Origin: Ascidiella aspersa | Taxonomy: Eukaryota | Length of the DNA stretch: 64,000 nt | Assembly (NCBI GenBank): GCA_963924565.1 | Contig: OZ004607.1 | Span: 25,358,001 to 25,422,000 of the forward strand | Direction: 5' to 3' | In this document: positions 1 through 64,000 of the stretch, piece by piece | Layout: each line of letters begins with the position of its first letter | How positions within the stretch are numbered: the first letter of the stretch is position 1 | Made by a program: the position numbers and the translations under genes | Notes under the pieces: generated by a model | Database searches by the model: none | Told to the model about the DNA's origin: nothing | The model's input: the letters and a program-made list of their open reading frames with translations, nothing else

Positions 1-3000
1 AGCCGAAATTAAAGAATTATCTTTGAAGGCTGACAAGCTTTCAGTCGAAAGAGCTCAATTTGAGGCGGAATGTGAAAAACACCTTAATTCAAGCTGTGAG
101 TTACACACAAGTTTAACCAAAGCTGAACAAGAAAAACTTCATGAATCTGAACGGTTACAGGAGAGTGTTGCGAAATGCATTGCCTTGGATGCAATAAATT
201 CACAAGCCAAGGTTGAAATAGAAGCAATGAAGCAAAAAATTGACCAAGGTTTGAAGGAAAAGGAACACCTTCAAACTGAACTTTTAAACTCACAAAGTTC
301 TAATGCTGATTTACATGCAACTTTAAAACAAATCGAAAAGGAAAAAGATGATATTGGTGAAGAGTTAAAACAAATTGTTTTAAAATGCACTTCCCTGGAA
401 GAAGCTAACAATCATTTTAAAGTAGAAATGGAAGCTATCAACAGTAAGCTGAAAACAGTTATCGATGAAAAGGATCAACTTGAAACTGATGCTTCACTGC
501 AAATAATTTCCTTTGCTGAATTACAAACCCAGTGTTATTCCTTAGAAGAAAAAGTAACTACTTTGGAAATGGAGCTGAAAATGTCACAGGGGTCAGCTGA
601 TGAAAATATCACTGCCCTGAGGTAATAAAATAAACTATTAAATGCTGGTATCAGTAAGCTAACATTTCCTTGTTTTATTAGCTAGACTAAAAAATATATA
701 ATAGCTTAAATTACCAGAAAACTGTAACTGCTTTTTACAGATGTGAAACCTCTGACTTGAAAGAAAAAATTGAGAAGCTTTTAGCCGAAAAGTTAGCAGC
801 CGAGCAATGTTTGGCTGAAGAGAAGAGTAATATTGAAACTCTGCAACTTGGCCTGGACAAAATCAAACAAGAAAATGCAGACCAGATTTCTAAAATTGAA
901 TCATTAGAACAGCTTTTAAACGCATCTGAGGATTGTGTTTCAAGGTGCCAATCTAAAATAAATGATTTACAGAAAATACTTGCTAGACCTAAAAGACAAG
1001 TATTTTTGTTTATAATACATTTCTATATAATTTAACATGTATCATATATTTGTCTTACATTTGCATATAAATAAAAACAATTGATTTGGTAAGATTATTT
1101 GTAGGATTATGTTTTAAACTGCATTTTATATAAAACTGCAGGTTAAAAGATGCCGAATTGCAGCATACTGGTCACAAGCAATCCCTTGCAGAAGAACTCC
1201 AATCTGTTAAAGATAAACTAAGCCAGGTATCTAGATACACTTTTAAGTAACAATTCTAGTTAGGTGGAATATTAAAATGTCATAAATAAACCGGACAACA
1301 GTAAACCTTAACATCATGACGATTATTTTTTACTTGGCAAAAAGTCTAAATTTTTCAAATTTCACATGTTAGGTGTTCGGTGTCAAAATTGTCTAAAATC
1401 TTTTTCAAAAAGACTGCTGATCGTAAGATTTGCTGATCATGGGCTGATTACTGTAAGGATTGACATATGTGACCAGTCAGGGGCATATTCACAAATCAAA
1501 AATAGAGGGGTTCCACATTTTCAACTAATGGAATTCCCCCATTTTTGGTTAGATGTTAATGAGTAATCACGCCAGAAAACAGTGACAGATATGACCTCAT
1601 TAAAAATAGGAAAAAACCTTATCAGAAACAGCCAATTATTGTCCAGTGAAAGCAAACCTTTGATTTCACCAATTGATTTTGGCACATTCATAGTTTGTCT
1701 ATCAGCAACACAGTTTCCTAAGTTCCATGCAAGAAACTATGCTAAATTACAAGCACACCTTTCACCACCTGCAATACAAACAAAGATACTTTCCCCATGC
1801 AACATCTTACCGCAGCTGTGTGCCAAGTCAGCTCAAGTCCAACCTGCGGTTGTTAAATTAAATGGCGTCAATCTACACTAATCATGTGGTATAAGAATAT
1901 GCCTGTAGAGAATATTTTTGTGGTAACTATCATTAAATACAAAATGGAGATTTTTAAACGCACCTGACAGTTACAGTTAGACCACTTTTTAAGAGAATAT
2001 AAAGTTAAAAAAGTTACACCAACACTGTATATAATCGCAAGCAGGGACAGCCAGGACATTAACTGCGTCTAACATGATGCTTTAACAAGAAAAAGCAATA
2101 AGGCATGATCTAGTGTTGATTATTGTGGACTATTTTTATCCTTTGTACATAAACTCATGTTTCATTGCAAAATTATTTCTGCGTATGGAATAAACCATTC
2201 TATTCACTAATCTGTCAAATACACACTATCCGATCAGCCAACCTGAACGAATAAAGAAAGGTGACAGAAAAAAAACATGTTGTGTCTGCATACAAGCGTT
2301 TGTGTTTGATTTTGGTTTCGCATTAGCTGCAGACGGGTGACCCATTCACATTAAAAAAAACTAATAAAAACAATAATAGCACTTGGAAAAAAGGGGCGCC
2401 TGAACTCCGAACCTTTGGGTTCAACTGATCATCAGCCAAAAAAAGTATCCTAGCAATTAATTGATGCAAAATATCATTTTTAGGACCTAAATTAGGTCAT
2501 AAAATTAGTTATACATCATGTGATTTTAAAACCCCTGTTTTTTGCAGATTGAAACTGAAAATCAATTAAAGTCAAAACAGTTATCTGATCTATATGCCGA
2601 AAAAGAAAAGTCAATGCTCGAAATTGAAACTTTGCAAACTTCCAGCACTGCGGTAACCTTTCTTGGTTTACCACTTCTATTTGTATTTTTTGTTTTCATG
2701 CCATTTATTTGTTCTTTAGAAATCATCCGAAAGTGAAGTCAAAATTACCCAACTACTGAAATTAAATGAACAAAACAACCTGGAAAAAAGCAATATTGAC
2801 TCAGAACTTCAGCAATTTAGGCTGAATTATTCTAAACTGCAGGAGGTCTGGCTTACTTTTATACAGGAGTTTAAGTATTTTGAATATTTACTGCTACCAG
2901 ATAAAACAGCCCCCAAAAAGGTTCCTTAAAGCTTCAAAACTACATTTGTTGTAGGTTTCAACCAAAGTAGTTTTCTTCAGCAGTTTTACTTTCATCCCCT

Positions 3001-6000
3001 TTTTTGATAACCCTCCATATGCTGCCGTAAGGACAGTTTCCCTCCGTATCCGAATCCTTTATGTTTTATTATTGATTTTTAGCTGCCCACAATTTAATAA
3101 TTTGTAAACATATTATTATAGTTTTGCTACTTTGAACTACCAAAGTGAAAAACATTGCCTGGCAATGAAGTATGCGCAAAAATATGTCACCATCTGCACA
3201 TCACCTGAGCTTTGTAGTCACACCTTATTGTTCATAACTTGAAAAGGCAGTGCATGAGCAATCACTATCTAGAGTATTTTAATAGACATTATTATAATTC
3301 ATTTCATGGTCTTAACTTAATTCCATGATAGTCAACTGGCTGTATTATTAAACTTTAATGTACTGAACCAAGTATAAAATTATATTTAACTGAACTGATA
3401 TTTCTTTCAGGATGAATGTGTTTGTGTGATCCATACTGTAATAATTGTTTGTGTTTTTTACCTGACTTAACATTGATGATTGGATGTTGTGACGTGCATT
3501 TAACGTATGTCATTTTGCTCAACCAATCAAACTACTAGGATTTATCATGTCTGATTGTTTGTTTGCTGTTATAACTTAAAGTTAGTTTGGAAACATATAG
3601 GCAATGCTGTGTTTAAATCCTTTTGCATTCTAAGTTTTTATAAAATTTAGCAATCAGTTTAAATTATATTATGATTTCAAAACAAATATTTTGAATGTTG
3701 AATTAGCATGAAATTTTACTTGTTAAAAAATATAAAAAAGTGCTCTATGTTTGAAGTAGTATACTGTGCCTGATGATCATTTTTGCCTGTTGACGATTTC
3801 TTTCTTGCCTTTGCTCCATAAACATCACAGTTATTTGTACTAATGCGGCCATGTTTTACAGAACCATAGTAGCCTTGAGTCTAAAGCTGGACAACTTAAC
3901 AATAGCATCGATGTTCTTAAGCAAGAAAAAGAAATGTTGCAAACTGAAAAAAATCAGGTAAGTCAAGTTTTTATATTTTTGGTAATAAAATCCAATCTGT
4001 AGTAAATATAACTATTAATATCGGCCAGGGTGTCCAACCTGTGGAATTAGGTGGACCTAAAATAGATTAATAACATTTTTTTAATGTTTTGAAATTGCTG
4101 ACCAACCAGTGTTAACAATTCATATTAAGCAATTGAGATGTTTGTTACACCCTATTTTGTAATGTCACAAACAAACTGAACTAAAACAAATAACAGGATA
4201 TTTTTGAGGATCTATATTGTTGGTTGTTGTTTGGATACCTTCTATAACAGGGTTGGGCAATTTTTTTTCAAAGCGGACCGCATAAGAAACAGAAAATGTC
4301 TTGGTGGGCCGTGTCAAAAAAGTCATTTCTAATACACATAATACAAAGTGTAATTTATGTTAAAATATTCTTTAAATAGCTTTGATTTGCCAAACTGGTA
4401 AGAGTTGGAATAGGCGAGAATGCCTTACATAAGTAGTGTATTAAAAATTTATTCTTAAAAATGAAAATAAATGTTAAAGCCTAATTTTGCCAAAAAAAGT
4501 TTTATGGAAAATGAGCCGCGGGCCTGATTATTGCTTGGTAGGCCGTACTTTGCCCAGGTCTGTTCTATAATAACGTATTGTAATAACTTTTGATGTTTAT
4601 TTAATAGATTGTCCAATAACAAGTGACTTGTTATGTGTAGATTTATTTCAGTACCTATTGTTAAACCAACATACAAATATTTTAGCTCACTGAACTGGCA
4701 GAAGTACTTCAAGCCAAGGTGAAAAAAATGGAAAAGAGGTAAATAACTCCGAAATATACATGATTTTTTATTTAAATCTTCTTCTAAATGGGCCTCTCTT
4801 AATACTATCATCTTCTATATAGGAATGAGTTAAATGCCAAGATTGTTAGAGTATAATTAATTATCACAAATCTATTAATTTATGCACCTTTTTTACTTTT
4901 CACCAAATATCTATGTTATGCCAGTATACTTTTACAAATGTGAAAGTATACAAAAATATTTTTATCTAAAATAATTTGGTCCATTTCAGCTTGCCGGACA
5001 TAGAAGAAAGGTAATATCAAGAAACGCATGAACTTATGCATGTTTTGCATGTCAGAACCTCCATTGTTTTGCTTTTATCATTATATTTCATTTATCTGAA
5101 TTTTTCTACATATTTGGCACTTTTCTTTCACGCCCCTAAACAGGTTTTTAAGCTTTCAGAATCGTTTTGTTATTTTTTCCTTTTTAAAACGCTATTATTT
5201 CTTTAATAAAGCTAAATCATGCGTATATTTTTTGTCATCATTTTTTAATCTTCCTGTTTTTTTTTATTCCTCAGCAACTTTGTTTACTTTTGTATTCACA
5301 TATCCAAAAATACCTGCACCGCCATGGTTTTCATAAAACATGTCCATTTCTGATATAAATGCATGCAACACTTTTTTATTTTATTATCGCAATTTGTTAT
5401 CTTTGTTCATTCCATACACGACAAACTTCCTAAAACTTGTTGTAAAATAGGGAGGCGGTTTTAAAGAAAGAGTTTTCTCAAGAACGAGAATCCCTGCAGC
5501 GATCCCTCGACATCACAACATCGCTTCTGGAGGAAAAAAACAAGGAGATGGATGCCTCCAATCGCGAGGTGAGTCGTTGTAATTTCTTGAGCAACTAATC
5601 GCACAAGCATTTTTTAAGTATACCTTTCCTTATTGTGAAATATCTAAATAGAGTTGGGTGTTATAACTAGTACAGTTTGTAAGCCGTTATCGTTGGTCAA
5701 ACTTCAGAAAGGGCAAGATCACAATTGTTTTTTATCTGCCATTGACTGAATGTAGTACTGTAGAAATCCTCAAATATAAAGTTGTTTTATACTGACAGAA
5801 TGCAAGCAATGGTGTCATGGTTGTTTCTCGATTGCTCACCTCTGAGTTATTTTAGATTAGTTGGTAGAGTGACGGGCCCAGTATGGCTGGAGGTCCTAGG
5901 TTTGCACCTTACCACAGGCTATTTGTTTTTCGGGCCTGGCTTGCTTGCATGATTGATAGACTGATTTGCTTAGTCTAACGAAGGCTAAAAGTAAGTAATT

Positions 6001-8635
6001 ACATTCGTAGAAATTTTCGGGCGAACATTTTGGCTGATTTATTTTAAACGCAGAATTAGGACGTATCCTTTTTTTAACAGGGCAGCAATTTCGGAAAACT
6101 AAATTTTATTGTTTGTTTGATATTTAGATAACATACCTGAAAGGTGAATTTGTGGTGCAAGAAAGTGTTAAGGAAAGATTGAAACAAACCGAGTCCGAAA
6201 AGGATCAGTTGTTTGAACAAGTTCAGCACCTCAAGCAACAAGTGAAAAGTGGAGGTAATTATTCAACGACTTTTTACTTACATGATTTCATCGTTTCTTG
6301 ATACATTGCTTGTAAACTGGCTTTAACTAGCACCAATGCCAGTCGCAAAAATAAAAATAAAATTTGACATGTCTAGTTTACAGAGCAAACAACATCGTAC
6401 CAATAGCACACAGGCATATACGACAAAGTAAACTTATGGAACGTATGAAAATATACATCAAAAACTAGCGAGTGCGGTGTGTGTATTACAATGCTTGGTC
6501 TCTCAATTCGTGTAAAACATCTTTGATGTTAAGCAGAGACTTCGCTGCCCAAATGAACCCAAAAACGTCGCACCATATGAAAACTAACCTTGGCTAAACT
6601 TAGTCTCCCTCCCCCCTGTTGCCACAGCAACCACGAACGGCGAGGGAGGCGCTGGAGACGGAGGAAGCGCCGACTTCCTGAACGCCGTCATCGTGAACCA
6701 GCAACAGAAGATCGCCGAGCTCACCGACAAGATCAAGGAGCTGGAAGACCTCGCCCTTAACGGTGACGCAGAGCTGGATGACCTCGACGAGTGAGTAGAA
6801 TGACGAAGTGTCCTTAAATACTCTGCTATTTTTTCTATTATTTATAATTCGAAGGAGGCATGCTCGTGTTTTAGTTTGGTAAAACGTTTGATATTAAAAG
6901 CGATCGGAAAACTTGAAAAAAGTATATATACATTCGTTTGACTGTTTTGTTATATTACAGTCAACCTTATGCGTAAACTTCTGGACAAATGCGTTAAACA
7001 ACATTGTTATGTGTATAGTATGTGGCCTACTGAATTAACAGAGCAACGAGTCATCTCATTGGCCTAAATGGCCTAAAACCAAGACGAGCACTTCTGCGGT
7101 CAAAACTTACATTGCAAAGTCTCCTAAAAAATGTCCTTGTTTGTGTAGCGAGCAGCGCCGCCAGTTGCCACCGCGCCTCTTCTGCGACATTTGCGATGTT
7201 TTTGACGCGCACGACACCGAGGACTGTCCCACGCAGTCGATGGAAGCCGAGCCGGACCAGGGCGCCGACACTAAGTACGCCCGAGGAGAGCAGCGGCCCT
7301 ACTGCGACGACTGCGAAGGTAACCCCACACTAGGTTTTTACAACAGTCCTGTTTGTGGATATGGTATTATTGGGTGCAAAGCCATACCCATGCGTGACGA
7401 GTTGAGCCCACAGGCTTATAGGCGTCATGCAGTCGAATAACGACAAAAAACGTGCAGAGCTTATTTGGAAAAAATGCATCGATATCAAGAAGTTGGTGTA
7501 TCAAAAGCTTGATGGCTTCATACATTTTTAACCACGCCAAATCGGGGCATATGCACGTGATATATCGCGCTTATTGCAAAAGTCTGCATATTTTTTGTTA
7601 CAAGTAAATACCCTATTTAACCTAGGCAACGCCGGTTATTTCTTCTAGGTGTATTATATGTGGCAAAATAAAACATATAAAATACGAGAAAGCCAGGCAC
7701 AATCTTTTGCCTGCTACCGGTCGGGTTGACAAGTTTGATAGCGGCTGTCAGTGATTTATGAAAGAAGGTATTCAAAGGAAATATATACTTTATCATATAA
7801 TAACCTACACAGTTAAGCCTATAAAATGTGACAGGTAAAACGTGTGAAAGGTAGAAAAATACATTTGTACTATTTATAAAATGTGTAACAAAATATGCTC
7901 ATAAACTTGATATATAACATATTATTTATAAAACTTGCTATTTTAAAAATAAGTTTACTTTTCAGGAAATTGTTAACTTTATTTTGAGTGATGGTGATTT
8001 GACAGTGTGAACTAAAAATCTAACTAACCAACATTATTGCGGTTCCATAACATTAATTGCTACTCAGTAATATAATATTAAAGTTAACTTATAAAGTATA
8101 CCTATTACCTATGCTGTACTGCCAAAGCTTAATTAAGTATCATAAGTAATCTAAGCGAGTGCTATTCGACTATTTTCCATCGCGACCCAATATTATCAAC
8201 TTTTATTAACTTGCGACCAACTTTTAACGATGGCCACAATAAGGTGTAGTGGCAAAATAATTAACACAACGAACACACGCAATGGACTTTAATTGAAAAC
8301 ATTTAGATCTTACGCACTTAGATTTTACGCCATGCAAGTATAATTTATACCAAATCGTACCAAAAATATTCATGCCAAATCAAATAAAAGAAGGTTATAT
8401 TTTCTCAACCAAAATTAAATCTAACTTAAATGCACGGCGCACCTGAAAGGCTTTGCAGCCCACCGGTTGAGAAGCATTGAACAAGGCATTATCTTAACTA
8501 CAAAAAAGGTGAACTTACCTTTTGAATTTAAAATACTACTCACCCGATGTACTCTGGTATTTAAAGCTTATATTTAATTTATTCTCAGTATTCGGCCACT
8601 GGACAGAAGAGTGCGAGGAAGAGCAAATGTACTGA
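1..8635 (+). CDS. CLIP1: CAP-Gly domain linker protein 1 (CLIP-170/restin), 3' part: coiled coil plus two C-terminal zinc knuckles
   Basis: Exons <1-621, 741-999, 1142-1226, 2548-2652, 2720-2845, 3862-3957, 4686-4738, (4990-5010 optional), 5451-5568, 6128-6254, 6628-6790, 7149-7318, 8589-8635, all GT-AG. Ends ...DFLNAVIVNQQ...PRLFCDICDVFDAHDTEDCPTQ...RPYCDDCEVFGHWTEECEEEQMY*, matching the CLIP-170 C-terminal CCHC knuckles. One phase conflict at 973-976 (see findings). Confidence 0.93.
1478..1800 (-). mobile_element. Decayed intronic copy of the hAT-type non-autonomous element at 28800-29814
   Basis: Starts caggggcatattca (cf. TIR caggggcgtatcca). Reverse complements of ~1500-1550 and ~1715-1790 match ~29744-29790 and ~29520-29590. 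Far end not defined. Confidence 0.6.
4248..4562. mobile_element. hAT (Buster-type) MITE in CLIP1 intron
   Basis: Ends cagggttgggcaa / ttgcccaggtctg; perfect 8-bp TSD ttctataa at 4240-4247 and 4563-4570 with central TA. Confidence 0.85.
4990..5010 (+). CDS. CLIP1: Candidate 21-nt cassette microexon of CLIP1 (adds SLPDIEE)
   Basis: ccatttcAG|cttgccggacatagaagaaag|GTaata. Phase 2-2, matching flanking exons 4686-4738 and 5451-5568; no stop. Confidence 0.7.
5026..5365 (+). promoter_or_regulatory. Rbfox-type intronic splicing enhancer cluster
   Basis: GCATG 5026-5030; TGCATG 5037-5042, 5046-5051 and 5360-5365, just downstream of the microexon donor. Confidence 0.6.
5853..5920 (+). repeat. Decayed tRNA-derived SINE-like head
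   Basis: tagattagttggtagagtgacgggcccagtatg...ggtttgcacc carries A-box/B-box remnants; homologous to 30681-30737 (-) and 40289-40310 (-). Confidence 0.5.
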
Positions 8636-11600
8636 CACTTCCGCATCTCTACAGCTTCTGGTGGCAAACCAGGTTTTATCTTCCCACTCTCTGTCACCCC
8701 TGGTGGCGACTAATTCAGTGTTCCCTTATCGCTTTCTTCCGCAGTCCGTTACTTATGTGACGTCATTCGCAATACGTTTCCCGAACAACCACAGCTTGTG
8801 ATATTCTTCTTGGGTCGATAGAAATTAGATCCTGATTTTTATGTTCCCTCGTTTGATTTAACAGAGATATATATTTTGTTTTCGATTTTGTGTTTTTTTA
8901 TCTTGTTCCGCAACGATATAGCACGGCGGTACTGCGTATGGAACACAATTGTATCGACTTTCATTCAGGTTGGGCGGCCAGCTTTTCGCGAAAAATTGGC
9001 CTTTTGTATGTTAATTTTATAGTAGCAATATTTGCACTGTTTTCTGTGATTGAGCACATAACATCTTACGTAACAACGCTTTCGACAATCCGTGTATTGC
9101 ATTATACTCGTCAGACATATATAAGTAGCAATTTCCGTTTGCTTTTTATATTTAACCTCGAGAAGAATGTTTTGTATAGTCGATAAAGTGTGGTTTTAAA
9201 ACTGATGGCGTTACGCCCGGTAGACGCGTACATACATTTATTTACAGTTGGTAACTGAACGCAATTTATCGGTTTAAACTAAAGGATTGTTAGCTTTTCA
9301 TAACACGTACTACGGTGCCTTATCTCTAAATAAACATCCAACTTGTCTGCGAAGCTTGCCGCCATCCTTACGATATGAAATCTTTCAGCTTTTCTCAAAT
9401 TTTGAGAACAAGCCATTTGAAGTATCGCACTACTTGGTGAAGGGTGTTATTACTCTTTTTTTTTTGGATACGCGTGCTCAATACTTCGCATATTTATTAG
9501 TGCAACAAAATGTCTGCGATTAGTCTGCAAATTCATTGTATGAGTCTACAATTTTCGTTTCTGTCGCCAGACACCCTTTTCGAAGTAAAACTAAGTATTC
9601 TTGGAGTAAACTTCGACGTTTCAGTAACCGAGAAATGTTGCAAAAATATTTGTGCGACGTAGGTGTTAAGCCTCGAGGAATTCAATATTTCGCCTAAGTT
9701 TAGATTGTGCATTTCATACTTTTCATGTCGTTGCATAGGGTTTGCATACATTGAGCATTATAAGCTAATGCAGCCAGGTGGTAAAGAATGTCCATCTTAA
9801 TCTTTGCTAAAAAAGAACTGCAATAGAAGGACCCAGCGTAAATTAGTTAGTGCCTACCTCGGCCTGAAAAAGATTAGGTCTGTTTTCAAGAAAAGCATAT
9901 TTTGTTTTGTTTCTTTACTATTGGGAAAACTGAACGCTGTGTTCGCTCTCTAATTACCCTACTCAAATCAGATTATATAGTTACGCTGCAGTAAGCTTAA
10001 AAATATATGGGTTGTGTATTTTATGCTTATAACTTACAATGGAAGTAAATCTACGGTGGCAAAACTTAAAAATAAACTTATGTAGGCTTTACACACTTAC
10101 AACCATATTTTATTTTATGTATATATTAGGTGGATTTTTAACGTTTAAAGGCCCTTTTGCAAGGTTAACAGGCCAACAATTCCTAAATTAATAAGGCGTC
10201 GTGTCGGCACCGATACCAGCCTATAGTAGCGGGCGAGTGGTATCAGCTCGGATCCGATAAGGTCGAACATACCTACACATATGTATGAAATTTTTAGTTG
10301 CTTCGCCTTTTCGTACTACCACGATGCAGCAGTAATGGTGCTTATGTTGGTTTTAGACTTACAAATCGCACTACTTGGATGACTTGTAAGAGCGGCGTAG
10401 TAGGCTAAGGCTACCAGAGTCCGACGTGCGCATGTGCAGCAACAAATTTTATAAAAATTGTGATTCAAGCCGCTATTAGTAAGACGTATAAAATAGAATG
10501 AATGCGAAACGTTGAAAGCGCACAATTCGGCGTTAAATCACGCGTCGGTGAACAACGGCCACGTGTATAGGGACGTCGAATTAGGCAATATCGAGTAATA
10601 TTGCAGTTAAATGCTACAACACTAAAACCTTAATTGTGATTCGGGCGAAGCGAAATTTTTTTCGCATCTACGCAGTTAAAATACGCAAAAAATACAGTTT
10701 GAAGGGCGCCATGGTCGAGAAGTTGGCCACTTCTAAGCCAAATTATTTTTTTTATAACAAATCTTAAATGCTTGTTATTCTTTTCTAATAATAGGGTAGG
10801 CTACCGTGTTATATGCGGGTTTGATAAAGTTAGGGGTGGTGTTTGTGGTTAGGTAAACTCAAAGAGATTATAATCTCTTTGGGTAAACTGTATTATTGGC
10901 ATTATTCTGGCCATGTAGGTCTTATTCCGAATTGTGTTTTATTCCGACAACTGATGTTGTTCTTATTTTGCTATTATGGCTCGAGACCCTTTTTGACTGT
11001 CTGAAATTCATTTTTGAAATTTTTAGTAGGCTATGTGCGCTTTAGTTTCACCTATTCTAAATGACTGTCGTAGACAATTTAAAGATGTTCTGTCGACTTG
11101 TCTTAGACTTTGTAATAAAAATTCGCATTGATCACGGTTTTGTCATTGAATAATATCATCATGTAGATAAATTATGGCCCGCGAACGTTTTTTAACCCAT
11201 ATTTGTCCCTTTACTTAAAACGTTAAACGCCTATAATTTAAGTTGTAAGTCATTTTGTTTGACGTAATAACGTCTTCTTGCCATGAAGTACTGAATGTCG
11301 AAAAAATAATATTCAATTTAATTTGGGTTAACAGATGTGACCAAATGACCACTTAAGTTGCTGTTTATTCTAGTCGGACTTGATTTGTCCAACGACATAT
11401 GTTTCCTTAATTTGTCATTCAGGGATTTTAAAAATGGTATTTCGATACAACGCCACTCACCGCGGATTAACATTACTGTTAGTTCGGGGCAAAAAATAAT
11501 TACGGCACGCGAAGGCTATGGTAAACGCTAGTGAAAATATATACAGAACATAGAAAAAAATAAAATTAAGCGAAATAAAAATGGTTCTTTGTTCATAGAA

Positions 11601-11741
11601 ATCTAACCAATGGTTCACAAAAAAATTGTAACAAAACTTAAGCATCGACGTGATAGTGGTTTGGTTGGTGATTGTGTTGTCTGTGTTTTGTTTGCATTGT
11701 TGTAAAACTTTAAAATAAAAGTACGAAGTAACAAACTCTAA

Positions 11742-13400
11742 ATGCCTTGTTTCCCTGCGTCTTTACAAGCACCTGTAAAAAGTTATCTTAGACCTGGAAC
11801 ATGGATGCCCGGATTACGAAGTCATCATTGTCACACTGAAAAGTAACTTATCAGCGTAAATTAGCATATTGATTTGTATCCAAATCAATAGGTCCAAAGA
11901 ACTGTAATGCGGTCGAACGGTCCAGTTTTCTGTTATCAAGCCAACTAATCTGTATTTTAGTTGGAAAATAAATGGAGACCCTTCACACTGCATTGAAGAA
12001 ACAGTCATTGCAATTGAACATCTTAATGAGGCTGAACACCCGTCAGAGTATTATGTAAACAGGGTAAGTATCCACTTATTGTTGTATAACACTTAACACT
12101 AATGGAAGTTGCTTTATTGTTCTGAGCGCTCTTATGCTGGTAATGAAGTAACTATCTAGGTCTATCAATTTGTTAAACAAATACAACCGTGCTTAATCTA
12201 AATTCTATCCCATAACAAATAAAAATAATTTATAAGTTTAATTTAAATTTGTCTTTCTTAAATACAATTTATAAATCTGTTAAACATTTAATGCTTTTTG
12301 GTATTCTGTTGTATATGTCTTTTTCCCTTGTTAGTTCAGTTTTATAGATCATACAATCTAAAATGTATAGTATAATCTATATATATTGGTAAGATAAGCT
12401 CAGAATCTTAAATGCAATTGGCTTTCCAGCACAAATGTTTCAAGTCCTTTAAATTGTATGAAAAGAAATCTTAATACAGAGAGTGCAGCCTGTTGACTTT
12501 TCTCTTAGTAAGAAAATAAGTGTTTATTAAAGGCCTTGTAAATTAAAGGATGCCAAGCATTTATTGTTCAATTTTTAACTGTTGAAAAACTTTTCAAACC
12601 ATGTTTACTTTGTTATATAGATAAGGCATGATGAAAACTGGATACAGATATTTTGTTACACTCCGGCAGGCTGGCTTGATGTAATGGAACTCACTTTTTT
12701 ATCTTGTGGTTTAGATTCTTCATTGGCCAAGGTAAAATTGCACTGAAAAATATAGTACACCTTTTGGTACATTGTAGGCAATAAACTGTTGCTATTACAA
12801 AATTTTCATTTATTCATTTTATGTGCGGTAAAATAAATCCTTCTTCATCTGGTCTTAACTTTAAATGATATCCCAATCAACAGAAAACAATACTAAACTT
12901 TGTTCAGGTTTATTCATATTCAACCGGAGCTTTGCCTGCCTGGTTTCCACTTGGATTTTTGTGTGATGTTGTAAGTATCTGTTTTGAATTGACTTTTCAT
13001 TTATATAAACTATGATATATTTTGTTACTTATAAAGTTAAGTTAGTTTTATGTTTATTTATAAAAAAATGACCCATTTTGTATACCTAAAAAGATTATTT
13101 TACAAATAGCTTTGCATGGCACTATTTAAAAAAAAAGTTTTTTCGACATCATAGAAATTGTACACTGCCATTTTCAGAATAGAGTTGTCTTATTATTATT
13201 TACAGGCATTGTGCTGGTGCCCAATTGTGGGCGGCGAAAATAACATTACAAGATGTCAAATAGTCCGGGAAGCATTGCCATTTGTAGTCGACTTGGTTGA
13301 TCAAAATGAAAGCGACCTACTGATACCAAAACAAAACCGACAGAAGCAAAGCCTGTCCTTCAATCAACTAAATGACCAGTTAGCAAAAAAGTGTAGTTAA
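11742..13400 (+). CDS. Uncharacterised 190-aa protein, possibly DUF1499-like
   Basis: Exons 11742-11842, 11961-12063, 12621-12731, 12908-12970, 13206-13400. GT-AG with all phases compatible, 573 nt open: MPCFPASLQAPVKSYLRPGTWMPGLRSHHCHTENWKING...WIQIFCYTPAGWLDVMELTF...KVYSYSTGALPAWFPLGFLCDVALCWCPIVGGENNITRCQIVREAL...KKCS*. The gene structure is firm; the family is inference. Confidence 0.85.
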
Positions 13401-16400
13401 TCGTGTGTTTTCATACATCTCCTAAGCTGTTTGTGCCGTTTTCTGTGCTGTTATACACAAGACAGAAACCTTGAATAGAGCATATAGGGTTTGACATTCA
13501 AAACAACAACAGCTATTGATACGTGAGTCAAGGTTCAACTAAATGTGAATAGAACCGTTTTTTAGGGATTTATTTTTTGTTGTACTGCCATTAAGTTCAT
13601 ATCCTTTATGCTTTGTATCTTCAAATCACATTTTTAATTTTATGTTTATTTTGTTGTTTGTATTTCTTTTATCGGATGTTGCTCCATTGCCTTGTTGTGT
13701 TTGCGAGATCAGGTTGACTTTATAAAACGTTGTAAGCTGTACAGTAAAGAATATATTGTCGCGTACTGTAAATACGCCAACACACAGATACGTTTTTATA
13801 GATATTTGTAAATATAAATTTTGTGTTTTTATTGCACAGTCTGATTAAGTTTGTGGTACCAAAGTTATCCCATTCTACTTCCAAGAAAATGCCGTGCTAC
13901 CTTATTGTATGCATATTTTTTGCGTTTTTATTGGTATTATATTTAATGTTGTTTTTAATGTGTATAGCAGTTTCGTTGCAATAAAAGGGTTGCAGTAATT
14001 ACTACATGCAACATAACCTGTTTTACTACTCGTCGGCTTATTAAAAAAAAACAGCAAATGACTATTGAACTAACCGCTGAACGGGAGATCAGTAACCTTG
14101 CCACTTGGAGTGCGCATAGTAATCCAAAACTAATATCCTAATAACATCACAAACCGATAGCGTTTTTTATTAATAAATAAAATAACGTAAAAGCCCGCGG
14201 GCCGTAGGTTGCCGACCCCTGTTTTAGACTTTAGGTCTAGCAATAGTATACAATTGGGGCTTTCTGTCGCTAACTGATATTCTCAAACGTTCACAAAGAT
14301 TAACATTTGGGAGTCTCGTTCTATGCTTGATTTTTTTTACAAAATTCAACAACACTGTCAATTGGTATCCACATGAAAATACTGTACAAAGTTTTTTTTA
14401 AGACTACATTAGAAGATCCACACAAAAAGTTGAAAAGATCAGGGACCGGATCGAGATCCGCCATTTAAACCACCGAGCTATACCTTGTTTTGATAATATA
14501 TTTTAAAACCCATAATCATCATCAACACTAAATTACAGGCCATGGTCCCCTGACAGATCTAGTTTTGCCGCCTCATGCTAATCTTGTCTAGGTTTATGGT
14601 GCCATATATTTTGGTTTGCTTTAATTTTTAAATGTGTTTTATCGAGTTTTCGCTTTTGCTTTTTGCCAAAAATCCTCAACATAATTCACTGGATTTCATT
14701 TAACGCGAATTAAGTTACTTGTTTTCTGACTTGATTGTCCATCCCCGGGTTTGTTATAACATGGGGCGTTTAAATAACCTGTCAAGTCAAAGGGGGCGCT
14801 AGTACAAAAAGGTTGAAAACAATGCTTTAAAGCAACAGTTGTAAAATTAGTAGCTAGGTTGCGCTAAAACGTTCCACGGGCTGGCACTCGAGAAACAAGT
14901 TAACAAATTGTCGATTTTAAACAAATGCGGATCGGGAACCGTTATTCAGAACATAGACTTTGCAGAACCGACCTTCCTTAACTGCTGACCTTCCTGGTGT
15001 AGCCATCATAAATTAAATTTACGATAAACGCAACAAAATAAAGTTTAAAATATTAGGACAAACGAAGTAAGTTCTCATGGGACCAGGACTTTTTTGAGGG
15101 GGCTGATACTTTAAAAAACTCTGTTGTGTTACTACTTAACTAGATAAAAAAAACAAAAAAACTCACGCTTATTTTATTAATCGCAAATACAGATTACAGT
15201 CAAAATTATTTGCATTGATTTTTCAAATGCCATTTCTAAAGCACTTTAGGTAGTCTAATTTTTAGTTCAGATACCAATTTTATGAGTCTAGATAACAAGA
15301 TAAATGTTTTGAAACCGCGTATAAGGACAGCTTTACAAATCGTTTTTACGGATTTCACGGTGTAGTAGCATTAAAAATACATTTCTTTGACAGATTGCAG
15401 TCTCGTTTATGGCGTTCCACGTATGAAATATTTACGAGATATGGTTCACCAATTAGCCGGACTGCATCTTGCCCATATGCATTGTTATGAATTTGGTTTT
15501 ATCAGGTATAGGATTTGAATGACAAGTGATAAAAAAAAGTTTGTTAAAATTACAATCAGCAGTTAATTTACTTTCCGTCGGACCTCCGCTGAATGCAGAT
15601 GTAGGCTAAGCAAAACTTTTGTGAGAAATACATAGGGTTTGCTGAAATGTAACTCATTAGTTTAGAAAACTCACTTTATCAACTTTCATGAATGAAAGTC
15701 GTCCTACTGTTATGGCAAAAGCTAGCAACTTCAATTATTATATTTCCCAATAATAACGTCGGCAGGTATATGCAAATATTTGAATAACAGGTGCAGACGC
15801 GGATTAAGGGACAGGAGGTCATGGCCCGTCCCATACTATGTTTAGCAAATCATAATCACATAAAGGTAAACTACTGTCCGATTATTTTTCGCTTCTTGTA
15901 TGTTTTTTAGCATTTATAGCAGACGTTTTTAACCAAGCGAGGGGAATTTGAAAGTTTCTATACCAAGTTTTCTCATTTTGATGTACAATTTTTTGGAATT
16001 TGTTTATTGAACGCCACTTGTGGAATATGTTAGGGGAGCTCAACTGCTAATTTTACAAACTATTGCTTTAAAAGCTTTCGGTTTCTTGTATTGTTAGGAT
16101 ATTAGTGTGACAGGTTTCCTATTTTTTACTTTTTGCATTTAATTAGCGCATATACTCGACCAGATGACATTTTTTCGGAAACCACATGTTGATTAACATT
16201 TTGCATACCGGTATATGTTTTCCAATCGGTGAGGCGTTGGTCAGGATTGCTAGAAAGAGCATATGGCGTCAATGAGAAAGTAAACGAATTTTTATAAGGA
16301 GGAACATATACATAAGTCGTGGAAATGTTGAGTTTGTGAAAGAAGTCGTAGTTTTGTGATTTTTTATCGTTAGTATAAATGGTTTATTATTGATATTAGT

Positions 16401-19400
16401 GGTGCAAAATTATTATTTGTTTGCTCCGTTAAATGTTTTATTAGGGCAAGCGCATCCTGCCTTGTGTTACACGTGTAGTTTCGCTTGACCTATGACTTAA
16501 TTCTATAGCTAAACTAAAATTCCATACAGCTTTGGACCTGAAGGTTCAACGCTCTTACCTACAAATTGAATCTTACTATATGTGTCCAAATTATCCAATA
16601 AATCGATCAACCGAGTAATCATTTTTGACCAATACATCATAAAACCTTGTGATGTGTGGGATTAGAAAATGGATTAGAGTTGAAATTATTAGGGGAGTTA
16701 GTAATGTACTCAGGAATGGGCTGTTGGGTTAGGTAAAATGTTGTATAGGCCTGATTATGGTCATTTAGGACTTATTCCGACAGATTTAAGACCTATTCCG
16801 ATGTATACGTTATAACGACTATGAGGTCTTAGTCCTATTTTGGCAAACTGTGTAAACTTTCTTTTCTTGCTTACAAAAAATAGGAATCCAGTGCAGGTTG
16901 GTCAAAATCCAGGACTGCGGGCCACATGTGGCCATGGACAGTATTAACTGCTATCGACCGATGAACCTTGGCTAATTTGCGAAAAACTTATTTCGTTGGG
17001 AAGGTACAGTGTTCTTGTCCAACATATATTCAGAAAATATACAAGAAAAGCATGGAGGATTCATGGGTCGTGGGGCAACAGACCATGGATCCGGTAAAAT
17101 AAAATTGTTTGCCAACTTAGCTGCTTTTCAATTTGGTGCAAATGCTTTCAGCCAAAAGGCGTCGTGCATATTATGACATTTTTTTGCCGTTTGTTTGCGA
17201 AATTTGTTTGGTTAAACGATAAAAATTAGCGCGCTTTTAGAAAATATTTTTCTCACGCTTTTCTGTGTGACTATAGAAACTATCGCCGTGTGGACACGAG
17301 CTATCTATAAAGTAATGTTCCTGTGAAGTCCATCTAGTAACTAGTTATTTAATTTTTGCGTTTTACGTCTTTGCAATACGATCCCAATAATTTATTTTCA
17401 AACTCATGGTGGTTGTATCGGGGAATGTGTTTATTACGTGTGCAATATTTTTTCGAGATCCACGCGATTGAACTTTTCCACAGATGCTTATTTTTATGAG
17501 TTCGCATAAGATTAGCGTTTTTTTCTACAATTACTTGTTTCATTACGTCACGTTATAATGTAAACACTAAACTAATACTAACTTATTGTTTTTTTATCCA
17601 GCGAATATACGCTTATAAAAATAATGTGCACCAAGGTGATGACAATATTGAAACACCTGATTTAGTGATTGCGGCTTGCAGGAAAATCAAAATGGTTTTA
17701 TTTGCCCCCCAGAGCAATTTGAGTTTAACAACCCTGGTGTAACTGGAAAATACTTGTTTGATTCTGCTTTTCAGAGGTAGTAGAATTGTAAACAAGATAA
17801 AGGCATAATTAGATCTTATGCAATAATACCTCTTTAGGCAGAATAAATCACGTTTTAGTTGAGGATAAAATTCGCTTCATATGCACATTAGCTCAAGTCA
17901 TGAGGAGAGCCCAGCAGTGATTAAGGTCGAAAGTCTGAATAAACAACAGTCCACGTATTTTTTTGCAAACGAGACAAAACAATTTGAGACTGTGTTAATT
18001 CCTTAACAAAACGCAGCAGAGCGTTTTATGTATTTGTGACCTCTTTTTCATTACGTCAGCAAATCTTGTTTTCTTTAAAATATTATTCGGCGAAGTTTAT
18101 TACTGATGATTTGGGACTAAAATAGAGAATGATAAGCTTGTAATTTCAAACAAGTTATACTCTCTTAATTCGTAGTGACATATAGGTATATTTGCAGGTG
18201 CTGTTTTTACAGGTGGGAGTTAGTTTTTAATTGCGGTTAAAGGAGTGTCAGCGAATCTTTACAGCAAGGCGTCGTGAGTACCACGGTACCCTCTAAATTA
18301 AATGAAAGCGCTGTTAACAAAATGTAAAGATATGCACTTTTCACACATATCTAGACTTTTAAACATCAACAGACAACATAATATGAGAAATATAACAGTT
18401 TAAATGACTTTTTTGGCAAACTGAAACCAGCTGTTTTGCGCATTTCTTGAACGCATTGCAGCCTCCTTCTTCAATGTATTGACACTGGTTTAAAATTGTA
18501 CTTTTGCGACGATGTTGACCTAAATAACAGCCTTTGGTGCACCTCCAGAGGTCTCTGCCCTTTGAAACGTCCATAGAATGGAGACTATTTAGTGAAAGAG
18601 CCACGTGCATCTTACCGTGTCGGAACTGTGTTTATAAACGTCGGTTGTTGCTGTTGCGACACAAAAGATACGAATCGCTCGCCTTCGCTCTGCTCATCGT
18701 AAAATGTAAGCTCACTAGTCACTATAATAGTAATCGGTGTTACTGTTTTACTGCAGGCGGCTGTCGTTGCGTAGGAAATCATGTAAGCGCCACAGTCGAT
18801 GATATATTTGTTGCAGTGACACTGAGCTATTCCGACTATTTTATTCGATCAGTTATACAACAGACTGTTTATCTATAGGCGGCGTTCTAAGTAAGCATAA
18901 TTGTGCTATTACATGCCTCAAATGATTCACTACGATTCTTTTTAATACGTGAAAGGTAAAAGTAGGCTAACACCTTAAGTTATAAAGGTAATAGCATACC
19001 TTTCTGTATAGTTTTAATTATAATTGAAATCCCTTTTTACTGGAATATGTTGTCTTAAACCAACATAAATCCAGTGTTTTTAAATATACTCAATAGTCAT
19101 GCTCTACGTATTTTTGAAGGCTCTTTGTATGTGTTGTTATTCAAAACTACAAAACGCAGGCCGCAGGGTTATTTGTTTACCTGTATTTGTGCAGCCTCTT
19201 TGTCAGCAGAAACGCCAAGTCGTTTTTCTACTGCTGGCCAAAGTCCGTGTTGCTTGTTGCGAAACGGAGTAGAGGCTTGCTGACTGTGCTGCAGTGGCTT
19301 AGTTGCGTCACAAGCTGCTTGCGATTTTGCTCTGTGCTAAAGCGCACATCGTCAACAACAGCGCTTTCCGTCAGAGAGGTTACTCTCGGTCATCGCCGAG

Positions 19401-19952
19401 AGAGTTTGTACCGCTATATCAAAACGGGTAAGCCTGTAACCAGGCGTATCGAGCTTGTTTGCGCATCGACGACGTACTGTGTTGTTCAAAGACTGAGAAG
19501 AAAAGTACTGGAGCCAGCGGTGATTGCAGTGCCTTTGTCTACGAAGTGCAAAGCAGAACACACATATGATCAAGCTACAGGTCAGAAGCGCTGCTCAACT
19601 TTCTGGTGAAATTAAATATTTATTGCTCATTGTTGGAACTAGGAGTCTGTCGTGGTTCACATGAAGTGCAAGGTTTTTGTGTGCTACGAGTGATTTGCCG
19701 TGCATTTGATACGTTAGTGATCAAGCAAAGTGTTGAACAAATTTAATTACGAATTTATGCCGTGGCTTTAAACTTCAGCGCGGCTTTTGTAATTGCGGCC
19801 ATTTAATTAACCGCGAATTATATTTGATTGCCTTCGAACCCTAATTTTTAGTATTCATTGTATGCGATATATATCTATCGAAAATTTTCAACCTGAACCT
19901 TAGAATATTGAAGTAATTAAATATTGTCGTTTTGTTGTAGGTTTTGAGGTAT

Positions 19953-22900
19953 ATGGGCATACTGACCGTCATGAAACTAGGAGTTTTTGCTGTTTCTGCG
20001 TTATCTCTGCTTATCGCTCTAACATGGATTGTGATTTACTGTCCAGTCGGTAAGCACATAGGCTATTTACTACTGTTTTGGAAGCATGGCAGACATCACA
20101 TGTAGCCTACCTAAATATATGTAGCTAGTTTTCAAGTTTGAAGATTTGGATTTGTGGCCACGATTTTAAGATAAACGGTTAAAAATGTTATAGTCACATA
20201 TCAACAAGATATCTCTAAACATCGCGCTACGCAATGAATTATTTTCAAAACCAAACAAAACGCTCGAGTATTCGATTACAGCGTTTTTGTGTCCCACGCA
20301 CAAGCCGGTAATTGGTTACAATTACGTGACAAATACTAGTCTAGGCCTAAGCTTAAAATGTGGTGGACTGTGGGCATGTAGGATTAGACGGTAAAAAGGT
20401 GTTTCATGACCCACATTGCGGGACTTATCCAATAAAAATCTTGGTCAAGCGTTATCAAGTTGTTGACTTTGGGTTTTCTTTGTTAGAGAAGTCCGAAGTC
20501 CAAACAATAGATTTGCTCTCTCACGTGTTGGGCAGGTTCTCCGTGCTTCACAGTCTACTGACTTTGTTTTTCAGGATTTGTCAAAGGAAAACCTGGACTT
20601 GTGGAGGCAAATGTACATACCGGTAGCAACAGGTCAGTAGGTCAGAATCAACGATATAACCGTTACCCGTTTGTTTGAAATATACACCACTCATTACTTT
20701 GTAGGCAAATAAATTATAATCGAGATCCAATTTTCTTTTGGTCTGGTTTACACTGTAGTGTGACGAACCCTGCTTGGGTTGAATAAGTGGCAGAATTGTT
20801 TGTTCAATTTACCACAACATTATGCTTTCTTACGTCTCTACTAAAGCAAACAAAAGCGCATATCTTCGGCTAACCGGCTTACATATGGTCTCAGTTTAGC
20901 AAACCGTGACACACTCGAATTATACAAAAAAAATGAACTTTGATCACTACCACTGTTAACGCACTCGCGTTGTGAGTAAGTTATGAGTGAAAAACGATAC
21001 TGAATTTTTGTCTTGTATGTTGTATCCCTTTAGAAATGATATGTCGATGGACGAGTACTTCGACCACTACGAGGAACAACTGGACAGTGAAATAAAACAA
21101 ATAAAATCCAACGGAAAGACGATGGACAAATCACTCAAAACAAATAGCAGAAAGGTTTGTTATTGTTGTTTAGGCACGTGTTATTTTTTTTTACTTACAT
21201 ATTGACATAAATTTATCTAAAGACAAAACCTTGTCCAGTTTTGTGTAGAAAGCATTAACTTAAAAACTTACATTATTGCAGTGTAAATGTTAAACTTAAA
21301 AGTAGGTTTTTACGATTTAAAAGTCCAGCATACACGTTTACAGGCAGAGGTTCCCATGGAATTGTACACAGATGATGCCTTTCAGTCTATGATAAGTCAA
21401 CTTAATAAAAGGCAACTTAATGGATACGAGTTCCTTGCAGAGTCTATGAATGTCACGATATTTCGAACACCAAAGGGAGTAAGTTTTAAATAGTTTCTGT
21501 ATAGATCTTGTTTTGATAGCGTACTCCTGATGTTAATAAAATGTTTTCAAAAAAATTTAAACTAAAATTTGTGTGAGTGTGTCACTTCAGACAACTTTAG
21601 TATAAGCGCAACGTAATGTAGGTCCAATCACAAATTTGTTTGCTATACACTTCTGGTGCTAAAGTAAAAAAAACGTTTTGGAAAGTCTTGTTTGTCTTTG
21701 ACATTGCTAATGAAATTTTTATTTCATCAGAACGAGGGTTTGTACGAATACAAGCTTTATGCGACTTTGCCAGACGCTACCCCAGATATGATAGCCGCCG
21801 TCTTTCTGGACAATAAGTACCGAGTGGTGTGGGACGAATATGTTACAGGTAAGGTCACCTGTCCCAATATGATTTCTGATAACAGGGATACGCAATATTT
21901 GAGTACTGTAATGCAACACCCGTGTTTGCACAGACCAGGTGGAGACTGTTTTCTGTCGCTTAATCTTCCGGACTTCGCCCTTCAAATTGTAAACGTGGAC
22001 AAAGCACTTTGGAATGCTTAACGATAGCTTGGCTGCTGTAATCGTTCGGCCACTAACTATTTTTGCCTTGCGATTAACGGTTAATTCATAATGCAATAGG
22101 CTAAAATGGTGTTATTTGATTGACTTACTTCACTCGTCTTATGGCAATAATTTGACTTATTTTATCTAGCAATAAATTTCTAAAAAAAATGTTTTTGTCT
22201 ATTCAGAATTATACGTGGTGCAAGACAACGAAAAAGGTCCTGATGTTATATATTTCAACGTAGACTTCCCCTGGCCGCTTGCCAACAGAGATGTATGTCT
22301 AGATATAAAATCATGCTTAATAGTTTTAAAATCGAATTTTAGTTTTCCTAAATAGTAATTGTTATGCCATACGGTATATCACAGTCAATCTAATTTCTAT
22401 ATCGTAGAGCAGGGGTCACCAATTTTTGTATCATAAAGCGCCAGATAACGTTTAGGTCCGATGATCTTTGGCCTGATAAATTGTTAAGATGGCCAAACGC
22501 TGGCTGGGTATAAAATTTTGTGTCGAATGTTAACAATAAGAAGATGATGGTTTGAGGTTGTAAAACGTATTAAGAATGTGAAAGCCCACACATAAGTAGG
22601 TATCATTGTGTATCATTTTTTGTTTCGAATAATCTCGATATAAATTTTCAACATAGTGAGAAGGCACTGAATCAGTCTTAACAAGATGAGTGTATGAAAT
22701 GGTAAAATTTAGTTTGAGATTGCATCCGACAACACTTTATCTTAGGTTTATCTTAAATTAGGGCAATATGGCGAGGCAAAATTAACACCGCCGGTCGATC
22801 CTAGAACGTAAGGAGTACTTTTGTTTCTACTCTTAGTACGTATACGCAAGAGAAACGCGGAAAGTCAAACAAGACGGCAAAGAATACATTGTCATCGTCA

Positions 22901-23823
22901 TGCACAGCGTTCAAAAGCACAATGTGCCAGAAGTTAAAGGTGCTATACGGGTCAATGATTACCACCAGTCCCTTGCCCTGGAGCCGTGGAACGGCAAGGG
23001 CACCAAGGGTAAGTTAACGTTAAAGTATCCGACCTGGGATGCAGATTCGTTTCACCTTACCCGTACCGGTAAGCCGGTCAGGTTAAATGCATATGCCCAA
23101 CTTAACGCCGGAATAATAATCGCTAAACTTACTCCAGAATACATTTGTCTAATATTTAGGGTCGATAAGGGTTTGAACGGAATATAAAACAGTATATAAG
23201 AGTACAGATCACGAATGGCATAACATGTAGGCTTGACGACAACACACATTTGCTGTGAAGGCCGCGCGAAACATACTGCATACACTGTGTGACGCCAAGT
23301 GGTCGCACAGAACGCGCCTTGTCACTCGCTTTGTTTACAATTGATCAACCACAGCGCCGTTATGCCTGTTAATTTTATGCTTTAGTTATAAATGCTGTTT
23401 ATGACGGCGTCATTTTCTCCCCACCGTCTAGTCTGCTACTTAGGCTTAAGTTAGTTATTTTTTTTGTGGTTTTACTCGTGGCTCGCAAACAAAAGCATTG
23501 TGTATTTGTGGGTCTGATTTTGTATTAATAAACTAACTGGTTTTGCCTATTTTTTTGCAGCGTTTATTCAGTATTACGATAATCCCAAGGGATCGATACC
23601 ATCGTGGCTGGTTAACTGGGCTGCCAAGGTAAACATTTCTCGTAATATTTAATAAGATTGAACGTTTGCGTTCAACAACACTTGTCTTCCTATTTTTCTG
23701 TACTTATTTCCTGTGTGTGTTTAGACTGGAGTTCCAGCTTTCATGAAGGATTTGCAGCGCGCTTGTAAAGGTCTGCCGGCGTTCCTGGAAAAAACCCACG
23801 GTAAAGCAGTGGTGATCGAATGA
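19953..23823 (+). CDS. PCTP: Phosphatidylcholine transfer protein-like START-domain protein with hydrophobic N-terminal extension (~317 aa)
   Basis: Exons 19953-20049, 20575-20632, 21034-21154, 21344-21478, 21731-21848, 22207-22292, 22837-23008, 23561-23628, 23725-23823; phases consistent. Motifs GLYEYK, YRVVWDEYV, FPWPLANRDYVY, IRVNDYHQSLA and DNPKGSIPSWLVNWAAKTGVPAFMKDL match STARD2/PCTP. Confidence 0.9.
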
Positions 23824-26791
23824 AAGCAGGTGCTGCGCGTACAGCCGTACACGTTGCCTATTAACAAAACAACGCATAGAGATGCGCCTATTTCGATGTT
23901 TTCTTTCTTTAACCAGACCGATATACGCCATTTTTTCTAAGCTTGATAATGTGCACAAGTGTTGTCGTTGACACTTATTTCCAACCTACCTTGCTTGCTA
24001 AAACTTAATGAGATTAATTCCAATGATGACCTACCGTCAGCTGTAAACAAACGGAGATAAATTTATCTCGAAAAAGCATTTTATTAAAAACTGACGATTT
24101 TCGAATTTAGCTAAATCTCTCCAGCAGGTCAGCCTGCGATTTTCCTCATTTAAAATCGGCAAGCGGATTTGTCTGCGATTTGACGCACTGTGCATCTTAG
24201 TTTCGAGCTGTGCCTTATTGGATTTGGTCGCTTTATGTCAGGATTTTTTTACAAATTGTCAACGTTTACGAGTGCGTGGTTGCTGTCGATACGAAGTCTT
24301 ATTAGGCTAACGATTTTGATTGCGTAACACAGCTGTTTATTTTTTTAGTATTGTTTTGCATATACGTACGGCTTTATTTTGTTTTCTGCCTTTTCGAAAG
24401 CCCACTGAGTTTTAGGGGCGAAAAATTACACTTTGTTGTACTCCACAGTTATAGCCGTAAACGAAATTTAATTATGTGTGATTATCAGGTTATATAATAC
24501 ATATTCACTTTCATCTTTATGCGGTTTTCCTGGTAATGCTGCTTTCCAAATCCACCATATTACACCACTCGCGTGCATACGTTTTTTATTTAACAAGCTG
24601 GCATACCACAGTGTTCAAGTTTACATGATCGTGTTTTGCATACGATAGAACCAATTTACGTAGGCTATACACGTTTTGTTTGTTGTTATTACAATTGACC
24701 AGTTTTCTAGTGAATTTTCGTAATATTTTTTCTTTGCTTAAACTGTTTTATAGATTTGTTTCTTAATCGACCTAAATTTACATTGTTACGCAATGAAATC
24801 AATTTAATGCCCCACCTCTCTAAATGTAATTAGCCGTGTGATAAATACATTTCATAATTTAACGCCATAATCAATGCAAAATCGTATTGGCGGTTTGTTA
24901 ACTGATTTGTTTTTTGTTCTATGCATTTTTCGTGTTGTGCTTCTTATTCAACAGAACTACCACATGCTTCTCTATGGGTCAGGCGATACACTTAACTTTG
25001 CCCAATAAAATTTGTGTTGCTAAAATTATTACTACGAGCGACCTTTAGCCATAGCTGCATTGATAAAACATATTTCATTTTTCTTACAACAATTTATCTC
25101 AGGACAACGTTATTTACCTATAATCATCAGCAGTGATCATAATATGAACGAAGTTTAGCTAGTAAGGCCTCTGTCTGGGGATTGAGATTAAAAGTCGCTA
25201 GTGTGCTATAGGTCTCGATGCTCTAAATAAGTGGTTCGAGCTGTTTGGCTCTGGCAACCCCATTTTGTGTTTATAGAAACTTACCTATCGTATTCAGTGT
25301 CTAAACTTATCCACACTGTTGCTGACACGAGTCTTGGTATGTACGCCAACGGTTGAAGCAGGGCTTTACATGCGGCCAACAAAACAATCCAAGGCCACAG
25401 TCGCACTCCGACTCTTCAGTCTTTATATACCACCTTTTTATGTAACAAAATTAGGGTCCTCTTATAGGAGTGTCACATAACTTACCCAAATTTATTACCA
25501 TATGCTTTACCCCTTTACAATTTACAGTTTGCGACCTTATCGGTCTCGAATTTCGTAGGCTCTTGCATATGGGCAAGTATGACTGGGAACGTGGGCACGT
25601 TGGACTTACTCGAGTTTCAAGTCCGACTCCATTGAAAAAACTGAATCCGTCGGGTCCCGAGTCCAACTCCGATTTCGCAGCCCTATGTTTAAGCCTTCTT
25701 TTCGCTTTCGCCGTTTCGCGTCATTTACGTTTTTGTTCTCAATAAAAAATGTAGGCTATTTAACCAGCTGACCATCTGGCTTTTCATAAGACCAGCCTAT
25801 ACTAAAATTTAGGCTTCATCAATTAAGTGAAATCAAGCCTAATGACACGATTGCTTCACAGGCGCACGTACCAAAGTCGTACCATAAACAACTTGGTAGA
25901 TATGTAGTTCTATTAGTTTTGCTCCTTTTATTGCAAGTTTTAAGTTTATATTGTTCGTTCTCTGTTTTTTTCGCCACCAGTTTGGGAACCACATGCAGTC
26001 TTAAATAAACAATCGGTATAGAAAGTACTTCAGAATTTTACTTAAATACGAGATATCCTCAATACCTTTCTTGGCCATGAGCGGTTTCGAAGACGGGAGA
26101 CAATGTGTACAATATAGGGTTGCATACGTTAGAATTTTCCCTGACATGTTAGGGAAAATTTAGTGTTGAAATCTGCGTCAGGGAGTAATGACAAAATCTG
26201 CTTATATGTCCGGGAGTTAACCGTACTTGTAAATATATATCGCGAATGCATTCACAACATCGAAAACGATAATAGTTTAAAATTTGGTTCTTTCGTAACT
26301 TTGTATTCACAGGACGTAACTTGTACGACGTGTGTGAGCAATGCTATTCATTGTTACGTCACACATTCTAGTTTAATACCTTTTACTCATTTTGTTTTCG
26401 CTTTAGAAAAGGTTTTTGTGTACTGATGCGTTCTATTTTAGTAAGTTTTAGTTAGAAACGTTTATCCAGTAGTATGTTTATTCATTTTTATACTAAAGGT
26501 AAATGATGACAAAACCGAACAAGCAAGATTACATTTACCAAATGCAGATAAAACAAATTGGACCGACGGCTTCGCCTACTGTTGAAACATATTCTACTTG
26601 CTTTGAGTAAGAAGTGTCCGAAACTAATTATTTGGCAAACACACAAATTTTTTACCTGGCTAAAGTGCAGTTTATTAGATTACACAAGAAGTTTTTGTGC
26701 ATTGCGCTTCCGTTTTAGTCAGTTTTTCATGAAACGTTTCCTAAGCATAGTTATTAGTCTTCGATACTGTCCAAATGTGGGCCGTATAGAG

Positions 26792-27242
26792 CAGTGATTC
26801 TCAACCGCGGCTCTCAGAGCCGCATGCGGCTCTCAACTGTACATTTTGCGGCTCTCACTAATGGAGTGAAAAATTAGTTAGTAGTAGCAGAATTGCAACA
26901 AAGGAAGTAAAATAAATTAAAAGTGAATGAATTTGATCAGCAAGGATCCTGAGTACGAAGTACTAATGTTCCCGGGCTACTTCCGTCCGGCTCTTTAAAA
27001 TAATTTTGTGGTTTGTGACGTCATAATATATTTAGTCTTGATCGACAAGCTATGGCAATAAGAAATAGCTGTTTCAACAGTGCTAATTAGTTAGCCTAAG
27101 CTAGCGTAATGTATATTTGTTGTTTTCTTGTTGCTTTCTTAATGTTTTTTAATTACATGCCTACTGTTGTTTTTTATGCGGCTCCTCGCGAACTTAAGGT
27201 TTGAAATGCGGCTCTGGCTCTAAAAAAGGTTGAGAATCACTG
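26792..27242. mobile_element. hAT (Buster-type) MITE
   Basis: Perfect 15-bp TIR cagtgattctcaacc; perfect 8-bp TSD gtatagag (26784-26791, 27243-27250); internal gcggctct repeats. Confidence 0.92.
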
Positions 27243-27311
27243 GTATAGAGCCATTTTAGTGGGCCGCGAGCAGCTTAGTGTTATCATGTAGCTGTGGACC
27301 GCGTGATAGAC

Positions 27312-27886
27312 CAGGAAGTCGAACCGAAACAGAACCGGAGCTTTATAAACCGGTTTTGGGTCATTTTTTCCGAACCGCAACCGAACCTGAACAGTTTTGT
27401 GTAAGATATTAAGGAGCCTAACCGAACTGAACCGAATAATTTGAAAAAACATGAACTCTAACCGAACCTGAACCTTTCAACAAAAGCGGTTGTGTCCAGG
27501 ATGACGTCACAACTTGTGTTTTAGAGAGTCAAGTTACGACATGTTTGAAATTTTATGAAAAAAATATGAATATTAATTATATAAAACGTTTATTTTCATT
27601 TTTCATATATGTCAATAATAATTATAATCATTTGATTGTCGCGTAACTTAGATTAGATGACCAACAATTCAAAGATTATTCTCTGACAATATTGACCCAC
27701 ATTTTTAGATAACGCAACTTATATTGTATCCGAACCGGAACTTTATGAACCGGTTTTGAAATAACGATGGTCGAACCGGAACTTTCAAATTCCCCGAAAC
27801 CGAAACCGGAACTGAATCGGATTTCGAAAAAATCCTCGAACCCGAAACGAACCTGAACCGGAAAAGTCAAACGGTTCGACTCCCTG
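27312..27886. mobile_element. hAT-like MITE with subterminal AACCG arrays
   Basis: TIR caggaagtcgaaccg / cggttcgactccctg; many gaaccg/aaccgg units near both ends; flanking direct repeat gatagac. Confidence 0.8.
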
Positions 27887-28580
27887 GATAGACGTATACC
27901 GTACATTCATTGCACTTTGTTTGAAAAGTTGGTGTGGTTTAAAAATTTTTGATGTCTCAGCGTGGTTCAGACCCACGTGTAAAATATGGCCCCGAGAGTG
28001 CCTGTTAAACTATATTTTTTGTCAATTTTAACTATGGGTAAACGAAAAATTGTTTGCGATTCGCGCGTATATTCTTCGTTTTATAGTATGTTTTACATTA
28101 TGGCGTGGCACTGTTTTGGCCTTCAAGGCGCCGTGTAATACCTCACCTTAAAAAATAATTTTTTAAATTGCATAGAAAATTTTATTTCAAAATTTTAAAT
28201 GGCATAGAAAAATTACTTTATTTAGTTGCACCGGAAATGCAAATATTGTGTTTATCCATAATATTTAATGCGTACAATGGAATTCATTTGTCACATGACA
28301 AGTTTGACTTGGACGAGGTAAAAAAGTCAACGTTAATTTGTGACACTCCCAGCGTGATGTCATCAAAGACTGATGCAAGCCCTAAAGCGGGCCTGGGCAA
28401 CATACGGCCCACGGCTCAATTTTCTTAAAATACAAACCAGGGCGACTTTCTACATGGTTGAAACAGTAGTGTAGCCAGCCGAAAATTTGGGAGGGAGGGG
28501 GCAAACAGTTAGAACTTTTTTGTTCAGCTTTTAACATCGTATTAACTGCCGTAACAAACACAAATAACAATGCTAGCAAA

Positions 28581-29890
28581 CAGGGCCGGATTAAGGGTAC
28601 TGTAGGTCTAAGGCTATACCAGGGAAGGGCCTAATTTTGCAAACGAAACTCCAAAAGTAGTCAAAATACATAGTGAAAACTTGAAATTATTTACTGCAAT
28701 TAATATAAACATACTATAAAAACACATAATAAATGTAATTAAGTGTTTTTTAGAGGTCGTAACGTGAAGTTTAATCTACCCTTCAACATACCACAGCATC
28801 AGTGGCGTATCCATGGGGGGGATTTGGGGGTTCCGATCCCTCCCTTTTCGTAAGTGACAATATCGTTTTTTCTTCGTTTTTGTCAGCGTTTAAACTCACC
28901 GTCCGAAGCTGCGTGTTTTTCAATGGAATTGGATCACGCGTCTTAAGCTAATGCGAAACCAAAATCATACGCAAAACGCCGTTTTTCGTTTCTTGTTTTG
29001 TCGACCGTAAACGCAGGATATGTCGGCTGATTAGCAAGTGTGTGTTCGACAATTAACAACAATAAATCAAGCGGTCTCCGCCTTTCTCTCGCTTATAACG
29101 TCGAGTTAGGCGGTGCTGATGTTTCTCGCAGTTTGCCATTTCATATACTTTTCGACTATTTTAACTACGTAAGTGCGAAAAACTTTCGCGCTTAGCGCGA
29201 ATGACTTTTATACATCCGTTTTGTTTACAATTTAATGCTCGCTTTTGAACAGCGCTGCTTTACCGTTGCGCCGTGGAGGGCTGCCAAGTGCGTCGCGGAC
29301 AAATGGAAAACGTATTAAAAAATATTGGACATATTTTTTTATTTTTTAGTTTCGGCAATGTGATAAAACTTGCAATAAATTTGAAGGAAATGCCAATATA
29401 TCAAAAAAATCGCGCTCGCTTCGCTCGCCAGGTGTGCCCTCTCTTAAAAAGGTTAACAACACTGATTTTACAACTATTTACGTTTTTATGTTGTGCTAGT
29501 CGAATAACACCCGGGAAAACGATCTCCGTTAGTATTGCAGGTGGCGAGAGACGTGCTTGTAATTTAGCGTGGTCCCGTACATGGATCTACCAAAATCAAT
29601 CACATATGTTTCACGGTCTTGTTTTCGATTTACTCCTGAAGTTAAGGATTGCACACTAAGCGGTATTATTTATGACGTTATCACAATCGCTATTTTATGA
29701 CATCATATCCGTCACTATTTTATGACGTCATTAACGTCAGACGAAAAAGCGGGGAATTCCCCAAGTTGAAAATTCGGGAGCCCCCCCCTTTTTAAATTTC
29801 TGGATACGCCCCTGCACAGCATTTAACTCAAAATTTAAGAAGAGAAAAGTTAAATAAATGCACCTACTTTCTAATTAACAAATCAGTAAA
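28581..29890. repeat. Host repeat interrupted by the 28800-29814 element; uninterrupted copy at ~36516-36695
   Basis: ~28689-28799 joined to 29823-29886 is near-identical to ~36516-36695. The cagggccggatta at 28581 resembles a hAT terminus. Confidence 0.7.
28800..29814. mobile_element. Non-autonomous hAT-type element (~1.0 kb)
   Basis: TIR cagtggcgtatcca / tggatacgcccctg (13/14 match); perfect 8-bp TSD cacagcat (28792-28799, 29815-29822); empty-site paralog at ~36610-36630. Confidence 0.92.
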
Positions 29891-30680
29891 ACATTTACTC
29901 TTTCTAGTAAACAGTCATGTCCCCGCCTAACTCCATTTTTAGCATGTTTCAAGACTAATATGAAAATTGTTTTCGCGTTTTACACGAATCTCTTTTGTCT
30001 TTCGAGTAAGTTCCACGTTTTTTTTTGAGCGTCTTTACTAACAAAAGTCGCCCTTGGCACTGTGACACTCTTTCAAACGAAAATTTGTCAAACTATTTGA
30101 TTGGATTTTTTGCACTTAGATCAAAAGTTTTACCTCTTAAAAATACGAACGATGAACGTAGCTTATATTAGTATACGGCCGTTTTCCAACATCTAAAACA
30201 TACCGATTAAGATTTTGTCAACCTAATTTGGTTAATGGCATGTTTTTGTTTGCATAACAAGAAACACATTTGTATCGCAAGAAACACATTGCCAACTTAA
30301 GCCTCAAAAAGCAAAAAAGGCATTGTAAATTGTTGTGTGCAAAATTTTCGCGTAGGCTATTTCAACCTTGAGCTGTTGGGTTAATCACCCCACCACTTGA
30401 TTAATACCAACATATCATAGAATGCACAAATATTTTATCGGTGTTCAATGCATCAATTCTCCCTCTAAATTTAATTCACAGTTTGCATTGTAAACGAAAT
30501 AGCCGCAGTTTTTTCGCGATGTCTTTTGTCGCCTTTTTTTCAAATCGACTTTAAACACCAAACGCAAAAATATATCTTTGTCTGACTTGCTTTATAGCAG
30601 GGGTTCTTAACCAGGGGTAGGTGTATCAGTCGATCGATGATGCTAGCAGGGAGGCTAGAAAAACAAATAGTTTGCAAAGA

Positions 30681-30737
30681 GGTTCGAACTCTGGTCATAC
30701 CGGGACCGTCGCTCTACCAACTGAGCTACACAGGAGG
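30681..30737 (-). repeat. tRNA-derived SINE-like head (not a complete tRNA)
   Basis: Minus strand reads tagctcagttggtagagcgacggtcccggtatgaccagagttcgaacc: Pol III A box and GTTCGAA B box, but no full cloverleaf. Confidence 0.6.
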
Positions 30738-31789
30738 CTAAGAGAGGAGGGAGTCGAGAAGCAACCATATGCCGATGCTTGCCACATTATGTTTATACAA
30801 GCAACTTAACATTAAAGTCGATCAACAGTCCTAAATCTCTAAAAACATACTAATGATACGTAAGCCGTAATCGTTGGTCAACTAGCGCCAAAATGAGGCT
30901 TACGATTTTTTCACAACAAGAATAAAAAAACGACCACAAGCAAGATAGCACCAGCGGCTGTGGCAGACGTCATCTGATACGCCACCCACACCCAGACTGA
31001 TGCTGTTACCAGCCATCACAGCAGCCAAGATACTGATTCTGCGTGCAGCTGGTTTAATCTAGCTTAGTGGTTCTTAACCTTTATTAAACCGCGCCCCTTT
31101 GATAATTGTCCTGCGCTTTGCGCCCCCTACGAAAAGCAATTCGGAATTTTGGAATTACATATTAGTAGGACAACATAAAAAAGAGTAAATGTGTATCGCT
31201 GGTCGCACGTAGCTCGAAAAAGTTCTGTTTATTTGGTTAAATTAGCTAAAAGAAGGTTCGTGTCTCCGTGTTTCTAGCCTGTTATCATATATAAAATAGT
31301 TGGAAAGGGGATAACTTTTATCGTTTATCTATAGGTTAGCCAAACTATAATTTACATTTATAGGACCGTTTTTCTTCAAAAAACATGCAATGGTACTCAC
31401 AGAGACTTTGTGCTAAATACAACTGTCAACAAAACAGGAAAAAAACAAAAAAATAAACGAGAACTTTTTTAAAGTTTCAATCGTTAAGTTGGGCAAAAAA
31501 ACAGAGTTTTTACAGGCGTAATAGTGGTACCCAACCCAATTGCACAACTATACCGTATAATTGTTCCGACTAAACATAGCCCTAATCGGTCGTAAAAGTA
31601 GCAATTATAGTCCAGCAACTGAAAAACTATTAAAATTAGTAGCAAAGATCGCAAATCGCAAATCCATGAACTATGTCTTCAGCCACCTACACGTGTAGTT
31701 TTAATGTAAAGTATGGGACATCATAAAACACAGAATAAACACAAAACTAAACCTTTAAAATCACTATAAAAGCCAAGACTCATTTCGTG

Positions 31790-32460
31790 ATGGTTTAGGC
31801 CAAGCTGCTGTAAAACACGCCAAAACAAAACACTCGATCTGGGGATTGAGGTGGACAAAAGAATCAGGCGACGTAAGAGAATGCCTGAAGATCTGGCAAA
31901 AGATGCCGGACTTTTATCAGAAGAAGAAATTGTGCGCGTTATGAAGAATGTATTTGATCGGCTTCAACATGAAATGTCAACACGCTTTTTCACGACTAAA
32001 AGACCTAAACAATAAATTTGGATATTTGCTGGACGTTTAAGACTCTTCTATCTGACACAGATGAGGATGCAATACGTCGAAATTGTGCAGATTTTGCAAA
32101 TTTCTACGACACGGACATCAATGGCAAAGATCTTTTCATTGAAATTGGTGATTGCCGAATGCTACTAAAGCGCTACCAAACATTCCTTTGGAGTTTCTTG
32201 GTTTTATTGTGTTTGATGATGACGTATTTCCGAATCTGCGACTTCCGCTACAAATTCTGTTAACAATAGCAGTTTCAGTTGCAAGCTGTGAGCGGTCGTT
32301 CAGCAAATTGAAACTTATTTTGTCTTATCTGCGTGCATCAATGGGACAGGATCGTCTCAGTAATCTTGCTATTCTTAGCGTTGAACGAGAAACATTGGAA
32401 ACAATAGATTTCGTTGACGTGATTAACCAGTTTGCGACAGTGAAATCAAGAAAAATAATC
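31790..32460 (+). pseudogene. hAT transposase C-terminal fragment (dimerisation domain), frameshifted
   Basis: FPNLRLPLQILLTIAVSVASCERSFSKLKLILSYLRASMGQDRLSNLAILSVE is the hAT C-terminal signature; split across ORFs 32018 and 32152. Confidence 0.88.
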
Positions 32461-32489
32461 TATAGTTGTAAATCATTCATGTTTGGCAG

Positions 32490-33417
32490 TAAACCCGTTT
32501 ATATGCACGTTTAAGCCGGATTTGAATCTGTTTCGTTAATTCATTCTCTCTCGTTTTGGTGCTGGAATTCTCTCGTTTCTTAATCGGTCAAAAGGAGTGG
32601 CTTTCAATCCGTTCGCCGCTTAATCTGTTCGTTTCGCGGACGGCCGAAATCGTTTAATGAAGAATAACCTGCTTTAACGCAGTAAACATCACGCCACTTT
32701 TGAGGCATTATGACGTGACACGAACGGCTAGTCGTAGACAAAACAACAAGTTTAGCGCATAAGGAAAGAATATTACATACACTCGTTAGATACTAATTTG
32801 TGACAGAGGAGCTAGAATCCACAAAGTCGAACATTATTTGGGTTAGGATACGGGTTTGGGTAGGTTTAAATAGTAATACTTGGCCCACTCTCACCCAAAT
32901 ATTGTACATTGCTAAAAAAATCCTACGCTGTGGTAGGATTTTAGGCCAGCGCCAAATACAGTTTTCATTAGTCATGTTTGGTACATCTCATCAACTTCTT
33001 TTGTCCACCCTGCCTTGTATATAGCGTTGACCAGCACACATAAGCTTAACTTTCATGCACTTATATACTGTGTGCCAGGTAAACTGAAGCACTATACAGT
33101 CAAAAACATACTTCGGCAAGCCAAACTCCATCGGCAAACCAAACTCAAGTAATTCTTGTTTTTTTTTCAATTTTATGTTTATAAAAACGAACAAGCAGCA
33201 ATAGATTGCTACCGCAAGGAGTAGCCTAAGCCGAAAAATCGGTTGTGCGTCAGAGGTTTACTGGAATATTACGTATTAATGCACATCAATGCAGTTTGTA
33301 CACTCAAGCTGGCTTGAATTTCGCGCCATGTAATTCCGACGCTGGAACGGATTACTTTTCAATCCGGATTGAACCTTAATCTAATCTGCCCGCGAAAGGT
33401 GCATATAAACGGGCTTA
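32490..33417. mobile_element. PIF/Harbinger-like non-autonomous element containing a nested MITE
   Basis: Inverted repeat taaacccgtttatatgcac / gtgcatataaacgggctta (18/19 match); contains a GGCGC-family MITE copy at ~32810-32952. Confidence 0.65.
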
Positions 33418-33854
33418 TAGTGACCAAGTGAGTCATACGTGTAGTTTGTATAACCAAAACGCTTTTTCATTTTTCCACTAAAATTTGAAAAACTAGCGCT
33501 AACTTAATGGTTTCACAAATGCACACATTTTCCATCTGCAGTGTTCGTATCACAAAAGAGTGTCTTAAGTGTTGTATTTAACATTATTTTTCTGAGGTTT
33601 AAACTTCTTGTTTTACGTTACGCCAAACCGTTAGTATTGCGTCACAATGCCCTAAAATTGGCGTGATGTCTACTGCGTGAAAGCAGGGCATTTCACATTA
33701 TTAAGCATGTGCGTTTTCGTGTGACTGAGAAACCAAGCTAAAAGCGAAAGTGAGAAGGGTTAGGGCATCTTTACAGCAGGGTTAGGGTATATCTTTACAG
33801 AATTTAACTTATGAAATTAGATTTTATGGCGTCTCCAATTTAAGATACCGGTAG

Positions 33855-34206
33855 CAGGGTTGCGGAGTTGGATTCGGGACTCGAATGACTAGTCCAAACT
33901 TTGAAACTGATATTACCGCTAACTGTAAATCGTTAAGTGAAATAGCATGGTGGCATGTTTTTCATGACCCCTATGAGTAGATTGCTGAAAATCCATCTTA
34001 TTTTAGTTGCATAAATTGGCGGAATACAAGCTGTGGAGTCTGATTCGGACTCGGGACTCGATGAAATTGCACATTTGGCCGAAGTCGGACTCGGGTTGTT
34101 TAAAACGTTTAAAACCAATGATAGAAAAATCTTTGGCACGCGAGTTGTCATTATTTTGAAATTATTCATAAACTGGCACACTGCACACGAAGGTTGCCGA
34201 CCCCTG
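33855..34206. repeat. Composite hAT-MITE remnant with GAGTC/GACTC repeats
   Basis: cagggttgcggagt start and ggttgccgacccctg end; ~34035-34206 closely matches ~60500-60690; related piece at ~25600-25685. Confidence 0.6.
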
Positions 34207-34882
34207 AAGTACGGTTGTTATGTTAATTCAGTAAAAAAATGTGATTAAACATGGAGGAGAGGCGCCAAATTTATAGTTTGCCCCCGGGCGCGAAATACCC
34301 TCGCTACGCCTCTGGGTCATTGTAGACGAGAAAAGTTCATGAATGATCAAAGTGTACGAGCGCTTAAAAGGTTAACAAACACTTTACTACAGGGTCATAG
34401 TATGACGTCGTGTTGTGTTTATTTGTGACCCTATTTTTAATCCGGCCCGCCACAACTTTCGATTTTGTCCGAATTTCGAAAGTTTTTGGCCTTTTTAGTT
34501 ATTTCATTCGGTTATATTATCCATTTACAGACGTACTTAATAACCGGTTTCAAGTGCTGATGTTAAACTGCCATATTGGTATTCCATTGGCTTTATGACA
34601 TTAAGTCGGTGGAAAATGAAGTTATAAGGGATATTTCTCTCGCGCTAATCGTGATGTCATCAATGAATGATGCAACCTCTTACAGTTTCTTGCGACAGAC
34701 TATCGTCATCACGCGTTGTGAGGTAAGCTCTTCCGCCAATATATATCAAGTCAAAATCACATATGGTAGTAATATAGGTTAAAATCTGAACTGCAAACAT
34801 CCCCAAAATAAAAAAATAGCTCAGTGGCTATACTAGGCTAATTGTATTGCTTTTTATTATTTTAATTTCAAAAAGCTTCCCA

Positions 34883-37800
34883 ATGAATAGTCAAAATCCT
34901 GTATCTATTGTGAAAGATTGTCAAAACACAAAAAGAAATTTTGGTACAGGATCAGTATATGGTAGGCTTGTTTTTATTTTAAATAATTAGGTACTTTGAT
35001 TAATTTATTAATGAATGACTTCATAAGCTGTAATGCTGTTGTATTATAATGAAACTGTGGTTGTTTGTTATGCAGAAAATGTGTCTTGTGAGTTCGGATC
35101 TGCTAAATACTATGCCCTTTGTGGGCTAGGAGGTCTTCTCAGTTGTGGAATAACACATACTGCATTTGTACCGCTTGATGTAGTTAAATGCCGTATTCAG
35201 GTAAGTAAGAGAGTTTTCATAGGTTACACTTTGTTGTAGCTTTTTACCAATAATAGTAGTATTACGTTGTAAGGGCTTTATGAATTGCTTTATAAGCAGA
35301 ATTATTTTGATTCTCAAAAAACAAAGATACATTATAAACATCTGTAAGCCTAATTTAAAACTGAAAAAAAATCTTATTTTAGGTTGAGCCTGAAAAATAC
35401 AAGAACACCAGTCATGGGTTTAAAGTTACCATAAGAGAAGAGGGAATTCGTGGTCTTGGTAGAGGTTGGGCCCCAACTTTGTTTGGATATTCCATGCAAG
35501 GTGTCTGCAAATTTGGATTCTATGAAGTTTTCAAATCTGTTTATAGTGATATCTTGGGCGAAGTAAGTCCATTTTGAGTACATTGTTTGTTTAATATGAT
35601 ATAAACAGTTTGGTAAATTGCAGTATAATTTGCAATATTGATTTGTGTACATTGTTTAGTCAAATAATAAAAGTAGAAAGGGTCTTTACAAGATTATTTT
35701 AGGTTTCGTTAGACTCTTGAATACCTAGCTCCATAAACCGCACATTTTATGAACTGCGTTGTCCAAGACATTTCTATGGGTTTTAATGGGCACAGTAGTA
35801 TATAAGTTCATAATGAATCATTTTTTATTTTCTTATTTGTAATATAGCACAACATTTTTAGAACATTCCAAATTAATTGTTGGTTTTGTTCTAGCATTTC
35901 TAAATTTATCTTGACTAGTGCCACCAAAACTAGGTTTAATCACTTTTACAACAACAACAACATAAATGCAAATCACAACATTGGCATTGAATTATAATTT
36001 GCACTCGCCAGTGGTTTAAGTGTCTACCAATCAGCACTAGTGTAGACTAAATAACACTTTCTAGAAATACTGGCTCGCTTTCTGCAATATACACAGAACT
36101 TCTCTAAACTGTCAAATCAGCATGTTTATTTTCATGTGTAGAAGGTCAAATGGAATGCGCTATGTTCTTACATACGATACGTTAGAAATTAGTGCATTTC
36201 TAAGCAAAAAGATCTATGACAATTAGTGCACCCAAAGGATCAAAAGTCTGACTTTTAGACTTTAAGGTCTTGGACAATGCACTAATTTGACTTAACAATG
36301 TGCTTAAGAACAATAAGTTTAATAATACTTGACCCACTTAAACCCAAACGCTAACCAGCTTCCAAACCAAAATAATGTGCGTTGAGATAATAATTACATA
36401 AATGCTTTAGGTCCCAATACCTCAATTTGTGACGTAACAATCCTATATACCATGGACGAGAAACTATTTTATGCCCACCGAGTTTTTTTTTTTTCCCCAG
36501 CGTTAAAATAATTTATTTACTGCAAAATAACACAAACATATATACTATAAAAACACGTAATAAATGTAATTAAGTGTTTTTTAGAGGTCGTAACGTGAAG
36601 TTTAATCTACCCTTCAACACAGCATTTAACTCAAAATGTAAGAAGAGAAAAGTTGTATAAATGCACCTACTTTCTAATTATTTAACAAATCAGTCATTTT
36701 AAATTAAACTAACTTAGTTAGTCAATGCAAAGCTTGTTTTTGGACCCTGCCAGTGTATTTTTTGTATTCGACTCTGTTTTGTCAGTTGTCACTACATTCA
36801 CCGAGATGATTCCTAAATTTTATTTTAATAATGCATTAATACTATTTGCCAAATACGCCTAGCTGAATACTGGCCTAAAAGTTGACCTTCAGTAACCCCG
36901 TAGCATACCTTGTGCGTTTTACGATGGAATGTTCTTTTGCAAACTCTTTAAAGAAATTGGGAAATTTCTGCACCAGGCATTCCAAGTTAATTGCTAGCCC
37001 AACAGCATTTGACGGAAACTGACAGATTAGACGAAGGTTAGCGTCAAGTAATTGGCTGCCCGCTGACGCTAACGCCGCACCACATGGCTACATATATAAA
37101 GCAGCACAGTAATTGTTTCGCAAAATCCGCTGTTTTCTTTGTAAAGGAAACCTCATATCTGTGGAGAACTTCGGTGTATCTTGCTGCCAGTGCTTCAGCT
37201 GAGTTTTTTGCTGATATAGCACTTTCCCCAATGGAAGCCTGCAAAGTCAGAATACAAACTCAACCTGGTTATGCAAGTCAGCGTAAGTCTTTTGTTAAAT
37301 AGATACCATATATCAGGTTGGCAGAAACTGTCAGCCTTTTGGTGTCGAGCATTTTTTTTTTGGTTACCTTATGTAAAACCCCAAAAAACATATTTTATTA
37401 AAGTGGAGAAGCATGGCCTGGTACCCCCTGGATCAGCCCATGCAACTGTCATACTTGTCTTTTTAACTGGAATTACAACTATTAAGATTGCTTTTTAAGG
37501 CAATATAGGAGTACTTACAAACAATTCTATGGTCAAAACTGAGTAATTTTTAAAATAATAAGCAATCTATCTGCCTAGCACTGACCTTTTTCCCCACTGA
37601 ACAACGTACTTTGCAGTTACTTTTTTCAGAATTGCACAACAAAATCAATTCCCGCCAACTGTTTTGCGGAGTGTTTCTTCCAATCCGTGCTTAAAAAAAT
37701 ATATTTGGTTGAATATGTGTGGAAATAACAAGTGTTTTCTGGAAATAAATCTTCAAAGATAAATAAAAAAAAATGTTTCCACAAATTTCTTCGGTTTTCT

Positions 37801-38538
37801 TGCTGATTGCTCGGCTGCCATAGTCACCAAATCGTCAGCATTCTGCCATACTGCATGTATTTATTTATTTTTATTGTGATGACTACAACTAAAGAATAGC
37901 TGCTTTCAATAATTTAAATGTTTTGACAAATTGAATGTTTTTAGGTTTTACAAGGGCTTGGTGCCTCTTTGGAGCAGGCAAATTCCCTACACAATGATGA
38001 AGTTTGCTTGTTTTGAGCGTACTGTTGAAGCTCTCTACAAGTATGTTGTACCAAAACCCAGAGAGGAGTGCAATAAGTCTGAACAGCTTGCGGTAACATT
38101 TGTAGCAGGATACATTGCTGGTGTGTTTTGTGCAGTGGTGTCTCACCCTTCCGATTCTGTGGTTTCAATGTTAAATAAAGAAAGTGGAAGCTCTTCAATA
38201 GAAGTGCTAAAAAAGCTTGGTTACAAAGGTATGTTTCACTTTAAAAATTAAATACTCCAAGAAAGATGTTTAAAAGTATCTTTAACTTGAACATTATTTT
38301 AAACATTTTTTCTTTTATAAATTTGACTGTTTTAGTCACGGTATATTCTTAATTTTCAGGTGTTTGGAAAGGCTTGTCAACCCGAATCTACATGATTGGT
38401 GCCATTACTTCAATGCAGTGGTTTATTTATGACTCTGTAAAAGTATATTTTCGAATGCCGAGGCCACCACCACCGGAGATGCCAGAAACATTGCGACTTA
38501 AGCTTAAGTTAGAGTCCCAGAGTAACAGTGAAGGATAG
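34883..38538 (+). CDS. SLC25A3: Mitochondrial phosphate carrier paralog A (divergent; apparent 46-nt frameshifting deletion in exon 4, possible pseudogene)
   Basis: Exons 34883-34961, 35076-35200, 35383-35562, 37147-37282, 37945-38228, 38360-38538. Motifs [68 protein letters not shown]. Exon 4 is 136 nt versus 182 nt in paralog B. Confidence 0.85.
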
Positions 38539-40818
38539 AGTATTATCAATATTAAAACTAAATTTATAAAATTATTATTATTATCAAAAAAGTAGGACAT
38601 TTGCTTAAATTAAAATATTAAAATGTTGAAGCTTATTTGTGTTTTAATGTATCCCCAACAGTTTTAGTAAGATTTTTACAGCAACACGCTTGGTATAAGA
38701 GCTTTGGATCAACTGACCAGCATAATCCCGTCTCCCATGTGTATGATTTTTTTTCTGATCGCTTATATTTTAAATAATATGTTAAAAAGGTAAGCACTGA
38801 GTATTAGGTTGCCTATTAGTTGGTTTTGATCAGCAATAACAGCTGAATTTTTGCCATGAAACATACAAGCAATTATCTTGTTCATTAAAGTTTTTATCAA
38901 ACCGAGTACCTCAACGTCTGGCATCTATTAATGCATTGTAATATTGTATATTAGAATATCTTGTTAAGCAATGTTCACCTGTTTAATATTTGATTATGAC
39001 CTTAACATAGTTTATCTTGATGGGACGTTTCTTGTTGCACATTGCCTTTCGACACGGATTTTTTTAATTTGTTTTAAAATTGTTAAATTTTATTAAAAAA
39101 AATGTTGTAATATTCGGTAATGCGATATTAGTCACTGATTGTATTCGTTGTATACATACCGAAATACGGTTTAAAAAGTATGAAAACAGAAAAATATTTC
39201 TAAAAACTTGACATGATAACATTTGCATGTTAGCTTTCTAGCGCTGCCCAAGGAATGTAATGTTTTGAATAAACCAAGCTGCGCCCAAAATAACACTTTT
39301 TTATGTTTACCCATTCCCATGTTAGTTCGCTAATGTCGTTTGACAGCTTTAGCGGCGTTACGTTAATACGTATCAATGCGAGCAATATGTTAGCGCATAT
39401 TAAAACTTTAGTTATTAATTGTTTTAAACGCCGAAAGTCCAGCGTTGCGTGCACGGTCTTATTCTGGCGTTTTAACAGTGCTGTTAGGTATTTACTGTTT
39501 TTTATTGTCTGTGTTTGAATTGCGCAAACAGCATAAAAGTGAATAAACTTGATAATCTAGCAGAAATTGCATTTCGTGGAGAGTCCGACTACATGTCGGT
39601 AGGTAGGCTGTGGCCTTTGGACACATTGTAAGAATGAAAGAATTACACGTCCGTTGAATTGGTTCAATTTAGCTTTGTATTTAGGTAGTTAAATTTACCA
39701 GTATAAAGTTCGGTGACACGAGGTCCCTCGATCTGACCCCGATTACGATTTATATACTCTATAGCAGAGGTCGGCAACCTTTTTTTGCAGGCCAAAACTA
39801 TACTCGGCAAGTTTGACTGTAATAAATTTGCATTAAAAATTTTGTTGCTAGTACTTGGGCGTTTTAAACAATTTAATCAATGAGACACGGACACAGTATG
39901 TTTATGCTATTTAAAAGTCTAATTTTATCCAGGAAGAAGGTGGCGAAGAGTTTTTAATTTGTGATGAGACATCCCGCATTGGGCGCACAAAATATGTGCA
40001 CATTGCTCGATAAAGTGGTGATTAATATTGCGATTTTGGCAAAACAGAATTTTTTGAGATCAATTGCCCCACAGATTTATTGCTGCACAGAAATCCAGTA
40101 AAACCTTTGCGTGAAGCACAAAAACATATATTGCGGTTAAAGACACCAAGATTGTATGATATGCTATAATTTCGCAGAAATAACATTTTTGAAAAAGCTC
40201 CACGAGAATCGATGATCACAAAGAAAAATCTAAAATAGGCCAGGAGGGAAAACATATCTTGCCGTGAAGCCTTAGCCACTCAGGGATTGTCGCTCTACCA
40301 ACTGAGTTTACATATTATGTGTCACTATCTTGGCCAGCACAAGTTTCTCGAAGGCTAGATCGCGGTGTACTCATTTGTAGAAATGTTTCACTTATTTATA
40401 GTTTTTGATATAACTAGTAATAATCGTATTCAAATTCGCGCAACGCACTATGAAATACATTTATGATAGACTAATTTTGGTGAAAAATTCTTAGTAAAAT
40501 ATATATTTTTTAGCACTTCGTGCGAACTTTTGCCGGTTCCAATTAAATCTATTTAGATAAAAACGCTATGTAGGCTATACTAAATGTGGTGTATAATGCG
40601 ACTTACAAAACTCTACAAATGCAATTTCTGTTAATTACCTAAGCTATAAATGTTATTATTTCGAGCAGTATGGAAATATTTTTTTAAATGAAGTGTTGCG
40701 ATTTTAAAACAAATAAATGCGTTTTTCGCGCTACGTACGATTAGACTGGATATCAGCTCTATATTAGCGCATGAGTTAGAGGCGCCAACCATTTCTAAAG
40801 GAAGTGCTGCGAGCTCTA

Positions 40819-43627
40819 GGGGAGACCGGGGCGTGTTGATACAATTTTGACATATTATCTAATAACTTGTTTATCTTTTGAATAAATAAAATAAAACCTT
40901 CGCCATACAAAAATTCACTCTTTTAGCAATAAGTTGCCACAGGTTCTATAAAAATATTTTGTTCACCGGAAAAGTTATGACCTTTTAAAAAAGACAAAAA
41001 ATGTGGTACAACGTGCCCCGTGCACGGGTCGGTTGTAACACCTGATGGGGCAAATTGTAACAAATTAAAACAACCGCATAAACACATTGGAAATGTATTT
41101 TTGTTGTTATATTTCAACGAAATGTCAAATTCAAAAGGTAAATGCAACAGACAGTGTTAGCCTACGATGCAAAATGGCTTAAAGTTTTCATCATCCGAGT
41201 CGCAGTTGTGACATAAATACGAATAATTCATGTCGGGGGTGCACGCTTTGTGGGCCCACAAGTGACATCTGACACATTGAATCCAAACCTCTTTTGTTTT
41301 AGAATTTTGGAAATGTTCCATACATACCAAACAGTAATTTTCTTCGTCGTCCGAAGAATCCGTTTGCTTGTTGTTGGGTTGTTTAAATTTATTTTGTTGA
41401 CTTTTTGGGCAGAATTATTTTTCTTTTAGCTTTAGCAGACTTCTGTCTCTCCGCCTCTTCCATTGCTTTCTTGACTGGCGTATCCGTTAAAATTTCTGCT
41501 TGCATCTTTTTTCGTTTGGATACAACTATTTTTCTTGATGGTGCTTTTGGCAATGGACGAAGTTCTTCAGGACTAAAGTTAGAATGAGGTTCGCATGCGG
41601 AAGAAGTTGATGGACTTTGACGTAAGAAGTCCGATCCTGTGGAATGCGAAGACAGAAGAGCTGGTGGCAGACCATGTTGAGACAACAAAGCTGTCCCAAT
41701 GGGAGCTGGAGGCAAATTGCCAGACGATGAAGCTTCTTTAGCATCTTGAGTCAAAAAAGATGTTTGAAGGGGAGCTGGAGGCAAATTGCCAGACGATGAA
41801 GGTTCTTCTTCATGTTGAGCCTATAAAGAGGAGTCTAGGAGAGCTAGGTCAGGCCGATCAGTCACCTGTGAAGGAGAAAATTCGTGTTCTTCAAATATAT
41901 CGGAGTTGAAGGGACAGATTCCTGTGCAACGGAATCCTGACTGAATGTTATTTGGCGTTGTTGCCAGTGGAAGAGAGGTTTTCACAAGCCCAGGAATATT
42001 ATAAATCGTCATGTTTTTTCCGGGGTTCATTTTTATCCAAGCGTCACTGGCACCATTAACAAATTTTTTTAGACGTCCATAAACATTACGATCGAGCGGC
42101 TGAAGTTTGTGGCTGCAGTGAGGAGGAAACGAAAGAAGTATGACACCATTTTGCTTACAATAATCTATGGCTGCAATTGTACGGTGGGAGCTATGATTGT
42201 CGAGCAAAAGCAAAACCTTTCGTTCAACTGTGACTTTAGTGTAGCTAACAAAGCGTTTAAGGAAAATAAGAAAGTTGTCCTGTTGCATCCATCCGGATTT
42301 GTTTCCGGATCCTATGCAGCCATGGGGACCATCTCGAACAAAGTGATCGGCATATCGAGACCGAGGGAAAACAAACATGGACGGTATTGTATTTCCGATG
42401 GCGTTTATTGCACAAGCAAGAGTGACTAACGTGGCCCTCTCACCTGAGGTGAAGGCACCGACCTGTTTTACCCTCGTTTTGCGATAACACGGTTAGGAAC
42501 TTGAACAGTGGTAATACCTGTTTCGTCGACATTCCAAATATCGTTACCATTCAACTTATGGTTTGTTATCACACCATCTAGTTTGGAAAAAAACACACCG
42601 ACATTGTGTTTGTCAAAACTCGTAGCCCTTGACAGACTCGTTGCTTTCTGCATCGTTGAGTTTCTTTTGATGCAGCCAGTAAACCAAAAATTGCACTTGT
42701 ATTTCACTGCAAGTTCGTAAGCGAATTCTCGGACCTAAACAAAATTAAACTTGCTTTCCAAAATTTCAAGTACAGCCTACTTATAATTTATGTGATTTAG
42801 AAATCATATCACCGATTCTACAAAAGCAATATGAAGTAAGTGTAATATCTTACATTTTTGGAGACAATCCGTAATAAGCATCCGCTGACATCAAGAGATA
42901 TTTTGTCAACTCCATTTCTTGCAACTCCGTGAATACTTGAGTAGCACTGCGGTAACCAACAGAAGGCAATTCATTTGAACCACTATCTTCTAACTTCTGT
43001 TTTGCTTTACAAAATCTAGACAACGTGACATGGCAAATAGAATATTCTTTTGCTACTGATCGAATAGATTTTCCTTGGTTTTTCAAATCGTTGGCAGCTC
43101 TTGCAAGTTCTGACACAGGCGTAGTACCTCTGTCAGTTTTTCGTTTAAAGTTTCTCACCATGGCTGAAAATATTTAAAGATTTAGTACATTATACTGTTT
43201 CGACGGGGTCAGTTGTAACACCTTTTAAATGTTACAACCAGCCCCGTCAATTTTGTTACAACCGACCCAGGCCCATGTCAGCCATTAATTGCCTTCGTTC
43301 ACCACTTGCCCAGTCAACTGGCTAGTTCATAAAGTATGCAATAATAAACTATAATAATTGCTAAATCCGATTGTATGCTTTCCAATTTTTTAAGTTAAAT
43401 GGTTAAACAACACTAACAAAAACTAAAAAAAGTTACTTTCTTACCTGAAATATATGTTTTTGTCCACAACTTTGTTTGTACTGCACGTAGCCTGCTCAAA
43501 CTTTCAATGGCGGAAATGAACCGAAAGGCACATGCGCATTGTTAATCACGTGATTTCAGCGTGTCCATGGGTGGCGCAATTTAGAGTGTTACAATCGACC
43601 CGTGTTACTTTACGCCCCGGTCTCCCC
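40819..43627 (-). mobile_element. pogo-type (Tc1/mariner superfamily, DDE_1) DNA transposon, both ends intact but transposase decayed
   Basis: Perfect 16-bp TIR ggggagaccggggcgt (40819-40834, 43612-43627) flanked by TA on both sides. Transposase motifs IWNVDETG, LLLLDNHSSH, FPPHCSHKLQPLD. Confidence 0.95.
41157..43161 (-). pseudogene. pogo-type transposase: N-terminal HTH, DDE_1 domain, C-terminal PHD finger, one intron
   Basis: ORF pieces 42850-43161, 42468-42707, 41821-42378, 41389-41784, plus PHD CLVC...WIQCVRCHLWAHKAC...LCHNC at ~41157-41360. GT-AG intron at ~42735-42853. Contains stops and frameshifts. Confidence 0.88.
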
Positions 43628-44118
43628 TACTGGAATATTTAACCCATTATAATTTTACTGGTTCTATTGCGTTTGTTGTTAACTTTGCCGACTTGCTGTC
43701 CTACTTTACATCAAAATTACACATGTGTATATAGGTAACTGAAGAAAACTGGTAATGATTTTGCGTTTTGGGAACTTTTGGGCTACCATCTTTGAATAGT
43801 TTGTTTGTTTTAGGATTAGGCCTATATTTGATACTTAATTTGGCCGATTTTGACTGTGTTTAGTCAGAACATTATAATATGGTTGACGGAGAACTAAGTT
43901 GTGCAAAAGGGTTAAAAGCACTATGCCACTGTAAAGGGCATAATTTATTACCGACTAAGAGCTTTTGTGTTTACCGTATGTTTTATGATGTTTCTGCTTG
44001 TGTGACAGTATTATTGCCTATGCCCAAGCAACGCTAACTCACACCAAAATGTTAAATGCTAAATGGCTAGTTCCGCCACTATCACTGCGGTCAGCATTTG
44101 GATTGTCTGTATATAGCT

Positions 44119-45767
44119 CAGTGGTTCTCAACCTTTTTTTCACCGCGTACCACATCGCGGTTTTATGATCTTGTTGCGTACCAACAAATTATCGAAAAAC
44201 TCAACTTTACCCAAAATGTATATAGGATTATTAACAAGGGCCGATTAGCTAACTAGTTAGCCCGGAATTTTCCAAACAAATGCGGCCCACTACTCACGAA
44301 AAAGTTTAAAAAAGATCATCCGGTGAGTTAATTATTCACCGGAAAATAATGCACTAATTCGGTTCTAAGCTGATTCAGATGACATCCGATTTCTCGACAT
44401 AATTTATCATTGGGTTGCCTTTGAAGTTAGGTTAAAAATCTGAAAATTACGTTGTGCTTACTCTCCATGTTTTGCGTCCAGATGCCCAGCTTGCAAATAA
44501 ATGCTTCCAGCTTGGAGATAAAATCTGAATAAAGCTGTTAGGTCCTTAGAAAACCAAGTTATGTTGTTAAGAGTTTCAAAAATATCTGACAAGTAAGCCA
44601 ACCTCCAAATAAATGCATCATTTTCCAAATCGTTTTTAAAATCGGATTTTTTTTTGTCTGCAAAATACAACCAACTCATTCCTCAATTCAAAGACTCTTC
44701 TTGTCGGTAAAGGTGACATTTGTGATCGGAACAAAGATCTTCGCAAAGCCTAGCAAACAATCATGTAATCAACACTGGCACTTTTTATAAAATCCACAAG
44801 TTGAATGATTCGGTGCAAACATGCTAATAATTCTGGTGGTATTACTATGGCACAAACAGCAAACCTGTGTATGTAATACTGGACAAGCGTGACTTTTTGT
44901 GAAACAGCTTTTACATAGGCTTGAATCCCTGATTTTTGGCCGAGCATAGAGAGAGCACCATCAGCCTTACATTACTAACTAAAATTTGTCAAAAAGACTA
45001 AAAATATGTTTGCCTTTTGTTGTATCAGATAGTTCTTCACTCATCAGCAACTCAGTTTTCACGTCGTTATTTTGTGTGTATCGGGAATATACTGTACAAG
45101 TAATTGGCCGCAGATGGTGACGTCGGTCGATTCGTCAACCTGAATGGCGAACCCAAACTTAAGTTAATCAGCAATGTCAGCTGACATTTATTTTATTCGG
45201 CGCATTACAGTGTCATTGAAAAGAGACACAATATCCAATTTTGCCACACCTTTTTCTCCAATTAGCCGCCTGACAAGCACTTTTGCTGCTGGTAGGATTA
45301 GCATTTAAGCAATGGTATGAGCTTTCAAATTGTGGACAACGTGAAGGGAAACTTCATAGAATGCTTTGACAAACCCTGCCATCTTCTGGTAGTTCTGCCC
45401 TGTCTGGTATAAGCGATGTTTCTTTAAATTTTAACCAAATCGCTCGAAACAGCTCTCATTTCTATCTTTCCTTTTTGGGTGGTTTGACTCAAGATGACGT
45501 TTAAGTTTTGTGTTTCTTTGTTGTTTTGCTATGAATTCATCAATAAATTTGGATAGATGTTCTGGAAAGATAATAATTCCTATCATTGATGACGTATAAA
45601 ATATTTAACTATACAATCATTACGGTGAATGTATAGCTTATTACAATAGAAAAAAATTGCTAAACGGTTTGTTAAAACTGTAATTTTACTTAAAAACAAA
45701 CTGCGTACCACCTAAACTGACTTCGCGTACCACTAGTGGTACGCGTACCACAGGTTGAGAACCACTG
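44119..45767 (-). mobile_element. Buster-type hAT element with internally deleted, decayed transposase
   Basis: TIR cagtggttctcaacct / aggttgagaaccactg and subterminal cgcgtaccac repeats. Minus-strand remnants KLKRHL, ILPAAK, FAIQVDESTDVT, RLAYLSDIFETLN. Flanks atatagct / gatagct (imperfect TSD). Confidence 0.88.
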
Positions 45768-46605
45768 GATAGCTACTTAGACCGTTATCCGCTTGAAAAC
45801 TAACTTGTTCTTTTTTTCGTCGATCTATAGTTTGAAACTGGTTGTTGGTTCATCAACTAATACAATTCTAATCACCAGAACGTCTTGTTGTGGCTCGCGA
45901 GTTAGACACGCACCTTTGAAGTTGGAGTCAGAACGTAAGCGTCATTTAGAACGCTCTTCTGTTTGAATAAACTATTAGGCTATAACCTCAACAAACTAAA
46001 CTCGTGCCCCACACCACCCTCTCCACAAATGTGTTTTTGCAACTTTAACAACAATAAAAAAAAATAGCTTTTCGCAAACCACTAGTCTCTATGATAGAAA
46101 TCAGTGGTGCAAACCTGTCGTTAATATTTTACAATTGGTTAGCGCCGGGGAACTCGGGCTTTTTGCGCGACTTTGTTATGTTATTTGCCGGATTAACATT
46201 GCATTGTGTGTCCTGTACACCTTTTAAACACGATTTATACAGTGTTTAATTTTGGCGCTCCTGGCAGAATTTTAGCGTGGTTTCTGTGCAAACATGTTTT
46301 TTTCTCGAATCTCTCGTAAACCCCAACTATAAATTAAGATAACATTGGTTTTGTTTGGGGGCTTTCCCGTTTGGTAAAACTTTTCTAAATAAATAGTTTT
46401 ACAAAATAAGACAAATAAATAAGGATATTAAAACATTTACACTGAAGCCATTTTTACTCAAAAGTATAAACATATTTTTAAGCCTTCTTTTGCCTTCCCA
46501 CTTTTGTTTAACCAAGTAGAAGTAATCCTACCGTAGTTTTTTTACAGTTACGAAACGAGTTGTCAAAATTGAAATTTCAAGGAGCAAATAAATATAGGAA
46601 AATAG

Positions 46606-46811
46606 GGCGCTGGTCTAGAATCCTACCACAACGCACACTGTTTGGGTTAGGTTGCGGGTTAGCGTTTTGGGTTAGGGTGGGTCAAGTATTATTATTAAAT
46701 AAAGAATATAATGACACTTGACCCACCCACACCCAAACACTAGTAACCGGCACCCTAACTCAAATATTGTGCGTTGATTTTATAATTGTGGTAGGATTCT
46801 AGACCAGCGCC
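46606..46811. mobile_element. Fold-back MITE, GGCGC-TIR family with 8-bp TSD (possibly Merlin-like)
   Basis: Perfect 25-bp TIR ggcgctggtctagaatcctaccaca; perfect TSD gaaaatag (46598-46605, 46812-46819); the interior is also quasi-palindromic. Confidence 0.92.
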
Positions 46812-46891
46812 GAAAATAGATATATTAATAATACATGACCGTGATTTTATTTCAGAAACATATCAATTTTTGTAGGTGGGAAAAAGTAACA

Positions 46892-47569
46892 ATGCAAAGC
46901 AATATTACGCACGTTATTTTTGACATGGACGGATTGCTTTTAAATACAGAAGATTTGTACACTATAGCATTTCAAAACATTTGCAATCCTTATGGAAAAG
47001 TGTATGATTGGTCAGTAAAGCTTCCCATTATGGGCATGAAACCTGACATAGCAGCGGAATATGTTATCAAAACACTTTCCCTTCCCCTTTCTGTAGAACA
47101 ATTTCGTGCTAAAGTATCTACCCAGTTAGAAACTGTTTTTTCACAATCAAAGCTATTGCCAGGTGCCGAAAAATTGGTAAAGCATTTAAAAAAGAACAAC
47201 ATACCGATGGCAATATGCACTGGGTCATCTCGAGAGGCATATGAAGCAAAAACACGACATCTGGACGATTTTTTTCTAAACTTTGACCCTATAGTGTTAT
47301 GTGGATCAGATGCTGAGGTAAAAATGGGCAAGCCACACCCTGATGCTTATGAAGTGACGAAAAATCGATTTAAAGTAATTCCAAAGGCATCCGAGGTTTT
47401 AGTATTTGAAGATGCACCAAATGGAGTTACGGCTGCTTTGGCAGCTAACATGAGCGTAATCATGGTTCCTGACGAACATGTGCCAGTCAAACTCCGAGAA
47501 AGTGCAACCAAGTGCATTCAAAGTCTCGAGGACTTTGAACCTGAAGAGTTTGGATTGCCACCTTTCTAA
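46892..47569 (+). CDS. PUDP: Pseudouridine-5'-phosphatase (HAD hydrolase, HDHD1), intronless CDS, 225 aa
   Basis: HVIFDMDGLLLNTEDLY (motif I), AICTGS, GKPHPD, LVFEDAPNGVTAALAANM and C-terminal SLEDFEPEEFGLPPF. ATG 46892 follows a splice acceptor tttttgtAG at 46875. Confidence 0.93.
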   Translation: MQSNITHVIFDMDGLLLNTEDLYTIAFQNICNPYGKVYDWSVKLPIMGMKPDIAAEYVIKTLSLPLSVEQFRAKVSTQLETVFSQSKLLPGAEKLVKHLKKNNIPMAICTGSSREAYEAKTRHLDDFFLNFDPIVLCGSDAEVKMGKPHPDAYEVTKNRFKVIPKASEVLVFEDAPNGVTAALAANMSVIMVPDEHVPVKLRESATKCIQSLEDFEPEEFGLPPF

Positions 47570-49510
47570 AATATGCAATAGTATCAATCATATATTTTAA
47601 AACAAGATCCAAAATTGGTGTGTAATCTTTTAATTGTCTGCTTTGGGACAATCAGGAATTGATAAAAAACAATTCAACTATTTTTTTATTGTTAGGGAAT
47701 TTTACAAACTTAAACTGCATTTAACAAATCATTTTATGTAGGGTATTGCTCAGTGCGAAAAGTTTTCTGATGTCGAGTCTTGTAGTTCAATTATTTTTGT
47801 CTTAAAATAAATATATATCCCACAATAACTGTTTAACCTGTTTATCTTAATATTAGCCTGCAAGTTTTGCTTTACAGTCAATTTATGATAACTGTTATGC
47901 AAAGCCAGCTTGTGATAAACACTGTATTGCAAATTAAAATTCTACTAAAATTTTGACCACTTCTCAAAGAACCGTACTATGTATTTCATTACTATATCAT
48001 GTATTTTGTTTTTTTCTGCAATTGAACTTTTTATCCTATATATATTAATTGATTATTTTACTGACAATATATTAGATGATTATTTTTTTGTGTGTGGATT
48101 GCATTTACTTGCATTTCTCAACTGAAATTTTTATCATATTTTTTTCCATCCACATCAAGTAGAAAACAGTGTATGAAATGTTAAATGGGTTTTTAAAAAG
48201 TTTAACAGTTGTTTTATATTTAAATCCTTAACTTTCAGTCATTTTTTTTTAAACTTTTTTGGTTATTACGTTTCCAATCTACCTATTTTTTGCCAATTTT
48301 GTAAAATGTCCAATTTTTTTTAATATTTGTTTTTGGCCTTTTGAATAAATCTATTTAGCGTAAAGGTGCTATGCATAAATAGGCATGTTTTGCCATGTGA
48401 TATACTTCAGAAAGCAATTTCCGCTGAACTACACTATTAATTCTTTTTTCTGAGCAATATGAGAATCTCATTAATGTGCCAAATGGGTCACAGGCAATTT
48501 AAACCCAACAGAAATCAATTTTTGTGCTTCATGCGATTAAAACCGGATTTTGAACTGTGTTTTGTGTTCGTTTAAGAACAGGTGTTTTGTAGATTTTTTG
48601 TTTTATGCGTCACGTTATGACGTAACTTTTGTGACGTGACTCCGAAACAAATTAATGTCCCTTCCTAAACAACATCCTGGATACAGCCCCTGTCCACTCC
48701 AGGGGCTTTCAAGCTGGAACGAATATTAGAAAACATGCACATTAATAACTATACTTTGTGAACGTGGCAAGACGTGGATGCTGGATCAGCATTATATAGG
48801 CTTGCCATTTTTTAGAAACGTAAATCTGGGACGTATATTAAAAACTGCAAATAAACTTAATGTAGACCGAATACAAAAGATTTAATGCAGGTAATTAACT
48901 TAACGGGGTTGCGGTTGTTTTATATTTTGTCAGGAGGTATTTTCCAGGGCCCTATTTTTAAGGGTGGGCTGTCTAAGTAATTTAAATTGTAACAGAAAGT
49001 AATGTTCTGTATTGTGAATAAAATGAGTCGGGTAAATACTTTGTATAAGTAAAGTAAGAATCGGCCCTCGTGAAAGCTGCAACAATATTATACCGTACGT
49101 ACATGTTGGCAAAGGCGCTGTGTACATTGACAAATTCGTATTCCTGGACCAAATCATACTCAAGCATAAGTTAAACAAAATGTAGGATTCCATCAAGCTG
49201 GCCTCTTACAACTATTACATATTATGTTGTACGTCATTTGCTTGAGCCGCGTGTTATTGCCGGTGTGTAACGTCGTAAACATTTTAATTTTTTCCAAATA
49301 AAACATTTTAATTTCTACAATCGTTAATTGTTATATACCGCATATATGTTGGTCGTCCCTTGACTATTTTTTGCTTATTGTGCCTGAAATGTGTTAACTA
49401 AATGATTCCCCACAAATGGTGTTAGAGTCTTTTTTTTTTTTGTTTTTTTATTAATAAAATAAATAGCGAAAAAAAACGGACAAGAAAAACAAATCAAAAC
49501 AGTAAAGCTC

Positions 49511-52500
49511 TCAAGCAGCTAACGACCATTTAATTTTGTGTATCGTCATACTTCCTCTTTTTAAAGCCAAATATCGCTCGGAAGTTCGCACAGAAGATAG
49601 CAACAGTAAAAAGCGTAACATAGTCGGGACAGTGTCGGCATATTTACATTGATAAATAACATATCGCGCGCATAAAAGGACACAATTAACAAATGTTTTG
49701 CACAGTTCGTTTTTATGCACTCCAAAAAGTAATTGATCGCGGGAAAAAATACACGATATTCGTAGTTTAGTACTTAACCAGGGACTCACGTTTTCCCAGT
49801 ATAGACACGTAACAGGACACAAATAAAACAAGTGGTACAGGGTTTCCGTGGCCTTTTTGCAAAAAGTACATTGGTTAGATTCGGTTTTACCAAACGAATA
49901 AAGAGAGTCATTTGTAATAATTACGCCCAAGTTAAACTTTATCTGAAAGCTTATTAGTTTGTTTTCGATTGTTGAATTGTAGAGGTTGCGGTAAATTTTC
50001 TCCCATGGCAGACGTGCCCTCCCGCAATTTAAGGTCCAGTGCCATTTTAATTGAGCTTTCGGAGGAAAGAAAATTGTTGTTTGTATTTTATCGTAAACCG
50101 ATTTGGTGGAGTTATACTGCTGGATAAATAATTTTAATGTTTGGGTTCTGTACGATCGGAACGTTGTTGCGCTACCCGAATCCCAGTCTTCTGGGAGACT
50201 CGATATTAATCTTATGAATTGGACAAAATCTACGTGTTGTTAGGTGTAAAGTTAAATTTAGTTACTAATGTGTCATATTGTAGATACTCGCCGTTTCTAT
50301 TCAATAAATCCTGGTGAAAAATTATATTGGAATCTATAAGTGATGGCATAAAAAAAACATTTGAGCGGAATAATACTTTTTTGTTTAGCCAAAGCGGACG
50401 GCTGTTTGACTTTGGATCTATAATTTCCAAGAGTTGTTTGCACTCCGTTATTGCGCAACGTAACGTTCGCATAGGAAGTATACGCCTTGTGATATTGCAT
50501 TGTTTGTTCCTATGTTCCCATTAAGAAGCGCTTCTAATCTGTTACCTTAGATAAAGGGGCCTTCGATTTGTTTCCAATCAGCTTCCGCGTTTTCGTCAAG
50601 TAGTTTAGAGATCCATTTCGTATGTAAGGCTAACAAGTAATTATCTATATTGATCATTCCTGCCCCCCCATTTGCAATACTCGCACTCAAAGTCTCTCTT
50701 TTCACCCTCTCCCATTTTGACCCCCATAAAAATGTAAAGAGGATTCGTTTAACTTTTGAGATAAAGCATTTGGGTATATTAACCGGGACAACACTCATTT
50801 TAAAGGTGAAGATTGGAATCATGAGGGTCTTGATAACTGTTATTTTTCCGAGAAGAGAGAGACCCCTCGCGGACCAAATATTTGATACTATTTTAATTTT
50901 TTTCAGAAGTGGTGTGAAGTTTTTTTCAATTAGATCGGCGTCGTTTCTCGAGCTAGTGGGAATTTCAACGCCTAAGTATTTGATAGTACCTGATGGCCAT
51001 AGAAGGCCACTTTGTTCCATGGGTTTGTGACAGTTTTAACGATTTGTTCCGATAAAAAAGGCGTTTGATTTGGACGTGTTGACCTTGCAGCCTGACATTT
51101 CGCCGAAGCCGTCGATAATCCGAAAGACTTCTGTAAAATCCTGATCACTACCCGATAGAAATATTGTAGTGTCGTCAGCAAATATGGACACTTTACATTC
51201 TTTGCCATTTATTGTGATGCCGTTTTGGCGGCCCTGTTTTAACGCAGCGGTAAGGCATTCAACACACAGGACAAATAAAGTTGGAGAGAGAGGGTCTCCC
51301 TGGCGTACGCCACGTTCAACGTTAAACGATTTTGATAAAAAGTTGTAGTTAACAATTACGCACGAAGGATTTTGATAAAAACATTCGATCAATTTAATAA
51401 TCTTGTGCCCGAACCCGAAAGCAGCTAAGGCTGTATATATGAAGTCCCAGTTTACCGTGTCAAAGGCCTTGAACATGTCTAAAGACAGTATCGCGCCAGG
51501 TATATCGTAATAGTCGGCGCAGTCAATGATATCGAACAAAAGACGAATATTAGTGCATATGTATCGTTTCGAAATAAAACCATTTTGCGCAGGCGAGATA
51601 ATGTCGTTTAGTACCCCTCGCATCCTGGTGTTAACTACTTTTGAAGCAATTTTGTAGTCTACATTCAAAAGCGTTATCGGTCTAAAATTTCCCGGTTGAA
51701 GATGATCTTTATAAGCTTTTGGAAGTAGAGTTACCACTGCTTCTGACTGAGAAGCTGATAGCCCACCTGTATTTACTGTATGTCGCAATATAGACGCATT
51801 TGATATTGTCCCAAAAGGTGATATAAAACTCTGCTGGAAAACCGTCTAGCCCAGGGGATTTATTTTTACCCATGTTGCAGAGAGCAGTGAAGAATTCCGC
51901 TTCTGTTGTTTCCGCTTCTAATAGTTTTGATTGTTCTGCCTTAATTTTTGGGAGATTTAGTGTTTTTAATTTTGAGGCGATTAAGGTTTTGTTCAATAGA
52001 TCTCCGTTTTGTTTATAGAGTTGCTTGTAAAAGTCAACTAGACCTTCCAAAATGTTGTTTTGGTCAGTTATTATTTTATCATCTACAAAAAGTCTGTTAA
52101 TGCGTCTCGCCAACCAGTTTTTCCAAATCGATTTGCTTATATTTAGCCTTCGTTTTAGTTCGGCCGCATATCTAATAGTTTCTCCCCGAACAACTGCTTT
52201 CAAGGCGTCCCACAACGCAATGATGCCGCTGGTAGTTTCTGAAGCCTTGAGGACTTTTTAACGGCGGGAAATTTGTGGCGAAAAATATCTGTTAGTTTGT
52301 AATGTGTCATATATTGCAAAAGACTTTCTCTTGCTTTTCGGTTACGATGTTTTTAACTTCCATTTTGATCTAGGACATTGTCCAGAACTAGATTAAAGTC
52401 CCCTCCCATGATTATTGGGGCATCGGAAAATCTGTCAAGTACGGCGAATAAATTGATGAAAAATTCTGGATCGTCCTTATTCGGCGCGTAAACATTAACA

Positions 52501-52820
52501 ATTACTATTGGGGTTGCATTTATTGTAATTTCAACCATTAAGTATCGACCTAATTCTTGGTCTACCCGTGTGCCTGAGACTGAATAAGATAAGTTTTTGT
52601 CGATTAGTATTGCCACCCCTCTACTGCTTGAGGTGCCGTGCGCCCAAAACGCTTCCCCTCCCCATTCCATACCCCATAACTTTTCGTGCTTAGCACTACC
52701 ATGGGTTTCCTGCAAAAGGGCAACGTGATACTTTTTACGACGTAAAAAATTAAAAATCGATTTTCTTTTCATAGCGATGTTTAAACCTCGAACGTTGTGT
52801 AAAATAATATTTAAAGACAT
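49511..52820 (-). pseudogene. LINE ORF2 (APE endonuclease, reverse transcriptase, C-terminal zinc finger), frameshifted
   Basis: HNVRGL, LQETH, NVYAPN, GGDFN; KSPGLDG, FRPITLLNVDYK, LDMFKAFD, GVRQGDPLSP, FADD, KYLGV; CTFC...ETLYHLFYLC. Confidence 0.92.
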
Positions 52821-52831
52821 AAAAATAGTAT

Positions 52832-54302
52832 TTAAACGCGTTCGACACCAATATCTACGTCCCATTCGTACTCCATGCCACATTCACATCTAAACGCTTT
52901 ATTGGGACCCAAAAGACAGGAATGCTTTTTCCCGCAACTACAGTTGACTATCTTATACTTGCAGTGGGTATTACTACACGCTTTACACATGGTAACCTTA
53001 GGTAGCGAGTTAACAGTAAAACAATTACAGACAACAGAGTATGCACTCAAGCACATCTTCCTTCGTCTTGTATTCTGGCTGGAGCTCATCGCAGCACGGC
53101 ATACGTCTCAATGTCCCTTCGCATGAAGGACATTGACATGTTTCTTTACCCTCTTCGACCAGAAATAACTCGTCCGTGCAGCACTTCATTGCTACGGAAT
53201 ACTTGTTGGAACAACTCTAGCAAACGAAAGTTTTCGACTGAGCCTAAACCACAGCTTCAGCTTGGCAGCCAGGGCATGTCAGCGAAATTCTGGTCGCACA
53301 TAGGCTAATAGATTTGCTGTTAGGAAGCTCGTCTGGGCTTCGTTGCAGCCTTTTCCTTGACCAGTTGTTGGTAAGCTTCAGTGTGCTTGACTTGATGTTG
53401 GCGTTGTTTTCAGAGTTGAAGTCCGGGGAGTTCTTATCAGCATCGTTTAGAATGCTGCTTACGGCTGTTGTAGAGTGTGAATTGTTATCAGCGTTGTTGA
53501 CGCCAGCGCTAGATTGGGGGACAAGTGCGTTATCGTTTGTCTCTCCTTGTGCTTTGGCTTGCTTGTGCTCTTCTTGTCTTTTTACTAGCCGAGGAAAATC
53601 TTTTTGATGTTTGGGACAGTTTGCTTGTTTGTGACCTTTCTCGTCACAATACTTGCAAGTGAACACTTGCCCATGATATGTTACGTAAATTCACAGTCCG
53701 CCATCCTAATATAACTTGGTAAAGGGTTTTCTTCCACGTCCGTTGAATTCATTGTCAAGATTCTCATTCCGGTTAGCAACCCAATCTTGTCCTTCCTGTG
53801 CGTCACCTTTTAAACTTTTCCATATTTTGCCGATATTTCCTCTGCTATGAGTTCACTGGGGAAAAGGCACCCAGCCAACTGCGATGTTAATCTTGTCATT
53901 TTCGTATAGTTTAACAAATTTCACTGATTCTGCTGCGCATAGCTTTGTGTAAAGTTCCGGGACGTATAGCAAGCCTAGTATTATACCTATTATAAAGTTT
54001 TTGTCAACGAAAACTAGATTGTTTGTTGCAGCTGCAGATAAAATGCGATTGCTGGGTTGTAAATGTTCTTGCCTTCGTTGTGGTTTCATAAAACTGGCCT
54101 GGCCGCTGAGGGTCAGAAAAACCAACCCCGCGTTAGTAAACCGAATCTATGTTGAACGCAGCAAACGGATTGCAAAATACGTGCGCCCTCTAGCAAGGCT
54201 AGTCAAAATACTTGTTAAATTCACAATGTCATCAATAGCGTAGGATATTTTGAGTTATAAATGCGAAAGCGCGGTTTTTGCGATTGATGCGATTTGAGTC
54301 AT
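52832..54302 (-). pseudogene. LINE ORF1 (Tx1-like, CCHC knuckle, long Cys-rich C-terminus), disrupted
   Basis: LTGMRILTM...PLPSYI...YVTYHGQVFTCKYCDEKGHKQANCP, then a low-complexity linker and a CxxC-rich tail ending just before the ORF2 ATG. Confidence 0.75.
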
Positions 54303-54527
54303 TGGAAGCTAGAAACGTATATTATACGATTACTAGAGGTTACTTTTTATTGTTGGACAGCGAAGCTCCTAAATAATCCCAACCAAGTGTATCAACATTT
54401 TATCTCAAATATATGAAGAATACTATACACATTTTTTAAATATTCATTTTACGCTTAAAACGTTCTTTACTAAAATTTTGTCATCATTCATGGATTGGAG
54501 TTGCGCGTAATCTTTTTCTATTTTCAC

Positions 54528-54553
54528 TGTTCCGGGTTCATTGACCAATCAGC
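54528..54553 (+). promoter_or_regulatory. Possible SLC25A3-B promoter elements (TTCCGG ETS-like site, CCAAT box)
   Basis: ttccgggttcattgaccaatcagcg in a CpG-retaining stretch about 750 bp upstream of ATG 55293. Motif match only. Confidence 0.35.
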
Positions 54554-54881
54554 GTTCAGTACAATGTATTGCGAAATTTCGCCGGGTTTCTCACGAGGTT
54601 GCGCGAGCCTAAAGGTCATAAAATAATTTACACAAAATGCAATTTCACAGGTGTAAATAAACTGTTTAAATGTCAATTTGGTACTGCTGGTTTCATCAGT
54701 AAAACATGTAAAAATGATTTGGAAACATGGTTGAATCTGCAGTCAATCTTAGAAAGTGTAAAATAATTTATTCTTGATGACAGGATGGTAACTTGTTGAC
54801 ATGGAAAAGCCTCGAGTCTTTTCTTAGGTTTAATTGTTTATTATTAACTTAGACTTCCAACGGTTCATGTATAAAAGGCTT

Positions 54882-55078
54882 GACGATGCTCTATAATCCT
54901 ACCTTTTTTATTTTATTATTAACCAGCAGTCAAAATTGAAAATTGGCGTAAATATGTAAGAATAAATATAATAATAATACTTGACCCACCCAAACCAAAT
55001 GCTAACTCCCATCCTAACCCAAATATTGTTAGCAATATAACCCCCGGACGAAAATGTGGTAGGATTTAGACCAGCGCC
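54882..55078. mobile_element. GGCGC-TIR MITE, second copy with TSD
   Basis: Degenerate left TIR gacgatgctctataatcctacc, right TIR tgtggtaggatttagaccagcgcc; perfect 8-bp TSD aaaggctt (54874-54881, 55079-55086). Confidence 0.85.
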
Positions 55079-55292
55079 AAAGGCTTTCCGTTATTGTTCA
55101 GCAAGAAGTTGTTTTTTCAAAGTCACAGATATCTTTTAATGCTAAATATTCTTGTTGACTGCATAGTTGTGATATGTAAGCACAGGACTCACTATTGTGT
55201 TACAGTTTGTATAAAATTACCATTATACATTATAATTTTGAACTGTACTTTTTTAAGTTTTTTTAATTTAGTTTATTGTTAATAACCTAAAA

Positions 55293-57838
55293 ATGGTAAA
55301 TTCATTAATTGATTCAGTGAAGGTCAACCCTTTCAATACGCCCATTTTTCAAGTTGGATCAGAACCTTGTTCAAATACAGAATCTGCGGTGCAGTCAACA
55401 GTTTCAAGGCGCATTGGAGCTGCTTCCACCGACAGTACTACTTCTGTTAACATTTTGTTGTTTTTACCAAAATATTTTTGCTTCTGTTAAACTTAAATAA
55501 ACCTTTGTTTTAAGATGGGACCAGCTGCGAATTTGGATCAGCAAAGTATTTTGCACTTTGTGGATTTGGTGGCATTCTAAGTTGCGGCATAACTCACACT
55601 GCTGTTGTTCCACTTGATCTTGTGAAATGCCGAATCCAGGTCATTACTATTTAACCACCATAACTGCAGTTTAAGCTCACCCATTAGCCAACTGTTAATG
55701 GATGTACCCATTAGCCAACTGTTAAGTATGACAAAACTACCAATTTCTTTCAACAAACCAGAAAATTTAATATTCATCCAGATTTTGAGTTAAACAAATG
55801 TGCACTTTTAACCTTTGTTGTATCTGGTTGCGCCTGTTCTAAGATTTTTTTTTAATTGACGTAGATATAATGCTTACACTTGTAGGAATAGCAATGCATT
55901 TTTTTTTGCAACCAAAGTATTAAATGCACTTGACTTCTAATCTTTAATACACCACACCAGATATTATTTAACACAGTGATATTTCTATACCATTTATACT
56001 ACAACATAGTACCAGTAAAGTATAAAACTCCTATTTTGCATGTTACCTTAACAAGATTAACACAGTAGTAAATCAAACACAATATTAAATCAGTCAGCCA
56101 CGGATATGAAAGCAAATTACAAATTCTAATGTTGAAAACTTAGAAATTTTTTGGTATTATAGAGGATTTTTATTATGTATTTTTTTCATAAAAATATTTG
56201 TCTAAATTACAGATACAGATAAACATATGTTGAGGAGCTCAATATATGTCAATATGGTAAACTTATTCACAAACACTAACTATGGCCCAAGTGCAAGTTT
56301 TTTTCCGGACTAGACCTGCTCAAATAAATCTTAACATTCCAACTGATTTTTAATATGATTTACAAATGGGTCCACTTTGTCTTAATTCAGTCACCTAGAC
56401 TCAATCATCTTGAGTTTTCCTTCCATCCTGGTGCATACCACAATTTAAAAATGTAGACCTGAATTTTTTTTTGAGATTTGATTAGCTCAATTTTCTTTTC
56501 TAATTTAATGTTTTAATTGTTAGTTTAAACATCTAATTAGTAGTTGATTGTCATTGGTAAAAGGGTGTGGTGTAACATCGGCCTAATTTAAATTTGTTTT
56601 ATATTCTGTTTCTTGATTATGTTTACCAGGTTGACCCAGATAAGTACAAGGGAATTTTTAATGGCTTCCGTGTAACTGTCAAAGAAGATGGTATCAGAGG
56701 TCTCGGCAAGGGTTGGGCTCCTACTTTCATTGGTTACTCGATGCAGGGACTGTGCAAATTTGGATTTTATGAAGTGTTTAAAAACATGTACAGTAACATG
56801 CTTGGAGAGGTAGGGTAATTGTTTTTTAATTGCACAAAAAAATGAGTATGAATCGTGTTTTGAAATTTAGGAAAAAACGTTTCTGTGGAGAACCTCTTTG
56901 TACCTAGCAGCCAGTGCTTCTGCAGAATTTTTTGCTGATATTGCACTTGCCCCAATGGAGGCCTGCAAAGTGAGAATCCAAACTCAACCAGGGTTTGCAA
57001 ACACACTGCGTGAAGCTTTCCCCAAAATGAAAGCTGACGAGGGATGGGGCGCGTAAGTTAATGATTGTTAAGCCTTACTTTTGTCATTTTCAAATTAAGT
57101 TAACTGGCAATTCACTGCTAATGCAGTTAAAAATGTTCAGAATGTTCAAACAACTTAACTATTTCCATGTTGGATTGTATATTATCCCTTAACGTGCAGA
57201 GTTATGTTTTTAAAGATTTTTTTTACAATATTCACAGTTTCTACAAGGGCTTAGTGCCTCTTTGGAGCAGACAAATTCCCTACACAATGATGAAGTTTGC
57301 CTGCTTTGAACGCACTGTTGAGGCCCTCTACAAGTTTGTTGTACCAAAGCCACGATCAGAATGCTCCAAATCTGAGCAGCTTGTGGTTACTTTTGTTGCC
57401 GGTTACATTGCTGGTGTCTTCTGTGCAGTTGTGTCTCACCCAGCTGACTCTGTTGTTTCTCTCCTTAACAAGGACAAGGGAAGCACTGCGACCGAAGCCC
57501 TTAAGAAACTTGGACCAAAGGGTAATCTTAAGTTTTTTCCTGCTGCTAACAAAATATTACCTCCATGTAGAATATCTAGTGTTGCTGGTCTCATTTACTT
57601 TTTTATTTGTGGTTGTGCCGTTTGTTTTCAGACTTACACATAAATCCTAACACTAATATTTTCTCCTTAAGGTGTGTGGAAGGGGCTTGGCGCCCGTATC
57701 GTCATGATCGGTACACTTACCGCACTTCAGTGGTTCATATATGACTCGGTGAAGGTATACTTCCGCTTGCCACGACCCCCTCCACCAAGCATGCCAGAGA
57801 GTCTGAGACTTAAGCTTGAACAACAATCCAGCTCTTAG
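55293..57838 (+). CDS. SLC25A3: Mitochondrial phosphate carrier paralog B (intact, canonical)
   Basis: Exons 55293-55434, 55515-55639, 56630-56809, 56871-57052, 57238-57521, 57672-57838; phases consistent. Presequence has NPFNTP as in vertebrate SLC25A3; ends [47 protein letters not shown]. Confidence 0.95.
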
Positions 57839-59017
57839 ACCCTTTTGTTTTTTTCTTTTAAATCTATTGGTTAGTATTCTGCTGTGTGAATCATTTCCAA
57901 CCCAAAATACGCTCTTTTCATTCAAAGTTTATTTTCAATGTGGTTATTCTGTAGGTAATTGTCAGTATAAATGCCTCCTCATTGGATGTTGTAACAAGTT
58001 TCACGAAAAGATTGTTTTATTTATATTCGCGTCTTGTGAGGTTCATCCAAACCCAAAATAAAAAACCCAACTACCGTCTTTATGGGAACTGTTTTTAAAT
58101 ATTTCACTTAGTTACAGCAGGGCTTCTTACCGCTTGGCGACGTAAAGGCTTTGCAAGGGGGTAATATTACTCTCAAAGAAAAAAAAAATAATATTTTAAC
58201 ATTTTCACTTTTCTTAAAGTTCGGTGGTAAAAAACCCAACATTTGCGCTAGTAATGCTAAAAACTGTGTGCTTTCATTCCGGAGTTTTTTCTTCGCGTCA
58301 TGATATTTGATATGGTTTAAAGTACAATGTTATTCGATCTCTTCGTTACCGTCAAAGGATACTGTTGTGAATAGCTGGACGGCGTTCAACGTCCTGTTGT
58401 AAGAAAATATTGCTGAATTCCAATATTAGCTAGGGCAGTATTTCCAAATGTGGCCACGAGCACTTCATATGCTTTAGTTATTTGCTAAACTAAAATATGT
58501 GTTTTTTAATTAGACTTGTGCCGTCTTTTACTAAAACTTTTATGAAGGTGCCCACTGAAAGTTTACGATAAAAAGTAGCCACCTTCCCTGAAATAAACAC
58601 AAGAAATGTTGACCAGCTGTCAATTCCAATGAAATATGAAAAGCATTGTGCGAAACGAATTGATCCACTCTAGCATGTCGCAACAAGCAATGCATTTCGG
58701 CCACTTGCAGTCGCGGATAAATGTTTAGAGATGATGCCGCAAAGTTATGTCAAAACTTGACGTCACAAAGTTACATATCGACGTGACGTCATAAATGAGT
58801 AACAATAATAACATCACACAGTCGATTATTTTGTTTCAAAGTTGGGTAGGTGTTATACTTTCATCAAAAATACTTTATTCAAGGTGTTAGCGACCGCGCA
58901 AAAATAAGTAGGCTACGTCTTTAAATCGTTTAGTTCGGTTGTCACCACTTTCCTTTTGGATTGTGCGATAGGACGCACGATGTCTAGCATTACACGATTT
59001 TATCAAATGGGATAGAA

Positions 59018-59262
59018 CAGGGGTCGGCAACCCCTGACACGCGTGTCACTTGCGCACATTATTAACATTACTAATACATCACTAACACTAGCGCTAACTA
59101 AATGGTTGCACACATTGCCAGTTCGTGTCACAAATAAGTGTCTTAACTGTGTTGTATTTAATATTATTTTTTGTGGGCGTACTTGTTGTTTACCAACAGT
59201 TCGTATTAAGTCACAATGCCCCAAATTTGGCGCAACGTTTACTACGTTAAAGCAGGGCATTC
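59018..59262. repeat. hAT-MITE-derived repeat shared with ~33540-33692
   Basis: caggggtcggcaacc terminus; gtgtcttaa...gtcacaatgccc...aagcagggcatt present at both loci. Confidence 0.6.
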
Positions 59263-61390
59263 TAAATCAGTGGTTCTCAACCGCCGGTCCGAGTCAACTT
59301 TCCTGCCGGTCCGCCAAATATTTTACAAACTTATATCTCAATTGCAAAAAGCAAGATGTTAAAGGCGGCTTGTCTATCAAATTTAGAACTTAGCCAGTTC
59401 CGTAATTTGTAGCATTGTGATGTAACATAGAGTTAACGGTCTACTTTGGACTTCGTCCTACGTCACAATGCTGCGTGTTGTGCCCAACTATTTAAAAGTA
59501 GGCTACAACCAAGGCTGCCACTCGTAGGGATATTACCCTACGGTAGGGTATTTTCGCCTAAAGTAGGGAGTAGGGAATACCTACGGGATAAATTGTACTT
59601 TGTAGGGAAAAGTAGGGTATTTTGGTAAAAAAAAATTATGGTGATCAGACACTTGCAATGGAGTTATTTACCAAGTAGGCCTACTATTAAATCATACAGC
59701 TTGTTATTTGTTTTAAATTTAAGATTTTCCCATTTTTTAGGACAATTTATTTAAAATTGCATCATACAGGTTAATGATATTATGCGTTTTTACCCTTTTT
59801 AAATAGCAACGGTGACGCCCGTCTGAAATCCTACCACAAGGAATATTATTTGGGTTAGGGTGCAGGTTAGGTTAAGCAATATAATTAAATATTAAAATTT
59901 AACACATCCTCACCCAAACATTAAGCGCCATAACAGCAATTTGAGAATATAATCCAGCCCAACTGGAACCCCGTTTCAACTTGGGTGAACTTGGCGTGCC
60001 GAGATTGTTTTTGGGCTTCATGTTTTTTGTATAAATTTAATCCTATCAAAATGTTGTAGCAAATATCCGTCATTCCACATCATTTTTAAGGTTTTGGTCT
60101 ATTTCCTATTTGTTGAAACAGGCTATTTGCCCGGCTCGCCTGTTTACCGAACTTCGCACTACTGTAACCGGATCTGCAAAATTGCCTCACGATTTGTTGC
60201 TAAAGTCGTTTACAGTAGTGCAAATTTTAAAGTTGGTTTGCGACTTACTGTTAACGGCTTTAGCAATGAATCGTATGCAATTTTGCAGATCCAGTTACAG
60301 TACGGTAGTGCGATTTTGAAGTTCGATAAACGGATGGGAAAACTTCGGCACTGATCTGAATCTTACCACACCGAGATAATATTGTGCAGAAGAAGGCACT
60401 AGCCGTTTACCGAACTTTAAATTTCGAACTTTGGGGACCGGCTCATTTTTTCGGAATATCCACCTTCATTTAGTTACGTAAATTGGTGAAATACAGAGGC
60501 TGAGTCGGACTCGGGACGTGATGAAATCTGATATTTCGCCGGAGTCAGACTCGGGTTGTTTTTAACCGACTGCGCAGCCCTGATTGCCAGTGCGAAACCA
60601 AACATAGAAAAATGTTTGGCACGCGAGTTGTTAATATTTTGACATCATTCATAAACTGGCACACTGCGTACGAAAGGTTGCCGACCCCTGGGCTAGAATA
60701 TAGAAAAATCAGACACATCCAGGCGCCCTGTTTGCACAATGAAGATATTGCTTCAAAGAAAAACTAAGAACTAGGTTACAGGAACAAGGTACTTTTTCAC
60801 GAATGATAAATATTGCTTTTCTGCCCACAAACATACGTTTGATATTTTACCTTGACCGGTTTGAGCATGGTTATTCGCCTGCAAAGTCGTTCGGAAAGAA
60901 ACGCTCAAAGAAGAATGCTCCAGTAGAAAAACACACGCGAATAAAACACCGCCCTGGATACGCCCTACGCTACCTCACGTAGCGCGTTGGTCTGAGATTC
61001 ATAATAGCTTTGTTATGTCTACCTTTTGTTACACACATACAGGCAAATATAACTCACACTAACATTAAACAGGCAACCACTAAGAACAATTGTATTTCGA
61101 AATACAATCAACGTAAGCTATAGGCTACTATTGTTTAAATTTTAAAAATGTTATAAAATAAACACATATTTTTTGACGTAACGTTGTAAAAATGGATCAG
61201 AAAAAAATCAAAAACCAAAAAATAAAAATACCTCCGGTTAACAAATCTCTCTAAACTTTTAAACTACCTTCTGGTGCTATTTTGCCATTAGATAGGTCAA
61301 TTCGAAAGGCCGTTGAGGACGGAAAGCTTTTTTCTTTTTCGCATTTTCACTGTTAAAAAGGACATTTCTGCAAGTACCTCATAGGCCTTG

Positions 61391-61566
61391 AGGCCCGTTT
61401 ACACTACAGCTGCGCTGAGCTGGGCGTGAAAATGGCTCCAAAAAGTAACGTTTTTCTATAGCTGCACTGGGCTTGAAATAACAAGGCGTGAAAAGCTCGA
61501 AACAATAGAATTTAAATGCAAATTCCGCTTTGCTCAGATCAGTGCAGCTGTAATGTAAACGGGCCT
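61391..61566. mobile_element. PIF/Harbinger-like MITE
   Basis: TIR aggcccgtttacactacagctg / cagctgtaatgtaaacgggcct (21/22 match). Confidence 0.75.
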
Positions 61567-62024
61567 TTAGGCTACCCATATTTGGTTGATATTGCGAGAT
61601 TAGCGGTCATAACTCGTGCTAACAGAGAGGTCAGCACAGTCTATCGCAAGATGGCGCAATATTTTATATTTAAGTTTAAATACCTATATATATCAAAAAA
61701 TATATTTCTACCATTTGTTAAAAAAATATCTGTTAAACGTTTGAAAGTCGCTACACTGAACAATGTATTTAATGTTTGTTGTACAGCGCAATAGGCCTAC
61801 ACATGGATTGACTTAAATCTAACTTTGACTAGCTATTGGACCTGAGTTTTCTGTTTTTTTTCTGGATGAGATAATAACTATTCTTTGTTGTAGAGTCTGC
61901 CAATATGGTTTCAGTCGGGCTCGACACAAAAGCATTTATTGTAAAAATATCGAACAAGTATAAAAAGTGCTGCGAGAGGACGGGAAATAAAATCAGAGAG
62001 AAATCGGTGCTAGAAAATGAACAT

Positions 62025-62937
62025 TCAACGTTGGGTAGCTGCCACTTTATCCTTGACGTCCTGAAAGGCCTGTTTTGCCTGTCTCGAAGCTCGTAAAGAC
62101 TCTTCCCTGACGACCCTGGTAGCAAAATGTGATAGTCAGAAGTGCTGACAAAGCATATAGCATTTTTGTCATGTCTTATACTTTTCCGGTTGATTCTTTA
62201 TCAGTAAATTTTACGTTTTAACGTGGAACTATGGTACGATTTCCGTACTATTTGCATTGATAAAAATACCACATAAAACAATGACTTATCTTATTAATTA
62301 CAAAATACTGCATATTTATATATGCCTTAAAACTGTAGCGTTTCACGCTGTGAATATTAACGCGCTCAAGGTAGAATGTTTTTAGACAGAGCTGTACCAA
62401 ATACAATTAGTAATCGAGATTAATAGGGTCGCCGACAAAGGCGTATAGTCTTTCAAAGACTGGTTGTACGACATTTTACGCGAACTCGCAAAAACTATCC
62501 AATACCTTCCGTATTGGTTAAAACTGTAAAAAATACAGAATTTATCCTTATAAGCTTTTGAACGTTTTTAAATCCAGACAAGCGTGTGAGACTTGTGTAT
62601 ACCATCCACTATACCTGATACCATTATTGCACTTGTCTACTGCCGTGTAGTAAGTGTGACTGTCTAGTATTAACTGACGCAGAAAGTTTGTCGTAGATTT
62701 GTTTCATTTTGTTAATGTACCAAACGCTGATAAAGTTTGCTAAACTTTGTTTACGAACCATTGTCATATATAAAAAAATTCTATTAAAATTAAAATGAAA
62801 TCTTTAAAATGATTTGGTTTTTCTACCTGTATTTGTCTTCAACCTCCCATAGCAGTTCGTAAGCTTCGTCGGATGATAGTTTCGTATTTTCGGGTTCCAA
62901 AGCGTCCACAAGTGGCATCTCCACTGCCTTCACGTCT
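62025..62937 (-). CDS. Last two coding exons of an unidentified minus-strand gene
   Basis: Exon 62937-62827 (phase 2-2, DVKAVEMPLVDALEPENTKLSSDEAYELLWEVEDKYR) and exon 62115-62025 (VVREESLRASRQAKQAFQDVKDKVAATQR*); GT-AG and phase-compatible. Upstream exons unresolved. Confidence 0.6.
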
Positions 62938-64000
62938 CTTTGAGAAATAATAAAGACATATAATGATAACAGGTTTGAAATTTATTTCTGTTAATGTTCA
63001 GAGATTACGACAGGAATTTCGATGTAACAAAGGTATTTAAGCGTGACATAGGACCCGTTTGTTCACGAAAGAAAAAATAAATCGCAAACAATCACTTCGT
63101 TTTAAGCTGTCAAGATTTGCATGACTGAAGTTACAACTTGAGGTTACAAGTATAAAATAAGGAGTAAGCCTTTGCTATAATATGTAAGTTATCCACGATC
63201 AGTCTATGTATACCTGAAACAAAAGTTTCAAAGGATACTTTATTTGAACCCTGTTTCACGAGAACTACCGTGATTCATATTATTCGTACATTTAGATACG
63301 ACTCCTGTAAATGGGTACATCAAAATCAGCCACACCTTTCTCGTAGTTGATGGAGAGCTCCACCCAGCTTTTCGGATTTTCCCTGTGGCTTCACAAACTT
63401 GCGTTGTCTGGCCACAGCCATAGCATCAACGTGTCTTGACGACTTTGGCTGGTAGCAGGGTTGTACCCGGTCTAGTGTGACGTCAGTGGTTCGGAAGACT
63501 GTTGGATGGGAGAGAAGGTGATGTAGCGCGCGCACGTTGCCTTGGATACCTTGATTGGAAACAATGATGTTATAGTTTTCTTTGTGTAGGTAAATACCAT
63601 AGATCTTTCGCACAGCTATACGAGCTCAAAAGCGGCTGTCGAAGAATGGGAACGAAATAGCTGTGACATGGCTCACGGACGCATCATATACGTCCATTGT
63701 TCTGTTACAGTCGCTCATATGTTCGTATTTAATAGGCTTTTTCTTTGGGGTAAAATAACACTAATAAATTAAACAAAATGTTAGTTTTGTTTTACGCCAC
63801 AAACAAGTAGGTTTTGCTGGTATTTCAATTTCATTGTACCGGGAATTACACTTCTGTTATACTTTGAGTTTGCCGTACTGCTATAAAAACTGTATAGGCC
63901 TATTAATATCAACAAAATGATATATGAAACCGAAAAAATGAGACACCTATAACCATTCATATTTAAAGATAATATCTCTATTGTGTTGTTGATTGGGCTT

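Follow-up and report, generated by a model that had tools for sequence, protein, structure and literature searches.

Does this locus encode a START domain of the phosphatidylcholine transfer protein (PCTP/STARD2) type that is carried on a membrane-targeting leader and, if so, on which side of a membrane would that domain come to lie? The gene in question is located within a 64,000-nt stretch of Ascidiella aspersa DNA (contig OZ004607.1, positions 25,358,001 to 25,422,000; hereafter the window), and an earlier note on this DNA proposed that it specifies a lipid carrier of the secretory pathway. Animal START proteins are generally regarded as cytosolic or mitochondrial carriers, in agreement with the available part of PMC3127847.

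Three leader exons (19941-20049, 20575-20632 and 21034-21154, all +) precede the START domain. They possess AG/GT ends and, as previously claimed, keep frame from ATG 19953 to supply 92 codons, before joining in frame with six START exons. The uncharged run following a Lys, put at about 22 residues, numbers 22 when counted, and the acidic helix, the NSRK|AEVPMEL junction and the single NVT sequon are likewise present in the translation. From ATG 19953 the frame comprises 317 aa, with the Met of MEL (ATG 21356) at residue 97 when AEVP is counted; this model appears correct in its frame and probably not in its start. Exon 19941 begins with in-frame VLRY (19941-19952), so these codons are coding, and a mini-exon upstream (19566-19580, +; RNA depth 1.3 in bin 19369-19635) encodes MIKLQ and then presents a phase-0 AG|GT donor. 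The identical MIKLQ opens the proteins of Phallusia (P0001), Clavelina (X2, P0012) and Ciona (P0024), the N-ends of which follow the pattern MIKLQ-VL[RK][YF]-MGIL, and MIKLQ-type extensions also occur in the divergent leader proteins P0029, P0223 and P0225. Because VLRY is in frame and MIKLQ is shared with Phallusia, Clavelina X2 and Ciona, the true start is likely to be ATG 19566, which lies 9 codons upstream of 19953, is the earliest ATG downstream of 19300 and yields a model of 326 aa.

Two AG|GT donors are found in 19400-19760, one after MIKLQ (19580) and one after MKCK (19672). The latter, a weak phase-0 GTTTTT, closes a candidate alternative first coding piece, MKCK (19661-19672, +), which resembles the N-ends of Clavelina X1 (MQGCRKK) and P0026 (MRRYCK) and falls in a bin (19636-19902) with an RNA depth of 0.26. 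Should splicing bypass the 19580 donor, the frame opened by ATG 19566 would extend over 32 codons to a TGA that overlaps the MKCK start codon at 19661, an overlap that could possibly form a uORF-coupled switch between N-termini.

The remainder of the gene is arranged as follows, all on the + strand. The anchor exon (19941-20049) encodes VLRYMGILTVMK, comprising a 22-residue hydrophobic helix, predicted to act as a signal anchor, and an invariant W-x3-Y-C-P. It is succeeded by a first stem segment (20575-20632) that is variable and predicted to be disordered, and by a second (21034-21154) that harbours a conserved acidic helix, with an invariant Y-F, and a basic stretch. START exon 1 (21344-21478) opens with AEVP-MEL and contains the NVT sequon (residue 137 in the 326-aa numbering); exon 2 (21731-21848) has F at human Y72 together with R78, W81 and D82; exon 3 (22207-22292) has F at human W101; exon 4 (22837-23008) bears the equivalents of Y114, Y116, Y155 and Q157; and exon 5 (23561-23628) those of W186 and W190. 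The last exon (23725-25010) encodes the C-terminal helix and includes the TGA (23821-23823), a 3' UTR of ~1.2 kb and an AATAAA at 25004.

Expression was assessed using one stranded RNA run bearing the same species label, of which about 6 in 100 was sampled, giving 225 aligned reads, and splice joints were called at >=3 reads, i.e. at least three. The transcript lies on the + strand, with coverage that starts in bin 19102-19368 and stops near the AATAAA at 25004; depth over the last exon is 11-24 until 24975 and 0.4 thereafter. All five START joints are covered by reads. Linkage of the leader to the exon at 21344 is borne out in part, as joints 20632>21034 (5 reads) and 21154>21344 (13 reads) were recovered, whilst 19580>19941 and 20049>20575 are absent from the RNA joints at the 3-read threshold, in bins with a mean depth of 0.3-1.3. 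Two of the four leader joints are, then, seen directly in RNA, and two rest on homology.

The two joints of the helix exon that lack called reads count against the anchor reading, and they are what favours the alternative that the leader is untranslated or unspliced, with a plain cytosolic PCTP made from MEL. We regard this as barely credible, given that the leader is conserved at the protein level over 18 sequences, that two leader joints were read and that Met occurs at MEL in only 9 of the 18. The same leader stands in frame with START in annotated proteins of Phallusia, Clavelina, Ciona and Styela, and is for this reason counted as non-chance; its exons are coding, and the gene is expressed and conserved amongst tunicates. 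Translation of the leader, as assumed in the earlier note, is upheld by this conservation. The cytosolic isoform envisaged from the internal Met is not, both on account of the frequency of that Met and because a separate leaderless PCTP gene exists. The proposal that MEL corresponds to the human PCTP start is approximately right: it lies near the ancestral start, but is displaced by 4 residues when the human alignment is extended without gaps, and by 1 residue relative to the start of the leaderless paralog.

With regard to lineage, an exon query retrieved 10 relatives and a profile search 46, the latter comprising 18 leader-bearing sequences, 27 without the leader and a Ciona savignyi fragment that starts in the stem. 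A START tree of 53 rows unites the 18 leader proteins, that of the window among them, with 100/100 support; this group falls on the PCTP side, and the 10 STARD7-like rows stand away from it. A rebuilt 52-row tree, containing a corrected model of the leaderless paralog, returns the same groupings, with the leader-clade split at 99.1/100 and a STARD7-like split at 100/100 that leaves the leader proteins outside. On its START sequence, the window protein is a PCTP/STARD2 paralog and not a STARD7; the trees agree with the earlier note, where grouping with STARD7 had been named as a refutation. The named proteins nearest to it come from ascidians. START identity to the Phallusia ortholog is 83%, and to PCTPs such as those of human (1LN1), amphioxus, molluscs and fish, and the leaderless paralog, with which it shares the START fold, it is 40-41%. 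R78, D82, Y114, Y116 and Q157 of PCTP are kept in the leader clade, but this clade differs from PCTP in an N-extension of ~105 residues with its 22-residue hydrophobic helix. Pfam START scores for the orthologs P0001, P0024, P0027 and P0032 are 62-91 bits against a cut-off of 22, one window exon matches 1ln1, and the best Foldseek match of a Phallusia model is also human PCTP 1ln1 (E 1e-19, rmsd 2.1, TM-score 0.89 on target), placing the protein in the START superfamily with a modelled helix-grip fold.

The leaderless paralog is a second PCTP gene on C5 (G000:C5:21602064-21613230) that encodes 216 aa, has an in-frame stop 21 codons upstream and retains Y72 and W101; its Phallusia ortholog begins at the same Met. 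Thus the START-only, soluble format of ~215 aa typical of PCTP is found in the 216-aa C5 product and not in the 326-aa window model. Amphioxus PCTP measures 219 aa in most entries, and one amphioxus Pctp is given in the available part of PMC3184775. In the rebuilt tree the leader clade and the C5 paralog are not recovered as a clade, with no resolved branching order near the root of the PCTP side. The last intron of the window gene is missing from the C5 gene (L012-L013), whose START exon 4 is interrupted by an additional intron and whose final intron spans 8.4 kb.

A STARD7-like gene is present separately on C2 of the same genome, which rules out the window gene as a STARD7 replacement. The two types of protein are alike in having an N-terminal membrane helix, a stem and a PC-type START (PMC5562819, available part), but STARD7 forms a separate clade, is only 28% identical, has its own gene on C2 and bears a mitochondrial presequence. 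These features bear upon the suggestion that the window protein is mitochondrial, its basic, acid-free N-tail and helix forming a short presequence with stop-transfer, as in a second STARD7-like protein. Whilst there is no acidic residue in its first 40, and STARD7 does combine a presequence and a helix (same portion of PMC5562819), the trees and the C2 gene speak against it, as do an N-tail of only 17 residues with a hydrophobic moment of 0.10 (0.10-0.21 in full-length rows; a crude test) and a strongly hydrophobic helix, so that we hold a mitochondrial destination to be very improbable. A further upstream exon carrying a mitochondrial presequence was considered and rejected, as relatives start with MIKLQ and no ATG lies between 19300 and 19566.

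The leader itself appears confined to this clade in the material surveyed. None was found in the 27 non-leader relatives from the profile search, amongst which two carp rows have hydrophobic windows that lie inside START; of 147 further rows, likewise top-ranked matches, 7 have a 19-residue window with KD >=1.7 (at least 1.7), none being leader-like; and no leader match outside the leader group occurs among the best 150 of 2067 matches in a library of 1.84 billion. Longer amphioxus and hemichordate models (P0218, P0234) bear extensions unrelated to the leader. In Pfam the leader gave sub-threshold matches only, and residues 1-100 had no usable Atlas match, a result that carries no weight on novelty. 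When a source of the leader was sought, the anchor sequence proved to be single copy in the genome. A metagenome scan yielded four near-identical genomic loci (L021-L024) with a matching acidic-helix exon, the anchor exon not being reached within their 3-kb flank. Because the old start region lies 4 codons into START exon 1, behind a phase-0 intron, the leader was likely gained as new upstream exons.

Alignment of 18 leader proteins (from the window, Phallusia, Clavelina, Ciona, Styela and marine sequences) reveals that the helix, K-[22 residues ending YC]-P, is kept in every full-length member, the window's protein included. The 22-residue spacing from K17 to C39 holds in 19/19 rows, and M16, K17, W34, Y38, C39 and P40, as well as the YF of the acidic helix, are invariant in 18/18. 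Across 17 relatives, identity to the window protein is 55-98% for residues 1-40, compared with 55-83% for START and 15-53% for the stem. Since residues 1-40 appear constrained about as strongly as the START domain, this argues for a retained anchor over a cleaved signal peptide. The stem ranges from 58 to 90 residues across the clade and is roughly 65 residues long in the proposed model of the window protein. AlphaFold2, given a 35-row alignment, models the Phallusia ortholog at a mean pLDDT of 86.7, with a continuous helix at 3-38, a loose region at 44-59 (pLDDT <50), the acidic helix at 65-85, a second loose region at 87-97 and then START.

Two observations concern the stem. Judged against the general FFAT consensus, a reading of EYFDHYE as an FFAT motif was rejected, the Asp position being D in only 11/18 rows and the next position never small (Y in 8, H in 7, F in 2 and K in 1). 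The marine sequences P0029-P0032 constitute a long-branched leader subgroup in which the stem is longer (75-90 residues) and more acidic, the shared site lacks a sequon and two rows have M at position 101; they may derive from a different tunicate class or from a further paralog.

That the protein is a membrane-targeted START carrier, as the earlier note put forward, is the best reading of these data. We give somewhat better than even credence to an uncleaved anchor, with START facing the secretory lumen or the cell exterior. Three weak signs would support a lumen-facing domain: charge on the N-side of the helix, avoidance of Cys and a retained sequon. The hydropathy scales and the charge and (-3,-1) rules used herein are general rules and not trained predictors. 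The C-minus-N charge is -1 to -4 in 10/10 rows with a full N-end, and each of these has the type II feature of one N-end helix with more positive charge before than after it. K17 (18/18) and R/K8 (9/9) precede the helix, with no conserved basic residue after it. The bias is small, however, and among nine rows starting MG or MK four have a difference of 0 or +1; the Clavelina annotation includes one such short-start isoform (X3).

This near-zero difference in short-start rows would suit a reverse (N-out) anchor, whereby the helix would fix the protein to an organelle such as the ER or Golgi, a cytosolic START would span a contact site on its stem, and Cys39 would be palmitoylated. The tethered lipid-transfer domains known to us mostly face the cytosol. 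The hydrophobic stretch is long, covering residues 10-39, and contains a single Lys, the model has one helix at 3-38, the length of the stem would be appropriate for contact-site reach, the subgroup P0029-P0032 has no sequon, and STARD7 provides a precedent on mitochondria (PMC5562819, as available). Even so, the conserved basic residues lie before the helix, with none after it, both alternative first exons add more, and Cys avoidance would be unexpected for a cytosolic domain; an N-out tether is therefore, in our judgement, unlikely, albeit deserving of serious attention.

Cys avoidance, which would fit the preferred lumen-facing anchor, is apparent as 0/886 sporadic Cys changes in the leader clade, compared with 26/2060 for leaderless PCTP (Fisher p 1.3e-4) and 17/979 for STARD7-like proteins (p 1.9e-5), these being changes counted by parsimony and not independent trials. 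Two Cys that are frequent in leaderless PCTPs (12/20 and 17/20) are missing in 18/18 leader proteins, which have one Cys or none after the helix; for comparison, two presumed CERT-like START regions of the same genome have 9 each, and a presumed HAD protein of the window has 4. Counting against Cys avoidance as a sign of the lumen, STARD7-like proteins gain Cys though they reach the intermembrane space. The NVT sequon, previously offered as a luminal sign, retains only part of its force. A sequon (N-x-S/T) occupies the shared site in 14/18 leader proteins, including one T>S swap, but 4/18 are without it and the same NVT is found in a leaderless 210-aa PCTP (P0051). Sequon density is not higher in leader proteins (19 in 5520 versus 22 in 6118 residues), and its persistence is unremarkable because the 14 rows that bear it share 86/202 invariant columns.

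Evidence for the lumen side fits equally well with a signal peptide or shed leader, from which a soluble START carrier would be secreted to the lumen, blood or tunic. Type II proteins can undergo intramembrane shedding, and the (-3,-1) rule holds inside the helix at residue 33 (A-L-T33|W; 18/18), at 27 (18/18) and at A31 (14/18). Plasmodium, moreover, exports START proteins with PC transfer activity (PMC5113031, available part). At residues 34-44, by comparison, the rule holds in 0/18 rows; the candidate sites sit inside the helix ahead of WIVIY, a polar c-region site is lacking, and the leader is as conserved as START. Release at the dibasic RK, as formerly suggested, finds no support, as RK is peculiar to the window protein at this position, furin-type motifs are lacking and RxxR is found in 0/15 fully scanned linkers, with a further 3 rows scanned only partly. 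A secreted carrier consequently seems improbable to us, more so than a cytosol-facing tether.

The lipid-binding pocket of the leader clade is altered in a consistent manner. In human PCTP the phosphate ligands are Y72, R78 and Q157 and those of choline W101, Y114, Y116 and Y155 (PMC10182070 and PMC13525633, available parts). R78, W81, D82, Y114, Y116, Q157 and W190 are kept in 18/18 leader proteins and Y155 in 15/18. Human Y72, however, is F in 18/18 leader proteins and Y in 20/20 leaderless PCTPs, and W101 is F or M in 18/18 as against W in 20/20. The window protein accordingly keeps 5 of the 7 PC ligands, with Y72F and W101F. As Y72 is also missing in STARD7-like rows, its change is compatible with PC binding. 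STARD10 likewise deviates from PCTP at human 72 (L) and 101 (Y), but is far more distant from the window protein (E 2e-12 versus 2e-50 for PCTP) and, to our knowledge, has no hydrophobic leader. It binds both PC and PE (PMC3127847, Table 1, available part). Given that Y72 and W101 are changed clade-wide, and that STARD10 also differs at these positions, a shifted or broader headgroup preference is likely in the leader clade. Such paired changes offer a natural experiment on the determinants of headgroup choice.

Taken as a mechanism, a duplicated tunicate PCTP would have added front exons that became an uncleaved type II signal anchor, inserted in SRP fashion with its basic 17-residue N-tail in the cytosol. 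The anchor would hold the START lipid pocket on its ~65-residue stem in the secretory lumen or outside the cell, where the protein might be N-glycosylated at NVT and possibly form a disulfide dimer via the invariant Cys39. It could then exchange PC, and perhaps PE or another phospholipid, one molecule at a time between the luminal leaflet and a nearby acceptor, for which a lipoprotein, a luminal vesicle or an apposed membrane are candidates, with the C5 copy presumably keeping the cytosolic PCTP job. The fullest form of this proposal, a luminal or extracellular tunicate START carrier with a retuned pocket, the orientation or sorting of which is perhaps switched via its N-termini (MIKLQ, MxCK-type and bare MGIL), is tentative, and we rate it as falling short of probable.

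No description of an anchored tunicate PCTP was found in the openly accessible literature searched; database names of the orthologs are only 'phosphatidylcholine transfer protein(-like)'. Comparable architectures exist elsewhere. In plant minimal START-TM proteins a PCTP-like START is accompanied by a predicted membrane segment or a pair of them (PMC8455945, available part), but these proteins would represent an independent lineage, with no leader-profile match among the best 150 of 2067. A luminal window protein would have its parallel in the Plasmodium PFA0210c/Fam-a proteins, START proteins of the secretory pathway with PC transfer in vitro, the signal peptide being linked via a variable low-complexity region, although these are soluble, exported proteins of a parasite, with Fam-a described as being without a transmembrane domain (PMC5113031, as available) and no leader homology seen. 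If true, a lumen- or outside-facing START, conserved in the vertebrates' sister group, would extend the family to a further compartment; such a protein would be a candidate to load secreted particles with phospholipid or to carry it from one apposed outer leaflet to another. Whether START faces the lumen or the outside could be put to the test in Ciona, which has an annotated ortholog (XP_018669162.1). Were START to face the cytosol, the protein would still be an anchored PCTP of a kind not previously described, having converged on STARD7 and the plant START-TM proteins. A Ciona 'Phosphatidylcholine transfer protein', KH.C10.229, which may be either paralog, is listed as an endodermal-strand-enriched gene (PMC8256262, Table 1, available part).

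Other loci of the genome and window were also noted. Two loci that we take to be CERT-like from their motifs, L001 (G000:C3:38190692-38194321) and L002 (G000:C7:13152732-13156346), are single-frame and apparently intronless, with START at the end of open frames of 585 and 571 aa, respectively; of the two, that on C7 has diverged further and resembles a duplicate of the retrocopy type. Within the window, positions 2-7437 contain the 3' part of a coiled-coil gene with two Cys/His knuckle motifs at its end, presumably CLIP-170-like. Two similar genes ~20 kb apart (35027-38248 and 56576-57640), which we take to be mitochondrial phosphate-carrier-like, differ in their exon breaks, and a single-frame ORF at 46832-47566, ~225 aa from its likely Met, is assumed to be HAD-family-like. 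Mobile elements are presumably represented by a hAT-like remnant (31791-32511, +), a DDE-transposase-like remnant (41160-43173, -) and a broken LINE-like element (49514-53690, -).
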